A stretch of 64,000 nt of DNA. Origin: Obrimoposthia wandeli. Its lineage: Eukaryota. Of the stretch, positions 1-64,000 are shown one piece after another. The translations under genes were made by a program, and so were the position numbers. Within the stretch, counting starts at the first letter, position 1. The number at the start of each line of letters is the position of its first letter. The stretch spans positions 62,001 through 126,000 of the forward strand of contig CDROCS010000998.1 of NCBI GenBank assembly GCA_977020255.1. The letters run 5' to 3'. Under the pieces are notes generated by a model, which ran no database searches, was not told the DNA's origin, and worked only from the letters and a program-made list of their open reading frames with translations.

Positions 1-1252
1 GTAGCAACTCGAAGAGTCCTTGGCTCAGAGTGCGAAAGAAGCGCTCTATGTAGGGTTTCTCCCAACCAGAAAACGGATTTGCTCTAGATTGGTCGATACC
101 AAGCATGTCGAATATGGCGGTAACGCGTTTGGAAACGTAATCAGACCCGTTATCGGTTCGGGCGATGCCGCCTTCGTTGGGTACACCCCAATCCATTAGG
201 CATTTGCGGAGGAGTAGGCAGATCCCTTCTGAGCTGGAGGTGGGCGATAGCAGTAATTTGACCCGACGGGTATAGACATCAATGGCTGCAATAATGCTGT
301 AGCGAACCAATTTGCCGTTAACCCGCAACTGTACATCGGTTGGAGTGCTATCAAACTCCCAACAGTCGTTCGGGGCTTGCACCCATGGGTACATTTTCCC
401 GAATAAAGGTCGGTGCTTGTTGTTATAGGCATCAGGGTTAGTGAGGTAGGTAAATTTAGCGCCATTATCTGCCATCCATTTATTAACCCAGCGACCAATT
501 GATGAAGAGCTCGGTATATCCCAATGCGGGTAACTTTCGAGTTTTTCTTCAATCATTCGATGCAGCACATGTGGACGCTGCGCCATATGTGGTTTACCTG
601 TTATTACAGCCAACAGATAATTTTGAAGATCGGGCTGTTGCTCAATTTTCCCCTGCCGTTTATTGGCGGAATAATTCCCTGCCAGTCGTGTCATGCCTGA
701 TTCATCAAGTAATTCAGCCCAGCGACGACAGGTGCGCCAACTGATCTGCTTAATCGCGTTATAGACCCAGCTGTCGATACCGAGTTTTTTCTGGTTGTAC
801 TCCTCTACGAACTGACGCTCACCAACAGTCAGACTGTTCACGTCGATGTATGGTTGTAGGTACAATTCGCGGGCTTTTAATATCACCAGTTTGGCATTGG
901 CTTTGGTTTGCTGTTCTCCTGTCAGGCTGTTAAATGCCATTAAGGATTGAGCTTTGCGCTTTTGCTTACCTTTCACGTCGAGCTTTTCATTAAGCGCGAT
1001 GCTTTTGACTGCCTGCTCTCCTTCAATGGCTGCGGTATCTGTTTGGCATAGCGTCTCAATTTCCTGCTTGGCTAAATAAGCACGGGTTTGATCTGGTAAG
1101 CTACTGATGTGATATTCAAATCCTTTTCCTTTTTGTTTTTTTCTCGATTTCCATTCTTCCCTTTCAGCCCGTCGTCTTACCGAAAAAGACGCATTCGGTA
1201 ACCCAGGGGATTCTGATAGTTCTGAGGCGGTGTACCATTCTTTACTCACCAT
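1..1252 (-). CDS. Mu-like DDE transposase A, N-terminal ~417 aa (open off window edge; not in ORF track)
   Basis: Hand translation from ATG 1252: MVSKEWYTASELSESPGLPNASFSVRRRAEREEWKSRKKQKGKGFEYHISSLP (Mu-type N-terminal HTH) ... WEFDSTP ... RTDNGSDY ... KPYIERFFRTL (D-D-E triad). No stop seen in the stretches translated. Confidence 0.93.
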   Translation of the reverse strand, partial: MVSKEWYTASELSESPGLPNASFSVRRRAEREEWKSRKKQKGKGFEYHISSLPDQTRAYLAKQEIETLCQTDTAAIEGEQAVKSIALNEKLDVKGKQKRKAQSLMAFNSLTGEQQTKANAKLVILKARELYLQPYIDVNSLTVGERQFVEEYNQKKLGIDSWVYNAIKQISWRTCRRWAELLDESGMTRLAGNYSANKRQGKIEQQPDLQNYLLAVITGKPHMAQRPHVLHRMIEEKLESYPHWDIPSSSSIGRWVNKWMADNGAKFTYLTNPDAYNNKHRPLFGKMYPWVQAPNDCWEFDSTPTDVQLRVNGKLVRYSIIAAIDVYTRRVKLLLSPTSSSEGICLLLRKCLMDWGVPNEGGIARTDNGSDYVSKRVTAIFDMLGIDQSRANPFSGWEKPYIERFFRTLSQGLFELL

Positions 1253-1469
1253 TAGCCTCCATTAACGAAATGGATAGCGTTTTGGATAAGTCCGTCATAA
1301 TGGCTTTTGATAAACGTCTTTTGGGAAGGCGTTTTTGATCTGGTGCGAAAGTGCTAATGCAATGCAGTACGGTTCGTGGGTTGTAACCGTGAGCTATCGC
1401 CCAGCTCCTTACCGTCCAAGCACTTGCCCTTAAAGCACCTTGTAGTTGATAAGCGGTTTCTATTTCCAT
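1242..1469 (-). CDS. ner: Ner-like small DNA-binding protein of Mu-like phage
   Basis: 75 aa basic HTH-like ORF, divergent from the repressor, overlapping the transposase start (ATGGTGAGTAA). Confidence 0.75.
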   Translation of the reverse strand: MEIETAYQLQGALRASAWTVRSWAIAHGYNPRTVLHCISTFAPDQKRLPKRRLSKAIMTDLSKTLSISLMEANGE

Positions 1470-1508
1470 TTAGTCACCCCGTGGTAATATAATGATTGCG
1501 AGTAAGTT

Positions 1509-1628
1509 TCTTATTGCGACAATAAGACGATATTGCAAACTATAAGACGCATCAAGAACAATAAGACTCTATTTTATAAATTATAAAACCCCATCGCACT
1601 ATTGTATGAAACAGATGCAATATAAGAC
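1509..1628. promoter_or_regulatory. Immunity/operator region with repeated ATAAGAC motifs
   Basis: ATAAGAC at 1522, 1542, 1561 and 1622; ATAAAAC at 1582; inverted TCTTATT at 1509. Lies between divergent ner and c. Confidence 0.6.
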
Positions 1629-1701
1629 GCGACCATGTGTTTTTCTTAATTTCTTAGTCCTCATGAATAATGGATTAAACCACTGATTTTTAGGTCATTT
1701 A

Positions 1702-2526
1702 ATGAAAAAGCACGTTAAAGTAGAGAAAAGCACACTAGGTGCTTTTAATAAGGACGGAATCGCACATTTTTCAGCGCGTCTAAAAGAACTAATTGGGAAT
1801 GAATCTATTCGGAGCTTTGGGGAGAGTGTCGGGATTACAGATAGTGGTTTACGAAAATACCTTCCGCCAAATAGCTCCAAGCCTACTTTTGATAAGTTGG
1901 TGGCTATTGCCGATTACAAAGGTGTTCGACTTGAATGGCTGGCGACAGGGAATGGACCTAAGTTAACAGAGTCAACTTCTCACACAATTGAACATTTTCA
2001 GCCTAAAAATCACATTAATAAGAACCTGAAATGGGACAATTTGATTTCTGTCAGTGCTTACTGCAATGACGACGCACAGCAAGAAGATGAAGCCAACGAT
2101 GCTATTAATGAAGAGTTTGTATTAGTTCCAGGCTATCACATTCAAGTATCTGCAGGTCACGGTACATCAGCTATCGATGCGCCAGTGAAGCGATACCTAG
2201 CATTCAGACGTAAATATATTCAATACCGGAAATTGGATCCTAATAAGCTTGCTGTCATTTTTGCTAAGGGCGATTCGATGGATCCGACGATCAAGGATAA
2301 CGATTCACTGCTGATAGATCTCAATGCTAATAAGCCACTTGATGGGAAGATCTTCGTCGTTCGTTTAGGTGATGAGCTTTATGCCAAGCGCGTCCAAAAG
2401 AGCTTCGATGGATCGCTGCGCCTAATCAGTGATAATAAAGAGTATTCTCCGATAGAAGTTTCGACAGACCAACTCGACCAGCTTTGCATCATAGGTCGTG
2501 TTGTTCAGCGCTCAACAGATCTTTAA
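1702..2526 (+). CDS. Phage repressor, HTH + S24 peptidase (cI/LexA-like)
   Basis: N-terminal HTH; VSAGHG Ala-Gly cleavage-type site; GDSMDP catalytic Ser and YAKRVQ Lys. Confidence 0.92.
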   Translation: MKKHVKVEKSTLGAFNKDGIAHFSARLKELIGNESIRSFGESVGITDSGLRKYLPPNSSKPTFDKLVAIADYKGVRLEWLATGNGPKLTESTSHTIEHFQPKNHINKNLKWDNLISVSAYCNDDAQQEDEANDAINEEFVLVPGYHIQVSAGHGTSAIDAPVKRYLAFRRKYIQYRKLDPNKLAVIFAKGDSMDPTIKDNDSLLIDLNANKPLDGKIFVVRLGDELYAKRVQKSFDGSLRLISDNKEYSPIEVSTDQLDQLCIIGRVVQRSTDL

Positions 2527-2542
2527 ACACCTTTTGTGTGTG

Positions 2543-2733
2543 CTTTTGCCAAAGTGGGCGAATTGTCATTTCGCCCGAACATTTTCTGATATAAACACAC
2601 TTTTTGCCATTTTCAGTGTTTTCATGCTCAAAACAACACTCTGCCTACGATCCCTTTAAATACAAGGCTCGCCCACGAGATCCTGCACAATCCCACCTAC
2701 TCTCATATTTGTCATTCTTTATGGTCGGTTACA
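2543..2733 (-). repeat. Putative transposase-binding sites of the prophage end
   Basis: On the minus strand, AATG(A/G)CAA(A/T) occurs at about 2708-2718, 2601-2612 and 2562-2571, with TTGGCAAAA near 2544-2552. One terminal site, a ~95 bp gap, then clustered sites, like Mu L1...L2/L3. Confidence 0.55.
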
Positions 2734-2905
2734 ATACCTGCCAGCTAAAGACTACGATTGCCACAATCACAACTGTCCACACTAAACGTTCGATCCAACT
2801 CTTGCGGCTATAGTAGTTAAATGGGTCTGGCTCACCGCACTGTGGGCAGCTATGGGCTCGTTTCGAAATTAGTTTTTCGCAAATTGGACAGGCAAAAAGT
2901 GGCAT
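2729..2905 (-). pseudogene. Small double-CxxC zinc-ribbon membrane protein interrupted by the prophage
   Basis: GGAG RBS, ATG 2905: MPLFACPICEKLISKRAHSCPQCGEPDPFNYYSRKSWIERLVWTVVIVAIVVFSWQV-L*. The last codon and stop come from the phage end (T|TG TAA). Confidence 0.7.
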
Positions 2906-3255
2906 ATGACTTTACTCCTTCCGTTACAGTGACAATCTAAAGGTAGTGCAAAAATAATACGTTATTAGCAACAGTTAATAAGTATATTCAATAATATCAA
3001 GATCTACCTGCTTTGCTTTATGCTACTCATGAATTGTCTTAAAACGTACAACACATTTCGGGGCAAAGATGAGTCAGCCAAGAGTTTAACATCAGTACGG
3101 TTCACAGTTTAACGATGATATCCGATAAACAACAGTCACTTTTGATTGAAATTTAAGCAGGTTGTTTTTGGGTTTTTTTGGTTTTCTGAATTAGAGTGAA
3201 CCTCTCAGGTGCTAGACTTAATGTAACCATATAATAACTAATTGGAATAAAAGTA

Positions 3256-3645
3256 ATGAGCTATAAGCACATATTAGTGGCAATTGATTTATCTCAATCC
3301 AGCCAGCTAGTGATTGATAAAGCGATCTCATTAGCTAAAGACGCTAATTGCAAACTTTCATTTGTTTTTGTGGATGTTGATAAGGTGGTTTTAGCACAAA
3401 AAGAAAAACTGACATTACAGAAAGAGTTACAAACACTGGCGGAACAGAGTGATTATCCGATTACTGACACCTTAGTCGTCATAGGCGATCTCCATATAAA
3501 ACTCTCGGGAATAGTTAAAGAAATGGATATCGATTTAGTTGTTTGCGGCCACCATCATACATTTTTGAGTCGTCTGTTCTCATCTGTACCCAAATTGGCA
3601 AATGCCGTTGAGACCGACTTATTAGTTGTTTATCTTGACCAATGA
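3256..3645 (+). CDS. uspA: Universal stress protein A family
   Basis: MSYKHILVAIDLS...DLVVCGHH signature, 129 aa. Confidence 0.9.
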   Translation: MSYKHILVAIDLSQSSQLVIDKAISLAKDANCKLSFVFVDVDKVVLAQKEKLTLQKELQTLAEQSDYPITDTLVVIGDLHIKLSGIVKEMDIDLVVCGHHHTFLSRLFSSVPKLANAVETDLLVVYLDQ

Positions 3646-3777
3646 TGGATAGCGCCATATTCATAAAGCGTACAGAACGTCATACCCGTTTGCGAGGCAT
3701 CAAAATTCAGCTCACGCCCGAGCGAGCATTGATATGTGCATTGCCTTCTAAGGTGATTGAATAGTTAGCCCTCGCTA

Positions 3778-4005
3778 TTAAATCAGCCCTTCTTCTCGGG
3801 CCTGATCTAGTACAGCCTCATCTGCATCTGCCATCACCACTTCCCAGAGTTCACCTATCTGATCGGCCTCTTCGCCACTGGTCAGCTTCTCCAACTTGTC
3901 GAGATGGCGCAGTGATTCAATGGTTAAATGCTCTTTAAGCAGGGCTTGAGCTTGGTTTAAATGCTCTTTAAACAGGGCTTGAGTTTGGTTTAAATGGGTC
4001 ATCAT
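3778..4005 (-). CDS. Small acidic hypothetical protein with an 11-aa tandem duplication
   Basis: AAGGA RBS before ATG 4005; HLNQTQALFKE/HLNQAQALLKE repeat; coding-like composition. Confidence 0.6.
   Translation of the reverse strand: MMTHLNQTQALFKEHLNQAQALLKEHLTIESLRHLDKLEKLTSGEEADQIGELWEVVMADADEAVLDQAREEGLI
3924..3996. repeat. 33-bp tandem repeat (2.2 copies), in frame
   Basis: ttaaatgctctttaagcagggcttgagcttggt / ttaaatgctctttaaacagggcttgagtttggt / ttaaatg. Confidence 0.9.
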
Positions 4006-4714
4006 CTGTCCTTTTTTGTTAACTCGCAGTAGTAACCGCTTCGGTAATGAATGCAAATGCATCCGATAAAGTGCTTTCTAATGTCTGGGCCGCTAACAAC
4101 CAAGCGGCAAAATGCTAGGCAAAGCATTAACTGTTATTGAGGCCACCGTATTTCGTCAATGATGGTTGCCCCTCACCTTCGGCGAAATTTAAAGCTTACC
4201 CATTTTATAGTAGACCTGATGGCCCATTTCGTGCACCCAAGTCGTCACAATTCTGACTGATAAATTAAGTTAATTATCTGCCGCTGCTGAAAATGACCAA
4301 TATCGGGGGAGGCAAGGCGCGGTAAGTGTCACCATCAAGGGCTAACTCACTCTTACCTTCATGGGTACGCTCTAGGAAATTCAGATACGTTTTTGAGCCA
4401 GTCACCATCACGGCAATGGCTTCAACGTAGGGGGCTAATAATGGAGGGTTTATCGAAACCAAAAGATAAGCCGCACCATTGCAGTGCGGCTTTGTTCGAT
4501 TTACTTACCTTCGTCTACCTACTCAGCACACGCAAGGTTTTTACTGTATATCGTCTTTCTGTCTTCGCCACTCATTACGATGAGTATGCCGTATTCGATG
4601 CTATAAGTAGCTTTATCGAACTAGTCTGTATTGGCGAAGTAAAACAAATTTTCGGTGTATCTACCAAATTGTTAACACTGAAGTTGTCGACTTAGTGCTT
4701 TTCGCATTACACAT

Positions 4715-4799
4715 TTTGTTACTTGTTATCTTTGTTACTTGTTATCTTTGTTATTTGTTACCTTTAGTTACTTGTTGCCTTTGTTACTTGTTACCTTTG
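4715..4799. repeat. Intergenic 16-bp tandem repeat, 5 copies (TTTGTTACTTGTTAYC)
   Basis: Units at 4715, 4731, 4747, 4763 (17 bp) and 4780, with no spacers. Confidence 0.9.
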
Positions 4800-5187
4800 T
4801 ATCATAAGGCACCTGATGTAATCATCAAGTACACCCTGAAACCTGCATTCTGAGTAAGACGAGTACCGCTCATATCCTCCGAGAAGCTAAACCATTTAAA
4901 CACTCAATACAGGTCACAACTTAAATATGGTCAAGGATTGCGAATTAAGCAAATTATTTTTCTATATCTATAGAGACAACTTCAAAATTTCATTTATCCA
5001 AAGATTTACACTGACTTTCACCGCTAAAACGACGATAAAATGTTGATTAAAAATACCACTTTTAAGCATTGATTAAACAATACAATGTTATTTTAGTGTA
5101 ACATTTGCAACGGGTTCTCTAGCGCCAGATTTGAGGGCATTCTTAGCCTCACGAAAATGAATCGAAATCAAAAGGATTGTGATATAG

Positions 5188-6153
5188 ATGTCAGCGATAG
5201 GCGTTGCTTTACTACAAGTTCCAACAGCCCAAGCCGCATTAGCATTGGCTTTTACAGGGTTAGGATTAGCATGGTCACTCTTTTTACCCAGTGGTGGCGA
5301 TATTATTCGCGGAATATGTGCTCTTATCGGCGCCTGTCTATTAATACCTGTAGTACTTAAATATATCTTCAATCCGCAATTATTTATTGTCGATTTAAAA
5401 CACCCGCTTTATGGCAGTTTAATGGCGCCGATGTCGATGACTATGCTGGTTTTATCCGATTATTGGTCTTCTATGCATGTAGTGAGTGCCCGCTTACTTT
5501 GGTACCCCGCTTTAGTGCTTCACTTTACTATGATGATACTTTTTTTTAGTTTTCAACTCCGTAAATTCCGCTTAACCCACCTCTACCCTAGTTGGTTTTT
5601 ATACCCTGTAGGTGCTATCAGCGGCACGCTAGCAGGCGCTCAACTGGGGCACTCAGATTTAGCCATTACCATGACGCACTTCTGTATAGCTATATATTTT
5701 ATCATGCTACCTGTAGTGCTTTATCGCTTGTGCTTTGCAGGTAGAATGCCTCGCCCAGCAAGACCAACATTGGCCATTATGGCCGCCCCTGTTAACCTTT
5801 CTTTGACAGCCTATTTACTTAATGTTGCTGAACCCGACCCCGTTCTAGTTGGCGCATTAGCAGGAGTCGGTATCACCATGACTATTCTGGTGTATTTGTG
5901 TTATTTCGATCTTTTAAAACATCGATTTCAACCATCATTAGCGGCTGTTACTTTTCCTTCAGTAATTAGTGCTGTATCGATCGACCGCTTAACCGATTGG
6001 CTAGTAATTGATCATCCACACTGGGCTTGGTTAGAACGATTAGGCATATTTGAAATTACTGTCGCAACTGGGTTAGTCTTGTGGGTAGGGTGGCATTATA
6101 TTTTTTATTACTGGCCGAAAAAAAATCCAAAGAGCAACTTATCAACTAAGTAA
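5188..6153 (+). CDS. TDT/SLAC1 (TehA-like) transporter
   Basis: About 10 hydrophobic segments; YPSWFLYPVG, AIMAAP and AVTFP motifs typical of the TDT family. Confidence 0.8.
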   Translation: MSAIGVALLQVPTAQAALALAFTGLGLAWSLFLPSGGDIIRGICALIGACLLIPVVLKYIFNPQLFIVDLKHPLYGSLMAPMSMTMLVLSDYWSSMHVVSARLLWYPALVLHFTMMILFFSFQLRKFRLTHLYPSWFLYPVGAISGTLAGAQLGHSDLAITMTHFCIAIYFIMLPVVLYRLCFAGRMPRPARPTLAIMAAPVNLSLTAYLLNVAEPDPVLVGALAGVGITMTILVYLCYFDLLKHRFQPSLAAVTFPSVISAVSIDRLTDWLVIDHPHWAWLERLGIFEITVATGLVLWVGWHYIFYYWPKKNPKSNLSTK

Positions 6154-6337
6154 CGGTAATCAATAACCCTATTGGCTGCGATTCAAAATCATCAGTCTGA
6201 ACAGATATTTTATAACACTGCAATATTCGCTATTAAGTTAGCAATATTGGTCAGGAACTTCACTCTCATTATACGGATACTTACTGCCATTCAAAAAGCA
6301 GATTTACAGATACCTGTGAATGTAAAAAGGTCATAAC

Positions 6338-7198
6338 GTGCAGATAGATGAAAGTTATCAAAGAAGGATCGATAAGGTGTGTGATTACATATATGCACAC
6401 CTCGACGACGAGCTAACCGTTGAGGATCTCAGTAAAGTCGCTCACTTCTCTAAGTATCACTTTCACCGCCAATTCACACACTATATGGGTATTGGTGCAT
6501 TCAAATTTATTCAACAGCTAAGGCTTAAGCGCGCTTCTTATCAGCTTTTTTTTCATCGAGACACGCGCATAATCGATATCGCTCTTGATGCTAATTTTGA
6601 ATACCCAGAATCTTTTTCACGTGCATTCAAAAAAGTATTTGCTCAATCGCCTTCTGAATTTCGCCACCAATCTAACTGGTTGCAATGGCATCAAAAATAT
6701 CATTATCGAGAGATAAAATTGGAGAAGAATATGAAGGTTGAAATTAAACACTTCGCTAAAACAAAAATAGCCGTCATGGAGCACCAAGCAGCCCCTGAAC
6801 TCGTCAACGAATCTGTCGGCCGATTCATTGAATGGCGTAAAACCACGGGTCTATCGCCCATTCTAACCAGTCGATCTTTTGGTATCATTTATAACGACCC
6901 AAAAGTAACAGCACCAGAAGATTTTCGGTTTGATATTTGTGGCGAAGTAAAAACAGCAATTAAAGACAATACGTTTGGCATTGTAAATAAAACACTTTCA
7001 GCAGGTAGATGTGCTGTTATTAGGCATCATGGCTCTCATAACGGCTTAGATACGAAAATTCATTACCTTTATGGTCAATGGTTACCTGAAAGCGGTGAAG
7101 AATTACGCGATGACCCCTGTTTCTTTCACTATATGAATTTCTTTCCTGAAGTGTCTGAACATGAATTAATTACTGATATTTACCTGCCATTGAAATAA
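6338..7198 (+). CDS. AraC-family regulator with C-terminal GyrI-like ligand-binding domain
   Basis: N-terminal AraC double HTH (SKYHFHRQF, FSRAFKK) and C-terminal GyrI-like domain (YNDP...FRFDIC, YGQWLPESG). Confidence 0.9.
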   Translation: MQIDESYQRRIDKVCDYIYAHLDDELTVEDLSKVAHFSKYHFHRQFTHYMGIGAFKFIQQLRLKRASYQLFFHRDTRIIDIALDANFEYPESFSRAFKKVFAQSPSEFRHQSNWLQWHQKYHYREIKLEKNMKVEIKHFAKTKIAVMEHQAAPELVNESVGRFIEWRKTTGLSPILTSRSFGIIYNDPKVTAPEDFRFDICGEVKTAIKDNTFGIVNKTLSAGRCAVIRHHGSHNGLDTKIHYLYGQWLPESGEELRDDPCFFHYMNFFPEVSEHELITDIYLPLK

Positions 7199-7260
7199 AT
7201 AAGTGAAGCTGACTTATCTTGAACGCCAGCTTTATACACTCACTTAACTACATCAACATC

Positions 7261-7289
7261 AAAACGGCTTGCGGCATCAGAGCCGTTTT
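7261..7289. repeat. Degenerate copy of REP/terminator-like palindrome family A
   Basis: AAAACGGCTTGCGGCATCAGAGCCGTTTT, compared with copies at 10137, 13011 and 14456. Confidence 0.55.
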
Positions 7290-7440
7290 ATTAAACAGTT
7301 AAGACGTCCATATTGCCCCTATCTACAATACTTTCATGTGTATAGATTACCTTTCTTAAATATCAAATTAATTAAATGTATATTTAAAATACCTCTTTAT
7401 AGGGGTAGTATCGTAGCCACAACTAACAAAAACGAAAATT

Positions 7441-10116
7441 ATGATGGCTATTTCTCGTCGTACCTTATTAAAAACCTCTATTGCCACAGCTGTTGCCGCA
7501 GCGGGTGGTTTTACGATCTTTCCAGCGTCGAAAATCTTTGCTGACGATGATGTTGATGTCATTCCACACGCGAGCCACTGGGGTCCGTTTAACGCAATAG
7601 TTAAAGACGGCATTTTAATTGGTGTTCAGCCTCTTAAAGAACTGGATGCGATGCCAACTGAGATGTTGACCGAAGGTCTTCTGAGCCGCGTCTATGATAA
7701 AACTCGGGTGAAATATCCCATGGTCAGAAAATCTTACCTTGCAGATCCAAAAGGTGACAATAAGCCCCATTTACGCGGAAAAGAACCTTTTGTACAAGTC
7801 AGCTGGGAAACGGCTTTATCCCTTGTGGCCGATAGCATTCAAACCACAGCTCAAGAATATGGAAATGAGGCTATTTTCAGTAGCTCTTATGGAGGGTGGT
7901 CTCATGCAGGTTTAATGCGACCTCAAGTATTGCAAGGGCGTTTCTTTAATTTGATCGGCGGGCAAAGTACAACAACGGGCGATTACTCTGGGGGCGCATC
8001 TCAAGTTATCTTGCCCCACGTTATTGGCGATATGGAAGTCTACTCGCCACAAACAGCATGGCCTGTTATTGAAAAACACACTGAAGTATTTGTGCTCATC
8101 GGTTGTGACCCTTGGAAAAATAATCGCATTGAATTTCGCGTCGCTGATCATCAAATGTACCCTCGCTGGAAACAGTTTGCCGAGAAAGGCATTCAATTTA
8201 TTTCGATCAATCCACAGCGTACCCGTACCGATGATGAAATGGATGCTGAATGGGTCAAGATCGTGCCTAATACCGATACCGCCCTGTTTCTTGCTATGGC
8301 GCAATATGCCTATGAAAAAGAACTGTATAACCCAACGTATTTAGCGCGCTATACCGTGGGTGCCGATAAATATATTGACCATCTAATGGGTAAAAACGAT
8401 GGAATTGTGAAATCACCACAATGGGCAGAAAAAATTACGGGTATTTCTGCAGAAAAGATCAAAGAAATGGCAAAGCTGTTCGCTAACAAGAAAACACAGT
8501 TTGCCGCAGGCTGGTCACTTCAACGGGCTGATCATGGTGAAATGGTTCACTGGGCGATCATTAATTTTGCAGCTATGTTGGGTAAAATAGGCAAGCCAGG
8601 AGAAGGGGTTGGTTTTAGCTGGCACTATGGTAACGGCGGCATGCCTCAATCAGGCAAAGCATTGCCTGTTGGTTTATCACAGGGCAAAAATCCGGTAGAT
8701 AAAGTTTGTCCTGCTTCACGTATCTCTGAAATGTTAAATAACCCAGGTAAACGCTTTACCCGTGATGGCATAGAATATACCTACCCTGATGTTAAAGTCG
8801 TTTATAACGCTGGTAATAATCTCTTATCACATCAGCAGAATACCAACGAGTTGATTACGGCATTAAACCAAAAGGTCGATACCTTTATTTGCCAAGATCC
8901 CTGGTGGTGTGCTTCTTCCCGCTATGCTGACATCGTACTGCCTGCAACGAGTTCGCTAGAACGTGATGACCTTTCCTCTGGCGGCACATACAGTAACGAT
9001 AAAATCTATGCGATGCGCCAAGTAATCCAACCTTATGGCGAAAGTTTGGATGACTTTGAAATTTTCCGTCGACTCTCAAAAATATTTGGGGTCGAAGAGC
9101 AATTTACCGATGGTTTAGCCTTCAATGATATTTTAAAACGTGCTTATAAAGCCTCATCAGCCACCTTGCCATTTGAAGACTTTTGGCTACAAGGTGTCGC
9201 GCACCTCCCTATCGCTGAATCTGCCAATGACTGGGTAAGGCATGGGGATTTCTATCAAGATCCTGAACAATTCCCACTTCATACCACATCAGGAAAAATT
9301 GAGCTTTACTGCCAAGATATTGCTGATTTTGAAGTGAAAGATTGCCCACCGATGCCAACCTTCATTGAACCGTTTGAATACCTTGGTAATGCAAAAACCA
9401 ATGCCGTGCATGTTGTTAGCCCTCACCCGTATATGCGCTTGCACTCTCAAATGGCAAATTCGGATGTACGTAAACGTGAAGATGTACAAGGAAGACAATA
9501 CGTACTGATAAACAATCAAGATGCTGAAAAGCATGGAATCCGTTCTGGTCAACTGGTTGAAATTTTTAATGATCGTGGACGAATTATTGCAGGCGCAAAA
9601 GTGTCGGATAAAATCATGCAAGGGGTGATCAGCCTAGAAGAAGGCGCATGGTTACAGTTTGACAGTCAGGGGCGCTGTAACAGCGGAGCGATTAATGTTT
9701 TAACCTCTAGCAATGCTTCCAGTGAGTTAAGCCAAGCCAACAGTGCAAATACCTGTTTAGCGTATATCCAACGCTGTCGAGACTCAGAATCATCGAACTT
9801 GGCTTTTGAACCACCACAAATATTAACGACAGACAACGGCACTAATATTGCCAAGCTGAATATCACCCTTGCGGTCGATCAAATAAAGCAAAATGATGTT
9901 AAGCAAAGCGTGGGGGAACAGCTTTTTTATCAACGTTGCACCATGTGTCATTCAGCAAAAGATCCCCGTCAATACACCAAAGTACAATGGCAAGGCATTA
10001 CCAAAAGTATGTTCCCTCGGGCAGGATTAAACCCCGCAGAGAGAAAGCAAGTAATGGACTTTCTTGAGGAAAACGCAAAAGACAGCAAAGATGGGGCTAA
10101 GGTAGGCAGCCTCTAA
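7441..10116 (+). CDS. Tat-exported molybdopterin S/N-oxide reductase (TorZ/BisC/DorA type) fused to a C-terminal monoheme cytochrome c
   Basis: SRRTLLK twin-Arg signal; HASHWG; SYGGW; GDYSGGA (Mo-Ser); no N-terminal Fe-S motif; C-terminal LFYQRCTMCH...SM heme-c domain. Confidence 0.9.
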   Translation: MMAISRRTLLKTSIATAVAAAGGFTIFPASKIFADDDVDVIPHASHWGPFNAIVKDGILIGVQPLKELDAMPTEMLTEGLLSRVYDKTRVKYPMVRKSYLADPKGDNKPHLRGKEPFVQVSWETALSLVADSIQTTAQEYGNEAIFSSSYGGWSHAGLMRPQVLQGRFFNLIGGQSTTTGDYSGGASQVILPHVIGDMEVYSPQTAWPVIEKHTEVFVLIGCDPWKNNRIEFRVADHQMYPRWKQFAEKGIQFISINPQRTRTDDEMDAEWVKIVPNTDTALFLAMAQYAYEKELYNPTYLARYTVGADKYIDHLMGKNDGIVKSPQWAEKITGISAEKIKEMAKLFANKKTQFAAGWSLQRADHGEMVHWAIINFAAMLGKIGKPGEGVGFSWHYGNGGMPQSGKALPVGLSQGKNPVDKVCPASRISEMLNNPGKRFTRDGIEYTYPDVKVVYNAGNNLLSHQQNTNELITALNQKVDTFICQDPWWCASSRYADIVLPATSSLERDDLSSGGTYSNDKIYAMRQVIQPYGESLDDFEIFRRLSKIFGVEEQFTDGLAFNDILKRAYKASSATLPFEDFWLQGVAHLPIAESANDWVRHGDFYQDPEQFPLHTTSGKIELYCQDIADFEVKDCPPMPTFIEPFEYLGNAKTNAVHVVSPHPYMRLHSQMANSDVRKREDVQGRQYVLINNQDAEKHGIRSGQLVEIFNDRGRIIAGAKVSDKIMQGVISLEEGAWLQFDSQGRCNSGAINVLTSSNASSELSQANSANTCLAYIQRCRDSESSNLAFEPPQILTTDNGTNIAKLNITLAVDQIKQNDVKQSVGEQLFYQRCTMCHSAKDPRQYTKVQWQGITKSMFPRAGLNPAERKQVMDFLEENAKDSKDGAKVGSL

Positions 10117-10136
10117 CGTCTAATGCCAAAAGAAAG

Positions 10137-10170
10137 AACGGCTCTGGGCATACCCTCAGAGCCATTTTTT
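10137..10170 (+). terminator. Palindrome family A copy acting as likely terminator
   Basis: AACGGCTCTGGGCATACCCTCAGAGCCATTTTTT just after the reductase stop. Confidence 0.7.
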
Positions 10171-10228
10171 CAAAATCAGACAACGAATTGTCTTGAGCGA
10201 TATAATATCGGGTTAAGAAAGCACGTAA

Positions 10229-10738
10229 TTACATGCTTATATTTTTTGACATATTGTAGCCCGAGATTGTAAATCCAACCTCTTGATACAGAGCTAGTGC
10301 TCGTTGGTTATGGTAAGCAACGCGCAGTTTAATCTGATTGATGCCCTGTGAAGCCAATTGGTTTTCTAATGCTGAAATTGCTTGCTTACCATACCCATTT
10401 CTTCGATGCTCATCTGCCACATAAAAATCATAGATAAACGTCGATGAATCACTTTTGTTGAGCGAATGCCACAAATAACCGATAACCTCAGGCTTACCGG
10501 CCAAGTGGATTTCGATGCACAACAAATCATGCTCGCTGCTTTCTAGTCCGTGTGGAAAAGATTTAACGAGCTCTTTCTGAGCCATCTCTGTTGCAACCTG
10601 CATTGAGTGCCCATAATTTTCAGCTATTTCATGGCTATAATCAGCTATGAAATAGTCACAGTAAGCGGGATATTCATCCACACGCATTTCTCGAAGGTTA
10701 ACCACGTCAAAATCCTTTTGGGTTGTCAATAAATGCAT
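10229..10738 (-). CDS. GNAT family N-acetyltransferase
   Basis: Acetyl-CoA motif HRRNGYGK; N..ALALYQEVGF. Confidence 0.9.
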   Translation of the reverse strand: MHLLTTQKDFDVVNLREMRVDEYPAYCDYFIADYSHEIAENYGHSMQVATEMAQKELVKSFPHGLESSEHDLLCIEIHLAGKPEVIGYLWHSLNKSDSSTFIYDFYVADEHRRNGYGKQAISALENQLASQGINQIKLRVAYHNQRALALYQEVGFTISGYNMSKNISM

Positions 10739-11621
10739 AGACCTAGCGATGACTTATGCCACATTGATTATCGTACTCCATTAAGCCAATTTATACCCAG
10801 TTTACGACAAAATCTCATAACCTCGCGGTATGTTATGGAGTGGGCTAATTCATTACATTAAACCCATGATAATCAGATTCTATTATGTGATTAATGTCGG
10901 TGTTTCATGTATTACAAATCATCGCTTAATCTAATTAATAGCCAAATTTTTATGTTTTACTTTAGGGAAGACTGTCTCTTTCTTTTGGTTTTTGAGTGTG
11001 CTTTTGTTGGCTGACCATTCCTGGTTAATAAGTGGTTAGTCAATAGTGTTCATTTAGTTACCAACTATGGTCATACAGAATATTCTGTGATCAAATATAG
11101 ATTATGGTGATGCCGTTTCCGCATAACAGAATTGATTTAAGCATTTCAAACGATATGGAAAGCTAAGTAGAATATTAATAAATTCAACGGACGAATGATT
11201 AATTATTAATAATAATGTCGGTTTTATTCTGATGGTTTAACTTATTGAACCATTTAGATTAGATAATATAGGTATCATCTAAATATCTATTAATAACAGG
11301 ATGATATAAACACCTCACTCATGAAAACCACAAGACAGACTAGAATTATTTGTGTGTTTTGATTGTTTAAAATTTAATAAACATTCTATTTGTTAAGGTG
11401 TTTTATTATTGGCAAACAAGATTCAGAGGTCAGTAATTAAACTGTTCAATGAGTTTTCAGAAAGAAATGCTTTCTAAAAAAGCAGATCCAAACAATTTTT
11501 ATCAGTATTAACAAACTAACAGACGTGGTTTGTTATCTGAGGCCTGTCTACCCAAAATTAATTTGCGATTCAGTTCAACACTGATGTCGCAATATAAATA
11601 GAAAAAAATAAAGGATTTATT

Positions 11622-12926
11622 ATGCTGTTACTGGAAATTATTTTATTGTTGGGATGTATCATACTTGCCGCTCGTTTGGGTGGTATAGGTGTCGGATTGG
11701 CTGGTGGTGTAGGGATGGTGATCGCCGTCTTTATAATGGGCCTATCTCCCGGAGATATACCTGTTTCTGTTATTTTGATCATCATGTCGGTCATTCTTGC
11801 TTTATCTGTAATGCAGCAAGCTGGCGGTATGGGGTACATGGTTAAATGCGCAGAGAAAATGTTGCGCAATAACCCTAAATACATCAATATTCTCGCGCCT
11901 GCTACGACCTTTGTATTAACAACCCTTGCAGGCACTGGCTATACCGCCATGTCTGTTTTAAACGTTATTCAGCAGGTTGCCAAAGAGAATGGGGTTCGCC
12001 CAAGCCAACCGTTAAGCTCGGCTGTTGTCGCGTCACAAATCGCGATTACGGCTTCGCCTATATCAGGTGCAACAGCTGCTATGTATGTTGTGGTAGAGCA
12101 GATGGGCGTAAACTTTTTTGATGCCCTCTGTGTGATCTTTCCTGCAGCACTAGTTGGCTCTGTGGTTGCTGCCTTTGTTGCCAGCAAGCAGGGTGTAGAG
12201 CTGGCTGAAGACCCTATCTATCAAGATCGCTTGAAAAAAGGTCTGGTTAACTTTAGTTCCGAGGAAGAAAAAGGTGAGGAGCCGACCTCAGAAGCAAAAC
12301 GTTCGGTAATGTTATTCCTAGGCGGTGTTATCTTCATTGTCTGCATGTTGATGTTTAAATCAGTGATTGGCCACACATTAGGCTCTAAAGATATTATTGT
12401 CATTACGATGCTATTTATTTCATTCGTGATGGCAATGACATGTAAGGTGCAATTATCGGAAATTAAGCATGCCCCAATATTTAGAGATGGTGCTGAATCT
12501 TTAATTGTTATTCTCGGTATTGTGTGGCTAAGTTCTACCATCATTGGTGCCCATATTGGTGAGATTAAAGATGTTGCAGGCAGTGTGTTAAACGAGTATC
12601 CAGCATTACTTTCAGTCGTCTTTTTCGCTACTAGTGCCCTGCTGTTTAGTCAGGGAGCTACCAGCGCATTATTAGTGCCAATTGCGGCGACCTTGGGTGT
12701 AGATGCCGGTACTATCTTGGCTAGCTTTGTTGCTGTTAGTGCGTTGTATATGACTAACATCTACCCAACCACGGCTTTTGCTATTGCGACTGATGACACT
12801 GGGTCATTCTTAAGTAATAGGTGGAATGGCTCGCTGATCATCAACCACCCATTCTTCCTACCTGGCTCGTTGGGAATTGTGAGCGCTGTACCTGTTGGCT
12901 TCTTCCTTTCAAGTATCTTTATTTAA
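11622..12926 (+). CDS. Anaerobic C4-dicarboxylate transporter, DcuA/DcuB family
   Basis: GARLGGIGVG-like start; AGTG; RPSQPLSSAVVASQIAITASPISGA; YPT...DDTG motifs. Confidence 0.85.
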   Translation: MLLLEIILLLGCIILAARLGGIGVGLAGGVGMVIAVFIMGLSPGDIPVSVILIIMSVILALSVMQQAGGMGYMVKCAEKMLRNNPKYINILAPATTFVLTTLAGTGYTAMSVLNVIQQVAKENGVRPSQPLSSAVVASQIAITASPISGATAAMYVVVEQMGVNFFDALCVIFPAALVGSVVAAFVASKQGVELAEDPIYQDRLKKGLVNFSSEEEKGEEPTSEAKRSVMLFLGGVIFIVCMLMFKSVIGHTLGSKDIIVITMLFISFVMAMTCKVQLSEIKHAPIFRDGAESLIVILGIVWLSSTIIGAHIGEIKDVAGSVLNEYPALLSVVFFATSALLFSQGATSALLVPIAATLGVDAGTILASFVAVSALYMTNIYPTTAFAIATDDTGSFLSNRWNGSLIINHPFFLPGSLGIVSAVPVGFFLSSIFI

Positions 12927-12949
12927 TCACTACCCCCTGTTGTGGTATG

Positions 12950-12985
12950 AAAAAGGTCAGGTGAGTTCTTCCCTGACCTTTTTTT
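12950..12985 (+). terminator. Rho-independent terminator of dcu
   Basis: AAAAAGGTCAGG-loop-CCTGACCTTTTTTT. Confidence 0.8.
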
Positions 12986-13010
12986 GTGTTCAGCACGTAT
13001 AACGATTTAG

Positions 13011-13047
13011 AAAAAAACGGCCCTGAGCATACACTCAGGGCCGTTTC
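13011..13047. repeat. Palindrome family A copy (left of the depolymerase gene)
   Basis: AAAAAAACGGCCCTGAGCATACACTCAGGGCCGTTTC; near-identical to 14456-14492. Confidence 0.85.
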
Positions 13048-13107
13048 TGATTTATTTGACCTGCATTAACGTTCCTTGCAAGACTCATTATTTAAACCCC
13101 AATAAAT

Positions 13108-13190
13108 TATACCCTGATCGCATATGTCTTTTGTAAATCACAATCATAAATGCAATTAACTGCATATTTGCATATCATCGCGATGGGTAT
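13108..13190. repeat. Small ERIC/MITE-like inverted-repeat element
   Basis: Starts TATACCCTGATCGCATATG and ends CATATCATCGCGATGGGTAT (imperfect terminal inverted repeats). Confidence 0.4.
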
Positions 13191-13329
13191 GGCCCACCGG
13201 TAACCCGAGCGTGTACAACATTTTCAAGCCACTCTATCTTTGTGTTTATGTAACATAGTTTTAACTAAATCTTGTAAGGACACAAAACCGATAACTATTG
13301 TTAATATTACCAATTGCCAGGAGGCAAAC

Positions 13330-14427
13330 ATGATAAAGGAACTTAGAATCATAATTGCTCTATTGTTTATTTCTCTTAGCACCACAGTTCTTGCGACACA
13401 AACAGAACTTCCTGCACTGAATGCTCTTCCCAACGAAACCTCCATATCAGGGTTATCCTCCGGTGCTTTTATGGCGGCTCAATTCCATGTCGCCTACTCT
13501 AAAGATCTGGTTGGCGCAGGAATAGTCGCAGGTGGGCCATGGAACTGTGCCGGCAACAATCCATTCAGCAACCCGTTTATTACGCCAATTCTGAACGCAA
13601 CAACGACCTGCATGAATCCCTGTAAAAACAGCATTGTCGGCTGCCCGTCAATAATGTACCCAGACAGTGATTTTTTGGTCGATCTTGCGAAAGACACAGC
13701 TGATTCCGATGAAATTGATGCCGTAGACAATCTGAAGGATGACAAAGTATATATCTTCTCTGGAGCAAGTGATAAAACCGTCGTGACAGGCGTTGTCGAC
13801 ACCACCGCTAAGTTTTACCAGAAACTAGGAGTGAGTGAAGATCATATACTGTACAACAAGCAAATTAACGCAGGCCATGCCTTTATCACCACCGATCAAA
13901 ACGACACCCAGTGCGACAAAACTCAAGAACCGTTTATCAATAATTGCGATATTCCGCAGGCTCAGCGTATTCTCGAACACATATACGGTGATCAGAACCC
14001 TGCAGCCAAGAAATTAAGCGGCGAACTCATTGAGTTTAATCAGAGTGCCTTTTTTGACAACCCACTCACGAGCATGGACGAAACCGCGTTTGTGTATATA
14101 CCCGAAAATTGCCGTGCAGAGCAATGTAAAGTTCATGTCGCCGTACATGGCTGTGAACAAGGCGCCTCCGAAATAGGGACAAAATATGTAAAGGAAACGG
14201 GTTATTTAGAAGCCGCAGATACCAACAGCATGGTTGTGCTCTTCCCTCAAGTTAATAAATCAATGCTAAACCCTATGAATCCCAATGGGTGTTGGGATTT
14301 CTGGGGTTATAGTACCAACAATCTTCCACCGTATAATTACTACAGTAAAGATGCGCCGCAGATGGTAGCGATTAATAAAATGATTGCTCGCCTGATCAGT
14401 AAACCACTGCATCTCACACAAAAATAA
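13330..14427 (+). CDS. Secreted poly(3-hydroxybutyrate) depolymerase-like esterase, catalytic domain only
   Basis: GGAGG RBS at ATG 13330; signal peptide; SISGLSSGAFMA lipase box, GASD, GHAF, HGC and GCWDFWG motifs. Confidence 0.8.
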   Translation: MIKELRIIIALLFISLSTTVLATQTELPALNALPNETSISGLSSGAFMAAQFHVAYSKDLVGAGIVAGGPWNCAGNNPFSNPFITPILNATTTCMNPCKNSIVGCPSIMYPDSDFLVDLAKDTADSDEIDAVDNLKDDKVYIFSGASDKTVVTGVVDTTAKFYQKLGVSEDHILYNKQINAGHAFITTDQNDTQCDKTQEPFINNCDIPQAQRILEHIYGDQNPAAKKLSGELIEFNQSAFFDNPLTSMDETAFVYIPENCRAEQCKVHVAVHGCEQGASEIGTKYVKETGYLEAADTNSMVVLFPQVNKSMLNPMNPNGCWDFWGYSTNNLPPYNYYSKDAPQMVAINKMIARLISKPLHLTQK

Positions 14428-14455
14428 GTGTCTAGTTTCACCATACTCAGAAATT

Positions 14456-14492
14456 AAAAAAACGGCCCTGAGCATACACTCAGAGCCGTTTT
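14456..14492. repeat. Palindrome family A copy (right of the depolymerase gene)
   Basis: AAAAAAACGGCCCTGAGCATACACTCAGAGCCGTTTT. Confidence 0.85.
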
Positions 14493-14522
14493 CCCGTTCC
14501 GTAATCCCTGCGTTCCAAACAG

Positions 14523-14557
14523 GGTTTTGCCAAGTTCATAGGCAACTTGGCAAAACC
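14523..14557 (-). terminator. Strong hairpin downstream of ackA
   Basis: 14-bp perfect stem GGTTTTGCCAAGTT/AACTTGGCAAAACC; weak U-tract. Confidence 0.55.
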
Positions 14558-14583
14558 AACCCTTGAAAGGTTGGCATAATCTA

Positions 14584-15777
14584 TTAAGCGTGTAAAAGCG
14601 CCATAGATTCTTTAGCAATTACCCACTCTTCATTAGTTGGAATAACCATTGCGAGAGGCGTATTTGCCTGCGTGATAACACCGTCTTTCCCAAAACGTGC
14701 ATCAGCATTTGCGGCTTCATCTTCACGGTAACCAAAGATCTTAAGAGACTTAAGAATTTGGCGACGGATAGGTAATGAATTCTCACCAATTCCACCCGTA
14801 AAGATGATGCCATCTAATTCATCTAATGCCACCATGTAAGAGGCAATGTATTTTGCTACACGGTAAGTGAAGATTTCAAATGCTAGTGTTGCACCAACAT
14901 GGCCTTCTTCCATCGCTTCGATAACACCACGACAGTCGCTTGTTAAGCCAGAAACACCCAAGAAGCCAGAGTTAGAATTTAGCTCTTTAAATACTTGTTC
15001 TGGAGTCCAGTCCTTTTTCAGCAAGAACTCAATAATACCTGGGTCCAAATCACCACAACGTGTGCCCATCATTAAGCCTGATAGCGGTGTAAAGCCCATG
15101 CTTGTATCAACACTCTGGCCGTCTTTAATTGCACAAACTGATGCGCCATTGCCAAGGTGTACTGAAATAAAGCTGCTTTTTTCAATAGGCTTATTAATCA
15201 CTTTAGCTGCTTCACGGCTCACATAGTAATGGCTTGTGCCGTGGAAGCCGTAACGACGAATGCCGTAGTCATCATATAGCTTGCTTGAAATTGCACCAGT
15301 ATATGCTTTTGCAGGCATTGTTTGGTGGAATGCAGTATCAAACACGGCATATTGAGATAATGCAGGGAAAGCAGCGATTGCAGCTCGCATACCTACAACG
15401 TGTGCAGGGTTATGCAGCGGCGCTAGATCGCTAAGATTTTCAATTTCTTGTAAGACAGTTTCATCAATCTTAACAGTTTGAGTAAACTTCTCGCCACCGT
15501 GTACAACACGGTGACCGACAGCAACGATATCTTGTTTAATACCTTGCTCTTCAAGTAAAGCTACAATACGGTCAATTGCTTGCTTATGATGGTTGCCATT
15601 ATCGCTTAGTTGAAACTTATGTTTCTTACCATCGATTTTCCAGCTAACGTTTGCGTCAGCAAGACCAAAACACTCGCCAATACCATTTAAGGTTGCTTCG
15701 CCACTAACCGTATCGATTAGTGCAAATTTAAGTGAAGAACTACCAGAATTGATTACAAGAACTAAAGAATTGCTCAT
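14584..15777 (-). CDS. ackA: Acetate kinase
   Basis: VLVINSGSSSLK, GHRVVHGG, APLHNP, GFHGTSH, FTGGIGENS, IPTNEE; start taken at ATG 15777. Confidence 0.97.
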   Translation of the reverse strand: MSNSLVLVINSGSSSLKFALIDTVSGEATLNGIGECFGLADANVSWKIDGKKHKFQLSDNGNHHKQAIDRIVALLEEQGIKQDIVAVGHRVVHGGEKFTQTVKIDETVLQEIENLSDLAPLHNPAHVVGMRAAIAAFPALSQYAVFDTAFHQTMPAKAYTGAISSKLYDDYGIRRYGFHGTSHYYVSREAAKVINKPIEKSSFISVHLGNGASVCAIKDGQSVDTSMGFTPLSGLMMGTRCGDLDPGIIEFLLKKDWTPEQVFKELNSNSGFLGVSGLTSDCRGVIEAMEEGHVGATLAFEIFTYRVAKYIASYMVALDELDGIIFTGGIGENSLPIRRQILKSLKIFGYREDEAANADARFGKDGVITQANTPLAMVIPTNEEWVIAKESMALLHA

Positions 15778-16299
15778 GGTTATCTCATCAGAAAAAAAGG
15801 TAAACAGGACAAAATGCTGTCCAAACACACGTCAATCATACTTCGCAAATAAAATGTGTGGAGCAGCATTTTCTTTGCTTCATTTATATAAATATATCAT
15901 ACTCAATTTTTTTTTAAAGTCTCAACTTTTGTTTTAATTCGAGGCTAAAAATTTAAGCAAAACTGGCTTAGATCAATTTTTATCGGGTCATAGATTATTT
16001 TCCGAACAAAATACCAGCAAAGATTAAAATTTAGTTGAGTAAAAGAGGCGGAGGCTTCTGACGGCTGGAATATCACATCAACCAATCAACAATACATTAG
16101 CCGCAATGCGCCCTTATTCTAATAGCGAGAAACCGTTATCGTGAAAATATCATGTAGGGTTTTACAAGACTTGGGTATATATATTAATGGTGCCGCCACC
16201 GATCAGAGCACCGTCACGATCAAAAAAGGCCATCATTTTTGATGGCCTCAAATAACATTACACTGTATTAAACAATACTAAAACAACATGTAAAACCGC

Positions 16300-18282
16300 T
16301 TATTGTGCGCGATTAAACGTAACCACTTCGTAGTTTAATGGCATAACTGTTTGACGCTCTGCCGCAATGTAATCAATCATCGCTTGAGCATCGGTATTAC
16401 ACACAGTGTTCGCCGCTTTACAATTAGGCGCAGCACCTTGGTAATTTACTTTGTATTTATTACCTACTTTCGCAATATTTTTCACATCAAAGCCTGTTAA
16501 CTTACCATCAACATAAGCTAAATCGACACGACCAGAGCTGTTCTTCTGTGCTTCATACAGTGGTGTCCAACCATCGTTACCCGTTGCGTTGTAATTATTC
16601 AGCGCAATGTTGTATACCTTGTTATTATCAATTTTCGTCCACACTGGGTTTGCTTCTGTGCCTGTCATTAGTTCAACAGCATCAAGCTTGCCCGCTTCTT
16701 GCGCTTTCGTTTCAGTAAAGCTGTAACGAATATGACCGCCATATGGGAACTTACCCGCGTGTGAGCCTTCAGGTAACGTTGCGGATACTGTGCTGTCGAT
16801 TAATGCTTTAATCGTACTACCTTTAACGGGCAGTACCGACATGAAGTTAGAAAATGGCAACATTTCTAACGACACATTACCTTCACGGTATTCACCCGCT
16901 TCAATGTTTGTTCTAATACCACCAGCACCAATCAGTGAAAAATCCACCTTCATGCCAGTCACTTTTTGTACCGCTGCTGTATTCGCCCAATAGTACTGGC
17001 CTTCAGCAATTAAAGGCGCAACATCTGAACCGTGTTTGTCGGTACCACGATCGCCAGGACGACGCTCATGAATCAACTCAACAGGTACTTGCGCGATTGT
17101 TTTACCATATGCCTTATCAACAGCAGGCTTATATTTAACATCGATTAAATTACGCATGTTTGCATCTTCATTCGTAATTTCGATGTTATCTTCTTGCTCA
17201 ATAAACTCAACAACACGCTGCGTTGCTGCGGCATCAAACTTTTCATTTGTTTGGCGTGCAGGCTGAGTATAAAACTCATCATTGCTTAGTAATGTATTTT
17301 TACCATTACAGTTAACAACATCACCTTGCTGATTAAAACCGACTTGCAGACGACCAATTGCTTGAGCATATTGACCCGCCTGAACAACACACGTTTGCCC
17401 TACACCATTGGGATTTTTCACCAATTGCGCATAGATGCCGTCATTGTTCAAACCTAAGTTAGTAAAATCGCCTAATAATGTATGTGAGTGACCACCTACA
17501 ATCAGATCGATACCGTTTACTTTTGACGCGATATCCACATCAACTGAATTACCAATATGTGTTACTGCAACGATATTATTAATACCTTTGGCTTTTAACA
17601 TATCAACGGTCGTCTGCGCAGATTCAACCATATTAAAGAACTGCACATCACCCGTGTTGGGTGAAATATTGGCCATATCATCTAATGCGATACCGAATAC
17701 CGCGACCAGATCTTTGTCGGTTGGTAATTTATCTAGATCATCAACAACCGTTTTCTGATTACCATCAAATGCATAAACCATAAATGGACGTAGGTTAGTT
17801 TGATCTTTTAGATCAGCATCTTCGCTAGCATCAATGTTTGCCGCTAAAACAGGAAAATTAATACTGCCAATGAATTCATTTAATTTTTTGTTATTCAAAT
17901 CAAATTCATGGTTGCCCAATGCCATTGCATCAATACCCATTTTACTAAGTAATTCAGCATTCATTGCACCTTGGTTTAGCTTAAAATAAGCACTACCCTG
18001 CCATGCATCACCACCATGTAAAAACAAGAAGCTGTCATTTTTTTGCTTCGCATCTTGCTGGTATTCATCGGCCATTGTCAGTAAGCGCGGGTACCCACCG
18101 AACTCGTTATAGACTTTATCGCCGTTCGCTTCAAAGCTCGATTTAACAGGATCAAAGTTAGAGTGAGTATCGTTAATATGTGCCACTGTTAAATTAAATA
18201 CAGCGTCAGGTTGAGAACTTTGTGAGCAGCCAGCAAGAATTAAGGCAACAGATAATGCTGTTAGTGGCTTGAAAAACGTCAT
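16300..18282 (-). CDS. 5'-nucleotidase / bifunctional metallophosphoesterase lipoprotein
   Basis: Lipobox LAGC; HINDTH, GGDAWQG, GNHEF, GGHSH metallophosphoesterase motifs; C-terminal 5'-NT domain. Confidence 0.92.
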   Translation of the reverse strand: MTFFKPLTALSVALILAGCSQSSQPDAVFNLTVAHINDTHSNFDPVKSSFEANGDKVYNEFGGYPRLLTMADEYQQDAKQKNDSFLFLHGGDAWQGSAYFKLNQGAMNAELLSKMGIDAMALGNHEFDLNNKKLNEFIGSINFPVLAANIDASEDADLKDQTNLRPFMVYAFDGNQKTVVDDLDKLPTDKDLVAVFGIALDDMANISPNTGDVQFFNMVESAQTTVDMLKAKGINNIVAVTHIGNSVDVDIASKVNGIDLIVGGHSHTLLGDFTNLGLNNDGIYAQLVKNPNGVGQTCVVQAGQYAQAIGRLQVGFNQQGDVVNCNGKNTLLSNDEFYTQPARQTNEKFDAAATQRVVEFIEQEDNIEITNEDANMRNLIDVKYKPAVDKAYGKTIAQVPVELIHERRPGDRGTDKHGSDVAPLIAEGQYYWANTAAVQKVTGMKVDFSLIGAGGIRTNIEAGEYREGNVSLEMLPFSNFMSVLPVKGSTIKALIDSTVSATLPEGSHAGKFPYGGHIRYSFTETKAQEAGKLDAVELMTGTEANPVWTKIDNNKVYNIALNNYNATGNDGWTPLYEAQKNSSGRVDLAYVDGKLTGFDVKNIAKVGNKYKVNYQGAAPNCKAANTVCNTDAQAMIDYIAAERQTVMPLNYEVVTFNRAQ

Positions 18283-18620
18283 TCACTTTCCTTTATAATC
18301 GGTTTGAGAAGATTTATATACAAAAATGCCTCGCAGCAGCGAGGCGCAGGCACTATAGCCAATATTTTTTTACCGCGCAAACGCTTGCGGTTATTCCTTG
18401 TACGGAAAGAGAATATTCTTTTTATGCCTTTAAAAACTGAGATCTCACCGAGTAAATTTAAATTAAAGTGAATCAATTTTTATAAATACCTATTTCTGTT
18501 GAAAATATTACGTTTACCGCAACAAACATTCTTATAAACAAAATATAAAACAACGTGCAATTATTTGTTGAATATTGTTCTATTGATATTTATGATGACT
18601 CCATCTTTAGATAAATAACA

Positions 18621-19286
18621 ATGATGACAATGAAACGATTATTTTTAGCAGCAATCGCACTAACTAGTCTTACCGCCAATGCCACTCAATCTTACTCTTT
18701 CCTTTCTGGTGGCTATCAATTCACCCGTGTTGCTGAAAATGGCATGGGACAATATTTTGCTGACAAATACAACAATAGTGACGACAGCAAATATTTACAT
18801 GGGTTGTACTTTCGCGGCAGCTGGAATTTTTACGACCACTTTTTTGCAGAATACCGCACTGGCGCCACTACCCGCTCTTCATCAACACTTGCTCAAGACT
18901 ACCTCGCTCTGGGCTACTACATTCCCCTAGCGGCTAAAACTAGCGTGTATGCATCGATGGGCTATTCCGGCTACAGCGCGGAACGAGATATCAACGCTGG
19001 CTGTGGTCTGTTAGACAACGATAAAGAATGTAAAAAACGCTCATTCAGCCAAGATGGTAGCGGATTATCTGCAGAATTAGGATTACGCTTCAAACCATTA
19101 CGTTGGCTACAAATAGAACCGTCATACCGCTATGCCGATTTTGGTAGCAAAGGGCAACATGAACTGCGCCTAACCAACTTAATCGAATTCACACAACACT
19201 CAGCATTAGAGTTAAATGCAGGTTACCGCCATTGGGATAACCTAGATGAAACCAATTACCAAGTCGGCTATCGCTACAGCTTCTAA
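18621..19286 (+). CDS. Outer-membrane beta-barrel protein
   Basis: Signal peptide, alternating aromatic strands, C-terminal YRYSF. Confidence 0.8.
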   Translation: MMTMKRLFLAAIALTSLTANATQSYSFLSGGYQFTRVAENGMGQYFADKYNNSDDSKYLHGLYFRGSWNFYDHFFAEYRTGATTRSSSTLAQDYLALGYYIPLAAKTSVYASMGYSGYSAERDINAGCGLLDNDKECKKRSFSQDGSGLSAELGLRFKPLRWLQIEPSYRYADFGSKGQHELRLTNLIEFTQHSALELNAGYRHWDNLDETNYQVGYRYSF

Positions 19287-19479
19287 CGCCGATTGAATAA
19301 CAGCAGGTAACAAAACTTTATGCCGACCATTTGTGTTGCACAGACAATGTGAAGGCTAAAATTTGTTACCGCTCAATTTACTATATGTTTTATCTACGTA
19401 TTCATGGTTAATGGTTTAGAATCAAGCAAACGGAATTTGCTATTTTATAGCTAGAAGAACCCCTTATGGGCGAGTTTTC

Positions 19480-22400
19480 TTGGGTATATTAATCATGATG
19501 AGTGGAGTACTAAAAAGGGTGAAGTTCGATTATCGTCACAATGTAGAATTAGCACACGCCTCAAAAACGCCAAGAAAGCCGTATCGACTTATGCTTTCTG
19601 CCGCATTAATGAGTAGCTGCATGTTCAACCCATCAGCACAAGCCGATCTTGGTAGTACACCTATCGTTGGCGCTTTCTATAATTCCACTCAGATCATTAA
19701 AGATAAAATATATTCGGGTATCAATAAGACGGCTGTCACCACCCGTGATGCCACCTTATTTACGATTGGTGGCGTCACTTTAGATGCCTACATACTAACG
19801 CTTCCACTTGATGCTAAAGTAAAAGCACGTGTCATCAGTCGCTTAACGAACCCTTTATACTCAATACAGCTTGGGCACTTCTTGTATATGTTTTACGACC
19901 GCTATACAGGGTTAGAAAACACAGATATATTCAAAGACTATCTACAAACGGTATACACAGAACAAGTTCTAAAGCAGTACGAACACTCATTATTGAGCTA
20001 CGATAAACCCGATCTAAACCCAATGGAGACATCCGATAATACGGCTAAAAATACAGGTTTATCATTTAATAATCAGTTCATCGCATCAATGGTCACCATT
20101 TACGATACCCTGTTTAATAACGATGAATGGTTATTGAGTAACAATCTGCCTGAACACTACACTTACCTAACTAAAAGCCCTGATGATCTAACCCTTATTA
20201 ATACGATTCAAGCGTTAATTATTGAGTTAATGGCGCAATACAGCCAATCGATAGAAGACGGTGAAATTAAAGCTGCCATCATGGCTATTATTGATGATGC
20301 CAAACCAGAAAACACCCATAAGCCGAATAATAAAGCCCAAGCAATCACTATTACATTGGTCGATTTTGTCCGCTTAAATGTTTTAAAAGGTTACCGACAA
20401 TATTCATTAGAACAGCACCGTATCGATGCTTTCAGCCATTGGATGAAAAATACATTCAATCAAAACCCGTCTGAGCTGATTCAATTTCTACAGAGCCAAA
20501 ATAATAAACGCTATGGGGTACAAATAACGGTCGATGGTTTACAACAAGGCATGCTCAAAGCGCTGGCAGGCAACAACTCACCGACTCAATCGTATAATCC
20601 ATTTATTGACCATGCCTACGCTACGCACCTCAACGCTATTCAATACAAGCCAACACACGAAGAAACGATTCAACCTGAACATCAACAACAGTTGGATTAT
20701 TTAACATCGTTAGCAACAAATAGCCCATCAGTAACAAACGATGCGCATTACTTACCGTTCTTCAAATCCCTCTATAAAAACTATTCTCGTAGTATTGCTG
20801 AAACCGGCATTTCATCGACACCGACGATCAGCGTACGAAACCTGCCAATTATCATGACAGGGGCAAATGTGGCAGGTAATGGCGGCACAGGCATCCCTAA
20901 CTTTCACTTTGTTGACCGTGAAATAGATCGTGCCTATTACTTCTTCGGTAACGATGCTTTGCAACTCGATCGTCTAATAGAAAATAATCATGTACAAACC
21001 ATGTTTGATCGCCTTAATTACCTAAAAACCCTGAACTGTAATGCGCAATACGATTGGAACGCACAAGTCAGTTATGATGGATTAATCAACCTCGCCGTCG
21101 GTGAAGCCACACGTGATTTTGGTGAACAACGCTGTTTACGTGAACTCACTAACCGTGCAGGCGTTGAGAAAGAACTAAAAGCAGCAAGATCGGCCTTGAT
21201 CAAACAGATCAACAATTACCAAGACATTAGCCTATGGACACCGCTCACCCGTATTACCAAGAAAAAGTACATTAATGAACAGATTGCCCAGTTAGCACAA
21301 CGTGATGAACAGGGAATGCCCGATTACACACTGATCTATAATCCATGGCCGGATCACTTTGCCCACTTCACTGGCCCTTTCAGTGACGAAGTCATTGCGC
21401 CCACAGGGGAATTAAACCGCCTCGATTACTGGTTAACACAATTTACTCAAACCTATAAAGATGCGGGCATTTATGATCAAACATTGTGGGGAATGGCGGG
21501 CGATCATGGATTAACGCCCGTTTTCTATGCGTTAAACCCTGAAAAACAAGTGCTAGAGCAACTCGAAAAAGACTACGGCATTAGCTTAAAAATAGAAAAA
21601 ATATCATCCGATGAAGGCGAAGGACCAAAGATAACCAATGCACTGAACTACCCAAGCAATAAGGGTATCGATGTTGTGGTCGCCTCTACCGCTGGTGGAA
21701 ATTTCATGATGGATTTTTTTAACTCAGCGCAGGGTTGGTCATTCCAACCTCATTACAACGAATTAACGCAATGGCGACCGCTAGGTAGCACAGTTAAAGA
21801 TAAATCCATCGATATGATCAGCGAGATCAGTGATCGCTTAAATGAAACCCTCGACTATCTTGTGGTACGAGAAAGTAACTGCAACCTCAATCGTTGTAGT
21901 ATTCGTATTGTCGCTCACCGCGATGGCAAACGTATTGACGAAAATATTCAGCGTGAGGGAGAACATGCTTTTTATTCCTCATTCGACAATAGCAACATAC
22001 CGCAATTGCTCGACATTGAGTCTACCAATCCTTATACCCGAGCATTAACCCCGCAAGAACATTACGAAAAACAAAAGCTTATTAAAATGTGCATCACAGA
22101 CGCACAAGAAAACGATACTGATACCTGGTGTAATCAAAAGCAATGGCGACAACTCACCAGTATGACGCCACGGCCTGATTCAGTGAATCAGCTCGCCCAT
22201 CTTTATGATGAAGATCGCGCAGGCACCGTTAATCTATTTCCCAAAGAAGGCATTGGTTATAATACCATAGTGCCAGGGCGACATGCTGGTGAACACTACC
22301 TTGAAAAAGATGCATTTATTGGTTTCTGGGGCGCGCCCGTCGGTAATGGCGAACAACTAAAATCGGTGGCTAATGGCTCACTCGCTCCCACAATTTATCA

Positions 22401-22485
22401 ATACATCACACGCGAAAACGTGGTTGTAGGGGCAAACGGTTGGGGGTTTCCATCAGTATTACCTGAACTGGCAATAAAACCGTAA
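19480..22485 (+). CDS. Large secreted alkaline-phosphatase-superfamily (nucleotide pyrophosphatase/phosphodiesterase-like) protein
   Basis: TVDGLQ, STPTISVRN (Thr nucleophile type), WPDHFAH, GDHG and HAGE metal ligands; ~340-aa unassigned N-terminal region; start codon uncertain. Confidence 0.8.
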   Translation: MGILIMMSGVLKRVKFDYRHNVELAHASKTPRKPYRLMLSAALMSSCMFNPSAQADLGSTPIVGAFYNSTQIIKDKIYSGINKTAVTTRDATLFTIGGVTLDAYILTLPLDAKVKARVISRLTNPLYSIQLGHFLYMFYDRYTGLENTDIFKDYLQTVYTEQVLKQYEHSLLSYDKPDLNPMETSDNTAKNTGLSFNNQFIASMVTIYDTLFNNDEWLLSNNLPEHYTYLTKSPDDLTLINTIQALIIELMAQYSQSIEDGEIKAAIMAIIDDAKPENTHKPNNKAQAITITLVDFVRLNVLKGYRQYSLEQHRIDAFSHWMKNTFNQNPSELIQFLQSQNNKRYGVQITVDGLQQGMLKALAGNNSPTQSYNPFIDHAYATHLNAIQYKPTHEETIQPEHQQQLDYLTSLATNSPSVTNDAHYLPFFKSLYKNYSRSIAETGISSTPTISVRNLPIIMTGANVAGNGGTGIPNFHFVDREIDRAYYFFGNDALQLDRLIENNHVQTMFDRLNYLKTLNCNAQYDWNAQVSYDGLINLAVGEATRDFGEQRCLRELTNRAGVEKELKAARSALIKQINNYQDISLWTPLTRITKKKYINEQIAQLAQRDEQGMPDYTLIYNPWPDHFAHFTGPFSDEVIAPTGELNRLDYWLTQFTQTYKDAGIYDQTLWGMAGDHGLTPVFYALNPEKQVLEQLEKDYGISLKIEKISSDEGEGPKITNALNYPSNKGIDVVVASTAGGNFMMDFFNSAQGWSFQPHYNELTQWRPLGSTVKDKSIDMISEISDRLNETLDYLVVRESNCNLNRCSIRIVAHRDGKRIDENIQREGEHAFYSSFDNSNIPQLLDIESTNPYTRALTPQEHYEKQKLIKMCITDAQENDTDTWCNQKQWRQLTSMTPRPDSVNQLAHLYDEDRAGTVNLFPKEGIGYNTIVPGRHAGEHYLEKDAFIGFWGAPVGNGEQLKSVANGSLAPTIYQYITRENVVVGANGWGFPSVLPELAIKP

Positions 22486-22519
22486 AGTTACGGTATTGAA
22501 AACAGATGATTAAATGCAA

Positions 22520-22544
22520 AAACAGCCCGACATACGGGCTGTTT
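22520..22544. terminator. Bidirectional terminator between the phosphodiesterase gene and atoE
   Basis: AAACAGCCCG-ACATA-CGGGCTGTTT between convergent genes. Confidence 0.75.
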
Positions 22545-22603
22545 AATTGGCTCATCTAATCTTAGAGGTTCTTAGAATAGAGAACTTAATAGCCTAAATA
22601 ACG

Positions 22604-23983
22604 CTACAGAAGTAAAAGACCTAATGAAATAATAAGCCCTGATGCAAGTAACGCTACAATACAAAAGCCCATAATATCTTTCGCATTCAACCCAGCAATA
22701 CTCAATGCAGGCAATGCCCAAAATGGTTGTATCATATTTGTCCAGGCATCTCCCCAAGCTATAGCCATTGCTGTTTTAGCAGCAGGTACACCTAACTCTA
22801 AACCTGCAGGCATCATAATGGGTGCTTGAACGGCCCACTGACCACCTCCCGATGGTACAAAAAAGTTAACTAAGCCAGCACTAAGAAATGTGAAGAGTGG
22901 GAAAGTATGTTCATTCGAAATAGATACAAACATATCAGACATCGCACCCGCCAAAGAAATACCCTCTGGCCCTTTCGCGACCATCATTCCCATGATCCCT
23001 GCATAAAAAGGAAATTGAAGTAATATGCCAGTTGTATTCTTTGTTCCATCAGCTACCGCTTTAATCAATTTAGCGGGTGTACCATGCAACAAAATAGCGG
23101 TGAACAGAAAGATAAAATTCACGATATTAAGGTTTAAAGCAAAGCCATTTTTTATAAAATAACTGGCAATATAAACACCACCTAACAGAGCTAGTAATCG
23201 GTTAATCCAAGGGCTATGTTCTAGTTTTTCAGCTGGCGTCGATGGTATGAAATCATCATCAACAGTGTCTTTTTCCAGCAGCTTCGCTGGAATTGCGAAT
23301 ACATCTTCTGCTGATGGATGCATTGCTTTGTTCAACAATGGAATAGTAATTAACATCGCAAATAAGATAATGAGGTTCATACTCGAAAATATGGTCTCAC
23401 TTGTTCCTATTGCTTCCATTACAGCGCCTGCAGTCACCGCATCTAAGTTGCTGCCACTGGCTAGTGCTAATGGCACAGAACCCGATAAACCAGCATGCCA
23501 AAACAAAAAACCTGTATAGGCCGATGCAATCAACAACCGATAGTCGACACCTTTTACCCTTATTGCCAACTCTTTCGCGAAGATAGCACCAACAACTAAG
23601 CCAAATCCCCAATTTATCCAACATGCTATAGCAGAGACAACACTTACAATAAGAATGGCGTGAGCGGGGGTTTTAGCCACCGTAGCAAGGCGAGCTAAAC
23701 CGCGTTTAAAAACAGGTGCCGATGCCATTGCATGACCTGTTACTACCACTAATGCCATCTGCATAGCAAAGGTTAACAACGCCCAAAAGCCACCAGCAAA
23801 AGCATCAACCATTTGAATTGGACTTTGCTGTGTAACGGGGATCGCGACAATAAACACAGCAAAAGTAAGTAATGCTGCAAATATAAAAGGATCAGGTAAA
23901 TAGCGTTGCACAATTGCCGTACACAGTGACGAAAATCGTTGTAAGAATGAATGATTTTGATAGGTAGCCGTATTAGTTGACAT
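22604..23983 (-). CDS. atoE: Short-chain fatty acid transporter
   Basis: RYLPDPFIFA, FAMQMALVVVTGHAMA, WHAGLSGSVPL, PSGGGQWAVQ, WGDAWTNMIQPFWALP. Confidence 0.93.
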   Translation of the reverse strand: MSTNTATYQNHSFLQRFSSLCTAIVQRYLPDPFIFAALLTFAVFIVAIPVTQQSPIQMVDAFAGGFWALLTFAMQMALVVVTGHAMASAPVFKRGLARLATVAKTPAHAILIVSVVSAIACWINWGFGLVVGAIFAKELAIRVKGVDYRLLIASAYTGFLFWHAGLSGSVPLALASGSNLDAVTAGAVMEAIGTSETIFSSMNLIILFAMLITIPLLNKAMHPSAEDVFAIPAKLLEKDTVDDDFIPSTPAEKLEHSPWINRLLALLGGVYIASYFIKNGFALNLNIVNFIFLFTAILLHGTPAKLIKAVADGTKNTTGILLQFPFYAGIMGMMVAKGPEGISLAGAMSDMFVSISNEHTFPLFTFLSAGLVNFFVPSGGGQWAVQAPIMMPAGLELGVPAAKTAMAIAWGDAWTNMIQPFWALPALSIAGLNAKDIMGFCIVALLASGLIISLGLLLL

Positions 23984-24428
23984 AACTTGCTCCGGACTAT
24001 TTTTATAAAAATCGAGGGAATATTGCCGTCAATCCCTGACATTAAAAATTAAAGGTTGAAGAAGATTGAGAGTTTACCTGATTAAAATTCAATCTATCGA
24101 TAGCCAAAAATAGGAAGCGGATTTGCAAATATGAACACAACGAAACGCGTTATCTTAAAATAAGCGATGATCACTTATTCCATTACAACATCCAGATAAT
24201 CGTTACAAATATCCCTGTATTTTAAAATATAAAACTACTGACCACGCTTAGAACGTAACTAGATCTCAAGTAATGCCTCGCTGATATTTATAGAAATATT
24301 GATCGTCGTTTCATTCTTGAAAATTGAGCTTTCACTCAAAAAACTATCTATTTCATCGATTCAGATTGATTATACGTCTCGGAAGTTCGTTCTCCTCGTC
24401 TTAGAGGCTACACTCAGCAAGGTGAAAA

Positions 24429-24587
24429 ATGAAAAAATCAATCATATATCCACTCGTTGCATTCGCTGCTGTCGCGTTAGGTACTCATGCTCTTAACCAT
24501 AATTGGTTTTCCGATATAGAAGTCTCGTTCATGCTCTTACTGATTCCGGTAAGCACAATCATCGCTTCGGAACTGTTGAAAGCATAA
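24429..24587 (+). CDS. Unannotated 52-aa small membrane protein
   Basis: AAGGTG RBS; MKKSIIYPLVAFAAVALGTHALNHNWFSDIEVSFMLLLIPVSTIIASELLKA*; two hydrophobic segments. Below the ORF-track size cut-off. Confidence 0.6.
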   Translation: MKKSIIYPLVAFAAVALGTHALNHNWFSDIEVSFMLLLIPVSTIIASELLKA

Positions 24588-24982
24588 ACAACACCCCTGC
24601 TATACGTTCATAACCGCAACATGTAGAAATGTAGCCCTGCCAATAAAAGACAGCCCTACAAAGTATTGGAGACATGAAGCTATGTTAAATGAACTGTTTT
24701 TTGTATGAGATTACATTTATCATGTAATCTCACACAACCCCAAAAATTATAAATAATGTAGAAACATCCGATCTAATCCATCACTAATCTATAGTTAACG
24801 ACAGCCTTCCTGCTTTGTCCTGTTTAGATCAACGTAAACACCCCACCAAAACCGACACTATCACCACCAGTGCTACCTCCTGCGCCAGAGAATCAGGTTG
24901 TACTAACAGTCGTTATTTAACGCGTAGGAATGCTTCTTAAGATAATACTGTTTGATGCAATTGTGCTTGTAAGGAACATATT

Positions 24983-25011
24983 AAAAAGCCAATCTAAATA
25001 AATAGATTGGC
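24983..25011 (-). terminator. Terminator of hcp-hcr
   Basis: Minus strand GCCAATCTA-TTTATT-TAGATTGGC-TTTTT. Confidence 0.75.
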
Positions 25012-25050
25012 CATGATAATTGAACTCATTGGTGATGAAATGATTGAGTG

Positions 25051-26412
25051 TTAGCTGAGTGCTACAGCGACATCTTCCTCAACGGTACTTGAACAGGCTA
25101 ATACAAACCCTTGCGCAATTTCTTCTGCGGTAAGCGTTTCAGTACTGGTCGACTTTACTGAGCCTTTGGTTACTTTGCACTTACACGATCCACAAACACC
25201 TGCGCGGCAAGCGCCAATAATAGGCACACCATTATTTTCTAATACTTCTAATAATGATGAACCTTGTGCTACTTCAGTTTCTACTGAAAAGTCAGGAACG
25301 TGCAACATCACACTGGCTGTAGAAGCGTCTGATGAGATCTGATCTTGTTGCTCGTTATTTGCAGCAGGGGTAAAGCTTTCTTGAAAGAAGTTGGCCATAT
25401 CGAAATCACTTTCTTGAGCAATATTCTCTACCGCTTTCATAAAGCCAACAGGACCGCACAGGAAGATAGTTCGTTCTTTCAGATCAGGGTATAGCTGTTG
25501 AATAACGTCTGAACTCACCATGCCAGTTTGATGTGACAAAGCACTGCTATCCGTCTTTTTATTAGCACTGTCATCAGCACTAAAACTAGCAAAACCTTCA
25601 CTATTTTCTAACAGTAATTGCACGTTAAAGTGTTTATGCTGAGCAAGTAATGCCTTCATTTCATCATGGAAGATAACGTTGTCTTTGTCTCGGGCACAAT
25701 GTAAGAATTCAATATCAGTATCGCTATCATGCGTTAACAATGTTTTGGCTATCGACATGACGGGGGTAATACCACAACCCGCACTGATAAGCAGTAGTTT
25801 AGGCTTGTGCTTGCAATCACTGCTATTAAATTGACCCGCAATGTTTAATGCTGACAAGCTATCGCCAATATTTAGATGGTCTGCAAGCCAGTTAGACACT
25901 AAGCCATCTGGTACGCGTTTAATGGTTAAGCGTAATTGTTTTTGTTGTGGTACAGAGCTAATTGAATAAGCACGATAATGCGTTTTGTTATCTATTTTGA
26001 CTGCTAATGTCACGAACTGACCGGGCTTAAAATCAAACAATGTTTCATCGGCGGCTGCAAAGGTAAAGCTCATCGAGTCATGTGTTTCTTCTTCACGTTT
26101 AACTAAGATTAACGCTGTTGTTGAAGGTGACCATGACGCTGGTTTTTTAATAGCATTTGCGGTTGATTCGCCAAGAGAGAGTGCAGCCAACTTTGGTTTA
26201 GTAAATAGCGGCTTTGCAAATGTTTTTGTGGTGTCTGATTTAGCTGTATTCTGTGAATCACCACCGAGTGAAAAACTAAGCTTAGGAGTCGATAGCTTTG
26301 GTGATGAAGGTTTTGTTGATTGACCAAGACCTGAACTATTTAGTTTAAGTGGCTTAAAAGCCGGTGCTGATAGTGTTGATGAAGGCGTTTTCGACGAAGA
26401 CATTATTTGCAC
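25051..26412 (-). CDS. hcr: NADH oxidoreductase for hybrid-cluster protein (FAD/NAD + 2Fe-2S) with long N-terminal low-complexity extension
   Basis: RAYSISS, AGCGITP, CGP..FM, CRAGVCGSC...C; directly downstream of hcp. Confidence 0.9.
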   Translation of the reverse strand: MQIMSSSKTPSSTLSAPAFKPLKLNSSGLGQSTKPSSPKLSTPKLSFSLGGDSQNTAKSDTTKTFAKPLFTKPKLAALSLGESTANAIKKPASWSPSTTALILVKREEETHDSMSFTFAAADETLFDFKPGQFVTLAVKIDNKTHYRAYSISSVPQQKQLRLTIKRVPDGLVSNWLADHLNIGDSLSALNIAGQFNSSDCKHKPKLLLISAGCGITPVMSIAKTLLTHDSDTDIEFLHCARDKDNVIFHDEMKALLAQHKHFNVQLLLENSEGFASFSADDSANKKTDSSALSHQTGMVSSDVIQQLYPDLKERTIFLCGPVGFMKAVENIAQESDFDMANFFQESFTPAANNEQQDQISSDASTASVMLHVPDFSVETEVAQGSSLLEVLENNGVPIIGACRAGVCGSCKCKVTKGSVKSTSTETLTAEEIAQGFVLACSSTVEEDVAVALS

Positions 26413-26590
26413 CCATGGCTGTAATAATTAAAGGTTGAATGTGTAAAGAGGGGGAATGAGCATTGATTAAAGTCGAACGATGTTTAATAACATGTTGAAC
26501 GTCTTTAACCAATGCTGCATATGATCGCTATTTATTAACGAGATTGTTAGTGAGCACTATTTATTAACAAGTGCTATTTGTTAGCCAATA

Positions 26591-28255
26591 CTATTTACCC
26601 GCTAACATAGTTGCTAAGTCAGTTTCAACATCGCCAACACTGCGCATATCAAAGTTATCTTGTAATGCTTTGATTAAGTTGTCAGTTAAGAATGCAGGTG
26701 CTGTTGGGCCGGTATAAATACCTTTGATGCCTAAAGCGAATAGCGTTAATAACACGACGATCGCTTTTTGCTCGAACCAAGATAAAACGATGCTTAATGG
26801 CAGCTCGTTAACACCACAATCAAACTCTTCTGCCAGTGCTAACACTAACTGAATTGCAGAGTAAGTATCGTTACATTGACCAACATCTAATAGACGTGGA
26901 ATACCATTGATGTCGCCAAACTCTTTCTTGTTAAAACGGTATTTACCACAAGCCAGAGTAAGTACAACTGAATCTTCAGGTGTATTAACAGCAATATCAG
27001 TGAAGTAGCTACGTTCTTCTTTATCGCCGTCACAACCACCGATTAGGAAGAAGTGTTTGATGTTACCCGCTTTAACTTCATTGATAACTGCAGGTGCAGC
27101 AGCCATTAATGCGTTGCGACCAAAACCAACAGTGATCATGTGTTCAATTTCAGTATGCGCAATACCTTCTTGCGCTAAAGCACATTCGATAACTTGCGAG
27201 AAATCATCGCCTTCAATATGAACAACACCAGGCCAGCCAACAATGCTACGAGTAAATAGACGATCTGCGTATTGACCTACGTTTGGATTGATTAGACAAT
27301 TTGATGTCATCACAATTGCGCCAGGGAAGTTAGCAAATTCTTTTTGTTGATTCTGCCAAGCGCTACCGAAGTTACCCACTAAGTGTGGGTATTTGTTTAG
27401 TTCAGGGTAACCGTGTGCAGGTAGCATTTCACCATTGGTGTAAACGTTAATGCCTTTGCCTTCAGTTTGTTGCAGAATTTTTTCTAAATCATGTAAGTCA
27501 TGACCAGAAACAAGAATACACTTACCCGCAATAGGTTTTACGTTTACTTGTGTTGGTTGTGGGTGACCAAAAGTATTTGTTTCGCCTCGGTCTAGAATTT
27601 CCATAATGCGGTAGTTAAGTAGACCAATTTGCATTGATGTTTCAAGCAGAGCATTTGCATCTGTTGGATCAGTACCTAAGAACGCCATGATTTGATGATA
27701 TTCAGCGCAGATTGATTCTTCACTTTGACCAAGTACATTCGCATGTTCCATGTATGCTGCAGCACCTTTAAGGCCATACAGACATAATAAACGCAGACCA
27801 ATGATATCTTCATGCAGTTCTTCGTGACCACGGTTTACAGCCGCTTCTGGTGCAAAGTTCATGATTTCTTCAGCGGTTGCTGGTAACACAAACTGCGCTG
27901 CTGGTGATAATTCAGGTAGTGCTTCACCAGCTGCTGCTGCTGCTGCCATTACTTGTGTGCTTAACTGGATCTTATAACGCTCGGCAATCTCAGTGTATTC
28001 AGTAATACGCTCTGGCACAAAGTTCACGTTAGTTAATGTAGAGAAGAATGCACGTGGTGCCCAAGCATCAATTTCAGCATCGATAATGTTGTATTTACGC
28101 GCTAGCTCTGCCCAAAAAGATACGCCTTGCAAGTTAAATACTAATACGTCTTGTAGGTCAGACACATCAGCTGTTTTACCACACATACCTTGAGTATAAG
28201 AACAACCTTTAGTTGTAGGTGTTTGGACAGTTTGCTCACATTGAATACAGAACAT
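26591..28255 (-). CDS. hcp: Hybrid cluster protein (hydroxylamine/NO reductase)
   Basis: MFCIQCEQT...[38 protein letters not shown]. Confidence 0.97.
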
Positions 28256-28315
28256 CTAGGACTCCGTTATAATTATATTATTAATATCGAATTAACGATG
28301 ATTTCGAATTCTAAA

Positions 28316-28332
28316 TGCATCTAACGTGCCAA
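28316..28332 (-). promoter_or_regulatory. sigma54 (-24/-12) promoter of hcp
   Basis: Minus strand TTGGCACGTTAGATGCA = GG-N10-GC, about 60 bp upstream of the hcp ATG. Confidence 0.85.
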
Positions 28333-28381
28333 CTTTTATATTGTTGATATTTAACGATTTTTACTTTTATCGATATTGCTC

Positions 28382-28425
28382 TTGATGTGGTTATCACAAC
28401 ACGATTGATGTGATAATTACATCAA
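28382..28425. promoter_or_regulatory. Two NorR-type GT-N7-AC enhancer sites
   Basis: TTGATGT-GGTTATC-ACAAC (28382) and perfect TTGATGT-GATAATT-ACATCAA (28405). Confidence 0.75.
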
Positions 28426-28442
28426 CTGCGTTTATATTAATT

Positions 28443-30011
28443 TTATACTAACTCTGCGGTACGTAATTCTTTGGGTTCAATACCGAGTTTCTTCCCCATT
28501 TTGTATAAATTACCGCGATCCATCTGTAAAAAGTCCGCTGCTTGCGCCCACACAAAGTTTGATTGCTGTAGGGCATGGGAAATAAGCTTGGTTTGATAAA
28601 TTTCAACGGCACCGCGTAGTTCAAATGATGTCGTAGGCAAGTCATTGGCTTCAGATTCTGTCGAGCAGGAGTAAGTATGACTCACTTCATCAGACAAGTG
28701 TTCCTGTAAGATCAAGCTTTGCTGTGTCTGAATAGCCCGTAAGCCTGCACGCATTAAGGTATGTTCTAATTCTCGAACATTACCAGGCCAACTATAACCA
28801 GTCAGTGCGGTTAAGGATTTCGGGTGTAATTGTAATTTAGCCACATTGAATTGAGTACGAACTCGGTCAAGTATATGCCCAGATAATACCGCGATATCAC
28901 CTTGTCGATGACGCAGCGGTGGCACATTTATCGGGAATACATTTAAGCGGTGAAATAGGTCACTTCGAAAGCGACCTGCAGCGACTTCTTCAGTTAGCTC
29001 ACGGTTAGTGGCAGCGATAATACGGACATTAACCATTAAGTTTTTATCTGCACCGACACGTTGCACTTCTCCTTGCTGAATAACGCGTAGCAATTTTGCT
29101 TGCATTAATAAAGGTAACTCACCAATCTCATCTAAGAATATCGTACCGCCATCAGCCAATTCAAATTTACCTGCGCGATGACTGTTTGCCCCAGTAAAAG
29201 CGCCTTTAACATGGCCAAACAATTCACTTTCAGCCAGTGATTCTGGTAGTGCGGCACAGTTTACGTAAATCATCGGCAGTGTGGCGCGTGACGAATTTGA
29301 ATGTACGGCATGAGCGACAAGCTCTTTGCCTGTACCTGTTTCACCACTGATGAGTACCGCATAATCAGAGTAGGCAACCATGCTTATATTATCACGCAGG
29401 CTTTGGATCTCTGGGCTTACACCCACTAACTCGCCACCTTTTTTTCGCGCTTCTTGGATCAAAACTTGATTCATGTTTTTCTGTTGGCGATGGCTTTTTC
29501 GTAGGGCTTCAACTTGATTTACATTTCTAATTGTCGCTGCGGCTAACGCTGCAAAGGTCGCAACGGTAATATCATCAATACTGTTGAAAGCCCCTACCTG
29601 CATAGCATCGAGAGTGATAAGCCCAACTAAATGATCTTCGACGTATAAACTGCAACCCATGCAATCATGCACGTTTATCGAGCGGTTTGGATCGTTTTTT
29701 AATAATCCATCAAATGGGTCGGGTAAGGTTGACGTTGCAGGAAATCGTACGGGCTCATGACTGGTTAAAATAGCCTGAAGACGAGGGTGTTGCTGCGGAT
29801 CAAACTTCTGACCGAGTACTTCATCTGATAAACCATTAACAGCAGCGGCAGACAATAAACCAGAATCATCCAGAATAAACAAAGCACTAGCATCACAAGG
29901 TAGTACTGATTGCAGTGACTGCATTAAACGCTGGTAATGGTGCCCTGAAGGCAAATTTAAATTGAGATCAAGTGCAATTTGTAACATTGCTTGGTCGAGA
30001 GTCGTTTGCAT
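28443..30011 (-). CDS. norR: NO-responsive sigma54 enhancer-binding protein (GAF-AAA+-HTH)
   Basis: GAF with HDCMGC; GETGTGKE, ESELFGHVKGAFTGA, LFLDEIGE, WPGNVREL; Fis-type HTH. Confidence 0.9.
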   Translation of the reverse strand: MQTTLDQAMLQIALDLNLNLPSGHHYQRLMQSLQSVLPCDASALFILDDSGLLSAAAVNGLSDEVLGQKFDPQQHPRLQAILTSHEPVRFPATSTLPDPFDGLLKNDPNRSINVHDCMGCSLYVEDHLVGLITLDAMQVGAFNSIDDITVATFAALAAATIRNVNQVEALRKSHRQQKNMNQVLIQEARKKGGELVGVSPEIQSLRDNISMVAYSDYAVLISGETGTGKELVAHAVHSNSSRATLPMIYVNCAALPESLAESELFGHVKGAFTGANSHRAGKFELADGGTIFLDEIGELPLLMQAKLLRVIQQGEVQRVGADKNLMVNVRIIAATNRELTEEVAAGRFRSDLFHRLNVFPINVPPLRHRQGDIAVLSGHILDRVRTQFNVAKLQLHPKSLTALTGYSWPGNVRELEHTLMRAGLRAIQTQQSLILQEHLSDEVSHTYSCSTESEANDLPTTSFELRGAVEIYQTKLISHALQQSNFVWAQAADFLQMDRGNLYKMGKKLGIEPKELRTAELV

Positions 30012-30032
30012 GCAGAAACCTTAACATCGAGA

Positions 30033-30053
30033 GTGATGTGATTTTTACATCGT
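30033..30053. promoter_or_regulatory. GT-N7-AC site upstream of norR (possible autoregulation)
   Basis: GTGATGT-GATTTTT-ACATCGT, same flanks as the hcp sites. Confidence 0.6.
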
Positions 30054-30178
30054 GACGTAATGGCTGTAAACGGAAGTCTGTTGAAACGCCTCGTTAACTG
30101 CGCTTTTGTTGATCTGGGCTAATTTAGCACACATATCATTTACAATACGATGGGCTCCTATCTATTACCATTATGTGT

Positions 30179-31084
30179 TTATATCGAGCCTATAAATTCT
30201 TTACGTAACCAAGAACGCAATGTAAGTACGCTTTCTTGGGTTAATTTTTCAGGCGGGCATACAAAATAAAAATCTTGATGAGGATTGGATACAGCTTCAC
30301 CCACCTTAGTTAATACACCGTGGCGAATATCATCACGCACAAATAGCTCATGTGTAATCAACACCCCCAAACGTCGAGTAACGGCTTGAACTGCTTGTAT
30401 AGAAGCACTAAAGGCTAAATTTTTCTGTTGTTCTGGCACAATATAACCATTGGCTTCACACCATACCAACCAATCATATTTTCGACGTGGGTTCGTCACA
30501 AAGATAGCTGGGGATTTATCTAACAGGGCTGCGGGGGATTTATCATCTAGCCCTTCAAGTAAATATGGGCTACAGACCATAATTAGCTCATCACTCCCTA
30601 ACTTTTCACAGTAATATTCTTTCCATTCATCTGCTTTACCGTGAATCAGGGCGACATCGATACCTTCTCGATTCAGATCAAACGTCTGCGTTAAGTTCGA
30701 AATACGAACATCTATGTGCGGGGCAATATCTTGAAATTCAGGTACACGAGGGATCCACCAATGCAAAGCTAGCGAATGCACCATGTTAACCATTAAGCGA
30801 TTATGATTGATGTTATTGTGGTGCATTAGCTCTTCACTGGCATCCACAATTTGTTCTAACGCAGGAGCGACTTTTCGATAATATTTTTGACCATTCTGGT
30901 TTAATTCAACCCGACGACCAACCCGACGAAATAAAGGTAAACTTAGCTGAGTTTCTAGTGCCTTTATTGCCTGACTTACTGCCGAGTGACTCACACTGAG
31001 TACCGCTGCAGCTTCAGTCATGCTACCCGTTTCTGCAACAGCCACAAAAGCATAAATAGATTTAAGAGGAATTAACTTTCTCAT
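30179..31084 (-). CDS. LysR-family regulator (GcvA-like)
   Basis: N-terminal LysR HTH (AAAVLSVSHSAVSQAIK) and substrate-binding domain. Confidence 0.92.
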   Translation of the reverse strand: MRKLIPLKSIYAFVAVAETGSMTEAAAVLSVSHSAVSQAIKALETQLSLPLFRRVGRRVELNQNGQKYYRKVAPALEQIVDASEELMHHNNINHNRLMVNMVHSLALHWWIPRVPEFQDIAPHIDVRISNLTQTFDLNREGIDVALIHGKADEWKEYYCEKLGSDELIMVCSPYLLEGLDDKSPAALLDKSPAIFVTNPRRKYDWLVWCEANGYIVPEQQKNLAFSASIQAVQAVTRRLGVLITHELFVRDDIRHGVLTKVGEAVSNPHQDFYFVCPPEKLTQESVLTLRSWLRKEFIGSI

Positions 31085-31176
31085 CTGTAAGTTTTCCTAA
31101 CAGTTTAAGTTAATATTATTCGCTTTTTTGATGAGTGCAACCGTTCTACACTTTTTAGTCTCTAAGGAGTGGTAAA

Positions 31177-32124
31177 ATGACAACTGACTTACGCCCTGTA
31201 ATTTTCATGCTGATATCAACGTTTAGCCTATCTATCAATAGCTTATTGGCTAAGTTTTTGAGTGATAGTTTAAGTATTGAAATGCTCAGCTTTCTACGTT
31301 TTTTATTTCCAGCTGTACTATTGTTATGGTTAATGGCACTAACCAAATGGGCTGTTCCCGATAGAAAAATGTGGCAAACATTAGGTTTACGCGCTTTTTG
31401 TATCGCAGCAAGCCAACTATGCTTTTTATTTGCAATCAATCGCCTTAGCTTAGTCGAAACTGTTGTCTTATTTAGCACCGGTCCTCTTTTTATTCCTTTG
31501 TTAGAAAAACTATTATTCAAAACACAAATACAAAGCGCCACCTTGATCAATTTAGCAATCACATTTACAGGTGTGCTTTTAATGGCAAGTAATACATCAG
31601 GAGTAGAATTAAAACCTGAACTTCTCGTGGGTTTAGCGGCTGGGGTATTTAATGCAGGCTCTCAAATAAGTTTGTATCGAGTAAGTAAAGGAGCGTTATC
31701 GCCTATTGCACTTAACGCTTGGGGCTTTCTACTTGCTGCGATCATCGTGCTTCCTCTGGCTGTTTTTCAAACAGATAGCTTGATGCTTCAAGAGACGGCA
31801 AAAAATATGGCTGATATACAAACGTTTCTATTTCCCATGTTGTTATTACTTGCTGTGTGTATCGTAAATACCCAAGTATTCCGAGTGAAGGCTTATCAAT
31901 TAGCCAATTCAAGCTCACAACTCGCCCCTTTAATTTTCACCAACTTGATGTTTTCATCCGTTTGGCAAGTAATATTTTTCAACCAACCTTTAGAATGGAA
32001 TAAAGTAATTGGCATAAGCTTAATTATTATTGCCACCTTACTTAATACATTCACCCCATTAATTTTAAATACAATAAAAATTCGATTGAAAATAAAAGAC
32101 AACGACTTCCAACAAGAACATTAA
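31177..32124 (+). CDS. DMT/EamA family transporter
   Basis: Ten TM pattern with two EamA repeats; divergent from the LysR gene. Confidence 0.88.
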   Translation: MTTDLRPVIFMLISTFSLSINSLLAKFLSDSLSIEMLSFLRFLFPAVLLLWLMALTKWAVPDRKMWQTLGLRAFCIAASQLCFLFAINRLSLVETVVLFSTGPLFIPLLEKLLFKTQIQSATLINLAITFTGVLLMASNTSGVELKPELLVGLAAGVFNAGSQISLYRVSKGALSPIALNAWGFLLAAIIVLPLAVFQTDSLMLQETAKNMADIQTFLFPMLLLLAVCIVNTQVFRVKAYQLANSSSQLAPLIFTNLMFSSVWQVIFFNQPLEWNKVIGISLIIIATLLNTFTPLILNTIKIRLKIKDNDFQQEH

Positions 32125-32344
32125 TTTCTTGTGAACCTCAATTAGAGCACATAGAAAAATCTGAACTTAATACACTTGTTAGTAATGACCCTGCCGCAGC
32201 ATTTATTACTGCCTTTGAGGTTGGTGACGGCCAACGTTATGCGAAGTTTCCTCGAACGGATCTTAACGGTTACGGGGAATGGGCACCTGTAGCTCTTACA
32301 GCACCAAGTCGTCCAAGACGTTAACTCCCGTAGTACTTGATACT

Positions 32345-32385
32345 AATAAGCCGAAAAGAGTGCAAAAGCTCTTTCCGGCTTATTT
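32345..32385. terminator. Terminator hairpin at the end of the feo operon
   Basis: AATAAGCCG-AAAAGAG...CTCTTTC-CGGCTTATT. Confidence 0.65.
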
Positions 32386-32405
32386 ATTATTTAATGAAAT
32401 AATTT

Positions 32406-32594
32406 TTATATCACTTGCTTGATTTCTATTTTTTGACCTATAAAAGATGCTTTGTTCACGGCTTTAGCAGAGCTACATTTGCCACTCTCAGCGCATCCGA
32501 TACAGGTTGAACCTTTACGCTTTTCACTGATTATTTTTAAAATAGCGAGCACAATAATTACAGTTATTACGAGAGATACAATTATATTTGTCAT
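32406..32594 (-). CDS. FeoB-associated Cys-rich membrane protein
   Basis: One N-terminal TM then CIGCAESGKC; immediately after feoB. Confidence 0.8.
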   Translation of the reverse strand: MTNIIVSLVITVIIVLAILKIISEKRKGSTCIGCAESGKCSSAKAVNKASFIGQKIEIKQVI

Positions 32595-32604
32595 AACGAG
32601 TTCC

Positions 32605-34608
32605 CTATGCTGTATGCATATTTAACTTTTTTTGAGCCAAGCCTTCACCTTTATATATAAAGTAAAGCAAAGTCCCTACAAGTATCAAAGTAACCGCTAG
32701 GCCGTATATAAACCCTTGGCCTAATACTCCTGTTGTGATTAAAGTCCCAGCCTGATAAGTGATAAATGCAACCACGTACCCCATACCAAATTGGAATCCG
32801 ATACCTGCCCATAGCCATTTTTTATCTTCCATTTCTGCGTTCATTGCACCTAAAGCCGCAAAACATGGTGGCGTAAATAGGTTGAAGATCAAGTACGATA
32901 ATGCAGCTACTGAAGATAACCCCATAATGCTTGCAACATCTGAACCGCCAGAAATCAATGCAAGCTCTTCTGTATCAATAAAGTTAGTAATGCCATAAAC
33001 AACCGCTAATGTGCCAACCACATTCTCTTTTGCAATAAACCCTGTGATTGCAGCTGCCGCCAATTGCCATACGCCAAACCCGAGTGGTATTAACACTAAT
33101 GCAAATGGTGATGCAATACTTGCCAAGATACTTGTTCCAGCGGCACCTTCAGCAACCACCTCAAACTGCCAGTTAAATGTTTGCATTACTTGTACAACGG
33201 CGTTACATAGCAGAATAATGGTACCTGCTTTAATAATAAATGCCTTTGCTCTTGAGAGCGTAGAAATAACGGCTCGTTTTACACTTGGGAATCGATATTC
33301 AGGTAATTCCATGATGAAGAATGAGCGCGCATTTTTTTCGCCCGTGATACGCACAACAACCAATGCACCAAAGGTGATGATAGCAATGCCTAGAAAGTAC
33401 ATAGATGTTCCAACCCATGCCGCATCATTGAAAAAGACACCTGCAAATAATGCAATGACTGGAAGTTTCGCACCGCAAGGCATGAATGGGGTTAACATCG
33501 CAGTCGTTCGTCTTTGTCTTTCGTTTTGTATTGTTCTTGTTGCCATGATGCCTGGAATTGCACATCCAGTACCAATAACCATTGGGATAATTGATTTACC
33601 AGATAAACCAAGATGTTTAAAAAAGCGATCCATAATGACCGCAACACGTGCCATATAGCCACAATCTTCAAGTAATGCGAGCAAGAAAAATAGCACCATA
33701 ATCAAGGGTAAGAACCCGACAACAGCGCCAACACCACCGATTATACCGTCTAACAGTAACGCGCCTAATACAGGTGAAACGTCGCTACCTAATAATCCTT
33801 CTACTAAGCCGTAAAATGCATCAATCCAACCCACCAACAGATCCGCTAAAATCGGTCCTAAATGGGTTTGTGAAATAGAAAATACACTCCACATGATCAG
33901 TGCAAAAATAGGCAGTCCAAACCATTTATTGGCGACAACCCTATCGACAGTATCTTGTGCTGTTTGTCTATTATTTTTGACTTTTCTTTGTTCTACTTTT
34001 CCTACGATGTTTTTTACAAATTCAAAGCGTTTAATATCTGAAGCTTCGACTAATTTAGCATTGCTTAAATCAACACCATCACTAACGAAAGGCGCAGTTT
34101 GGTGTTTGCCTGTGAGCTCAATGGCTGCAGATACAACATTATCTAAACCATTTTTAGCGCTTTTTGTAGAGGTCGTTTCAACGACAGGGCATCCCAGCAA
34201 TTTACTTAATGTTTGAGTATCAATGATTGTTTTTTTGCTTTTGGTTAAATCACTTTTATTCAGTGCCACCACAACCGGAATATCAAGCTCTAAAAGTTGA
34301 GTAGTAAAAAATAAACTACGACTTAAATTTGTGGCATCAACAATATTAAGGATCACATCTGGCTTTTCATTCTTCACAAAATCTCGCGTGATCGCTTCTT
34401 CTGAGGAAAAAGGTGACATTGAATAAGCGCCGGGTAAATCAACAACAGTAATTTCAGCATCCGTTTTATTAAACGCTTTTTTTACTAGTCCTTCTTTTTT
34501 ATCTACGGTAACTCCCGCCCAGTTGCCAACATGGGCTGTCTTCCCCGTTAACGCGTTGAATAAAGTGGTTTTTCCACTATTGGGGTTACCCGCTAATGCT
34601 ATTTTCAA
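32605..34608 (-). CDS. feoB: Ferrous iron transporter B
   Basis: GNPNSGKTT, VGNWAGVTV, DLPG, NKSD GTPase motifs; gate/PCGAKLP motifs; TTG start at 34608 after AGGAG. Confidence 0.96.
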   Translation of the reverse strand: MKIALAGNPNSGKTTLFNALTGKTAHVGNWAGVTVDKKEGLVKKAFNKTDAEITVVDLPGAYSMSPFSSEEAITRDFVKNEKPDVILNIVDATNLSRSLFFTTQLLELDIPVVVALNKSDLTKSKKTIIDTQTLSKLLGCPVVETTSTKSAKNGLDNVVSAAIELTGKHQTAPFVSDGVDLSNAKLVEASDIKRFEFVKNIVGKVEQRKVKNNRQTAQDTVDRVVANKWFGLPIFALIMWSVFSISQTHLGPILADLLVGWIDAFYGLVEGLLGSDVSPVLGALLLDGIIGGVGAVVGFLPLIMVLFFLLALLEDCGYMARVAVIMDRFFKHLGLSGKSIIPMVIGTGCAIPGIMATRTIQNERQRRTTAMLTPFMPCGAKLPVIALFAGVFFNDAAWVGTSMYFLGIAIITFGALVVVRITGEKNARSFFIMELPEYRFPSVKRAVISTLSRAKAFIIKAGTIILLCNAVVQVMQTFNWQFEVVAEGAAGTSILASIASPFALVLIPLGFGVWQLAAAAITGFIAKENVVGTLAVVYGITNFIDTEELALISGGSDVASIMGLSSVAALSYLIFNLFTPPCFAALGAMNAEMEDKKWLWAGIGFQFGMGYVVAFITYQAGTLITTGVLGQGFIYGLAVTLILVGTLLYFIYKGEGLAQKKLNMHTA

Positions 34609-34648
34609 AACAAATCTCCTAATAATACATAGTAATGATAATAACAAT

Positions 34649-34667
34649 GATGATAATAATCATTACT
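34649..34667. promoter_or_regulatory. Fur box between feoA and feoB
   Basis: GATGATAATAATCATTACT, 15/19 to GATAATGATAATCATTATC, in an (A/G)AT-repeat tract. Confidence 0.7.
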
Positions 34668-34765
34668 ATAGGTAAGCATGACAATCCTCCGCTGGATTGA
34701 TTGTCACCTTAAGATTGCCAAGCGTTAATCGCTTGTATTTTTATATATGAATTGTGTCAATAACG

Positions 34766-35050
34766 TTAGACAAGCACAGCTTGCGCTAAGTCACTTCCGA
34801 TACTGTATCTCGCATCTTTAATGCTGATGACGTAACTCTCTGACAGTATCGAAATCAATGTGATGGTTTCACCTTTAAAACACCCCAGTGTAAATAGGAA
34901 ATTTTCAATGTCGGCATCTCCAGCAACCACACCTTTAATAAGGTATTCTTGATTCACTTTTGCTTGAGATAAGTTTTGAGCTGTTTGGTGTGTAATTTCT
35001 ACGTTTTCTGATGATAATGTCATTGCGTCATTAAATATTGTACTGTTCAT
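34766..35050 (-). CDS. feoA: Ferrous iron transport protein A
   Basis: FLFTLGCFKGETI...YVISIKDARYSI SH3-like FeoA pattern, upstream of feoB. Confidence 0.85.
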   Translation of the reverse strand: MNSTIFNDAMTLSSENVEITHQTAQNLSQAKVNQEYLIKGVVAGDADIENFLFTLGCFKGETITLISILSESYVISIKDARYSIGSDLAQAVLV

Positions 35051-35127
35051 AATTACTTATCCAGATATAGCATTTTAAGCCTTCGTGTATCTCTCTGTTC
35101 TGACTAGCGTCATAAAAGCACAGGCTA

Positions 35128-35149
35128 AATGATAATTGTTGTTATTATT
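35128..35149. promoter_or_regulatory. Probable Fur box upstream of feoA
   Basis: AATGATAATTGTTGTTATTATT, 13/19 match to consensus. Confidence 0.5.
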
Positions 35150-35476
35150 ATTACCACTTTACTATGAACATTTTTTTATCTCTTGATGTAGATCAATGCC
35201 CCTTGAGTGGTGAATTATATTTTTACGAAGATGGTGCTAGAAGATGTTGCTAGAAGATGTTGGGCAAATGCATGCCGAGCCGCTAACCGAAGCGTACATG
35301 CGCTGGTTTTGCCGGGATATCAAAGTGATGCGCCGTTAGGGATGTCGCAGACATTGAGCTCATCACTGGGTAAATCTGCCTTATCTGATTATTTGCAACA
35401 ATGCTATTATTCAAGCGCAGTTGATGTGCGCTTTCGTTATATATCTCGTTATCTATAGAACGGCCATAAGATCATC

Positions 35477-36739
35477 TTACATTGCCGCTTTAACAGCCCG
35501 TGAAAGCTTATGCGCGGCTTCTTTCGGGTCTGCATCTTTTTGGTTGAAGAAAGTGCTAACCACATCGAAAATGGCGCTTTGTACATAACTGGTCGTCGAT
35601 AACCCTTGCGACATACTAGGCACTAAATCACCACTTTGTGCAGTCGCTTTAAAGGCAGCCATCGAATCAAGTGCACACTGATCAAACTTTGCCATGTTCA
35701 TATCAGTTCGAACGGGTATCGACCCTTTATTTAAATTAAATATTTGCTGAAAATCTTTGGTCATGATTGTTTTCGCAAGATCTTTCTGTGCTTGCTTATC
35801 TTCTTCTGCACCGCTAAGTTTGAAAAAAGCAAAACTATCGATATTAAAGGTGAATTGATTTGTCGTACCTGGGGCTGGTGCGCAAATATAATCTTTCCCC
35901 TGCACTTTTCCAGCTTCTGCAAACTCACCTTTGGCCCAGTCACCCATAATTTGCATGGCCGCTTCGCCTTTAATGACCATCTCGGTTGCAGAGTTCCAAC
36001 GACGACCACCTGATTTGGGATCGATATAGTTTTTCATTCTTTGAAACTGAGTAAACACATCCACCATTTTCTCGCCAGATAATACGTCCATATCTAGCTC
36101 AACAAAGGCCTTATTGTAATCTTCAGAACCCAGAACGGCTAAAGCAACGGTTTCAAATAATGTGGCATCTTGCCAAGCTTGCCTACCGTGAGCCAATGGA
36201 ATAATGCCAGCTGCTTTTATCTTATCTGCGACGTCAAAAAACTCATCAAGTGTGGTGGGAACCGTCACCCCCGCTTGCTTAAATACAGCAGGATTCGCCC
36301 ATAACCAATTCACCCTATGAACATTAAAAGGCACGGCAACATAGGTGCCATCATATTTCATGATATCCGCAACGACAGCAGGAATAATCTCATCCCACTT
36401 TTCAGCTTGCGCCACATCATCAAGGCTAGTGAGGAAGCCTAACCGCCCCCACTCTTGAATATCATGTCCTTTAATTTGAGCAGCAGAAGGCGGGTTGCCT
36501 GATACAGCACGGGTTTTCAGTACCGTCATGGCACTTTCACCACCACCACCTGCGATGGCAAAGTCTTTCCAACTGTTTCCTTGCTTTTCTATCTTTCGCT
36601 TGAGTACATCAACAGATTTCGCTTCACCGCCAGATGTCCACCAGTGGAGTACTTCAACCTCACCGGCATGGCTATTAGCTGCCATACCAGAAAGCGCGAA
36701 GGAAAATGTAATACTCAGCAATGTTCGGGATAATTTCAT
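35477..36739 (-). CDS. Sugar (glucose-type) ABC substrate-binding protein, no permease adjacent
   Basis: Signal peptide; [30 protein letters not shown] motifs. Confidence 0.88.
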
Positions 36740-36822
36740 GTCTTGCTCTATATGCTATAACCACAATAAGACGTCCTTACGTGGCATGTGTATTTGGAAC
36801 GACGTCTCTTTAAATAGAGACC

Positions 36823-38301
36823 CTAAACAGTTTTAACCAACCGCGGAATAAAGACTTTGACCTCTAAGCCACCTTGCTCTGAATTATGGATAGTGAGATC
36901 CCCTCCGTGGGCATGCAAGATATTCCGAGCGATCCCCATGCCTAAGCCATGCCCTTCGTCATCTTTTGCTACACGAAAGTAAGGTTCAAACACATCTTCT
37001 AATAATGCTTCTGGAATGCCATCGCCTTGGTCTTTGATGATTAGTACGACGTCTTCAGGTTCATCTGAAATGATTAATTCAACGTGCTTTCCGTATTTCA
37101 CACCATTATCAATAAGATTACTTAGACACCGCTTTAATGCGAGGGGCTTACCCATTAGAGGCGACACCTTGGTATCTGGAATCACTACATGAATTTGTTC
37201 CGTGTTATGACGTTCTGCAATACTGTGTAGCATTTCAGATAGATCTACTTTCACAAGATTTTCATGTAAATCGGTATCTCGCACCGTTTGCAGCGCCCCT
37301 TTTACCATCATCTCTAATTCATCAAGATCGCGGTTAAACTTCTCAATTTTGGTGTCATCATCCATCAATTCCACCCGTAAACGCAGCCGTGTTATCGGTG
37401 TTTTTAAATCATGAGAAATTGATGAGAACAGGTGTTCACGGTCGTCTATATAACGTCGTAACCTCTGTTGCATCCGGTTGAATGCTTGAGTTGCCGTTAC
37501 AAGCTCACTCGCCCCTTCTTCTTTTAGAGGTGGCTGATAAATATCTAAACTCAATGCATTGGCAGCATTCGCTAACCGCTTTAATGGCTTGGTTTGACGA
37601 CGGATCATTAAGTAAGTGAAGAAAAGCAATAATGCGGTAATGAAAACCAAGAAGATAACTTGCTGCTTAGTAATAATTTCATCTTCGAGTGTAACGTAAG
37701 GGGCTGGCAATAACGCTGCAATATATAACCACTCATTTTCAGCCAGCTCAATTTGCACCACTAAGATCGGCGGATTCAATGGCTCTAAGCTCAATGTGTA
37801 GTGTGCCCAAGACGGTGGTAAATCACTCAGTAAAATATCATTTTTTAAGACATGCAATGTTTCAGGTCGTGAAAATTCCACTTTGATTTCATCAAGTCTT
37901 GGTAACTTTTCACTCAATACATTTTCAAAGACTGTAACAGCCGTATTTTTCATCACAGAGTTAGGAATGGGTGTAATGAGAATTTCTTCGGTATTAAAGG
38001 AGACAAAAAAACGTGTGCCACCCATATTCCGTAATTGGTCTAAAACAATATGACGATATTCTAATGGCAAGGATTGAAAGAAATTAACCGTAGAGGCAAA
38101 CATGTTAGCCATACTGGCCGAGGTAGATTCTAAGCCTTCAAGATCACGTTGTTTTGATTGACCATACCAAATCATGGTCGCAATCATTTGAGCAAGAAAG
38201 ACAGCCAGAAGTGTAAACCACAACGTGCGAGCCAATAAAGACTTCGGCCAAAGAGATTTCAATGTCATTTGAATAGTCGCCTTTTGCAATAAACCACTCA
38301 T
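36823..38301 (-). CDS. Sensor histidine kinase (2 TM, HAMP, HisKA, HATPase)
   Basis: SISHDLKTPITRL H-box; NLIDNGVKYG; DQGDGIP; GHGLGM. Confidence 0.93.
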   Translation of the reverse strand: MSGLLQKATIQMTLKSLWPKSLLARTLWFTLLAVFLAQMIATMIWYGQSKQRDLEGLESTSASMANMFASTVNFFQSLPLEYRHIVLDQLRNMGGTRFFVSFNTEEILITPIPNSVMKNTAVTVFENVLSEKLPRLDEIKVEFSRPETLHVLKNDILLSDLPPSWAHYTLSLEPLNPPILVVQIELAENEWLYIAALLPAPYVTLEDEIITKQQVIFLVFITALLLFFTYLMIRRQTKPLKRLANAANALSLDIYQPPLKEEGASELVTATQAFNRMQQRLRRYIDDREHLFSSISHDLKTPITRLRLRVELMDDDTKIEKFNRDLDELEMMVKGALQTVRDTDLHENLVKVDLSEMLHSIAERHNTEQIHVVIPDTKVSPLMGKPLALKRCLSNLIDNGVKYGKHVELIISDEPEDVVLIIKDQGDGIPEALLEDVFEPYFRVAKDDEGHGLGMGIARNILHAHGGDLTIHNSEQGGLEVKVFIPRLVKTV

Positions 38302-38413
38302 ACCTGAAATACCAAAAGTATCAAAACACGTCTGGATTGTTTATCGAAAAAAAGAAGATGGGAGCCAACCTAAGCGTGATTGTCTTTCGGCTGGCATTAT
38401 AGAAAAATGAAGT

Positions 38414-39139
38414 CTAGCTTTCGTATTTCACTTCAGGGATGAAGATATAGCCATTACCACGGCTTGTTTTGATAATACGCTGCGTTTTGCCTTTATCGCC
38501 TAAACGTTGACGTAAGCGGCTTAATTGCACATCAATACCACGCTCTGATGGTAAGGCTTCTCGACCACGCGTGGCACAAGAAATCGTATCGCGATCTAAA
38601 ATTTCATTAGGACGCGACAAAAACAACATTAACAATGAAAAATCACTGCCAGTTAACTCGTAATCTTTGCCCTTTTCTAAATCATATAAACGATGAGAAG
38701 CCGTCTCTAAACGCCAATGAGAGAACAAAATAGACTTGGGTGTTTCAGGCATTTTCTGCGTGACGGTTGGTTTCACACGACGCAATAATGCTTTAATACG
38801 TGCCATTAACTGCCTAGGACTAAAAGGTTTCGCAATATAATCATCTGCACCTAGCTCTAACCCAATGATCTGATCCATTTCATCCGACACGGCAGTCAGC
38901 ATAATGATTGGTACATCCGACGTTTTGCGAATGTATTGGCACAAAGTGAATCCATCGTCACCCGGCATCATCACATCCATTAAAATTAAGTCGGGATATC
39001 CACTCGCCAAACGGCGCTTCATTTCTTCACCTTCAGCAGCAGTGGTGACAGTAAAACCAGACTTGGTCAAATACTCGTCTAAAAGCTCGCGAATCTCCTG
39101 ATCGTCATCAACGACGAGCACCTTTTTGTTCGCAATCAT
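38414..39139 (-). CDS. OmpR-family response regulator
   Basis: VVDDD, LMDVMMPG, GADDYIAKPF; winged-helix C-terminus. Confidence 0.94.
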   Translation of the reverse strand: MIANKKVLVVDDDQEIRELLDEYLTKSGFTVTTAAEGEEMKRRLASGYPDLILMDVMMPGDDGFTLCQYIRKTSDVPIIMLTAVSDEMDQIIGLELGADDYIAKPFSPRQLMARIKALLRRVKPTVTQKMPETPKSILFSHWRLETASHRLYDLEKGKDYELTGSDFSLLMLFLSRPNEILDRDTISCATRGREALPSERGIDVQLSRLRQRLGDKGKTQRIIKTSRGNGYIFIPEVKYES

Positions 39140-39807
39140 TATGGAATTCCTTCTAACCTAGCAACATTACACGGTTCATTAACACAGAATTGATAGTGTT
39201 AATCAATGTTAAAGGGAAATCACTGCAAACTAATAGAAACTTTGACTTAGACAGTGTTTTTTTGAAGTAAATAATCGCTCAAACGAATTTCCGCGGCTTT
39301 TACAACCAAAATGGCAATCACTATAACAAGCAAGATAAACAACGCCATGCATATCTGACTGTTAACGATAAAATCAGATAAAAGCACAATCATCCACAAC
39401 ATACCGAAAAAGTTATCTTGGGATCTTATCGAATGATTGAATCCGCTTGAACGTTATCTTTACAATAATTCATCTTAGAACAAAGAGACGCTCAAAGAGT
39501 ACTGTTCCTTTTGATAAAAAAATCGAACTAATTATAGGGTCCACATGTCTATACTAAGTACTCCTACAAAAGACATGGATAATTTAATCTTTTGTTAATC
39601 AATGAGTTAGATGCAACCTGAGTCACGTGCCATAGATAAATAGTGCACGTTATCAACGTGTTAGATGTGAAGGGTTTACCTTGATTACTGCGGTCAATTT
39701 AGCAGCAATCTTGACCAACTCGTCATTTTTGACCGTTTGTATTCGTAAATTACACTCATTTTGCTATAACTTAATTACAGGCTAACAAGTAAGAGAGAAG
39801 TGACTTT

Positions 39808-40164
39808 ATGAAAATAAATATTCAAAATCACCACATATCATTAGGTGATGAGACAAGACAAGACATAGAAAATAAATTCAGCAAGATCGTCTCTCATTTC
39901 CCAGACCTAGTAAGCTCAGACATTATTATCACAAAAGAACATAACCAACACCGCGTAGAAGTTTTTACTAATTATGAGGGTGTACGAGTTTCAGCAAAAG
40001 CAACAGAAAGCGTAATGTACCCAGCAATTGCTGCGGCATTGAAAAAGCTAGAAACAGGCTTACATAACCGAAAAGGTCAATTAAAAGCAGACCTACACGC
40101 AAAGCCAACTAGCACCAAACCTGAAATTGCTTCAGATATCATCCAAGAGATGAAACTAGTTTAA
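39808..40164 (+). CDS. Ribosome hibernation factor (HPF/RaiA, S30AE family)
   Basis: MKINIQNHHI... and MYPAIAAALKKLETGL pattern. Confidence 0.85.
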   Translation: MKINIQNHHISLGDETRQDIENKFSKIVSHFPDLVSSDIIITKEHNQHRVEVFTNYEGVRVSAKATESVMYPAIAAALKKLETGLHNRKGQLKADLHAKPTSTKPEIASDIIQEMKLV

Positions 40165-40276
40165 TCGCTCACAGGCAGATTAATAAATGGTTGTAAGTTC
40201 GATCTCAGACGAGGTTGAACTTACATATACATCCCCCTAGTATTCACTTCATGTAAGCAATACATATTCCATCATT

Positions 40277-40726
40277 TTATAACGGTAATGGTGTCCCCGA
40301 TTTAACCGGTCTAATCGCTAAATTAGTATTAATATCTTTTACCATGCTCAATGTTTGTAGCTTGCGCATAAACGATTCGTAATGGGTCAAATCTTTACTC
40401 ACCACTTCCAGCAAATAATCGTATGAACCAGAAATTACATGACAACTAATCACCTCTGACATGCAATTCACCGCATTTTCAAATTCACTAATGGCTTGGT
40501 CACGATGGTTACTCAGGCTTACATTAACAAAAAATGTCATCATCAAACCCAGCTTTTGCCGATCCAATTTTACTTGGTAACCTGAAATAATCCCGTCTGA
40601 TTCCAACTTTTTAATGCGACGAGCACAAGGAGACGTCGATAGCCCGACACTTTCGGCAATATCAGCCGTTGTTTTACGAACATCGCTTTGAAGTTCCGCT
40701 AATATTTGCTTATCTTTCTTATCCAC
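40277..40726 (-). CDS. Lrp/AsnC family regulator
   Basis: DKKDKQILAELQ, GLSTSPCARRIKKLESDGII, SGSYDYLL. Confidence 0.93.
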   Translation of the reverse strand: MDKKDKQILAELQSDVRKTTADIAESVGLSTSPCARRIKKLESDGIISGYQVKLDRQKLGLMMTFFVNVSLSNHRDQAISEFENAVNCMSEVISCHVISGSYDYLLEVVSKDLTHYESFMRKLQTLSMVKDINTNLAIRPVKSGTPLPL

Positions 40727-40904
40727 CAGCTCATCCCTTTTCTAGTTTTGATAAAAACAGCCAATTTATCACTCAATATTAGAAAATATCACCAATATTA
40801 AGCAACAATCAACACTACTTTGCCAACATTACCCTACCGTTGTTACCGATAATAAAGTACTGCACACGCTGTGCTATCAATTATCAATAAGAGAATGGTG
40901 AGAC

Positions 40905-41822
40905 ATGGAAATCCAAACAAGAAAAGAATTCGGCTTTGGCTTAATGGCGATGGGCGTTACATTGCTGATTTGGGCAAGTTTTTTCATCTCACTACGCGCA
41001 TCGAGCCAATCAGCACTCACCATTGGGGATATTGCACTTTTACGCTTCTTACCTGCCGCGTTAGTTTTTGGCTGGCTTGCCTTACCCAAAGCGAAAAAAA
41101 TCAAACAAACCCCTAAGCGCTATCTGCTTGCTATCGCATTGGGTGCTGGCCTACCCTTTTTATTATTGGCAGCCAATGGATTACGTTATGCCCCCGTTGC
41201 TGATGGTGCATCGTTGATCCCTGGGATCTTGCCCTTATTCGTGACGTCAATTGCGGCGCTTTGCTATCGAGAACGTATTTCTTCAATGCGAAAAGTCGGC
41301 ATCATGCTGATATTTATTGGTATTTCCTTATTTCTAACAAAATCTCTATTAAGTGGGAATGGTCAAATTTCCACGGGTCATATATTGCTTTTAATGGCGA
41401 GTTTCAGTTGGGCGTGGTTTACGATTGCAATGCGAGTATCGGGCTTAACCCCTATTGAAGGCGGGGCGGTATTATCACTCTCGGCATCTATCTGCTTACC
41501 TGTATTGTACTTATTGGGTTTGGTTGATTTTAACTTACTGAATGCACCAAGCAGTGAAATCGCTTTTCACTTTATTATCCAAGGCATTGCGGCTGGGCTT
41601 ATCGCAAACTTCACTTTTGGCTATGCCATTTCACGTTTAGGCGCTGAAATGAGCGCCGCACTAGGATCATTTACCCCTGTATTAGCTGCTTTAATTGCCG
41701 TGCCTATGTTTGGCGAATCACTGAATATGAATACCATTTTGGCAATGATGCTGATTGTTCTAGGGGCAATATCAGCCAGTGAGATAATTAGACCCAAGAA
41801 GGTCGCAATAAAAGTTGGTTAA
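40905..41822 (+). CDS. DMT/EamA family transporter
   Basis: Ten TM segments, two EamA repeats; divergent from Lrp. Confidence 0.88.
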   Translation: MEIQTRKEFGFGLMAMGVTLLIWASFFISLRASSQSALTIGDIALLRFLPAALVFGWLALPKAKKIKQTPKRYLLAIALGAGLPFLLLAANGLRYAPVADGASLIPGILPLFVTSIAALCYRERISSMRKVGIMLIFIGISLFLTKSLLSGNGQISTGHILLLMASFSWAWFTIAMRVSGLTPIEGGAVLSLSASICLPVLYLLGLVDFNLLNAPSSEIAFHFIIQGIAAGLIANFTFGYAISRLGAEMSAALGSFTPVLAALIAVPMFGESLNMNTILAMMLIVLGAISASEIIRPKKVAIKVG

Positions 41823-41970
41823 TTAATACGACCGCTTTATATAGAAAATCGAACATACCATTTCAGCAAACTATCTTTTCATGCCCCATAACCTGTGGGG
41901 TGAAAGACACGCCCCATGTACAATCAAAACTAAAAATCTCTTCTCTCCGACCACACTAAGGCTTTTTTCT

Positions 41971-43623
41971 GTGTACACCGAACAATTTATGATGCTGCTG
42001 GCGGTATTTGAACGCGCAGCACTGATGCTAATGGCATTGTTTTTCTTAACGCGTACCAACCTGTTCCAGCATATTGTTATCAAAACCCAACGACACCCCG
42101 TTGAAACAGCGCTCATCTCTGCACTTTTCATTTTATTTGCTGTTTTTAGTACCTACACGGGCGTCAATGTTGATGGTTCACTCATTAATGTTCGTATTAT
42201 TGCAGTCTTATCTGGTGGGATCATTTTTGGGCCTTGGGTGGGCATTCCCGCAGGTATTATTTCAGGCTTGCACCGCTACCTTATCGACATGAACGGCCCT
42301 ACCTCGGTAGCTTGTTTAATATCCAGTACAATTGCAGGGTTATTGGCAACATGGATCCATTTTCGATGCCACAAAAAATCGTACGCAAAATGGGGCATTC
42401 TTGCAGGTATGTTCTGCGAAATATTAACCATGATTTTAATTGTGAGCTTATCTGAAGATAAGCAGCTGGCTTACACCATTGTGGAACATATTAGCGTACC
42501 TATGATCGCAGGAGCGGTGTGCATTGGGCTCATTATCAAATTGGTTCAAGATTTAGATGAAGAAAAAGATTTAATCGCGGCTAAACAAGCAAAACTTGCC
42601 CTCGATATTGCCAACAAAACCCTGCCTTATTTTCGAAATAATCATCGAGATTCGCTGACGAAAGTATGCGGCATTATTCGTGAAGAAACCCATGCAGATG
42701 CGGTCGCTATTACCGATGTTAAAGACGTATTAGCTTACGTAGGTATAGGGCAAGAAAACTACTTGGATGCATACCATAAAATCAGTTTGATGACCCAACA
42801 AGCCGTCAATACTGGTGAGCAAATCATTAGTAACAATCTTAATGTGCACGGCTTTCATTCATTGTTAATTATTCCACTATGGGAAAACGGTGCCGTTAGC
42901 GGAACATTAAAAATATTCTACCACCAGCCACACCGTATTCGGCCGTCATTACGTGAAATGACGATAGGCTTATCACAATTGATTTCCACTCAGATGGAAG
43001 TCTCACGCCTTGAACAATTGAAAGCCATGACCAGCAAAGCTGAACTTTCTGCGCTACAAAGCAAAATTAATCCGCATTTTTTATTTAATGCATTGAATGC
43101 CATTTCAACGTTAGTGCGTATTCACCCTGATAAAGCACGTCAATTAATTGCTAATTTAGCGGATTTTTTGCGATATAACCTCGAACGTAATAATGACTTG
43201 ATCGATATCCAAGAAGAGTTACAACAAGTAAGAGATTATGTCGCCATTGAGCAAGCCCGCTTTGGTGACAAGCTAGAAGTAACGTTCGATGTTGATGATG
43301 TGCATCCCACTATTCCCTGTTTATTGATTCAGCCGTTGGTAGAGAATGCGATTCAGCATGGTATTCAACCTTCTCGTCAGCCCGGGAAAGTGAATATTTC
43401 AGTAAAGCGGGATGCTGAACGATTCAAAATAACTATTCAAAACACAGGAATAGGGATTAGCCAAAATGCCATTGATAAGCTTTATAACGGCACGATGGAA
43501 AGCCACCATATTGGTTTAATGAATGTACATCAGCGGATTTCATTATTGTATGGCGAAGGTTTATACATCAAACGTCTTGAGCAAGGCACAGAAGTTGTAT
43601 TTTACGTCAACGAATTGAAATAA
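41971..43623 (+). CDS. ypdA: LytS-type sensor kinase (5TMR-LYT, GAF)
   Basis: MLLAVFERAALML start like YpdA; LQSKINPHFLFNALNAI; LIQPLVENAIQHG; start placed at GTG 41971. Confidence 0.85.
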   Translation: MYTEQFMMLLAVFERAALMLMALFFLTRTNLFQHIVIKTQRHPVETALISALFILFAVFSTYTGVNVDGSLINVRIIAVLSGGIIFGPWVGIPAGIISGLHRYLIDMNGPTSVACLISSTIAGLLATWIHFRCHKKSYAKWGILAGMFCEILTMILIVSLSEDKQLAYTIVEHISVPMIAGAVCIGLIIKLVQDLDEEKDLIAAKQAKLALDIANKTLPYFRNNHRDSLTKVCGIIREETHADAVAITDVKDVLAYVGIGQENYLDAYHKISLMTQQAVNTGEQIISNNLNVHGFHSLLIIPLWENGAVSGTLKIFYHQPHRIRPSLREMTIGLSQLISTQMEVSRLEQLKAMTSKAELSALQSKINPHFLFNALNAISTLVRIHPDKARQLIANLADFLRYNLERNNDLIDIQEELQQVRDYVAIEQARFGDKLEVTFDVDDVHPTIPCLLIQPLVENAIQHGIQPSRQPGKVNISVKRDAERFKITIQNTGIGISQNAIDKLYNGTMESHHIGLMNVHQRISLLYGEGLYIKRLEQGTEVVFYVNELK

Positions 43624-43633
43624 AGGTCATACC

Positions 43634-44356
43634 ATGTTGAAAGCCCTAATCGTAGAGGATGAATATTTAGCAAGGGAAGAGCTGACGTATTTAATTGAAC
43701 GCCATAGTAATATCCAGATTATCGCTACCTTTGAGGATGGTTTAGAGGCCTTTAAGTATCTCCAAACCCATAAGGTCGATATTGCTTTTTTAGACATTAA
43801 TGTGCCGTCGATCGATGGCATGTTGCTAGCACGTAATATCCATCAATTCTCTGAAAAACCGCATATTGTCTTTACGACGGCCTATAAAGAATTTGCGGTC
43901 GATGCTTTTGAACTTGAAGCCTTTGATTACATACTAAAACCACTGAATGAAAAACGCATCATCGGGTTATTAGCCAAACTAGAAGCGGCTCATCAATGCC
44001 AAGTAACACAACCTGAAAAAGTCAGGGCTAAAACCCTTAACTTGGTTAAAGACAACCGTATTTTCGTTACCGCAGTCGACGATATTTATTATGCTGTGGC
44101 CAATGAAAAAGTGACCAATGTCTTTACCAAAGAAGGTGCTTTTATTGTCCCTTTCACGATGAGTGAATTAATCAATCGCTTACCTGAAAAAGGTTTTTTC
44201 CGCACCCATCGTTCTTACTGTGTGAACGTAGAAAAAATACAAGAAATCATTCCTTGGATAAACTGTACCTACCAACTTAAGGTGCACGGTATCGGCAGTG
44301 AAATACCAGTGAGTCGTAGTAACATAAAAGCATTTCGTGAATTAATGAAATTGTAA
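43634..44356 (+). CDS. ypdB: LytTR response regulator
   Basis: IVEDEYLAREEL, FLDIN, AFDYILKP, FFRTHRSYCVN, IPVSRS. Confidence 0.87.
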   Translation: MLKALIVEDEYLAREELTYLIERHSNIQIIATFEDGLEAFKYLQTHKVDIAFLDINVPSIDGMLLARNIHQFSEKPHIVFTTAYKEFAVDAFELEAFDYILKPLNEKRIIGLLAKLEAAHQCQVTQPEKVRAKTLNLVKDNRIFVTAVDDIYYAVANEKVTNVFTKEGAFIVPFTMSELINRLPEKGFFRTHRSYCVNVEKIQEIIPWINCTYQLKVHGIGSEIPVSRSNIKAFRELMKL

Positions 44357-44371
44357 TTCATACCGCTATAT

Positions 44372-44402
44372 TGCACTTCATTCCGCACTTATTGCATTTC
44401 AT
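44372..44402 (+). promoter_or_regulatory. LytTR (YpdB-type) direct-repeat binding site
   Basis: TGCACTTCAT-N11-TGCATTTCAT upstream of the yhjX-like gene. Confidence 0.8.
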
Positions 44403-44515
44403 TTTTTATTCTTTTCTCCCTATTGTTATCTCCAACGTACACCGTATTTTAGTGGCTTAACAAGGTGACAAACACTGTCACTTTAACGCTTTTAAATTCG
44501 TTGGAGATTAACGTT

Positions 44516-45730
44516 ATGGCGGCTCAAATATCAAACCGAGATCGACTCTTTACGTTGTTTGGCACTATCATCACCCAATTTGCTTTAGGGTCGGTGTATA
44601 CGTGGAGTCTATTTAACTCACAACTGGCAGACAAGCTATCAGAGCCTGTTAGCCGCGTGGCTTTTTCTTTTGGTATTTTAAGTTTAGCGTTAGCCGTTGC
44701 ATCATCGTTGTCAGGCAAACTGCAAGAACGCTTTGGTGTACGTAAAGTTACTATTTGCTCTGGCCTATTATTGGGTGCAAGTTTATTACTGACAGCCCAT
44801 GCGTCTAACCTGATTTTACTGTATGTCTTCGCGGGTTTGTTAGTGGGCTTTGCTGACGGCACAGGTTATCTGATGACCTTATCTAACTGCGTAAAGCTAT
44901 TCCCCGAGCGTAAAGGTTTGGTCTCTGCGTGTGCCATTGGTGCTTATGGTTTAGGTAGCCTTGGGTTTAAATACATCAACATGTACTTTCTAACAAACAC
45001 TGGATTGGAAAACACTTTTAGCACCTGGGGAGTTATAGCTATGGTCATGGTTATCCTTGGCGGTCTAATGATGAAAGATGCACCCAAGCAAGAGCAGAAA
45101 AATACAACAGAAACACCTGTTCGTGATTACACTCTGGCAGAGGCTGTAAAATGCTCACAGTTTTGGATGCTAGCATTGGTCTTTCTAACCGTTTGTATGA
45201 GTGGCCTGTACGTTATTGGTGTCGCAAAAGATATCGGTGAGAGTTATGAGCATCTTCCTATGGCAATCGCTGCAACATCAGTCGCTATTATTGCCGTAGC
45301 AAACCTGAGTGGTCGTTTAGTGCTTGGCGTGCTTTCAGATAGCTTTAGCCGTATTAAAGTCATCGCTATTGCACTCTTCATCTGCTTAATCGGCGTGTGT
45401 GCGCTACTTTTTGCTCACCAAAGTACGGTTAGTTTCTATTTTGCAGTCGCATGTATTGCATTTAGTTTTGGTGGCACGATTACCGTGTTCCCATCATTGA
45501 TCAGTGATTTCTTCGGCTTAAACAACCTAACGAAAAACTACGGCTTAATTTATCTTGGCTTTGGTATCGGCAGTATCGTGGGTTCTATTGTCGCCTCGCT
45601 CTTCGGTGGATTCGTAGCAACCTTCTACCTTATGTTAGGGCTATTAGTGATCTCGTTCGTCATTGCGCTCACTATCAAGCTTCCTGATTCACAGCAAAAT
45701 AACCTTTCTGCCCAGCCAATTATGGCTTAG
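44516..45730 (+). CDS. yhjX: OFA-family MFS transporter
   Basis: RLFTLFGTIITQFALGSVYTWSLFN, FPERKGLVSAC, KNYGLIY; GGAG RBS before ATG 44516. Confidence 0.88.
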   Translation: MAAQISNRDRLFTLFGTIITQFALGSVYTWSLFNSQLADKLSEPVSRVAFSFGILSLALAVASSLSGKLQERFGVRKVTICSGLLLGASLLLTAHASNLILLYVFAGLLVGFADGTGYLMTLSNCVKLFPERKGLVSACAIGAYGLGSLGFKYINMYFLTNTGLENTFSTWGVIAMVMVILGGLMMKDAPKQEQKNTTETPVRDYTLAEAVKCSQFWMLALVFLTVCMSGLYVIGVAKDIGESYEHLPMAIAATSVAIIAVANLSGRLVLGVLSDSFSRIKVIAIALFICLIGVCALLFAHQSTVSFYFAVACIAFSFGGTITVFPSLISDFFGLNNLTKNYGLIYLGFGIGSIVGSIVASLFGGFVATFYLMLGLLVISFVIALTIKLPDSQQNNLSAQPIMA

Positions 45731-45747
45731 CCATTGGCAGTAAGAAA

Positions 45748-47770
45748 ATCGAGTAGGGTGAGGCGTTACCGCCTCATCCCTCTCACAGAACCGTACGTAC
45801 GGACCTCGTATACGGCTCCTGTAGTCTTCTATTCCCTATCTTACAGGGAGCAAGATCCCTGTTTTCACTTCGTCTATCGCATATAAGCCAACTTCCTTGA
45901 ACCATTGATTCGGCATGGCATAGTGGGATAATGGACTCGCGGCTTCTTCCACAGCTTTAATTGTAAACGCCTCAGTCTACGCCTTATCCATCCCGCCAAT
46001 TGGGTTAGCTTTCGGCTTATATTCGCTATCTTAAAGTAGTTGACGGTTCCTCTCAGAACAGGATTCAGTTCTTTAAGCACCATGGCTAAGTTCTTTCCAC
46101 TGTTTCGTCGGGTGAGCCGCTTTACTTTGGCTTTAAAGTGGTTGAACTTCTTTTCTTGTATCCGTGTAGAGTGTGTCCCTATCACAACGCCAAGAAATTT
46201 AACCCCTTCGTCACTGTGGGCGATATGAGTTTTGCGTTCATTCACTGTTAGCTTCAGTTGCTTTTCCAAGATATGACTGGCGACTTTTCTCGCATGCTCG
46301 GCGGCAGCTTGCGTGCAGCACAAGATCAGAATATCGTCAGCGTAGCGCACTATTCGGTGATTTCGCTTCTTCATGTCTTGATCAAAGGCATCGAGATAAA
46401 TATTGGCAAGCAGTGGACTGAACACGCCACCTTGTGGGCTTCCCAGCTCACTTTTCTGCCAACCGTCACCTATCATGACCCCACTTTTCAGGAATTTATC
46501 TATCAGCCTTAGAATACTGCCGTCTGTGATACGTCGTTTGACTGATTGGATGATCAGGTCATGATCGAGCATATCAAAGCATTTCGACAGATCCATATCT
46601 ACCACATGTCGACGCCCATACTGGCGTATAAACATCGTGGCTTTACTGATGGCCTGATGACAACTCCTACCCAGACGATAACCATAACTTGATGGATGAA
46701 AGTCGGGATCGAAGATGGGGGTCATGATGGTCGATAGACATTGTTGAACTATTCGGTCTCGAACTGCGGGGATCCCCAATAAACGTATGCCGCCGTCATC
46801 TTTTGGGATCTCGACGCGCTTAACGGGTTGCGGTTGATACCGCTTTTCTTGCAGTTCAAGCAGTAACTGTTTGAGGTTACTTTCCAGATCTTGCGCAAAA
46901 TCTTCCACGCACTGCCCGTCTACGCCGGGAGCGCCTTTGTTTTTCCACACTTTTCTGAATCCCTCATAGAGCGCTTGCATTGAAAGCAGGCGTCCATACA
47001 GGCTGTAATATATTCGCACGGTTACTGTCTCACATCACTGTCCATTCGCTATTTCCAAGTCAGTTCGGTTTGTTTCGTCACCGCAGTTAGGTGTTCTAGC
47101 ATTTCGCAATCTGCCCAACCCGCCTTCTTGCCTCCAATGAGTAGGAATGACTACTCCCTATGTGCAGCTCCTAGCCATCGCGCCGATTTCACTCTTTGCC
47201 ATTGGGAGGATGCCCCGCCTAATCGGCAGCTTGTGCACCTGTTTTGGTTTTTCGCTTCTTTTCAGTGTATTAAAGATTACTTCCCCCCTTCGCAACCCAC
47301 ATAGCTTTTGGCATATGTTAGCTCCAGCAAACACGTTGCTGCTGGTCGGTTCAGTTTTATCCTCCACACCATTACTGGGTTTCACTGGCTGAACTTTACT
47401 CACTACTACGGGTTCATCTGCCACCTCACACCAACATAAGCCTTGAATCACTTCTTGTGCTTATGCTTCCAGCCTTATGCTGGAGTTGATGCCAGGCTTC
47501 CTCGGTTACTGCACCAGTCCCTGTTAGAGATCCCATCCCTTTCACGTGATTGGTTTGTCTGAGTATCGGGCTTCGTGCTATTGCGGACACTTACCCACCA
47601 ATCCCGCCACATATGGGTTCACTTGCGTTATGTACCTCTAACTTCCTATGGCTTCCTTCAGACCTCATCGTTGGCCAATGACGCCCTTGCCATTCGGATT
47701 ATCTTCCCCTCAGTCTGGGTGATTCTGCTTTCTTTCAAGCAGACGGGTTTGCTGGCTTCGCCGAGCAAAC
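45748..47770 (-). mobile_element. Group II intron, class C (terminator-targeting)
   Basis: 5' end GTTTGCTCGGC right after a terminator hairpin; domain V GAGCCGTATACGAGGTCCGTACGTACGGTTC; domain VI ending CCCTACTCGAT; candidate EBS1 ACAA (47455-47458) pairs with exon end TTGT; RT ORF lacks an endonuclease domain. Confidence 0.93.
45836..47019 (-). pseudogene. ltrA: Group II intron reverse transcriptase/maturase with internal deletion and frameshift in domain X
   Basis: RT motifs KGAPGVDG, RLLGIPAVRDR, GSPQGGVFSPLLANIYL, YADD. After KLWKKP the frame shifts; the normal-looking tail AASPLSHYAMPNQWFKEVGLYAIDEVKTG...* lies in another frame ending at 45836. Confidence 0.85.
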
Positions 47771-47772
47771 AC

Positions 47773-47803
47773 AAAAAGAGAGAGCAATTGCTCTCTCTTT
47801 TTT
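47773..47803. terminator. Bidirectional terminator (aguA / yhjX), intron target
   Basis: AAAAAGAGAGAGCAATTGCTCTCTCTTTTTT perfect palindrome. Confidence 0.9.
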
Positions 47804-47841
47804 ATCCTATTCATCTTCTCAATTACGAATAGCTTGTTTTA

Positions 47842-48942
47842 TTAAACCTTTGGAATTTGCTGGGTAATACAGTGAATATTTCCACCACCCAATAATATTT
47901 CACGCGCATCCACACCCGTTACTTCGTAGTTTGGATATAAATCAGCTAACAGCATCGCGACGTCTTTATCGTGTTTATCATCCAGCAACGGATAAATAAT
48001 ATGATTATTGGAAATAAGGTAGTTAGCATAAGAACCCGCTAAACGCTCGCCCGGTACTCGCTCCATCCCTTCTGATACATCAACACCATTAGCTTCATCG
48101 TCTGTAATATACAGTGGCCCCGGCATCGGCAGTTTATGGACTTTGATCTGGCGTCCATTAGCATCAGTTTCGGTTAATAATACATCCATCGCTTTGCGTG
48201 AAATAAGGTACTGAGGATCCGTTTCATCATCACACCAAGTCAGTGCAATTTCTCCTGGGCGTACAATGTGAATTAAGTTATCAACGTGACCGTTGGTTTC
48301 ATCGTTATACAGGCCTTGAGGAATCCATATAACCTTCTCAATAGAGAGGGTTGCTTTCAATACATTTTCAATCTCTTCACGCGTTAAATCGGGATTACGG
48401 CTTGGGTGAAGCAAACATTCTTCGGTGGTGTATAGCGTTCCTTCGCCATCCACATGAATAGAGCCGCCTTCCAATACGATAGAGGCGCGATAACTATCGT
48501 CACCTAATGTTTCACACACTTTGCGTGCGACAGCGTCGTCTTTATCCCATGGAAAATAGAGCCCATCAACCAATCCGCCCCACGCATTAAAGTGCCAATC
48601 AACACCGCGTCGCTCACCGTGATCATTCACCACATATGAAGGGCCAATATCACGCATCCAAGAATCATCAGTACTCATTTCTAGTACCTGAATATAACTT
48701 GGCAATACTACGCGGGCATTTTCAAATTGCTCAGCACTTACCACCATAGTGACAGGCGTTGTTTTCGCAATGGCTTTGGCTACTGCCACAAACGTCGCTT
48801 GCGCGGGCTTTGCACCATAACGCCAATTATCGGTACGCTCTGGCCATGCCATCCATATAGCAGATTGAGGCTCGTGCTCTGCTGGCATTCTAAATCCATC
48901 TTGCTTTGGGCTTGTGCTTAATTGTTTAGTCATGATGTTCAC
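47842..48942 (-). CDS. aguA: Agmatine deiminase
   Basis: RMPAEHEP, WMRDIGP, EGGSIHVDGEGT, TNGHVDN, GGGNIHCITQQIP. Confidence 0.96.
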   Translation of the reverse strand: MNIMTKQLSTSPKQDGFRMPAEHEPQSAIWMAWPERTDNWRYGAKPAQATFVAVAKAIAKTTPVTMVVSAEQFENARVVLPSYIQVLEMSTDDSWMRDIGPSYVVNDHGERRGVDWHFNAWGGLVDGLYFPWDKDDAVARKVCETLGDDSYRASIVLEGGSIHVDGEGTLYTTEECLLHPSRNPDLTREEIENVLKATLSIEKVIWIPQGLYNDETNGHVDNLIHIVRPGEIALTWCDDETDPQYLISRKAMDVLLTETDANGRQIKVHKLPMPGPLYITDDEANGVDVSEGMERVPGERLAGSYANYLISNNHIIYPLLDDKHDKDVAMLLADLYPNYEVTGVDAREILLGGGNIHCITQQIPKV

Positions 48943-48966
48943 CTTTATAATTTATATATACCATCG

Positions 48967-50385
48967 CTATGCAGTATGTTCTTGGTAATCTTCTGATTTA
49001 TTGGCCTGTTTTTTCTTAGACACAGCCAACTTCAATAAATATTCACCAATCGCAATAGTCAGCAACACGCCAATTAATACGGGTGCGCTATAGGTCCAAT
49101 TAACAGAGAGCGAAATCAAATCAGGGAAAATAAACAACACAACTGCCTGTGCAATAGTCAGGAAACACACAATGCTTAATAACCACTGCACGCCCATGCC
49201 ACCAGGTACACGGAAAGGACGCTCACATTGGCTATCACTAATGCGTAGCTTCAAATAAGACGGGAACATGAATAAATAAGGTAGAAGGAAAATACAGCTT
49301 GAAAATGCAAACACTGACCAGAATAATTCATCACTGCTTTGAGCAAATATAGCATACGCAAGAATAACCGCCGTCGAAAGCGCACCAGTAATATTATTGG
49401 CACCGATAGGGGTGTTATGCTTTTTAGACATCTTACCGACGACATCAGGCAGTTCGCCTTCACTGGCGGCTTCTGCTGCTGCACGGCTTGCGCCCATTGT
49501 CCATGTCACCATATTACCAATGAAGGTCAGCAGTGCCATTGTGCCGATAATATAGACCATCATCTGACCAAAATCACCGTCACCAAACAATTTACGTAAC
49601 GTATCGATAATACCAGCCACTAGACCAATATCTTGAACGGGCAATGCCATCAAAATACCGACAGTTCCAAACACATAAAGAAAGGCGGTAATGATTGCGG
49701 CAAGGAAAATAGCCTTGGGCATATCACGCACATCTTTCATTTCTTTGGTCATGGTTGCGACAAGCTCGAAACCCATCAAATTAAACACCAAAGCGGGCAG
49801 AAAGGCGACCCCAGTATCTAGACTTGGCATCATGGCAGAAAAGCTAAATTCATTCGCAACACCATGTTTTGCGGCGTAAATAAAACCACCGAAACCCAGT
49901 ACAGAAATAACCACTATTTTTAGTATTGCGCCAATATTTGTAACCCAAACGCCCACATCGACCGATACATTACAAATCCAAATCGTTAACCATGTTAGTA
50001 CGATACAAATAACGACTTGCCAGAGTAAAGATAATCCAGGGAAAAATAATTCAGCAAACATCCCCGCAAACATAATATAAACTGCAGGCATCCATAACCC
50101 GACATTTATCCAATAAAACCAGGTTGTTCTTACCGCCCATTTATAACCAAAGGCTTTTTTAACCCAATCATAAATCCCCCCTTCACCGGGGTAGGTTGTA
50201 CTTAATTCAGACGTAATTAATCCATAAGGAATAACAAAAACAACCAGTGTTAGAATCCACCAGCCAATTGAACTCACCCCTATCGATGCTGAAGCCGTTA
50301 ATGTATCAACCACAATAACGGCGCATAAACTAAAGAGAGCTAGACTTGTAACCCCCATCTTTCCTGTCGATGCTTGCGTATCCAT
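48967..50385 (-). CDS. APC-family amino acid/polyamine permease, probable agmatine:putrescine antiporter
   Basis: 12 TM; YPGEGGIYDW, GFE motif; co-oriented directly upstream of aguA. Confidence 0.88.
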   Translation of the reverse strand: MDTQASTGKMGVTSLALFSLCAVIVVDTLTASASIGVSSIGWWILTLVVFVIPYGLITSELSTTYPGEGGIYDWVKKAFGYKWAVRTTWFYWINVGLWMPAVYIMFAGMFAELFFPGLSLLWQVVICIVLTWLTIWICNVSVDVGVWVTNIGAILKIVVISVLGFGGFIYAAKHGVANEFSFSAMMPSLDTGVAFLPALVFNLMGFELVATMTKEMKDVRDMPKAIFLAAIITAFLYVFGTVGILMALPVQDIGLVAGIIDTLRKLFGDGDFGQMMVYIIGTMALLTFIGNMVTWTMGASRAAAEAASEGELPDVVGKMSKKHNTPIGANNITGALSTAVILAYAIFAQSSDELFWSVFAFSSCIFLLPYLFMFPSYLKLRISDSQCERPFRVPGGMGVQWLLSIVCFLTIAQAVVLFIFPDLISLSVNWTYSAPVLIGVLLTIAIGEYLLKLAVSKKKQANKSEDYQEHTA

Positions 50386-50488
50386 AATCCATCTCCATGA
50401 TTATTCAAACGTATGATATTTATTTTCATCTAAGATTTTTCACTTGTTGGTTATTATCTAAACAGAGCTAGCAGCATTGTTTCGTTAT

Positions 50489-50504
50489 TAGAATCACTTA
50501 TCGA
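50489..50504. promoter_or_regulatory. Candidate TetR operator copy 1 (agu permease promoter)
   Basis: TAGAATCACTTATCGA, 14/16 identical to the reverse complement of 51694-51709. Confidence 0.45.
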
Positions 50505-50672
50505 CGAGTTCACCTTTAATGATGACAAAGGCGTGATCTGAAATTCAGATATAGCGACTCAACCCCTCTTATTCGATAAAATTGATTCTGATCAAGTGAG
50601 TAAGATGCCATTAAGGGATACTTTTGATGCCAACCAGTATTGTTAGATAAATCATTAAACAGGGAGAGTGGC

Positions 50673-50732
50673 ATGGAAAATAACAAACCTATCATTGTTG
50701 TTGCTGTAGGCGGCAATGCATTATTTCCATAA
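50673..50732 (+). pseudogene. arcC: 19-codon N-terminal relic of carbamate kinase
   Basis: GGGAG RBS; MENNKPIIVVAVGGNALFP* matches the ArcC N-terminal V(A/V)xGGNAL motif. Confidence 0.75.
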
Positions 50733-50790
50733 TATAAGAACAATAGTGGCTCAAACAATCTGGATGTATACAAAAAAATAAGAGGGCGAG

Positions 50791-51414
50791 ATGAAAAAGG
50801 AATCAACAGATCAAAGACTTAAACGGATTCATAAAGCTATCACTCATCTTGTCGCTCATCGTGACGTCAATTCAATCTCTATTTATGATGTCGCCAAAGA
50901 AGCCGCTATTGCAGCCTCTACCGTTTATCATCATTACCCTAATATTGAAGCGTTAATATACGAATTGATGGAAGATATTTTCGTTGATTTCACAAACGTC
51001 TTACAAGACTCTATCATCACTGAAAATATTTATCATTGGAGTGATATCAACCGGATGATTGAACAAGGGTTTGTCACTTACTACAGTAATAACCCACTTG
51101 TTCAGCGCATCTTACTTGGGCAACACATATACGCTTCTATCCGCCATGCCGATGCACAAAATGACCTCTTACTGGCCGAACATGTTGAAGCGATTTATCG
51201 TCAATATTTTGTATTGCCAGAGCTACCCACCAATGTAAATATTTTTGCCATCGCTTTGCAAGTTGCCGATAAAGTTTACTCAATGAACTACCGAGAAAAT
51301 GGCAGTATTCCACCAGAAATGGCACGTGAAGCGATCACGTTAACAGAAGCCTATTTAGGGACTTACCTACCTAAGAATTTGCCCAAAAAGTCAATAGAAG
51401 CAATCACACACTAA
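50791..51414 (+). CDS. TetR/AcrR family regulator (AguR-like by context)
   Basis: ISIYDVAKEAAIAASTVYHHYPN HTH; inside the agmatine locus. Confidence 0.9.
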   Translation: MKKESTDQRLKRIHKAITHLVAHRDVNSISIYDVAKEAAIAASTVYHHYPNIEALIYELMEDIFVDFTNVLQDSIITENIYHWSDINRMIEQGFVTYYSNNPLVQRILLGQHIYASIRHADAQNDLLLAEHVEAIYRQYFVLPELPTNVNIFAIALQVADKVYSMNYRENGSIPPEMAREAITLTEAYLGTYLPKNLPKKSIEAITH

Positions 51415-51503
51415 TTGATGACATTTTAGTTTTAACACCGCTTCGCCTCATTACAAACGTTTATAACTGGTCAGTTATAAGCGTTTTTTGGCTGCCTATT
51501 ATT

Positions 51504-51550
51504 TATAGCCAAGCAGCCTCTAGATGCTCGTTCCAGCGAGGATTTGTTGG
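51504..51550. repeat. ERIC-like dispersed repeat remnant (family B)
   Basis: TATAGCCAAGC...CTCGTTCCAGCGAGGATTTGTTG, similar to 63440-63475. Confidence 0.5.
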
Positions 51551-51693
51551 GTTCTAGGCAGGCGCTTATTTATAGACCTAGCGATTTAGATGGCACTATT
51601 CAAACATCAGAATCAAATATCGACTATTCGCCTCAGAACAAACAACCATTTGTGATTAATACCGTAAACATTTTCTGTTTATTTAAAAATAAA

Positions 51694-51709
51694 CCGATTA
51701 GTGATTCTA
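51694..51709. promoter_or_regulatory. Candidate TetR operator copy 2 (transcarbamylase promoter)
   Basis: CCGATTAGTGATTCTA (reverse complement TAGAATCACTAATCGG). Confidence 0.45.
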
Positions 51710-51830
51710 GTTTAAGAATTAATAATCGCAACAGCACATAATAAAAACATAAAGAATAGATAGAACATATTATTAAATATCGAATTCATTACACACTTCG
51801 ATTATAACTGTTATTTAGAAGGGAAATATT

Positions 51831-52877
51831 ATGAAAATGCCATCTTCAAGCGCTACAGATCTTAATAAAGAAGGTTTACGTCATTTCCTAAAAACTCAAG
51901 ATTATTCTAAAAAAGAGTTAAACGATATTCTTGAATTAATGGCAATGCTAAAACAAGCGCGTCATGACAATGCATTGCCCCAGCTCTTCAAAGGTAAATC
52001 TGTTGCTATGATTTTCGAGCAACCTTCGACTCGAACACGTGTCTCTTTTGAAACAGCCGCAACAATGCTTGGTGGCCATGCTTTATTCTTGTCGCCAAAA
52101 GATATTCACCTCGGTGGTAAAGAATCACTTGAAGATACAGCGCGAGTATTGTCTCGTATGGTTGATGTTATTATGGCGCGTGTTGATGATCACAGCACGG
52201 TTGCAGGCTTAGCAGAACAAGCAACTGTTCCTGTTATCAATGGATTATGTGACTGGTTACACCCAACTCAAATTATGGCTGATTTGTTTACCATGCTTGA
52301 GCATCTACCTGAAGGTAAAACCCTTCGCGATTTAACCGTTGCCTTTGTGGGTGATGCCACCAACGTTGCTTCTTCGCTGATGTTTGCATGTACTAAGTTT
52401 GGCATGACCTTCAAACATATCTGCCCTGAACGCTTTAAAGCACCACAAAAATGGATCGATATTGCTTTAGACAACTGTGAAACATCTAATGGTAAGCTCG
52501 TTATTACCGATAATACTGACGAAGTTGCTGGCTGTGACATTATTGTTGCCGATAGCTTCTACTGGTTTGGCCAGGAAGATGAAAAAGACATTCGTCTTTC
52601 GACGTTTATCCCTGATTACGTTGTGACTGAAAGCATGATGGAAAAAGCAGGACCCGATGCAATGTTCATGCACTGCTTACCAGCCAATGATCAACGCGAA
52701 TGTACTCGAGAAGTGATGGAGTCACCACGTTCTGTTATTTTTGATGAAGCAGAAAACCGCCTAACAGCCCAAATGGCACTATTAGTTTACTTCACTCACA
52801 ATCATATTAAACAACCAAGCCAAGAAACACTGGCTGAACACAAAATGAAAATTGAAAATTTCTTAAAAACATTATAA
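51831..52877 (+). CDS. Putrescine-transcarbamylase-like carbamoyltransferase
   Basis: STRTR, HPTQ and HCLP transcarbamylase motifs; LPEGKTL, FVGDAT and an extra C-terminal helix as in PtcA/AguB; no SMG motif; next to aguA. Confidence 0.75.
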   Translation: MKMPSSSATDLNKEGLRHFLKTQDYSKKELNDILELMAMLKQARHDNALPQLFKGKSVAMIFEQPSTRTRVSFETAATMLGGHALFLSPKDIHLGGKESLEDTARVLSRMVDVIMARVDDHSTVAGLAEQATVPVINGLCDWLHPTQIMADLFTMLEHLPEGKTLRDLTVAFVGDATNVASSLMFACTKFGMTFKHICPERFKAPQKWIDIALDNCETSNGKLVITDNTDEVAGCDIIVADSFYWFGQEDEKDIRLSTFIPDYVVTESMMEKAGPDAMFMHCLPANDQRECTREVMESPRSVIFDEAENRLTAQMALLVYFTHNHIKQPSQETLAEHKMKIENFLKTL

Positions 52878-52897
52878 ATAATACCTACAAAATGAGT

Positions 52898-52944
52898 AAA
52901 AAAAAGAGCATGCAATCATTATGATTACATGCTCTTTTTAGGGT
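52898..52944. repeat. Terminator-like palindrome family C, left copy
   Basis: AAAAAAAAGAGCATGCAATCATTATGATTACATGCTCTTTTTAGGGT. Confidence 0.85.
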
Positions 52945-52954
52945 TTAATTCAAC

Positions 52955-54208
52955 TTATTGGTGGCGTTCTGCCGTAACCTTGATCACTTCTATCACCACA
53001 TCACTTGCGGCTTGCAAAGATTTCACCGGAAGGTATTCATAAATCGAATGAAAATTATGTGCGCCTGTAAAAATATTCGGACACGGTAAGCCTTTTTGCG
53101 ATAATACTGCACCATCGTAACCGCCACGCATCGGGATCGCTTTCATCACAATGCCATTTCGTGCATAAGCTTCTTTGGCGATATCTATCGGGAAGCTCGC
53201 TTCGCCTTCTAAACTGTTTGCCACATTTTCGTAACGATCATCCAATTGAATTGAAATTGCAGACTCGCCCCACAGCTTTCCACAGCTGTCTGACAAGCTT
53301 TGTAAAAAGCACATACGATCGCGATAACCTTGCTGAGAAAAGTCACGGATGTCCATCTTCAGTATCGTTTTCGCACTATTACCCGCCATTTCTTTCACCC
53401 AATAATACCCTTCACGTCCATCGGTATATTGTGGCGCTTCGCCAGCAGGTAGCATGCTAATAAATTGGTGTGCCATTAATAACGAATTCTTGAGCTTTCC
53501 TTTGGCAGACATAGGGTGAGCAGATTGCCCAGTAAACGTCACGACTGCATTACCCGCATTCCAGTTTTCATGCACAAATTCACCAATGCCGCAGCAATCT
53601 AGGGTATAGCCAAAGTCAGCGCCAAAGCTCTCAACATCAAACGCTTTTGCACCGCGTAACCCTTGTTCTTCATCCGGCACAAATGCCACTTTGACCGTGC
53701 CGTGCGGAATCTCTGGATTGGCCTTTAACACCTGTAATGCATGCATGATGGCGGCAATAGCGGCTTTGTCATCGGCACCTAATAAGCTCGTACCATCGGT
53801 GACTAAAATGTCATCACCAACGTAATCGCCAAGCTCTGGAAACTCGCTCTCTTTAAGCACTATATCCAATGCCGAATTCAAGCAAATATCTCCCCCTTGG
53901 TAGTGAACAATTTGCGCGCGAGTATCATTCGTTTGCTCGGCACTGGTATCTAAATGAGCAAAAAATGATACCGTCGGAATCGTTTTCTCTCCCTGAACTG
54001 AAGGAATATTTGCAGGTAAAGTGGCTGTAAGAATTGCGGTATCACGCAATACAATATCTTCCATACCTAATGCATCGAGTTCTTTCGCCAACAGCTGCGC
54101 CAATTCCATCTGACCATCAGAAGAAGGCATGATACCAGCAGCACCTTTCTCACGGCTCGTTGTCGTATTAATGCGGGTGTAATGTAAGAAACGATCAACA
54201 ATGTTCAT
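52955..54208 (-). CDS. pepT: Peptidase T (M20B tripeptide aminopeptidase)-like
   Basis: FAHLDTS, LLGADDKAAIA, PDEEQG, RGGYDG, HNFHSIYEY; GGAG RBS before ATG 54208. Confidence 0.92.
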   Translation of the reverse strand: MNIVDRFLHYTRINTTTSREKGAAGIMPSSDGQMELAQLLAKELDALGMEDIVLRDTAILTATLPANIPSVQGEKTIPTVSFFAHLDTSAEQTNDTRAQIVHYQGGDICLNSALDIVLKESEFPELGDYVGDDILVTDGTSLLGADDKAAIAAIMHALQVLKANPEIPHGTVKVAFVPDEEQGLRGAKAFDVESFGADFGYTLDCCGIGEFVHENWNAGNAVVTFTGQSAHPMSAKGKLKNSLLMAHQFISMLPAGEAPQYTDGREGYYWVKEMAGNSAKTILKMDIRDFSQQGYRDRMCFLQSLSDSCGKLWGESAISIQLDDRYENVANSLEGEASFPIDIAKEAYARNGIVMKAIPMRGGYDGAVLSQKGLPCPNIFTGAHNFHSIYEYLPVKSLQAASDVVIEVIKVTAERHQ

Positions 54209-54346
54209 GTATAACTCCAACGCTTTGCATGATTTTGAGAACAGCCTTAATGAATAATGAGGCTGTTCTCAGTAAACGGTCGCACGATGCTTCAACATGC
54301 TTTTTGTGCGACCTGATGACATATCGTTATTTTCAATTTGACGTGG

Positions 54347-55708
54347 TTAGACCAAAATTTGAGAGCAAATCAGTACAGTCAATAAGCCACCAAGCATCGG
54401 AATCGCGGTACGCTTTGCCAACTCGATTGGCGAAATATTAGCCACACCTGCACACGCAATGACAACACCAGCGACTGGTGACGCTGAACGCATTAAACCT
54501 GCTGCTAATTGCATTGGTAATGCAACGTGCGCGGCCGCTGTACCCACTTGTGCAGCCACATCAGGTGCCAAGTTAGAAAAGCTAAAGAACGAAGCATTGC
54601 CTGAACCTGACAGCATCGTCACCATCACAATAATCAGTACTAATACCACCACCATAGCCAAATAACCTAACCCCATACTAGATGCCGAGCTAAGTAATAA
54701 ATCAATAAAGCCAATCGTCGTTAAGCCAGTTACGAATACCTGAGCAGAAATGATTAAACTCACGACACCAGTAAATACGTTACCCATTCCCTCTAAGTAC
54801 ACTTTTAGTGACGCTGCCACTTGCTTACCATCACGTGTGTAAATGTAGTCACATACCATAGACACAAACAAAGCAATGAACATCGCCGTTACCACATCCA
54901 TACGAACTGAAGTGACGGCAAACTTACTGAATGTTAGTAGTAACATCAACGGCAATACAGGCAAAATTGCAAACCACTTAGGCGCATCACGTTGTTCTTT
55001 TGCATCAATATTAAATACGTGAGTTACACCCTTTTCTGCATCTTTCTGATCAAAGTAACGCTGACATACAAAGTGTAGCGCTGCGATCACCACCATAGCG
55101 ACTATCGCAACGGGAAATTGATAGCTCGCAAAATACGTTGCAACATCAATGCCCGATACTTCTGCTGCTTTGTTCGCGGCTGAAGAGGCAGGCCCTAAAT
55201 CCAAACAGCCCGTTGTCGCAACCACTGCCGCCGCAGCCGCTGGGTTACAGCCAACCCCCACAAGTACTGGATACATCGCCACCAATAACAACAGCGCTAA
55301 ACCTGTCGCACTCGGGATGAAAATATTGATCAACTGACCAATAATGTACGCCAGTGCTAACACTAGGTACGGGTTTTTAATGTGAGAAAGTGGCTTAGTC
55401 GCAATCTGGACCATCGCATTCGCAGCACCAATATGCCCCATATATTTCGAAAAGCCACCCACAGCCATAATGATTAAACCTAACTTCGCCAATGTTGATG
55501 ACGAAATAACTTTAATCACTTCAAAAAAGTCGACGATGATAGCGCCGGTTGGGGTTCCCCCTTTAGGAAGAAAATCTGTCGTACCGTTTAGTACACCAAG
55601 CGCGATCATTAATAAACCAGCAAGGAATAATACTGCTTGGGTATTATATTTTTTAACAATAAAATACCCGACACCGAATATCGTCGGCAACGCTAATAAA
55701 GTAATCAT
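54347..55708 (-). CDS. dcuC: DcuC/DcuD-family transporter
   Basis: LGLIIMAVGGFSKYMGHIGA, IFIPSATGL, GSGNASFFSF, GLMRSASPVAGVVIA. Confidence 0.85.
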   Translation of the reverse strand: MITLLALPTIFGVGYFIVKKYNTQAVLFLAGLLMIALGVLNGTTDFLPKGGTPTGAIIVDFFEVIKVISSSTLAKLGLIIMAVGGFSKYMGHIGAANAMVQIATKPLSHIKNPYLVLALAYIIGQLINIFIPSATGLALLLLVAMYPVLVGVGCNPAAAAAVVATTGCLDLGPASSAANKAAEVSGIDVATYFASYQFPVAIVAMVVIAALHFVCQRYFDQKDAEKGVTHVFNIDAKEQRDAPKWFAILPVLPLMLLLTFSKFAVTSVRMDVVTAMFIALFVSMVCDYIYTRDGKQVAASLKVYLEGMGNVFTGVVSLIISAQVFVTGLTTIGFIDLLLSSASSMGLGYLAMVVVLVLIIVMVTMLSGSGNASFFSFSNLAPDVAAQVGTAAAHVALPMQLAAGLMRSASPVAGVVIACAGVANISPIELAKRTAIPMLGGLLTVLICSQILV

Positions 55709-55879
55709 TCAAGACCTCATTATCTTACAGTCATAGTAGGGTTGCTCATCTGAAATAAATGAGCATAAATCAAAACACGTTTATATTTATAGAAACTACA
55801 GGTGTACAAAGTTGCACTCCCATTCATTAATGAATGACAGTTATATATCAATTATTTACCTTAGCGATAATCTAATTAA

Positions 55880-56725
55880 CTAGAAGACCCTGAACTCATC
55901 AAATAAACTTTCAATACGTTTAAAGCGATTGTTTTTTTCTTTCTGTTTTGAAAGACCTTTAATAAAAGCTTCTATCAACACAAAGCCAGAAGCTCGATTA
56001 TTAAAGAAACCTTCACTACCACTTTCAACCGCAAACTGAATATCACAATACGCCACAAACGGATTTACAGGCTGATCGGTAACAAAAATAATGCGGCCAC
56101 CGAACTGATGAAACCACTTCACTAAACGGACAGTAATCGTCGAAAAACGGTGGTAAGAAATTGCAAATAAAGTATCGTCTTCTGTCACATCCACCAGTTG
56201 ATGTGGCAATGTCGATATATCTGCTTTCAACCACACCACATCTTTGCGTAAGTACCTAGCCAGCAAAAAGAAATAGTTGGCTAAGGCTTCTGATGAGGCA
56301 CTACCTATTACATATAACTTTCCTTTCGGGTTCTGCATATACCCAATCGCGCGTTCGAAATCTTCCTCCGAGATTGATGCAAAGGTTTTTGTCATATTCG
56401 ACATCACTTCATCATAGTGCTTCGTCAATATACTTTGTTCATTATCAGCATGTTGCGTAACTTCATAACGTTCAGCGGGTGTCGTCAACGTTTGAGCTAA
56501 ATCATCGGCAACATGTTTTTTGAATTCCAAAAACCCACTGAAACCTAAATGCTGTAAAAAGCGCCCTAATGTCGCTTTACCAACCCCAATCTGCTTACAT
56601 AACTCATCAATTTTAGCAAACGGCAGCATGGTATAATGCTTCATAAAATACTGAGTAATACGTTCTTCTGCTACGGTCAGCGACCCTAATCCATTTACCG
56701 TATTGATGAAGTCTTTCTTATCCAT
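55880..56725 (-). CDS. MurR/RpiR family regulator (HTH + SIS)
   Basis: LTVAEERITQY, ATLGRFLQHLGFSGFLEFK; SIS domain. Confidence 0.9.
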   Translation of the reverse strand: MDKKDFINTVNGLGSLTVAEERITQYFMKHYTMLPFAKIDELCKQIGVGKATLGRFLQHLGFSGFLEFKKHVADDLAQTLTTPAERYEVTQHADNEQSILTKHYDEVMSNMTKTFASISEEDFERAIGYMQNPKGKLYVIGSASSEALANYFFLLARYLRKDVVWLKADISTLPHQLVDVTEDDTLFAISYHRFSTITVRLVKWFHQFGGRIIFVTDQPVNPFVAYCDIQFAVESGSEGFFNNRASGFVLIEAFIKGLSKQKEKNNRFKRIESLFDEFRVF

Positions 56726-57030
56726 GGGGCTTATTTCCCAAATCTTTATTCTGTGGGATATATTTCCACTTACCCTATGATACTTACAAGGGAATTAGAT
56801 TTTCCCACGCTAAATTTGTGACTAACACACACAATAAGTATGGAATTAGCAATTCGTTGATTTAAATAAAATAAATAGAAACAAAGCTGATGTGATTTAC
56901 TTACATAAAACAAACATAAAAACACAACCACACCTAATAATATAATTATATATAAGTGATGATAATCATATATAAAACTAATGATAATAGTCACATCACT
57001 ACGTATAATAAATAAGCCGCTTTATTATTC

Positions 57031-57075
57031 AAAAAAAAGAGCATGTAATCATTCGATTTCATGCCCTTTTAGGGT
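57031..57075. repeat. Terminator-like palindrome family C, right copy
   Basis: AAAAAAAAGAGCATGTAATCATTCGATTTCATGCCCTTTTAGGGT, same orientation as 52898. Confidence 0.85.
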
Positions 57076-57125
57076 ACGTCACTTTAAAAAGATCCACATT
57101 ATCGTATTCAATTTCTTCTTTTTAA

Positions 57126-57770
57126 TTACCAATGCTCAACATCAACAATTTCAGCACTGATAAAGTAAATCGAATGTTTCGGCACAGAGAAAGTAATAGG
57201 ATTACCTTTCTGCTGTGTTTTCGCTCTGAAATACGTATCAGGAAGGCGTTTTATTGATGACCAAATTTTTGCCTCCTCACTACCGATTTGATTCCCTTTT
57301 TCATCACTTAAGGTAACCTTTACAATCACTGTAACAACCGATTGCAGACTCTGATTTGTCATCATTGTAGGAATAACAAGCACACCATTGTCATACTCGG
57401 CTGCTGTAAGTAAAACATCAACGCCACTATTACTCAGTTGTTGAATGTTTTTACTCGCACCCAACTCTACGCGCGCGCCTTTAGGTGCCCGAGTAAGAGG
57501 AATCGCACTCACCACAGGAATAGCTGCAGCACTCTTCGTAATACTAGAGGCTGTTGGTACGATTGGTACTGCGCTTGTTGTTTCGATTGGCGTCGATTTC
57601 ACTTCTACAGGTAAAACGGTCGTCTTTATTGCTGGGTATTCCCATGTGAAGTCATCATGTAATACAACTTGTCGACCATCTTCTAACATCACCACTTTAT
57701 CTGCTGCCCAAGCACTATTTGTTGCTGTTAGGGCTATCAATACCCCACACAACTGGCTTATTCTTTTCAT
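57126..57770 (-). CDS. Secreted DUF3157-like protein
   Basis: Signal peptide; LEDGRQVVLHDDFTWEY motif. Confidence 0.75.
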   Translation of the reverse strand: MKRISQLCGVLIALTATNSAWAADKVVMLEDGRQVVLHDDFTWEYPAIKTTVLPVEVKSTPIETTSAVPIVPTASSITKSAAAIPVVSAIPLTRAPKGARVELGASKNIQQLSNSGVDVLLTAAEYDNGVLVIPTMMTNQSLQSVVTVIVKVTLSDEKGNQIGSEEAKIWSSIKRLPDTYFRAKTQQKGNPITFSVPKHSIYFISAEIVDVEHW

Positions 57771-58060
57771 TTTATATCCCTTACCAAAGCTTTCTTTCTT
57801 ATTATAAGAATAGTAACAGGTTTACTGTCCAAATAATGTTGTATACATCCACCATAAATATAGTTACAACCTTATAGATAGTTCTGTTTTATCTGTCTGA
57901 ATGTTTCATATTACGAGTAACTTGCGGTATATCGACGTTAATAACGTAAACATTCAAATTAGGTATGGTAAAAAATGGTGATGACCCAGCGATTTTATTA
58001 GAGTGGTCAGCACCACCCTAATGATCAATGAAGCCTCAAGAACGATACCGTTACGATGCA

Positions 58061-58537
58061 TTACTGCTTTTGTAATATATAGTTTTCAGCCAAATCGTTC
58101 GTGATTCGCTTCCCTTCACGGTCTAAACGAAATAAGCGCCTTTCTCCAACAAAGTACTGAATGCTACTTCCATTATCGTTTACCAACGTGACTGTATTAC
58201 CAGCGGCATTCCATTCAAGTTGACCACTACGTTCGACATCGCCACCTTCTTTTCCTTGATAGGTTTCAGTAAGCATATAAGAGCCGTCTTGCTTAAGCAT
58301 TAACTGTGTTTCTATACCCGAGCAATCAGCACACGGTAAAATGCCATTATATGTACCATTCCAATCCAGTGCATTATGTGCGTTATGTGCATCTGCAATG
58401 ACTTCTGCTTGATCTTGAATTGCAGCGACGATAGCAGATTCAGCCTGCTCAGGTTGCACTGCTTCTGTTGAAGCCTTTTGATCGCAGCCAACCAATAATA
58501 ATCCCATAACTGTTACAACAAGTAGATTTCGTTTCAT
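58061..58537 (-). CDS. NlpE/CutF N-terminal-domain lipoprotein
   Basis: Lipobox LVGC; YNGILPCADCSGI motif; start at ATG 58537. Confidence 0.88.
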   Translation of the reverse strand: MKRNLLVVTVMGLLLVGCDQKASTEAVQPEQAESAIVAAIQDQAEVIADAHNAHNALDWNGTYNGILPCADCSGIETQLMLKQDGSYMLTETYQGKEGGDVERSGQLEWNAAGNTVTLVNDNGSSIQYFVGERRLFRLDREGKRITNDLAENYILQKQ

Positions 58538-58833
58538 CAGTACACCTATATACAACTGCCTATCGATAACTTTCAATTATAGCGATACATCTGTCTGCTT
58601 ACGGTCTGTAAAGTGTTAACTGTTAGTCAGAATATATATGCGGTATTTAGTGAGTATAATTCCTTGATTAAAAAAATATTAATACTGGTTTAATTAAACT
58701 CGAATAGACGCAGTGAAGGGAAAAGAGAATAGTAATTGCAAAACAACACGGCGACTTAATCCTATGTAGATTCTCGTAGAAAATACATTAAGGCGCTTAT
58801 AACTACATCACAGAGATACGATAAGGTAATACT

Positions 58834-59835
58834 ATGTCTTTTAATCTTCGCAACCGTAACTTTCTAAAATTACTTGATTTCACAGGCAAAGAAATCGAAC
58901 ACCTCATAGCATTGGCGCAAGACTTAAAACATGCCAAGTATGCTGGCACTGAACAACAGAAGCTGAAGGGTAAAAATATCGCTCTCATCTTTGAAAAAAC
59001 GTCCACTCGTACCCGTTGTGCATTTGAAGTAGCAGCCCATGATCAAGGTGCACATGTCACTTACATTGGCGGCGGATCGCAAATGGGTCATAAAGAAAGT
59101 ACTAAAGATACTGCCCGTGTTTTAGGTCGCTTCTATGATGGCATTGAATATCGTGGTTTTGGGCAAGATGTCGTTGAGATTTTAGGAGAACATGCTGGCG
59201 TGCCGGTTTGGAATGGTTTAACCGATGAATGGCATCCAACTCAAATCATCGCAGATTGGATGACAATGCTAGAACACGGTAACGGTAAACGCCTAAATCA
59301 AATGAAACTTGCCTATATGGGCGATGCCAAAAATAATATGGGTAACTCACTAATGGTTGGCGCGGCAAAAGTGGGAATGGAAATCCGTCTTGTTGGCCCT
59401 AAAGCCTACTGGCCAGATCCGGCTCTTGTTGCTGAATGCAATGAGTTGTGCGAAATTTCAGGCGGTAAAATTGTCATTACCGATGATGTGCAAGAAGGCG
59501 TTAGCGACGTAGACTTTATTTACGGTGATGTATGGGTTTCTATGGGTGAACCTGAAGAACTGTGGGAAACACGCATAAACGACCTAACACCCTACCAAGT
59601 GAATATGTCGGTTATCACAGCAACGCAGAACCCAGCGGTTAAATACATGCACTGCTTACCTGCATTTCATAATAACGAAACACGAGTGGGTAAAAAGATA
59701 GAAGAAAAATTCAATATGAAAGGTCTTGAAGTGACAGAAGACGTTTTTGAATCTTCTTACACTATTTGTTTCGATGAAGCAGAAAATAGAATGCACTCAA
59801 TTAAAGCAATCATGATTGCGACCTTAGGCGATTAA
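58834..59835 (+). CDS. argF: Ornithine carbamoyltransferase (ArgF/ArcB)
   Basis: STRTR, HPTQ, DVWVSMG, HCLP; GIEYRG suggests the catabolic-type variant. Confidence 0.93.
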
Positions 59836-59875
59836 TAGCCAGCAATTCGCACCTAACTAAGAAATCCTATCTATC

Positions 59876-59900
59876 AAAGCCGTATTTTTTACGGCTTTTT
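59876..59900 (+). terminator. Terminator of the OTC gene
   Basis: AAAGCCGTA-TTTTT-TACGGCTTTTT. Confidence 0.8.
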
Positions 59901-60625
59901 ATCGATATATGCTACTGAATTAACGTAAGTGAGATTTCTATCTGCCCCTGTCTGATATAGCTCTATCGCAAATAAGGATTCATTGATATGTGTAATGCGT
60001 CTTATGCTGCCTTTTTCATCAATCGTGTCTTCTTCAAGCGGATGTTTTCGCCACTGATAAATTCTTCACCACATTGAGAATAATTTTGGTTCTATTATTG
60101 ATAAGGCTGGTGAAAAATACATATGTCTGGATGATAGAACGTCAGCAAACATTGGATTTCATGAACCCTATATAGATAACGTAGAAATTCCATGGGTAAA
60201 TCCAAAGACATTTTTCAAAAATGAAATGCTGACTTGAACAAAGCTAATGAAGTATTAGAGGGCGAATCAATGACTCAATAGCAATATCATGCAGGAAAAA
60301 TAGATTACTAAAATCATGATAAAGTTGGGTAAAAATCCAACTAGGCTCTTGTGGGAGTGACTAATACATTAGCCTGAATAGTCTATTAAGTGTAATGAAT
60401 CAACCAATGATAAGATAAAACACACACAAAAAAAAGTGAGTATGGAAGCAGTAAATAAATTTAAAAATTACGTAAATGAAGGTTTTCACTTATTAAAATG
60501 TGACGTAAGACAACTTAAATCAACACTATTGTGAGTTCTATCACTGCAACCAAACATAGTTTGGATCAATAATTCACCCCTAAAAATAACTGAAAACTAT
60601 ATATGATTTTTTCTTAGGGGAATAC

Positions 60626-61486
60626 ATGAACTACAAAAGCTTGCTACTACCATTAACTTTCGCTATTTCGGCAACGGCAATGGCTGGGGGTCATCGTGAA
60701 CCTTATCAAGCCCAAACCGACTTAATAAATAAAACTTATTCAGAGAGCCAAGCCCCAACAATACGTGTTGCTACCTTCAATATGGCCGCTGCTCGCGTAT
60801 CATCACTGACTGAAATAGCTAAAGCGATCAAAGCACTTAATGTCGATATCGTTGCTATTCAAGAAGTTGATATATTGACAGGCCGAAGCGGAAGCGTAGA
60901 TCAGGCAAAGAAGTTAGCTGAACTTACAGGGTTAAATTTTGAGTTTGGTCGTGCTATTGACTTTGATGGTGGTCAATACGGCCTTGCAATTGCTTCTAAG
61001 CACCCAATTCTTAAAACTGAAATAACTCAGCTTCCTTCAGGTAAACGTGAGCAACGCATTGCGTTTGAAGCCCATATCGATGTTCCAGGGTTTGATGCAC
61101 CGGTAACTGTTTTTAATGCCCACTTAGATACCAAAGAAGATCCAACTATGCGTGTGGATCAAGTACGAAAGTTAAATGATACTGCGATTGATACGCGTGG
61201 CATCAAAATATTATTGGGTGATATGAATGATGTTCCTGAGTCAGTGACCTATCGTGAACTCTCTCGATACTGGAATAATATCACTGATAAAAATATTGAT
61301 TTTCGTAGTTGGCCCGCAGGTAATCCAGAAATTCAGGTGGATTACATTATGACGAGCAAAGCACAAAAGTGGGAAATAACAGAAATAGTGGTGCCACAAA
61401 ATAAGATGCAATATGCTGATGTTAATTGGCCAGCAGTCACTGACCATCTTCCTATTATTGTTGAAATGAAAATGCTCGAGCAATAA
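60626..61486 (+). CDS. Secreted endonuclease/exonuclease/phosphatase (EEP) family protein
   Basis: Signal peptide; ATFNM, AIQEVD, NAHLD, GDMND, VDYI, TDHLP. Confidence 0.9.
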   Translation: MNYKSLLLPLTFAISATAMAGGHREPYQAQTDLINKTYSESQAPTIRVATFNMAAARVSSLTEIAKAIKALNVDIVAIQEVDILTGRSGSVDQAKKLAELTGLNFEFGRAIDFDGGQYGLAIASKHPILKTEITQLPSGKREQRIAFEAHIDVPGFDAPVTVFNAHLDTKEDPTMRVDQVRKLNDTAIDTRGIKILLGDMNDVPESVTYRELSRYWNNITDKNIDFRSWPAGNPEIQVDYIMTSKAQKWEITEIVVPQNKMQYADVNWPAVTDHLPIIVEMKMLEQ

Positions 61487-62414
61487 TCAATTAGTACAAT
61501 TCATCACAATTAGCTTTAAGGCACGACTTAATTTATGTAGTGCCTTAATATTATCCACATCCATTGTCTTCAATTCATTCACTAATATATTCGACAATTA
61601 ACCATCCCCTCTATCACCACACCTAAATCCTAAACCGCTCGGCAGGGCTGGTCACACTAGACTGGCCCAGTAATTCCGACCGATCCCTTGGCGAACTAAC
61701 ATCTCTGATTTTTTCTTTCTGACATTTCTCGTAGATATTGTCGTGCCTGTCTTTGGATGTGGCGTTAGGTTGATTATGTAGATATCAACGGTTTTGGCAT
61801 TGTTAAGGCAGCGGATTTTGATTTTTTGAGATGACTCTGTTGCAAAAGAGACATCAAATGATAAACGACTCACGTACCTACTTTGACGAGTTGATAAAGA
61901 CCGCCTCACCTAGTCTACATTCCATGGCATCAAGTCCATCATATTGCAGGTTGTCGTTTCGGTATCGCACGACAGGTATCAAGGGTATAATTTGCGCTCG
62001 CTTTGCCCTTCACAAATGATGATGTTGATGTATCTATTGTGACGAAAAACTGTGGCGTAGTTGGATACTTAGAATCTGAAAATATGCAGCATTATGCAAA
62101 GTACTGCAATTTCAGTAACTTTCTTATGCTTCGTGAAATGAACATCGGGCTAACACAGCCTATGGAGCCTAAAAATGGCAATTGCGTATTTTGCATGAAG
62201 CACAAAGGAAGATACCAAACTCGCTAGATATTATCGATACAAAGAAATTAAAGAGTACCTTACACACTAATGACATTTAAAAAAATAATCGCCCTCTAAG
62301 CCACACTACCAACCGTCTATCTGCACCCAAGGGGTAGGTCTGGGACAAGAACTAATTATTTAAGGGGAATATCGTGAGTTTATTGAGGATTTTGAATGTA
62401 CTTATCTAAATTCC

Positions 62415-62788
62415 AGCTCCTAAATTCAGGGATCCCATCCTGTTTTCATAAAAAGGGTAATGGCGGCTTAAAGCGACCTGCAGTCTATCACGACAACCAT
62501 TCGCCTTTATCCATCCCGCTATTGGGTTAACTTTCGGCTTATAATCTTAAAGTAGTAGATATATCGCTTTTTAAGCAACGTTTTTCCACTGCAGCTTGAA
62601 GACCTTTTGGCCTTTACTTTAACTACTGTCAAACATTCACTGAAACTTTTTTTCGCTTCTTCACCTGTCAAAGCAAGCGTTTTGTGGGCTTCCCAAACAG
62701 ATATTATCTTTCGAAGCCATATCCACCACATGATTGGCGTATAAAAACATCGTGGCTTTTACTGATGAAATGTGAAGACATTGTTGAC
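62415..62788 (-). mobile_element. Heavily deleted remnant of a class C group II intron related to 45748-47770
   Basis: Ordered patches matching the intact IEP gene: cctgttttca, cgcct(t)tatccatcccgc, actttcggcttata, tcttaaagtagt, tgtgggcttccca, ggcgtataaa..catcgtggcttt, agacattgttga. Confidence 0.8.
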
Positions 62789-62794
62789 GTGTAA

Positions 62795-62882
62795 TGAATA
62801 CAGCGCCGCCGTTGTCTTGAGTGATGAAACCGAAACCTTTCTCTTCGTTAAACCACTTCACGATACCAGTTGTGTTAGACAT
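62795..62882 (-). pseudogene. Truncated cold-shock protein gene (CspA family)
   Basis: MSNTTGIVKWFNEEKGFGFITQDNGGA (RNP1), then the sequence passes into the intron remnant; RNP2 (VHF) and the C-terminus are missing. Confidence 0.85.
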
Positions 62883-63207
62883 GTTTGTCCCTTATTTAAT
62901 ATTCAAATGTCGCATATGCGACGTAATAATTTTTGAATTATACACTATTACGCTAAATAAAAGGAAACATATAGGCACATAACGATAACGTTTTTGTAAC
63001 TGTAAGTTTAACTTGTACTTGATGCTGCATGTAATAACTCTCTTAATTGCTGAGCGATATACTAACAGGTATGTCGCTTTTGTACAGCTAAATTTTGTTT
63101 TTTTATTCGATAAACTGTTATAAACAAAATAACCAGTGGCTTAACTGTTCACGTCAATCTAAAAAAGACGCTTCTATACAAAGCCTTACAAAATTACATT
63201 ATGTTCA

Positions 63208-63399
63208 TTACAGAATTTCTTTTACTCGCCCAACATCACCACTTTCTAAACGAACCTTAATACCATGAGGGTGCGTTGCAGATTTAGTCAGTAGATCTTT
63301 CACAATGCCTTTTGTTAGATTGCCTGTGCGTTGATCTTCTTTTAAAACGATTTGTACTTCTAATCCAGCATAAATATCTGAGCGGCTTGTACCATTCAT
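63208..63399 (-). CDS. YwbE (DUF2196) family protein
   Basis: IVLKEDQRTGNLTKGIVKDLLTKSATHPHGIKVRLESGDVGRV. Confidence 0.88.
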   Translation of the reverse strand: MNGTSRSDIYAGLEVQIVLKEDQRTGNLTKGIVKDLLTKSATHPHGIKVRLESGDVGRVKEIL

Positions 63400-63439
63400 T
63401 TTGATTGCTACTTAATTAAGAACATTAATATAGCGATTG

Positions 63440-63475
63440 TATACTCAAGCTACTCGTTTCAGCGAGAATTTATTG
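63440..63475. repeat. ERIC-like dispersed repeat remnant (family B)
   Basis: TATACTCAAGCTACTCGTTTCAGCGAGAATTTATTG. Confidence 0.5.
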
Positions 63476-63500
63476 CAGAATTACAGAGTCATGATAACAA

Positions 63501-64000
63501 TTAATTGATCACTGTAAAACGGTCAAAAAAGGAGACAGTTTCCATTAGCACTTGGTTGCGTAGTTCATCTTTCTCCATCAATAGTTCATGCCTAGCTTGC
63601 TCTATCACTTTGATCCGGCATTTCTCACTCACGCAATTGAAACGACGCTGCGCTTTATTATCAACTATTGTGTCGTTACCCGCCTGTAATAACAAAACAG
63701 GAGTCTTCAATTTTTCCGCATCACGAATACAATCATTTGCCGCTGTTAAAGCTTGCCACAACCAGCGAGCACTAGGGCCTCCAATGCGCAGCTCAGGGTG
63801 AACCTGATATAAATGTTTCGCCCATACGTAGCGTAATAAGCTTTGGCATTGATCATTCTCTTCGAAAGGCGCTTCATGATATGCCTTCTGTCCAAATAAA
63901 TATGAAGGTTGTTGTTGATATTTATCTGCAAATTTAGTCAACATTTTTGTCATAAATGGTGCGACATAATGTAGGGCAGCAGGCATGCGAATGCCAAACA
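63501..64000 (-). CDS. pldB: Lysophospholipase L2-like alpha/beta hydrolase, C-terminal part (starts beyond window)
   Basis: Frame open to the edge (FGIRMP); GGPSARW, LLQAGNDTIVDN, ARHELLMEKD. Confidence 0.85.
   Translation of the reverse strand, partial: FGIRMPAALHYVAPFMTKMLTKFADKYQQQPSYLFGQKAYHEAPFEENDQCQSLLRYVWAKHLYQVHPELRIGGPSARWLWQALTAANDCIRDAEKLKTPVLLLQAGNDTIVDNKAQRRFNCVSEKCRIKVIEQARHELLMEKDELRNQVLMETVSFFDRFTVIN

What the first reader, a model, noticed from the sequence alone, without database searches (positions are those of the whole stretch)
7441..10116. Stand-alone Tat molybdoenzyme with its own fused monoheme cytochrome c
Seen: twin-Arg signal, DorA/TorZ-type active-site pattern (SYGGW with Tyr, GDYS Ser ligand, no Fe-S), then a ~30-aa linker and a ~70-aa CxxCH domain (QRCTMCH, distal Met in KSMFP) in one continuous frame; no torC/torY/torD next to it. 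Known: TorA/TorZ/DorA receive electrons from the C-terminal monoheme domain of a separate membrane pentaheme TorC/TorY/DorC; Tat exports folded proteins, while Ccm attaches heme c in the periplasm to unfolded CxxCH substrates normally delivered by Sec. Inference: the electron-donor domain has been grafted onto the catalytic subunit, making a self-contained reductase that needs a new upstream donor (NapC/CymA-type or soluble cytochrome) and a hybrid Tat-then-Ccm maturation route. The substrate (TMAO, DMSO, Met- or biotin-sulfoxide) is open.
Basis: partly seen in the sequence, partly recalled or inferred. Interest (0 to 1): 0.78.

Follow-up and report, generated by a model that had tools for sequence, protein, structure and literature searches.

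The report
TMAO-type reductase fused to its cytochrome
This Photobacterium gene encodes a periplasmic molybdenum S/N-oxide reductase, probably acting on TMAO, joined in one chain to the small haem protein that normally hands it electrons; the fusion is real and found in over 200 species but seems never to have been studied, and it raises the question of how one protein uses two incompatible maturation routes.

Summary
Window 7441-10116 (+) is one uninterrupted 891-aa ORF with four parts: a twin-arginine signal (SRRTLLK), a Dor/Tor-type Mo-bisMGD catalytic part (Tyr150, Ser183, no Fe-S motif), a roughly 30-aa linker, and a monohaem CxxCH domain. [quoted passage not shown] It is closer still (50% identity) to a stand-alone "TorB-like" cytochrome encoded just downstream of an unfused Mo enzyme.

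The fusion is no sequencing artefact. 218 species-representative genomes carry it (Vibrionaceae, Shewanella, Beta- and Alphaproteobacteria, Bacteroidota). CxxCH and the Met are kept in every member aligned.

It forms a tight clade: at least 61% identity across phyla, against 37-38% to E. coli TorA/TorZ/BisC. Its active-site loop, SYGGWSH, is specific to the clade.

In 40 of 63 loci outside the Vibrionaceae clade the gene sits beside torS/torT/torR, with no torC or torD, which points to TMAO. In this window it is monocistronic, with terminator-like hairpins on both sides and no conserved neighbours.

The closest known system is Campylobacter jejuni TorA + TorB, which is fed by the bc1-type Qcr complex.

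Not tested: covalent haem, the Tat-then-Ccm maturation route, the upstream electron donor and the substrate. I found no paper describing the fusion. Verdict: a new variant of a known kind, of moderate to high interest.

The parts
7271..7293 (+). Terminator-like hairpin plus T-run after the upstream AraC/GyrI gene. It isolates the reductase gene from upstream transcription.
   Evidence: stem 7271-7286, then TTTATTAAAC; sequence
7374..7405 (+). Upstream element conserved among Photobacterium and Aliivibrio copies, roughly AAATGTrCATnTAAAATnnnnCTTTAwrGG. Probably a promoter or regulator site; the regulator is unknown.
   Evidence: alignment A2; no consensus sigma-70 promoter found here
7441..10116 (+). 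Whole gene: 891-aa precursor of the fused molybdoenzyme-cytochrome c, stop codon included.
7441..7542 (+). Twin-arginine (Tat) signal peptide, residues 1-34: SRRTLLK motif, hydrophobic core, likely cleavage after IFA.
   Evidence: sequence; weak Pfam TAT_signal hit, 16.6 bits against a cut-off of 22.7; RR kept through the family. The cleavage site is inferred.
7543..9816 (+). Catalytic Mo-bisMGD part, residues 35-792, Dor/Tor type (type III DMSO reductase family, no Fe-S cluster).
   Evidence: Pfam; TIGR00509 850 bits; PDB DorA 609 bits, MtsZ 591, TorA 511; AlphaFold model against MtsZ/DorA, TM 0.91-0.94 normalised to the target
7888..7890 (+). Tyr150, the counterpart of DorA Tyr114. It lies in the clade-specific loop S-Y-G-G-W-S-H, which has one extra Gly between Tyr and Trp.
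7987..7989 (+). Ser183 in GDYS, the counterpart of DorA Ser147, the protein ligand of Mo.
   Evidence: invariant in A4
9817..9906 (+). Linker, residues 793-822. Variable in sequence, hydrophilic, low model confidence.
   Evidence: alignments A1 and A3; pLDDT 51-52 for residues 800-820
9907..10113 (+). Monohaem cytochrome c domain, residues 823-891, homologous to the TorC/TorY C-terminal domain and to TorB-like stand-alone cytochromes.
   Evidence: structural matches to DHC cytochromes (Z 6.9 and 6.8) and SorB (Z 5.0)
9937..9951 (+). Haem-attachment motif C833-T-M-C836-H837.
   Evidence: invariant in A1, A3 and A4
10009..10011 (+). Met857 in SMFPRAGL, the candidate sixth haem ligand. It aligns with a Met of TorC and TorY.
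   Evidence: The ligand role is inferred.
10140..10173 (+). Terminator-like hairpin (9 pairs) plus T-run 24 nt after the stop codon. The gene is monocistronic.
6338..7198 (+). Upstream AraC-HTH/GyrI-like regulator gene. It is present at this position only here and in P. profundum, so it is not a conserved partner.
10229..10738 (-). Convergent GNAT acetyltransferase gene; unrelated neighbour.

Best explanation
The gene encodes a self-contained periplasmic S/N-oxide reductase, most likely a TMAO reductase isoenzyme. [quoted passage not shown]

Inferred sequence of events:
- The catalytic part folds and receives Mo-bisMGD in the cytoplasm.
- The Tat system exports it by its SRRTLLK signal. It drags along a hydrophilic tail of about 99 residues (linker plus apo-cytochrome) that is still haem-free.
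- In the periplasm the Ccm system attaches haem to C833/C836. His837 and probably Met857 serve as axial ligands.
- The tethered haem then acts as the built-in electron entry point to the molybdenum centre, which reduces the oxide.
- Electrons reach the haem from a carrier encoded elsewhere in the genome. This is either a NapC/NirT-family quinol dehydrogenase (TorY/CymA/NapC type) or the bc1-to-cytochrome c route shown for C. jejuni TorAB. I rate the two about equally.

Shown here: the architecture, the homologies, the conservation, the distribution and the gene contexts. Inferred: haem attachment, the order of maturation, the direction of electron flow, the donor and the substrate.
For: - One intact ORF with all four parts.
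- The catalytic part has the Dor/Tor fold and ligands.
- The C-domain is homologous to the last domain of TorC/TorY. It is 50% identical to a stand-alone, signal-peptide-bearing monohaem cytochrome encoded 25 nt downstream of an unfused Tor/Dor-type gene.
- CxxCH and the Met are kept in every member aligned.
- 218 species genomes carry the fusion. All 120 nearest protein clusters have the fused length, apart from one cut at a contig end.
- 40 of 63 loci outside the Vibrionaceae clade sit directly beside torS/torT/torR. A TorC-like gene is nearby in only 2 of them, and no conserved cytochrome gene lies within 10 kb.
- The tail is 88-99 aa and hydrophilic in 73 members. That is below the 100-120 aa of unstructured hydrophilic chain that Tat is reported to tolerate (PMC6708511).
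- C. jejuni TorA works with a separate TorB homologous to the TorC C-domain and depends on Qcr (PMC6195509).
- RNA-library contigs from marine sediment cover the gene.
Against: - No experiment shows covalent haem, Tat export or activity.
- Cytochrome c given a Tat signal needed haem before export, and an scFv with an unstructured tail was rejected by Tat (PMC6708511). The proposed export of an apo tail is therefore not trivial.
- In this window and in all 17 loci of the main Vibrionaceae clade there is no torSTR next to the gene. The TMAO assignment for this copy rests on family membership and the shared active-site loop.
- Tyr150 is the residue that E. coli TorA lacks and that all S-oxide reductases aligned in PMC5122715 keep. 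S-oxides remain possible substrates.
- Scores fall below NCBI's curated cut-offs for bisC_fam and TorA.
- The contigs in RNA libraries do not prove transcription.
Confidence: 0.72

Rival explanations
1. Donor variant A: the fused haem is fed by the quinol:cytochrome c oxidoreductase (bc1, or alternative complex III in Bacteroidota), directly or through a soluble cytochrome c, as in C. jejuni TorAB. TMAO reduction would then be coupled to a proton-motive Q cycle.
For: - The C-domain is nearest to TorB-like stand-alone cytochromes.
- In C. jejuni, TorB/TorA depend on QcrABC and no TorC exists (PMC6195509).
- No NapC/TorC-type gene accompanies the fused gene in 78 of 80 loci.
- From my own knowledge: the carriers named are groups that possess bc1 or ACIII, and no Enterobacterales (which lack bc1) appear among them.
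Against: - PMC6195509 itself notes that ubiquinol (+90 mV) cannot readily drive TMAO reduction (+130 mV) through a Q cycle against the membrane potential.
- From my own knowledge: many carriers (Thauera, Aromatoleum, Alcaligenaceae) are ubiquinone-only organisms.
- The donor genes could not be examined, because only 20-kb loci were available.
Confidence: 0.35
2. Donor variant B: the fused haem is fed by a membrane NapC/NirT-family tetrahaem quinol dehydrogenase encoded elsewhere (TorY, CymA, NapC or NirT type). This would recreate a TorC split between two polypeptides, without energy conservation at this step.
For: - The domain is homologous to the part of TorC that naturally receives electrons from such a tetrahaem module.
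- Two Rhodocyclales loci (L049, L058) place the fused gene next to a conventional torCAD.
- It is thermodynamically the easier route for ubiquinone-only hosts (my inference).
Against: - No such gene lies within 10 kb in 78 of 80 loci, nor in this 64-kb window.
- The known system that uses a free TorB-type cytochrome, C. jejuni, lacks TorC.
Confidence: 0.35
3. In the Vibrionaceae clade, to which this window belongs, the enzyme is not a TMAO reductase. It would be an S-oxide reductase (DMSO, methionine sulfoxide or biotin sulfoxide) used for scavenging or repair, like MtsZ or BisC.
For: - Tyr150 is present, as in DorA, TorZ, BisC and MtsZ, and absent in E. coli TorA (PMC5122715).
- No torSTR is adjacent in any locus of the main Vibrionaceae clade.
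- The best PDB sequence matches are DorA and MtsZ, not TorA.
Against: - The active-site loop SYGGWSH and at least 61% overall identity are shared with the torSTR-linked members. A substrate switch inside so tight a clade is not indicated.
- DorA-type enzymes with this Tyr also reduce N-oxides (PMC13488963).
Confidence: 0.25
4. The enzyme runs in the oxidising direction: a dehydrogenase that oxidises a reduced S or N compound and passes the electrons through the fused haem to the cytochrome c pool and a terminal oxidase.
For: - Mo enzymes with cytochrome c partners often work this way. SorAB sulfite dehydrogenase is one, and its SorB subunit is among the structural matches of the C-domain.
- The gene lacks any quinol dehydrogenase partner.
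Against: - Linkage to the TMAO-sensing torSTR set in 40 loci.
- All characterised Dor/Tor-type relatives are reductases.
- The nearest partner cytochromes, TorC and TorB, are electron donors.
Confidence: 0.06
5. The fusion is an artefact (a sequencing error hiding a stop), or the C-terminal domain is a decaying haem-free remnant.
For: Short hits in the domain-only search at first looked like separate genes.
Against: - The same continuous frame occurs in 218 species genomes and in all 120 nearest clusters, apart from one cut at a contig end.
- The domain is among the best conserved parts of the protein, with CxxCH and the Met always kept.
- Independent contigs cross the junction without indels.
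- The two short hits on long contigs whose loci could be read are pieces of frameshifted assemblies.
Confidence: 0.01

Closest known systems
Campylobacter jejuni TorA (Cj0264) + TorB (Cj0265), the Qcr-dependent TMAO/DMSO reductase (Garg, Taylor & Kelly 2018, PMC6195509)
   Same: [quoted passage not shown] A natural two-gene version found here (L089/P0215) has a haem core 50% identical to the window's domain.
   Different: There the two are separate proteins, and the cytochrome has its own signal peptide. Here they form one polypeptide behind a Tat signal. The catalytic part belongs to a different, tight clade (SYGGWSH loop). Dependence on bc1 is not shown for the fused form.
E. coli TorCAD and TorYZ; Rhodobacter DorCA
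   Same: Same catalytic fold and Ser ligand. The C-domain aligns with TorC residues 312-378 of 390 and TorY residues 305-361 of 366. Most relatives outside the Vibrionaceae clade share the TMAO sensor set torS/torT/torR.
   Different: - Identity to E. coli TorA/TorZ/BisC is only 37-38%, and scores fall below the curated family cut-offs.
- The haem domain is attached to the enzyme instead of to a membrane tetrahaem quinol dehydrogenase.
- No torD chaperone and no torE lie beside it.
- Tyr150 is present, unlike in TorA.
Haemophilus influenzae MtsZ (TorZ-type methionine sulfoxide reductase, 7L5I) and the three published Dor/Tor groups (PMC5122715, PMC8166771)
   Same: Best structural match (TM 0.94 normalised to the target). 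Tyr and Trp lie above the Mo site.
   Different: MtsZ works with a separate membrane cytochrome, MtsY. The passages I read of the published three-group phylogeny mention no cytochrome-fused clade. The fused clade sits on a long branch of its own.
Tat-signal flavoprotein amine dehydrogenases fused to cytochrome c (FAO superfamily subclade 3F, PMC12224317)
   Same: A cofactor enzyme that must fold in the cytoplasm (there with FAD) carries a Tat signal and a c-type cytochrome domain in one predicted polypeptide. It faces the same Tat-versus-Ccm problem.
   Different: Unrelated catalytic domain and cofactor, working in the oxidative direction, and likewise only predicted from sequence.
SorAB sulfite dehydrogenase of Starkeya novella (2BLF)
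   Same: A periplasmic Tat-type molybdoenzyme paired with a small monohaem cytochrome c. SorB is a structural match of the C-domain (Z 5.0).
   Different: A different Mo family (sulfite oxidase type), two separate subunits, and an oxidising direction.

Membership tests
Dor/Tor-type (type III) DMSO reductase family S/N-oxide reductases | Molybdopterin_N + Molybdopterin + Molydop_binding domains and the four-domain fold around Mo-bisMGD | tested here: met
   Pfam E 4e-53, 4e-25 and 3e-13; model against MtsZ, DorA and TorA, TM 0.90-0.94 normalised to the target
Dor/Tor-type (type III) DMSO reductase family S/N-oxide reductases | Serine ligand to Mo (DorA Ser147) and no N-terminal Fe-S cysteine motif | tested here: met
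   Ser183 in GDYS aligns with Ser147 and is invariant. The first Cys in the sequence is at residue 222.
Dor/Tor-type (type III) DMSO reductase family S/N-oxide reductases | Score above NCBIfam's curated cut-off for TIGR00509 (bisC_fam) | tested here: not met
   850.2 bits against a cut-off of 1017.55. It is a relative of the curated subfamily but falls outside it.
TorA sensu stricto (NF011682 / TIGR02164) | Equivalog score; active site without the DorA-type Tyr114 | tested here: not met
   664 bits against 909, and 631 against 1465. Tyr150 is present where E. coli TorA has a gap.
TorC C-terminal domain / TorB-type monohaem cytochromes c | A single CxxCH with a downstream conserved Trp and Met, alignable over the whole domain | tested here: met
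   TIGR02162 positions 323-385 of 387, E 4e-6; BLASTP 6e-8 and 6e-7; hhalign 91%; 50% identity to the stand-alone P0215
TorC C-terminal domain / TorB-type monohaem cytochromes c | Covalently bound haem c and electron transfer to the Mo enzyme | not testable with these tools
   Needs haem staining, spectroscopy and kinetics
TorC / NapC / NirT pentahaem or tetrahaem quinol dehydrogenases | N-terminal membrane anchor and four further CxxCH motifs | tested here: not met
   The protein has only one CxxCH. No multi-haem ORF occurs in the window.
Tat substrates | N-terminal S/T-R-R-x-F-L-K motif followed by a hydrophobic stretch | tested here: met
   SRRTLLK at residues 5-11. The RR is kept in the family. 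The Pfam TAT_signal hit is weak, 16.6 bits against 22.7. Actual export was not tested.
TorS/TorT/TorR-controlled TMAO regulon | Adjacent torS, torT and torR genes, or a TorR-dependent promoter | tested here: not met
   None lies next to the gene in the window or in the 17 loci of the main Vibrionaceae clade. They are adjacent in 40 of 63 other loci. Regulation from a distance was not tested. A simple TTCATA search was uninformative.

The most novel reading that the evidence does not exclude
This family is a widespread, so far overlooked fourth group of Dor/Tor reductases. Its mature enzyme would carry both a cytoplasmically inserted Mo-bisMGD and a periplasmically attached haem c. That would make it a natural Tat substrate exported with an unfolded apo-cytochrome tail and finished by Ccm. 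In its many torSTR-linked hosts that lack TorC, it would couple TMAO respiration to the cytochrome c pool (bc1 or ACIII) rather than to a NapC-type quinol dehydrogenase.
Probability: 0.3. Interest if true: 0.75.

Novelty: new variant of a known kind. Interest (0 to 1): 0.6.

Why it matters
- **Classification.** TMAO and S-oxide respiration is taught as a two-protein relay from TorC/DorC/TorY to TorA/DorA/TorZ. Here a third layout appears, with enzyme and terminal haem in one chain and no quinol dehydrogenase gene beside it. It occurs in at least 218 species, including denitrifying Betaproteobacteria, marine Vibrionaceae and Bacteroidota, and is the torSTR-linked reductase in most of them. The curated models tested (Pfam, NCBIfam) do not describe it, and the published Dor/Tor groupings I read do not mention it.
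- **Maturation.** The family is a natural test of how a Tat cargo can carry a domain that must stay unfolded until Ccm attaches haem. Engineered constructs gave conflicting answers to that question.
- **Bioenergetics.** It offers a handle on whether TMAO reduction outside Campylobacter can be fed from the cytochrome c pool.
- **Practical use.** A single-gene, self-wired reductase would suit heterologous expression and bioelectrochemistry.
- **Tractable hosts.** A. fischeri ES114 carries a copy on chromosome II (complement of about 1,109,616-1,112,264 of NC_006841.2, derived). P. profundum carries one as well.

Tried and rejected
- **Sequencing error or hidden stop.** Rejected.
- **Plasmid origin.** Megablast against PLSDB found nothing.
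- **Stand-alone close copies of the domain.** The word-based search returned only short proteins, most on very short contigs. Three sat on longer contigs: two proved to be pieces of frameshifted long-read assemblies and the third was not on record.
- **The upstream AraC/GyrI gene as the cognate regulator.** Rejected, because it is present only here and in P. profundum.
- **Conserved gene partners in Vibrionaceae.** None: neighbours differ between the window, A. fischeri and P. satsumensis.
- **TorR boxes.** Searching for TTCATA was uninformative.
- **A sigma-70 consensus promoter upstream.** None found.
- **Foldseek on the C-domain alone.** No hit with E below 0.001. The VIA-align wide search gave only moderate Z scores (6.9, 6.8, 5.0), all to c-type cytochromes.
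- **Domain docking in the full-length AlphaFold model.** This could not be read, because coordinates are not returned.
- **ESM Atlas.** The feature search gave leads only, all below 0.9; the first attempt failed because the machine was busy.
- **Literature.** Ten full-text searches found no description of a TorA-cytochrome fusion. The library lacks most subscription journals, so this is not proof.
- **Whole-genome check of donors** (TorC/NapC against bc1) in carrier genomes.
- **The tree** used FastTree, included the C-domain columns and had only five unfused outgroup sequences. It shows that the clade is distinct, not where it is rooted.
Full report
**1. What is in the sequence**

Window 7441-10116 (+) is a single open frame of 891 codons with no internal stop. 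Homologues begin MAISRR, so the second ATG at 7444 may be the real start.

Pfam places Molybdopterin_N, Molybdopterin and Molydop_binding on residues 43-772. It gives a weak TAT_signal hit on residues 4-21.

NCBIfam scores are as follows:
- Best family: the S/N-oxide reductase subfamily TIGR00509, at 850 bits, below its cut-off of 1017.
- TorA models: 664 and 631 bits, also below their cut-offs.
- The last 63 residues hit the TorC model at its final positions, 323-385 of 387 (E 4e-6).

Aligned with R. sphaeroides DMSO reductase, Tyr150 corresponds to Tyr114. Ser183, in GDYS, corresponds to the molybdenum ligand Ser147. No cysteine occurs before residue 222, so there is no Fe-S motif. The haem motif is C833-T-M-C836-H837, and the candidate distal ligand is Met857 in SMFPRAGL.

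**2. The fusion is real and conserved**

A search scored on residues 785-891 alone found 52 proteins. All but one truncated 707-aa entry were full length, 870-917 aa. They come from Photobacterium, Aliivibrio, Moritella, Lautropia and metagenomes.

A search on the catalytic part found that the 120 nearest clusters (64-96% identity) are 879-903 aa long, apart from one cut at a contig end. Their hosts include Thauera, Paenalcaligenes, Pollutimonas, Shewanella, and the Bacteroidota Saccharicrinis, Tenacibaculum and a flavobacterium. The precomputed Pfam lists never show a cytochrome domain for these proteins, so the architecture is invisible to Pfam-based domain searches.

A scan of one genome per species found the C-terminal signature in 218 species. 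In the 80 loci fetched, the same long ORF is present except where a contig ends.

In alignments of 14, 22 and 44 members, the two Cys, the His and the Met are invariant. Three outliers change only the residues around the Met.

Contigs from marine-sediment RNA libraries, 90-95% identical to the window, cross the junction (9362-10094 and 9704-9965) without indels. Such contigs do not prove transcription.

The nearest copies are in P. indicum, P. frigidiphilum and P. profundum: 97% identity to P. indicum over the full protein and 88-95% over the C-terminal 138 residues. The window therefore comes from a Photobacterium of that group. Earlier scan notes show that the "genome" behind this scan mixes Photobacterium, Moritella and Colwellia pieces, so it is probably a metagenome.

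**3. What the two halves are**

*Catalytic part.*
- Best solved relatives by sequence: DorA (609 bits), H. influenzae MtsZ (591) and TorA (511 and 495).
- An AlphaFold model (pLDDT 85, pTM 0.88) superposes on MtsZ, DorA and TorA with TM 0.90-0.94 normalised to the target.
- Identity is only 37-38% to E. coli BisC, TorZ and TorA. It is 62-66% to fused members from Bacteroidota, Deinococcota and Alphaproteobacteria.
- In a FastTree the fused proteins form one clade on a long branch (0.9 changes per site), beside TorZ+BisC when rooted on TorA.
- The clade has its own active-site loop, S-Y-G-G-W-S-H, with one extra Gly between the Tyr and the Trp. DorA, TorZ and BisC have Y-G-W, and E. coli TorA lacks the Tyr.
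- The passages I read of the published phylogenies of this enzyme group describe three groups (TorA/DorA, MtsZ, BisC/TorZ) and mention no cytochrome-fused clade (PMC5122715 and PMC8166771).

*C-terminal domain.*
- It aligns end to end with the last domain of E. coli TorC (residues 312-378 of 390; 25% identity, E 6e-8) and of TorY (305-361 of 366; 30%, E 6e-7). The CxxCH, Trp and Met columns are shared. A profile comparison gives 91% probability.
- Its predicted fold is a small helical cytochrome c. The best structural matches are the dihaem cytochromes DHC (Z 6.9 and 6.8) and SorB, the haem subunit of a molybdenum sulfite dehydrogenase (Z 5.0). These Z values are moderate, but the top matches are all c-type cytochromes.
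- A profile search of 1.84 billion representatives found 2488 relatives.
  - The whole fused family collapses into one full-length representative at 50% identity, plus fragments.
  - Among the 140 newly returned proteins of the best 150, 75 are stand-alone monohaem proteins of up to 170 aa, and six have four or more haem motifs, like TorC.
- One stand-alone relative, P0215, is 192 aa with its own signal peptide and one CxxCH.
  - It is encoded 25 nt downstream of the 3' end of an unfused Tor/Dor-type gene.
  - That gene's product ends exactly where the window's linker begins.
  - The haem core of P0215 is 50% identical to the window's domain.
  - This is the split, two-gene form of the same system.

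**4. Closest known system**

In C. jejuni, TorA (Cj0264) works with TorB (Cj0265). [quoted passage not shown] There is no TorC, and TMAO reduction depends on the QcrABC (bc1-type) complex (PMC6195509). The window's gene is best described as a torA-torB fusion.

**5. Context and likely substrate**

In the window the gene is monocistronic.
- A hairpin with a T-run follows the upstream gene (7271-7293) and another follows the stop codon (10140-10173).
- Upstream lie an AraC/GyrI-type regulator and a SLAC1/TehA-type channel. Downstream is a convergent GNAT gene.
- The AraC gene is found at this position only here and in P. profundum.
- Neighbours in A. fischeri and P. satsumensis are unrelated.
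- A roughly 30-nt element at 7374-7405 is conserved upstream in Photobacterium and Aliivibrio. Its regulator is unknown.

Outside this Vibrionaceae clade the picture is uniform.
- In 40 of 63 distinct loci the fused gene lies directly beside torS (with the TorS sensor domain), torT and torR.
- A TorC-like gene is nearby in only two loci, which carry a separate conventional torCAD.
- TorD-like genes occur in four loci.
- No gene with several haem motifs is conserved within 10 kb.

TorT/TorS is the TMAO sensor (PMC5767261). Family-wide, the enzyme is therefore most likely a TMAO-induced reductase. For this copy that assignment is an extrapolation, supported by the shared active-site loop. Tyr150 keeps S-oxides possible.

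**6. How it most likely works**

*Shown:* the architecture, the homologies and the conservation.

*Inferred:*
- Mo-bisMGD is inserted in the cytoplasm, and export goes through Tat by way of SRRTLLK.
- The haem domain cannot be matured in the cytoplasm, so it must travel as an unfolded tail.
- The tail after the conserved AFEPP is 88-99 residues in 73 members, with mean hydropathy of -0.36 (window: 99 residues, -0.69).
- A Tat review reports that unstructured hydrophilic stretches of 100-120 residues can pass. The same review reports that cytochrome c with a Tat signal needed haem for export, and that an scFv with an unstructured tail was rejected (PMC6708511).
- The family's narrow tail length fits the tolerated range, but the route remains a hypothesis.
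- Ccm would then attach the haem, and the tethered cytochrome would feed the Mo site.

A parallel case exists in sequence data only. A subclade of Tat-signal flavoprotein amine dehydrogenases is fused to its cytochrome c (PMC12224317). The Tat-plus-haem-c combination is therefore not unique to this family, and it remains unexplored.

**7. The donor is unresolved**

*Route A, bc1 or alternative complex III through the cytochrome c pool.* This is favoured by the TorB kinship, by the C. jejuni precedent and by the absence of NapC-type neighbours. Against it stands the thermodynamic point made in PMC6195509, that ubiquinol cannot easily drive TMAO reduction through a Q cycle. From my own knowledge, many carriers use ubiquinone only.

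*Route B, a NapC/NirT-family quinol dehydrogenase encoded elsewhere.* This is thermodynamically easier. It fits the two loci that also hold torCAD, but it lacks any genomic linkage.

I rate the two about equally (0.35 each). Whole carrier genomes could not be inspected with the scans left.

**8. Verdict**

The gene belongs to the known Dor/Tor kind of enzyme and uses a known kind of partner haem. The covalent fusion, its own tight clade with a distinct active-site loop, its wide distribution and its linkage to torSTR without TorC or TorD make it a new variant.

I could find no description of it in ten full-text searches. That library lacks most subscription journals, so earlier mention elsewhere cannot be excluded.

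Noticed in passing
window 7374-7405: An element of about 30 nt, roughly AAATGTrCATnTAAAATnnnnCTTTAwrGG, is conserved 35-70 nt upstream of the start codon in Photobacterium and Aliivibrio copies, although the flanking genes differ. In the window it contains TACCTCT-N4-AGGGGTA, which resembles NarL/NarP heptamers, preceded by an AT-rich stretch resembling an ArcA box. Both resemblances are from memory and were not tested.
   Followed up: partly
window 9676-9678 and 9775-9777 (Cys746, Cys779): Two cysteines just before the linker (in GRCNSG, and in the (R/K)C(R/T)D motif before AFEPP) are invariant in 44 fused proteins. DorA has no cysteine at the aligned positions. They may form a periplasmic disulfide that pins the last strand of the catalytic part; no distance could be measured.
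   Followed up: no
L049 1376-16145 and L058 (Aromatoleum and Thauera MAGs): These loci hold a conventional torC-torA-torD set divergent from, or next to, the fused gene, with a single torT/torS/torR set beside them. Two TMAO reductase layouts may therefore share one sensor.
   Followed up: partly
P0200 (496 aa, from the profile search): A CcmH/CycH-type cytochrome c biogenesis protein (TPR_CcmH_CycH + Ig_CycH) carries the same type of monohaem domain at its C-terminus (residues 420-491, E 5e-19). A haem-maturation factor fused to a TorB-like cytochrome looks unusual.
   Followed up: no
P0190 / L091 (400 aa, 1.4-kb contig): A protein with a signal-peptide-like start and an unassigned N-terminal 315 residues ends in a C-domain almost identical to that of the fused family (127 bits). 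It is either a second fusion partner or a chimeric contig.
   Followed up: no
P0208, P0210, P0219-P0222, P0226-P0227 and others: Among the stand-alone relatives are many proteins of about 105-145 aa with lipoprotein-like N-termini (for example ...ACSKK...), and a few pass the Pfam DHC threshold. They form a large family of small cytochromes whose partners were not examined.
   Followed up: no
L046 9437-10390 (Shewanella marina): Only a 317-aa ORF carries the cytochrome end here, although the locus is not at a contig end. The gene may be disrupted in this species or assembly.
   Followed up: no
window 25051-30011 (-): This stretch holds a hybrid-cluster protein (Prismane), an adjacent FAD/NAD/2Fe-2S reductase, and a GAF-sigma54 activator of NorR type. 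Together they look like an hcp-hcr nitrosative-stress unit. A FeoB gene lies at 32605-34647.
   Followed up: no
window 13240-14427 (+) and 4393-4695 (+): ORFs of 395 aa and 100 aa with no Pfam match at E 0.001.
   Followed up: no
window 1702-2526 (+): A 274-aa protein combines an HNH endonuclease motif with a Peptidase_S24 (LexA/UmuD-like) domain. It lies close to the Mu-like prophage that earlier notes place just before the window.
   Followed up: no

What the first reader, a model, noticed from the sequence alone, without database searches (positions are those of the whole stretch)
47842..52877. Agmatine-deiminase locus with an atypical putrescine-transcarbamylase-like enzyme and a destroyed carbamate kinase
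Seen: antiporter-aguA divergent from [arcC relic]-tetR-transcarbamylase; the enzyme has PTC-like hallmarks but its substrate loop reads DSFYWFG, against DVWVSMG in the OTC at 58834. Known: the phosphorolytic AguA/PtcA/AguC/AguD pathway is characteristic of fermentative Gram-positives (E. faecalis PTC loop DVWYGLY, from recall), while Pseudomonas uses a hydrolase AguB with a TetR-type AguR. Inference: a hybrid locus (Gram-positive chemistry, TetR control) whose transcarbamylase may have altered diamine specificity (e.g. cadaverine or another polyamine). With the local ATP-yielding step lost, carbamoyl phosphate would be routed elsewhere (another ArcC, the nearby OTC, or pyrimidine synthesis), or the locus serves acid resistance or polyamine supply.
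Basis: partly seen in the sequence, partly recalled or inferred. Interest (0 to 1): 0.7.

Follow-up and report, generated by a model that had tools for sequence, protein, structure and literature searches.

The report
Photobacterium agmatine locus missing its kinase
This is the usual agmatine-to-putrescine energy gene cluster of a deep-sea Photobacterium, in a natural variant that lost its own carbamate kinase through an 888-base deletion. Its odd-looking transcarbamylase loop is the norm for a large, never-assayed branch of putrescine transcarbamylases.

Summary
The window is a Photobacterium contig of the P. profundum/frigidiphilum/indicum group inside a 1.35 Gb mixed assembly. It carries aguA and an APC antiporter on the minus strand. 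Facing them are a 19-codon arcC stub, tetR and a 348-aa putrescine carbamoyltransferase (PTC).

The stub comes from an 888-bp deletion. P. indicum ATCC 19614 and one P. profundum-group strain have the identical junction. Other close strains keep an intact 304-aa arcC at that spot.

The four remaining genes are under strong purifying selection (dN/dS 0.03-0.08). Contigs of the same species in the assembly hold intact arcC paralogues, including an arcA-arcC-arcB operon.

The DSFYWFG loop is not peculiar to this gene. It is invariant in a large clade that sits next to aguA in 40 of 44 genomes examined. The protein passes TIGR04384 and meets the published PTC signature except for Phe at one loop position. 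Its model matches E. faecalis PTC (TM 0.90-0.94), including the C-terminal helix.

The clade does replace the E. faecalis putrescine "roof" residues. No member appears to have been assayed, so altered specificity is unlikely but not excluded.

Verdict: an ordinary locus, with a strain-level deletion and a modestly interesting uncharacterised PTC subfamily.

The parts
47842..48942 (-). aguA, agmatine deiminase (366 aa)
   Evidence: TIGR03380 equivalog at 603 bits (cut-off 381.8) and Pfam PAD_porph. dN/dS is 0.04-0.05 against relatives.
48967..50385 (-). APC-superfamily permease (472 aa), the likely agmatine/putrescine antiporter (AguD-like)
   Evidence: Pfam AA_permease_2. It matches NCBIfam antiporter models (GadC, TyrP, AdiC) only below their cut-offs. 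It lies next to aguA in nearly all related loci. The function is inferred from synteny.
50490..50504 (+). Conserved 15-nt candidate operator (AGAATCANWTATCGA) in the divergent promoter region
   Evidence: Three of the four matches in the 64-kb window fall in the two intergenic regions of this locus. The motif is conserved at syntenic positions in Photobacterium, Psychromonas, Izhakiella, Erwinia and Ferrimonas. The protein that binds it is inferred, not shown.
50673..50732 (+). arcC relic: 19 codons plus TAA; deletion junction at about 50729-50733
   Evidence: It aligns to the first codons of the 304-aa arcC of P. profundum 3TCK and P. frigidiphilum. 888 bp are missing, with the same GCAA/TAA/TATAAGA-type junction in L017 and L026. 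The missing piece is nowhere else in the assembly.
50791..51414 (+). TetR-family regulator (207 aa)
   Evidence: Pfam TetR_N. It reaches no specific NCBIfam model, and PDB matches cover the HTH only. It sits upstream of the PTC gene in Photobacterium, Psychromonas, Izhakiella, Erwinia and Ferrimonas loci. dN/dS is 0.05-0.08.
51455..51486 (+). Hairpin followed by a T-run after tetR (terminator-like)
   Evidence: Inverted repeat I6: 15-nt arms, 93% complementary, 2-nt loop, followed by a T-run. Its function is inferred.
51609..51708 (.). Pair of candidate operator sites, 51609-51623(+) and 51694-51708(-), starts 85 bp apart, upstream of the PTC gene
   Evidence: The same pair, with the same spacing, is conserved across Photobacterium species.
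51831..52877 (+). Putrescine carbamoyltransferase, clade B (348 aa)
   Evidence: TIGR04384 at 520.1 bits (cut-off 500). 98-99% identical to the P. profundum and P. frigidiphilum proteins that NCBI names PTC. Best PDB sequence match is E. faecalis PTC at E 1e-93. The AF2 model has pLDDT 92.8, and its top 20 Foldseek hits are all E. faecalis PTC at TM 0.85-0.94. The C-terminal helix spans residues 331-347.

Best explanation
The locus is the normal agmatine deiminase (AgDI) cluster of the Photobacterium profundum group.

How it most likely works. The APC permease imports agmatine, probably in exchange for putrescine. AguA converts agmatine to N-carbamoylputrescine and ammonia. The transcarbamylase then splits N-carbamoylputrescine with phosphate into putrescine and carbamoyl phosphate. 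A TetR-family regulator probably controls both divergent promoters through a conserved 15-nt site.

The deletion. In this strain an old 888-bp deletion removed codons 20-304 of the cluster's own carbamate kinase. The allele also occurs in P. indicum ATCC 19614 and in one other strain. The pathway is still in use. Carbamoyl phosphate is most likely turned into ATP by a paralogous carbamate kinase, above all the ArcC of the arcA-arcC-arcB operon, or drawn into arginine and pyrimidine synthesis.

The loop. The DSFYWFG loop marks a large sister subfamily of the classical Enterococcus-type PTC. That subfamily builds its putrescine pocket from a different, strictly conserved residue set.

Shown: gene identities, the deletion and its distribution, purifying selection, paralogous arcC genes, clade structure, the link to aguA, and the fold. 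Inferred: substrate, transport mode, who binds the operator, and the fate of carbamoyl phosphate.
For: Family scans identify each gene: aguA 603 bits, PTC 520 bits against a cut-off of 500.

Orthologous loci in P. profundum 3TCK, ATCC BAA-1252 and P. frigidiphilum carry an intact arcC between the antiporter gene and tetR. The window, L017 and L026 share one junction.

dN/dS is 0.03-0.08 for all four remaining genes, including comparisons against other deletion carriers at dS 0.23-0.43.

G000 contigs C122 (97.6% nt identity to P. frigidiphilum; arcA-arcC-arcB) and C1028 (95%; hydantoinase plus arcC) carry intact carbamate kinases above the TIGR00746 cut-off. The three related species have 3-5 arcC-family genes each.

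Of 44 loci with clade-B PTCs from different genomes, 40 have aguA within 10 kb. Twelve lack a linked arcC, so an unlinked kinase is common.

In the tree, the DSFYW clades B and C form one group (100/99 support), separate from the classical DVWYGLY clade (100/100).

The protein meets the Polo 2012 signature. It has STRT and HCLP. Gln, not Lys, lies two residues before STRT. The loop reads Y-W-F-G against the signature (Y/W)(G/W)(V/L/I)X. The C-terminal extension carries IENFL. That paper lists a P. profundum and a Vibrio protein among putative PTCs.

The AF2 model matches E. faecalis PTC.

The operator-like motif is enriched in the locus and phylogenetically conserved.
Against: No member of the DSFYW clades has a published assay in the library searched.

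The E. faecalis residues that shape the putrescine site are all different here: Q79 to H, H83 to K, Q164 to N, G231 to W, L232 to F, Y233 to G, and the loop is one residue shorter. Loop position 232 is Phe, outside the published V/L/I set.

That C122 and C1028 belong to the same cell as the window contig rests on sequence identity to P. frigidiphilum, and on there being a single copy of this locus in a multi-organism assembly. It does not rest on physical linkage.

Confidence: 0.8

Rival explanations
1. The DSFYW-type enzyme has a different or broader amine specificity than classical PTC (for example cadaverine, diaminopropane, or a carbamoylated relative). The cluster would then process something other than, or in addition to, agmatine and N-carbamoylputrescine.
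For: Eight positions of the second-substrate site differ from E. faecalis PTC and are invariant within the clade. In E. faecalis, changing YGLY to VSMG reverses the preference (Polo 2012). Shi et al. [quoted passage not shown]
Against: The gene is tightly and widely linked to an equivalog-level agmatine deiminase, in 40 of 44 loci. It passes the curated PTC model. D227, Q50 and the C-terminal helix are kept. Y233, E236 and H83 are already known not to be conserved among PTCs. W at position 231 is part of the published signature.
Confidence: 0.07
2. After losing arcC the cluster no longer serves energy conservation. It works mainly for putrescine supply and/or alkalinisation through ammonia release, with carbamoyl phosphate salvaged into arginine (the OTC at 58834) and pyrimidine synthesis.
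For: There is no local kinase. An OTC gene lies 6 kb away. Twelve of 44 related clusters lack a linked arcC. The remaining genes stay under selection.
Against: Intact ArcC paralogues are available in the same species, and carbamate kinases accept carbamoyl phosphate whatever its source (established enzymology). This reading does not exclude the best explanation.
Confidence: 0.12
3. The locus is decaying. The arcC deletion is the first step of pseudogenisation, and the other genes are no longer used.
For: One gene of the cluster is destroyed. A group II intron has inserted next to aguA in this strain only. The neighbourhood is mosaic between strains.
Against: All four remaining ORFs are full length. 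dN/dS is 0.03-0.08 over dS 0.2-0.4, even between deletion carriers. The promoter-region motif is intact. The intron lies in intergenic DNA.
Confidence: 0.03

Closest known systems
Enterococcus faecalis agmatine deiminase system (aguR-aguB/ptcA-aguD-aguA-aguC) and its PTC (PDB 4A8H, 4A8P, 3TXX)
   Same: The same enzyme set: AguA, PTC, an APC-type antiporter, and carbamate kinase in the intact alleles. The PTC has the same fold (TM 0.90-0.94), with STRT, HPTQ and HCLP motifs, Gln before STRT, D227, and the PTC-specific C-terminal helix with its (L/I)xxFL motif.
   Different: About 46-55% identity, and a separate clade in the tree. The pocket and roof residues differ: H, K, N, W, F, G against Q79, H83, Q164, G231, L232, Y233, and the loop is one residue shorter. 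The genes are divergently arranged with a TetR-family regulator, where the E. faecalis system has an AguR activator (PMC3796520; its LuxR-family type is from my own knowledge). The local kinase is deleted in this strain.
Orthologous clusters of P. profundum 3TCK / ATCC BAA-1252 and P. frigidiphilum JCM 12947
   Same: Same gene order and 91-97% nucleotide identity. The PTC is 98-99% identical, and the operator-like sites are the same.
   Different: They keep the 304-aa arcC. The window also carries a group II intron downstream of aguA and lacks the PNP_UDP_1 gene after the PTC gene.
Pseudomonas aeruginosa aguBA with TetR-type AguR (from my own knowledge; Nakada et al. 2001)
   Same: Agmatine deiminase plus a TetR-family regulator in a gammaproteobacterium.
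   Different: Pseudomonas uses the hydrolase AguB (N-carbamoylputrescine amidohydrolase), which yields no carbamoyl phosphate. Here the step is phosphorolytic. Orthology of the two TetR proteins was not tested.
Clade C 'DSFYW[V/T]TQ / AGSTRTR' transcarbamylases of Vibrio and others, mostly annotated as OTC
   Same: Sister clade (100/99 support), with the same DSFYW core and the same H79, K83 and W231. It is also linked to aguA, an antiporter and arcC, for example on G000 contig C5137.
   Different: Ala replaces Gln before STRT and Asp replaces Asn at position 164. These proteins score below the TIGR04384 cut-off (434-493 bits), so many are named ornithine carbamoyltransferase.

Membership tests
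Putrescine carbamoyltransferase (EC 2.1.3.6; TIGR04384; signature of Polo et al. 2012) | Invariant STRT and HCLP motifs | tested here: met
   S66-T-R-T and H281-C-L-P are present and invariant in alignment A2.
Putrescine carbamoyltransferase (EC 2.1.3.6; TIGR04384; signature of Polo et al. 2012) | No Lys two residues upstream of STRT (Gln in PTC) | tested here: met
   Q64 in FEQPSTRT. The OTC at 58834 has K there, in KTSTRTR.
Putrescine carbamoyltransferase (EC 2.1.3.6; TIGR04384; signature of Polo et al. 2012) | 230-loop (Y/W)(G/W)(V/L/I)X in place of the XSMG of OTC | tested here: inconclusive
   The loop reads Y-W-F-G. The first two positions fit, and SMG is absent. The third is Phe, a conservative change outside the listed V/L/I set.
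Putrescine carbamoyltransferase (EC 2.1.3.6; TIGR04384; signature of Polo et al. 2012) | C-terminal extension of about 20 residues forming helix 13, with (L/f/v/i)XX(F/Y/L/M/v)(L/i/m) | tested here: met
   The protein is 348 aa, against 333 aa for the OTC at 58834. It carries IENFL near the C-terminus. AF2 predicts a helix at 331-347, after the helix at 303-322, and full-length E. faecalis PTC chains align over 336-339 columns.
Putrescine carbamoyltransferase (EC 2.1.3.6; TIGR04384; signature of Polo et al. 2012) | Score above the curated NCBIfam cut-off | tested here: met
   520.1 bits against a cut-off of 500. The margin is narrow.
Putrescine carbamoyltransferase (EC 2.1.3.6; TIGR04384; signature of Polo et al. 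2012) | E. faecalis pocket and roof residues Q79*, H83*, Q164, Y233, E236 | tested here: not met
   The window has H, K, N and G at the first four, and the loop around 236 is one residue shorter. Shi et al. [quoted passage not shown]
Putrescine carbamoyltransferase (EC 2.1.3.6; TIGR04384; signature of Polo et al. 2012) | Catalyses N-carbamoylputrescine + Pi <-> putrescine + carbamoyl phosphate, with preference over ornithine | not testable with these tools
   Needs an enzyme assay. No assay of any clade B or C member was found.
Ornithine carbamoyltransferase | DxxxSMG loop and Lys in FxKxSxRT | tested here: not met
   The loop is DSFYWFG and the residue before STRT is Q64. The window's own OTC at 58834 has both features.
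Agmatine deiminase system (AguA, PTC, antiporter, carbamate kinase) | Agmatine deiminase encoded in the cluster | tested here: met
   TIGR03380 equivalog at 603 bits.
Agmatine deiminase system (AguA, PTC, antiporter, carbamate kinase) | Agmatine/putrescine antiporter | tested here: inconclusive
   An APC-family permease is always adjacent to aguA. It scores only below the cut-offs of related antiporter models, and no AguD-specific model was hit.
Agmatine deiminase system (AguA, PTC, antiporter, carbamate kinase) | Cluster-encoded carbamate kinase | tested here: not met
   Only 19 codons remain at 50673-50732. The gene is intact in orthologous loci, and paralogues lie elsewhere in the same species.

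The most novel reading that the evidence does not exclude
The DSFYW transcarbamylases (clades B and C) may be an unassayed second solution to diamine recognition. The family is very large: all 8000 candidates scored in one search were significant, though that count includes OTCs and classical PTCs. These enzymes hold H79, K83, N/D164, W231 and G/T233 where E. faecalis PTC holds Q79, H83, Q164, G231 and Y233. Their amine range or kinetics might differ from E. faecalis PTC, for instance by accepting longer or shorter diamines. The repeated occurrence of clusters without a linked kinase might mark a use of carbamoyl phosphate other than ATP synthesis.
Probability: 0.08. Interest if true: 0.55.

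Novelty: new member of a known kind. Interest (0 to 1): 0.25.

Why it matters
For genome annotation, it shows that the DSFYW loop is a dependable mark of an agmatine-linked PTC subfamily. Its Vibrio-type half falls under the curated cut-off and is widely mislabelled as OTC.

For enzymology, it gives comparative support, though not proof, on a question left open by Shi et al. 2015: whether PTC-like sequences with variant loops are real PTCs. It also identifies the residue set that a structure or mutagenesis study should target.

For physiology, the natural pairs with and without arcC (P. profundum 3TCK against P. indicum ATCC 19614 or this strain) offer a ready test of whether a pathway-specific carbamate kinase matters when paralogues exist.

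None of this is surprising to a specialist.

Tried and rejected
Assembly artefact as the cause of the arcC stub: rejected, because the same junction occurs in two independent public assemblies.

Relocation of arcC: rejected. The deleted 888 bp match nothing in G000 above 73% identity.

A second, complete agu cluster in the same organism: contig C5137 has one, with a clade C PTC and its own arcC. But the contig is only 65-78% identical to P. profundum-group genomes, so it belongs to another Vibrionaceae in the assembly.

Independent recurrence of the same deletion in other arcC-less Photobacterium clusters (L032-L034): no stub was found there, so that is a different state.

Closer identification of the TetR: PDB and NCBIfam gave only generic HTH matches. 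Orthology to Pseudomonas AguR was not tested.

The large representative protein search was not used, because the family scans had already placed the protein. The model's coordinates could not be inspected, so the idea that W231 takes over the 'tile' role of Y233 remains untested. A words search of earlier scan notes found nothing.

Full report
**What is there.**
The ORF list and the Pfam and NCBIfam scans give this layout:

| Coordinates | Strand | Feature | Evidence |
|---|---|---|---|
| 44465-45730 | + | MFS transporter | |
| 45874-47019 | - | group II intron reverse transcriptase | |
| 47842-48942 | - | aguA | TIGR03380 equivalog, 603 bits, cut-off 382 |
| 48967-50385 | - | APC-family permease | Pfam AA_permease_2 |
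| 50386-50790 | | 405-nt gap | |
| 50791-51414 | + | tetR | Pfam TetR_N |
| 51415-51830 | | 416-nt gap | |
| 51831-52877 | + | 348-aa transcarbamylase | TIGR04384 putrescine carbamoyltransferase, 520.1 bits, cut-off 500 |
| 52955-54220 | - | pepT | |
| 54347-55708 | - | dcuC | |
| 58834-59835 | + | ordinary OTC | KTSTRTR and DVWVSMG motifs |

Inside the first gap, 50673-50732(+) is a 19-codon ORF. It reads like the N-terminus of a carbamate kinase (…IIVVAVGGNAL…) and then stops.

**Whose DNA it is.**
The window is part of contig C998 of a 1.35 Gb, 6912-contig assembly that holds many bacterial contigs. The transcarbamylase is 98-99% identical to proteins that NCBI names putrescine carbamoyltransferase in Photobacterium profundum, P. 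frigidiphilum and P. indicum. The locus DNA is 91-97% identical to those species and closest to P. frigidiphilum.

**The carbamate kinase.**
- In P. profundum 3TCK, ATCC BAA-1252, two further strains and P. frigidiphilum, a 304-aa arcC lies exactly between the antiporter gene and tetR. It scores 378 bits against TIGR00746, over the cut-off.
- The window lacks 888 bp relative to them, the equivalent of L025:1123-2010. Eighteen or nineteen codons remain, followed by a three-base TAA at the junction and then the normal downstream flank.
- The same junction, TAA included, is present in P. indicum ATCC 19614 (L026) and in strain GCA_050337985.1 (L017). This points to one old event that now segregates in the species group. 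It is neither an assembly error nor a private mutation.
- The missing segment is nowhere else in the assembly, and the assembly holds only one copy of this locus.

**Is the rest still used?**
All four remaining ORFs are full length. Nei-Gojobori dN/dS against relatives is 0.03-0.08. That includes the other two deletion carriers, at dS 0.23-0.43. The locus is under strong purifying selection, which argues against decay.

**Is there another ArcC?**
Family searches of the assembly found several intact carbamate kinases.
- One is on contig C122, in an arcA-arcC-arcB operon. That contig is 97.6% identical in DNA to P. frigidiphilum.
- Another is on C1028, next to a dihydropyrimidinase-like gene, at 95% identity to P. 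frigidiphilum.
- The three reference species carry 3-5 arcC-family genes each. P. indicum, a deletion carrier, has three.
- A second complete agu cluster on C5137 belongs to a different Vibrionaceae, at 65-78% identity.

Paralogue rescue of the ATP-yielding step is therefore plausible. That these contigs share one cell with C998 is inferred from identity, not from linkage.

**The enzyme.**
- The best solved relative is E. faecalis PTC (E 1e-93), and the match runs through the PTC-specific C-terminal helix.
- Polo et al. 2012 (PMC3282769) define PTCs by four traits: the STRT and HCLP motifs; the absence of Lys two residues before STRT; a 230-loop reading (Y/W)(G/W)(V/L/I)X in place of XSMG; and a C-terminal extension of about 20 residues carrying (L/f/v/i)XX(F/Y/L/M/v)(L/i/m).
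- The window protein has STRT and HCLP, Q64 before STRT, a Y-W-F-G loop, and IENFL in a C-terminal extension. It meets every trait except that Phe stands where V/L/I is listed.
- That paper already lists a P. profundum and a Vibrio sinaloensis protein among putative PTCs.
- An AlphaFold model built on a 48-sequence alignment (pLDDT 92.8) predicts the extra helix at residues 331-347. Its 20 best PDB matches are all E. faecalis PTC chains, at TM 0.85-0.94.

**How typical the loop is.**
All 120 best database relatives carry DSFYW. They split into two clades:
- Clade B has QPSTRTR and ADSFYWFGQ. It includes the window, Photobacterium, Psychromonas, Ferrimonas, Endozoicomonas, Kistimonas, Erwinia, Pseudovibrio, Romboutsia, Haloplasma and a mollicute.
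- Clade C has AGSTRTR and GDSFYW[V/T]TQ. It includes many Vibrio proteins and is mostly annotated as OTC.

A maximum-likelihood tree adds classical PTCs drawn from 301 genomes of the class that holds Haloplasma, plus OTC outgroups. It joins B and C at 100/99 support and keeps them apart from the classical DVWYGLY clade (100/100). The order of these clades relative to anabolic OTCs is unresolved.

The table uses E. faecalis numbering. Each residue shown for B and C is invariant in 64 of 64 members, except position 232.

| Position | Classical | Clade B (window) | Clade C |
|---|---|---|---|
| 50 | Q | Q | A |
| 79 | Q | H | H |
| 83 | H | K | K |
| 164 | Q | N | D |
| 229 | W | F | F |
| 231 | G | W | W |
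| 232 | L | F | V/T |
| 233 | Y | G | T |

The clade thus has its own fixed pocket, in which the Y233 'tile' and the Q79-H83-E236 roof of the E. faecalis enzyme are replaced. Shi et al. [quoted passage not shown] **Context as a test of function.**
Of 44 clade-B loci from different genomes, 40 have aguA within 10 kb. One of the other four is cut by a contig end. Nearly all 40 also have the APC permease, and 32 of the 44 have arcC. The clade C gene on C5137 likewise sits with arcC, an APC permease and aguA. This conserved linkage, across Gammaproteobacteria, an alphaproteobacterium, Clostridia and Bacilli-class genomes including a mollicute, is the strongest available evidence that the physiological substrate is N-carbamoylputrescine. 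Twelve of the 44 loci lack a linked arcC, so a cluster without its own kinase is common. No experimental work on a Vibrionaceae AgDI system or a DSFYW enzyme was found in the library.

**Regulation.**
- The order tetR then PTC, opposite antiporter-aguA, is shared by Photobacterium, Psychromonas, Izhakiella, Erwinia and Ferrimonas. The 'hybrid' design is therefore a lineage norm.
- A 15-nt motif, AGAATCANWTATCGA, occurs at 50490(+), 51609(+) and 51694(-). These are three of only four matches in the 64 kb, where chance predicts about 1.05.
- The motif recurs at the same relative places in those genera. It is absent from loci without this tetR.
- It is a good candidate operator, but who binds it is inferred.
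- A hairpin with a T-run at 51455-51486 probably terminates tetR, so the PTC gene likely has its own promoter.

**Verdict.**
This is an ordinary AgDI cluster of a Photobacterium, in a known-type arrangement and with a standard member of a widespread PTC subfamily. The one strain-level peculiarity is an old, shared deletion of the cluster's carbamate kinase, which paralogues or anabolic use of carbamoyl phosphate most likely compensate for. It survives only because nobody appears to have assayed this subfamily.

**Limits.**
No host or human-like contig was handled.

Noticed in passing
window 45748-47767 (-): A full-length group II intron is inserted in the intergenic DNA about 75 bp downstream of the aguA stop. 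Rfam finds domains D1-D4 at 47513-47681 and D5-D6 at 45748-45820, and the RT/maturase ORF lies at 45874-47019. The insertion is absent from all compared Photobacterium relatives.
   Followed up: partly
G000 contig C5137 (L110, L112), about 9600-18750: A second agmatine cluster from another Vibrionaceae in the same assembly: tetR, APC, arcC, a clade C PTC (62% identical to the window's, 434 bits, below the TIGR04384 cut-off), then APC and aguA. This clade is widely named 'ornithine carbamoyltransferase' in databases, yet it is aguA-linked and carries the DSFYW loop.
   Followed up: partly
window 50490-50504, 51609-51623, 51694-51708: A conserved 15-nt motif, AGAATCANWTATCGA, lies in both regulatory regions of the locus. 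The same positions and the 85-bp spacing are kept across five genera. It is a candidate TetR operator.
   Followed up: partly
L030/L033 (P. lipolyticum) and L031/L034 (P. sagamiensis): These species carry two clade-B PTC genes each. One is paired only with arcC. The other sits in an aguA-APC-tetR-PTC cluster with no arcC and no arcC stub.
   Followed up: no
L097, L101 (Actinomycetota MAGs); L127, L128 (genome G262): Further divergent PTC-like transcarbamylases of 335-344 aa, with C-terminal extensions and other aromatic loops (VGWWW[L/M]Q, DVWTYYGYE, DLWWWIDQE). They fall outside the three main clades. Their substrates are unknown.
   Followed up: no
window 52878-58000 against L017, L018, L026: The neighbourhood downstream of the PTC gene is mosaic. 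The window keeps pepT, dcuC and an RpiR-type gene, like 3TCK, but lacks the PNP_UDP_1 gene. The other deletion carriers lack the whole block.
   Followed up: no
G000 as a whole: The 'genome' is a 1.35 Gb, 6912-contig assembly with several large bacterial contigs, including at least two different Vibrionaceae. Gene counts for the whole genome cannot be read as counts for one organism.
   Followed up: partly
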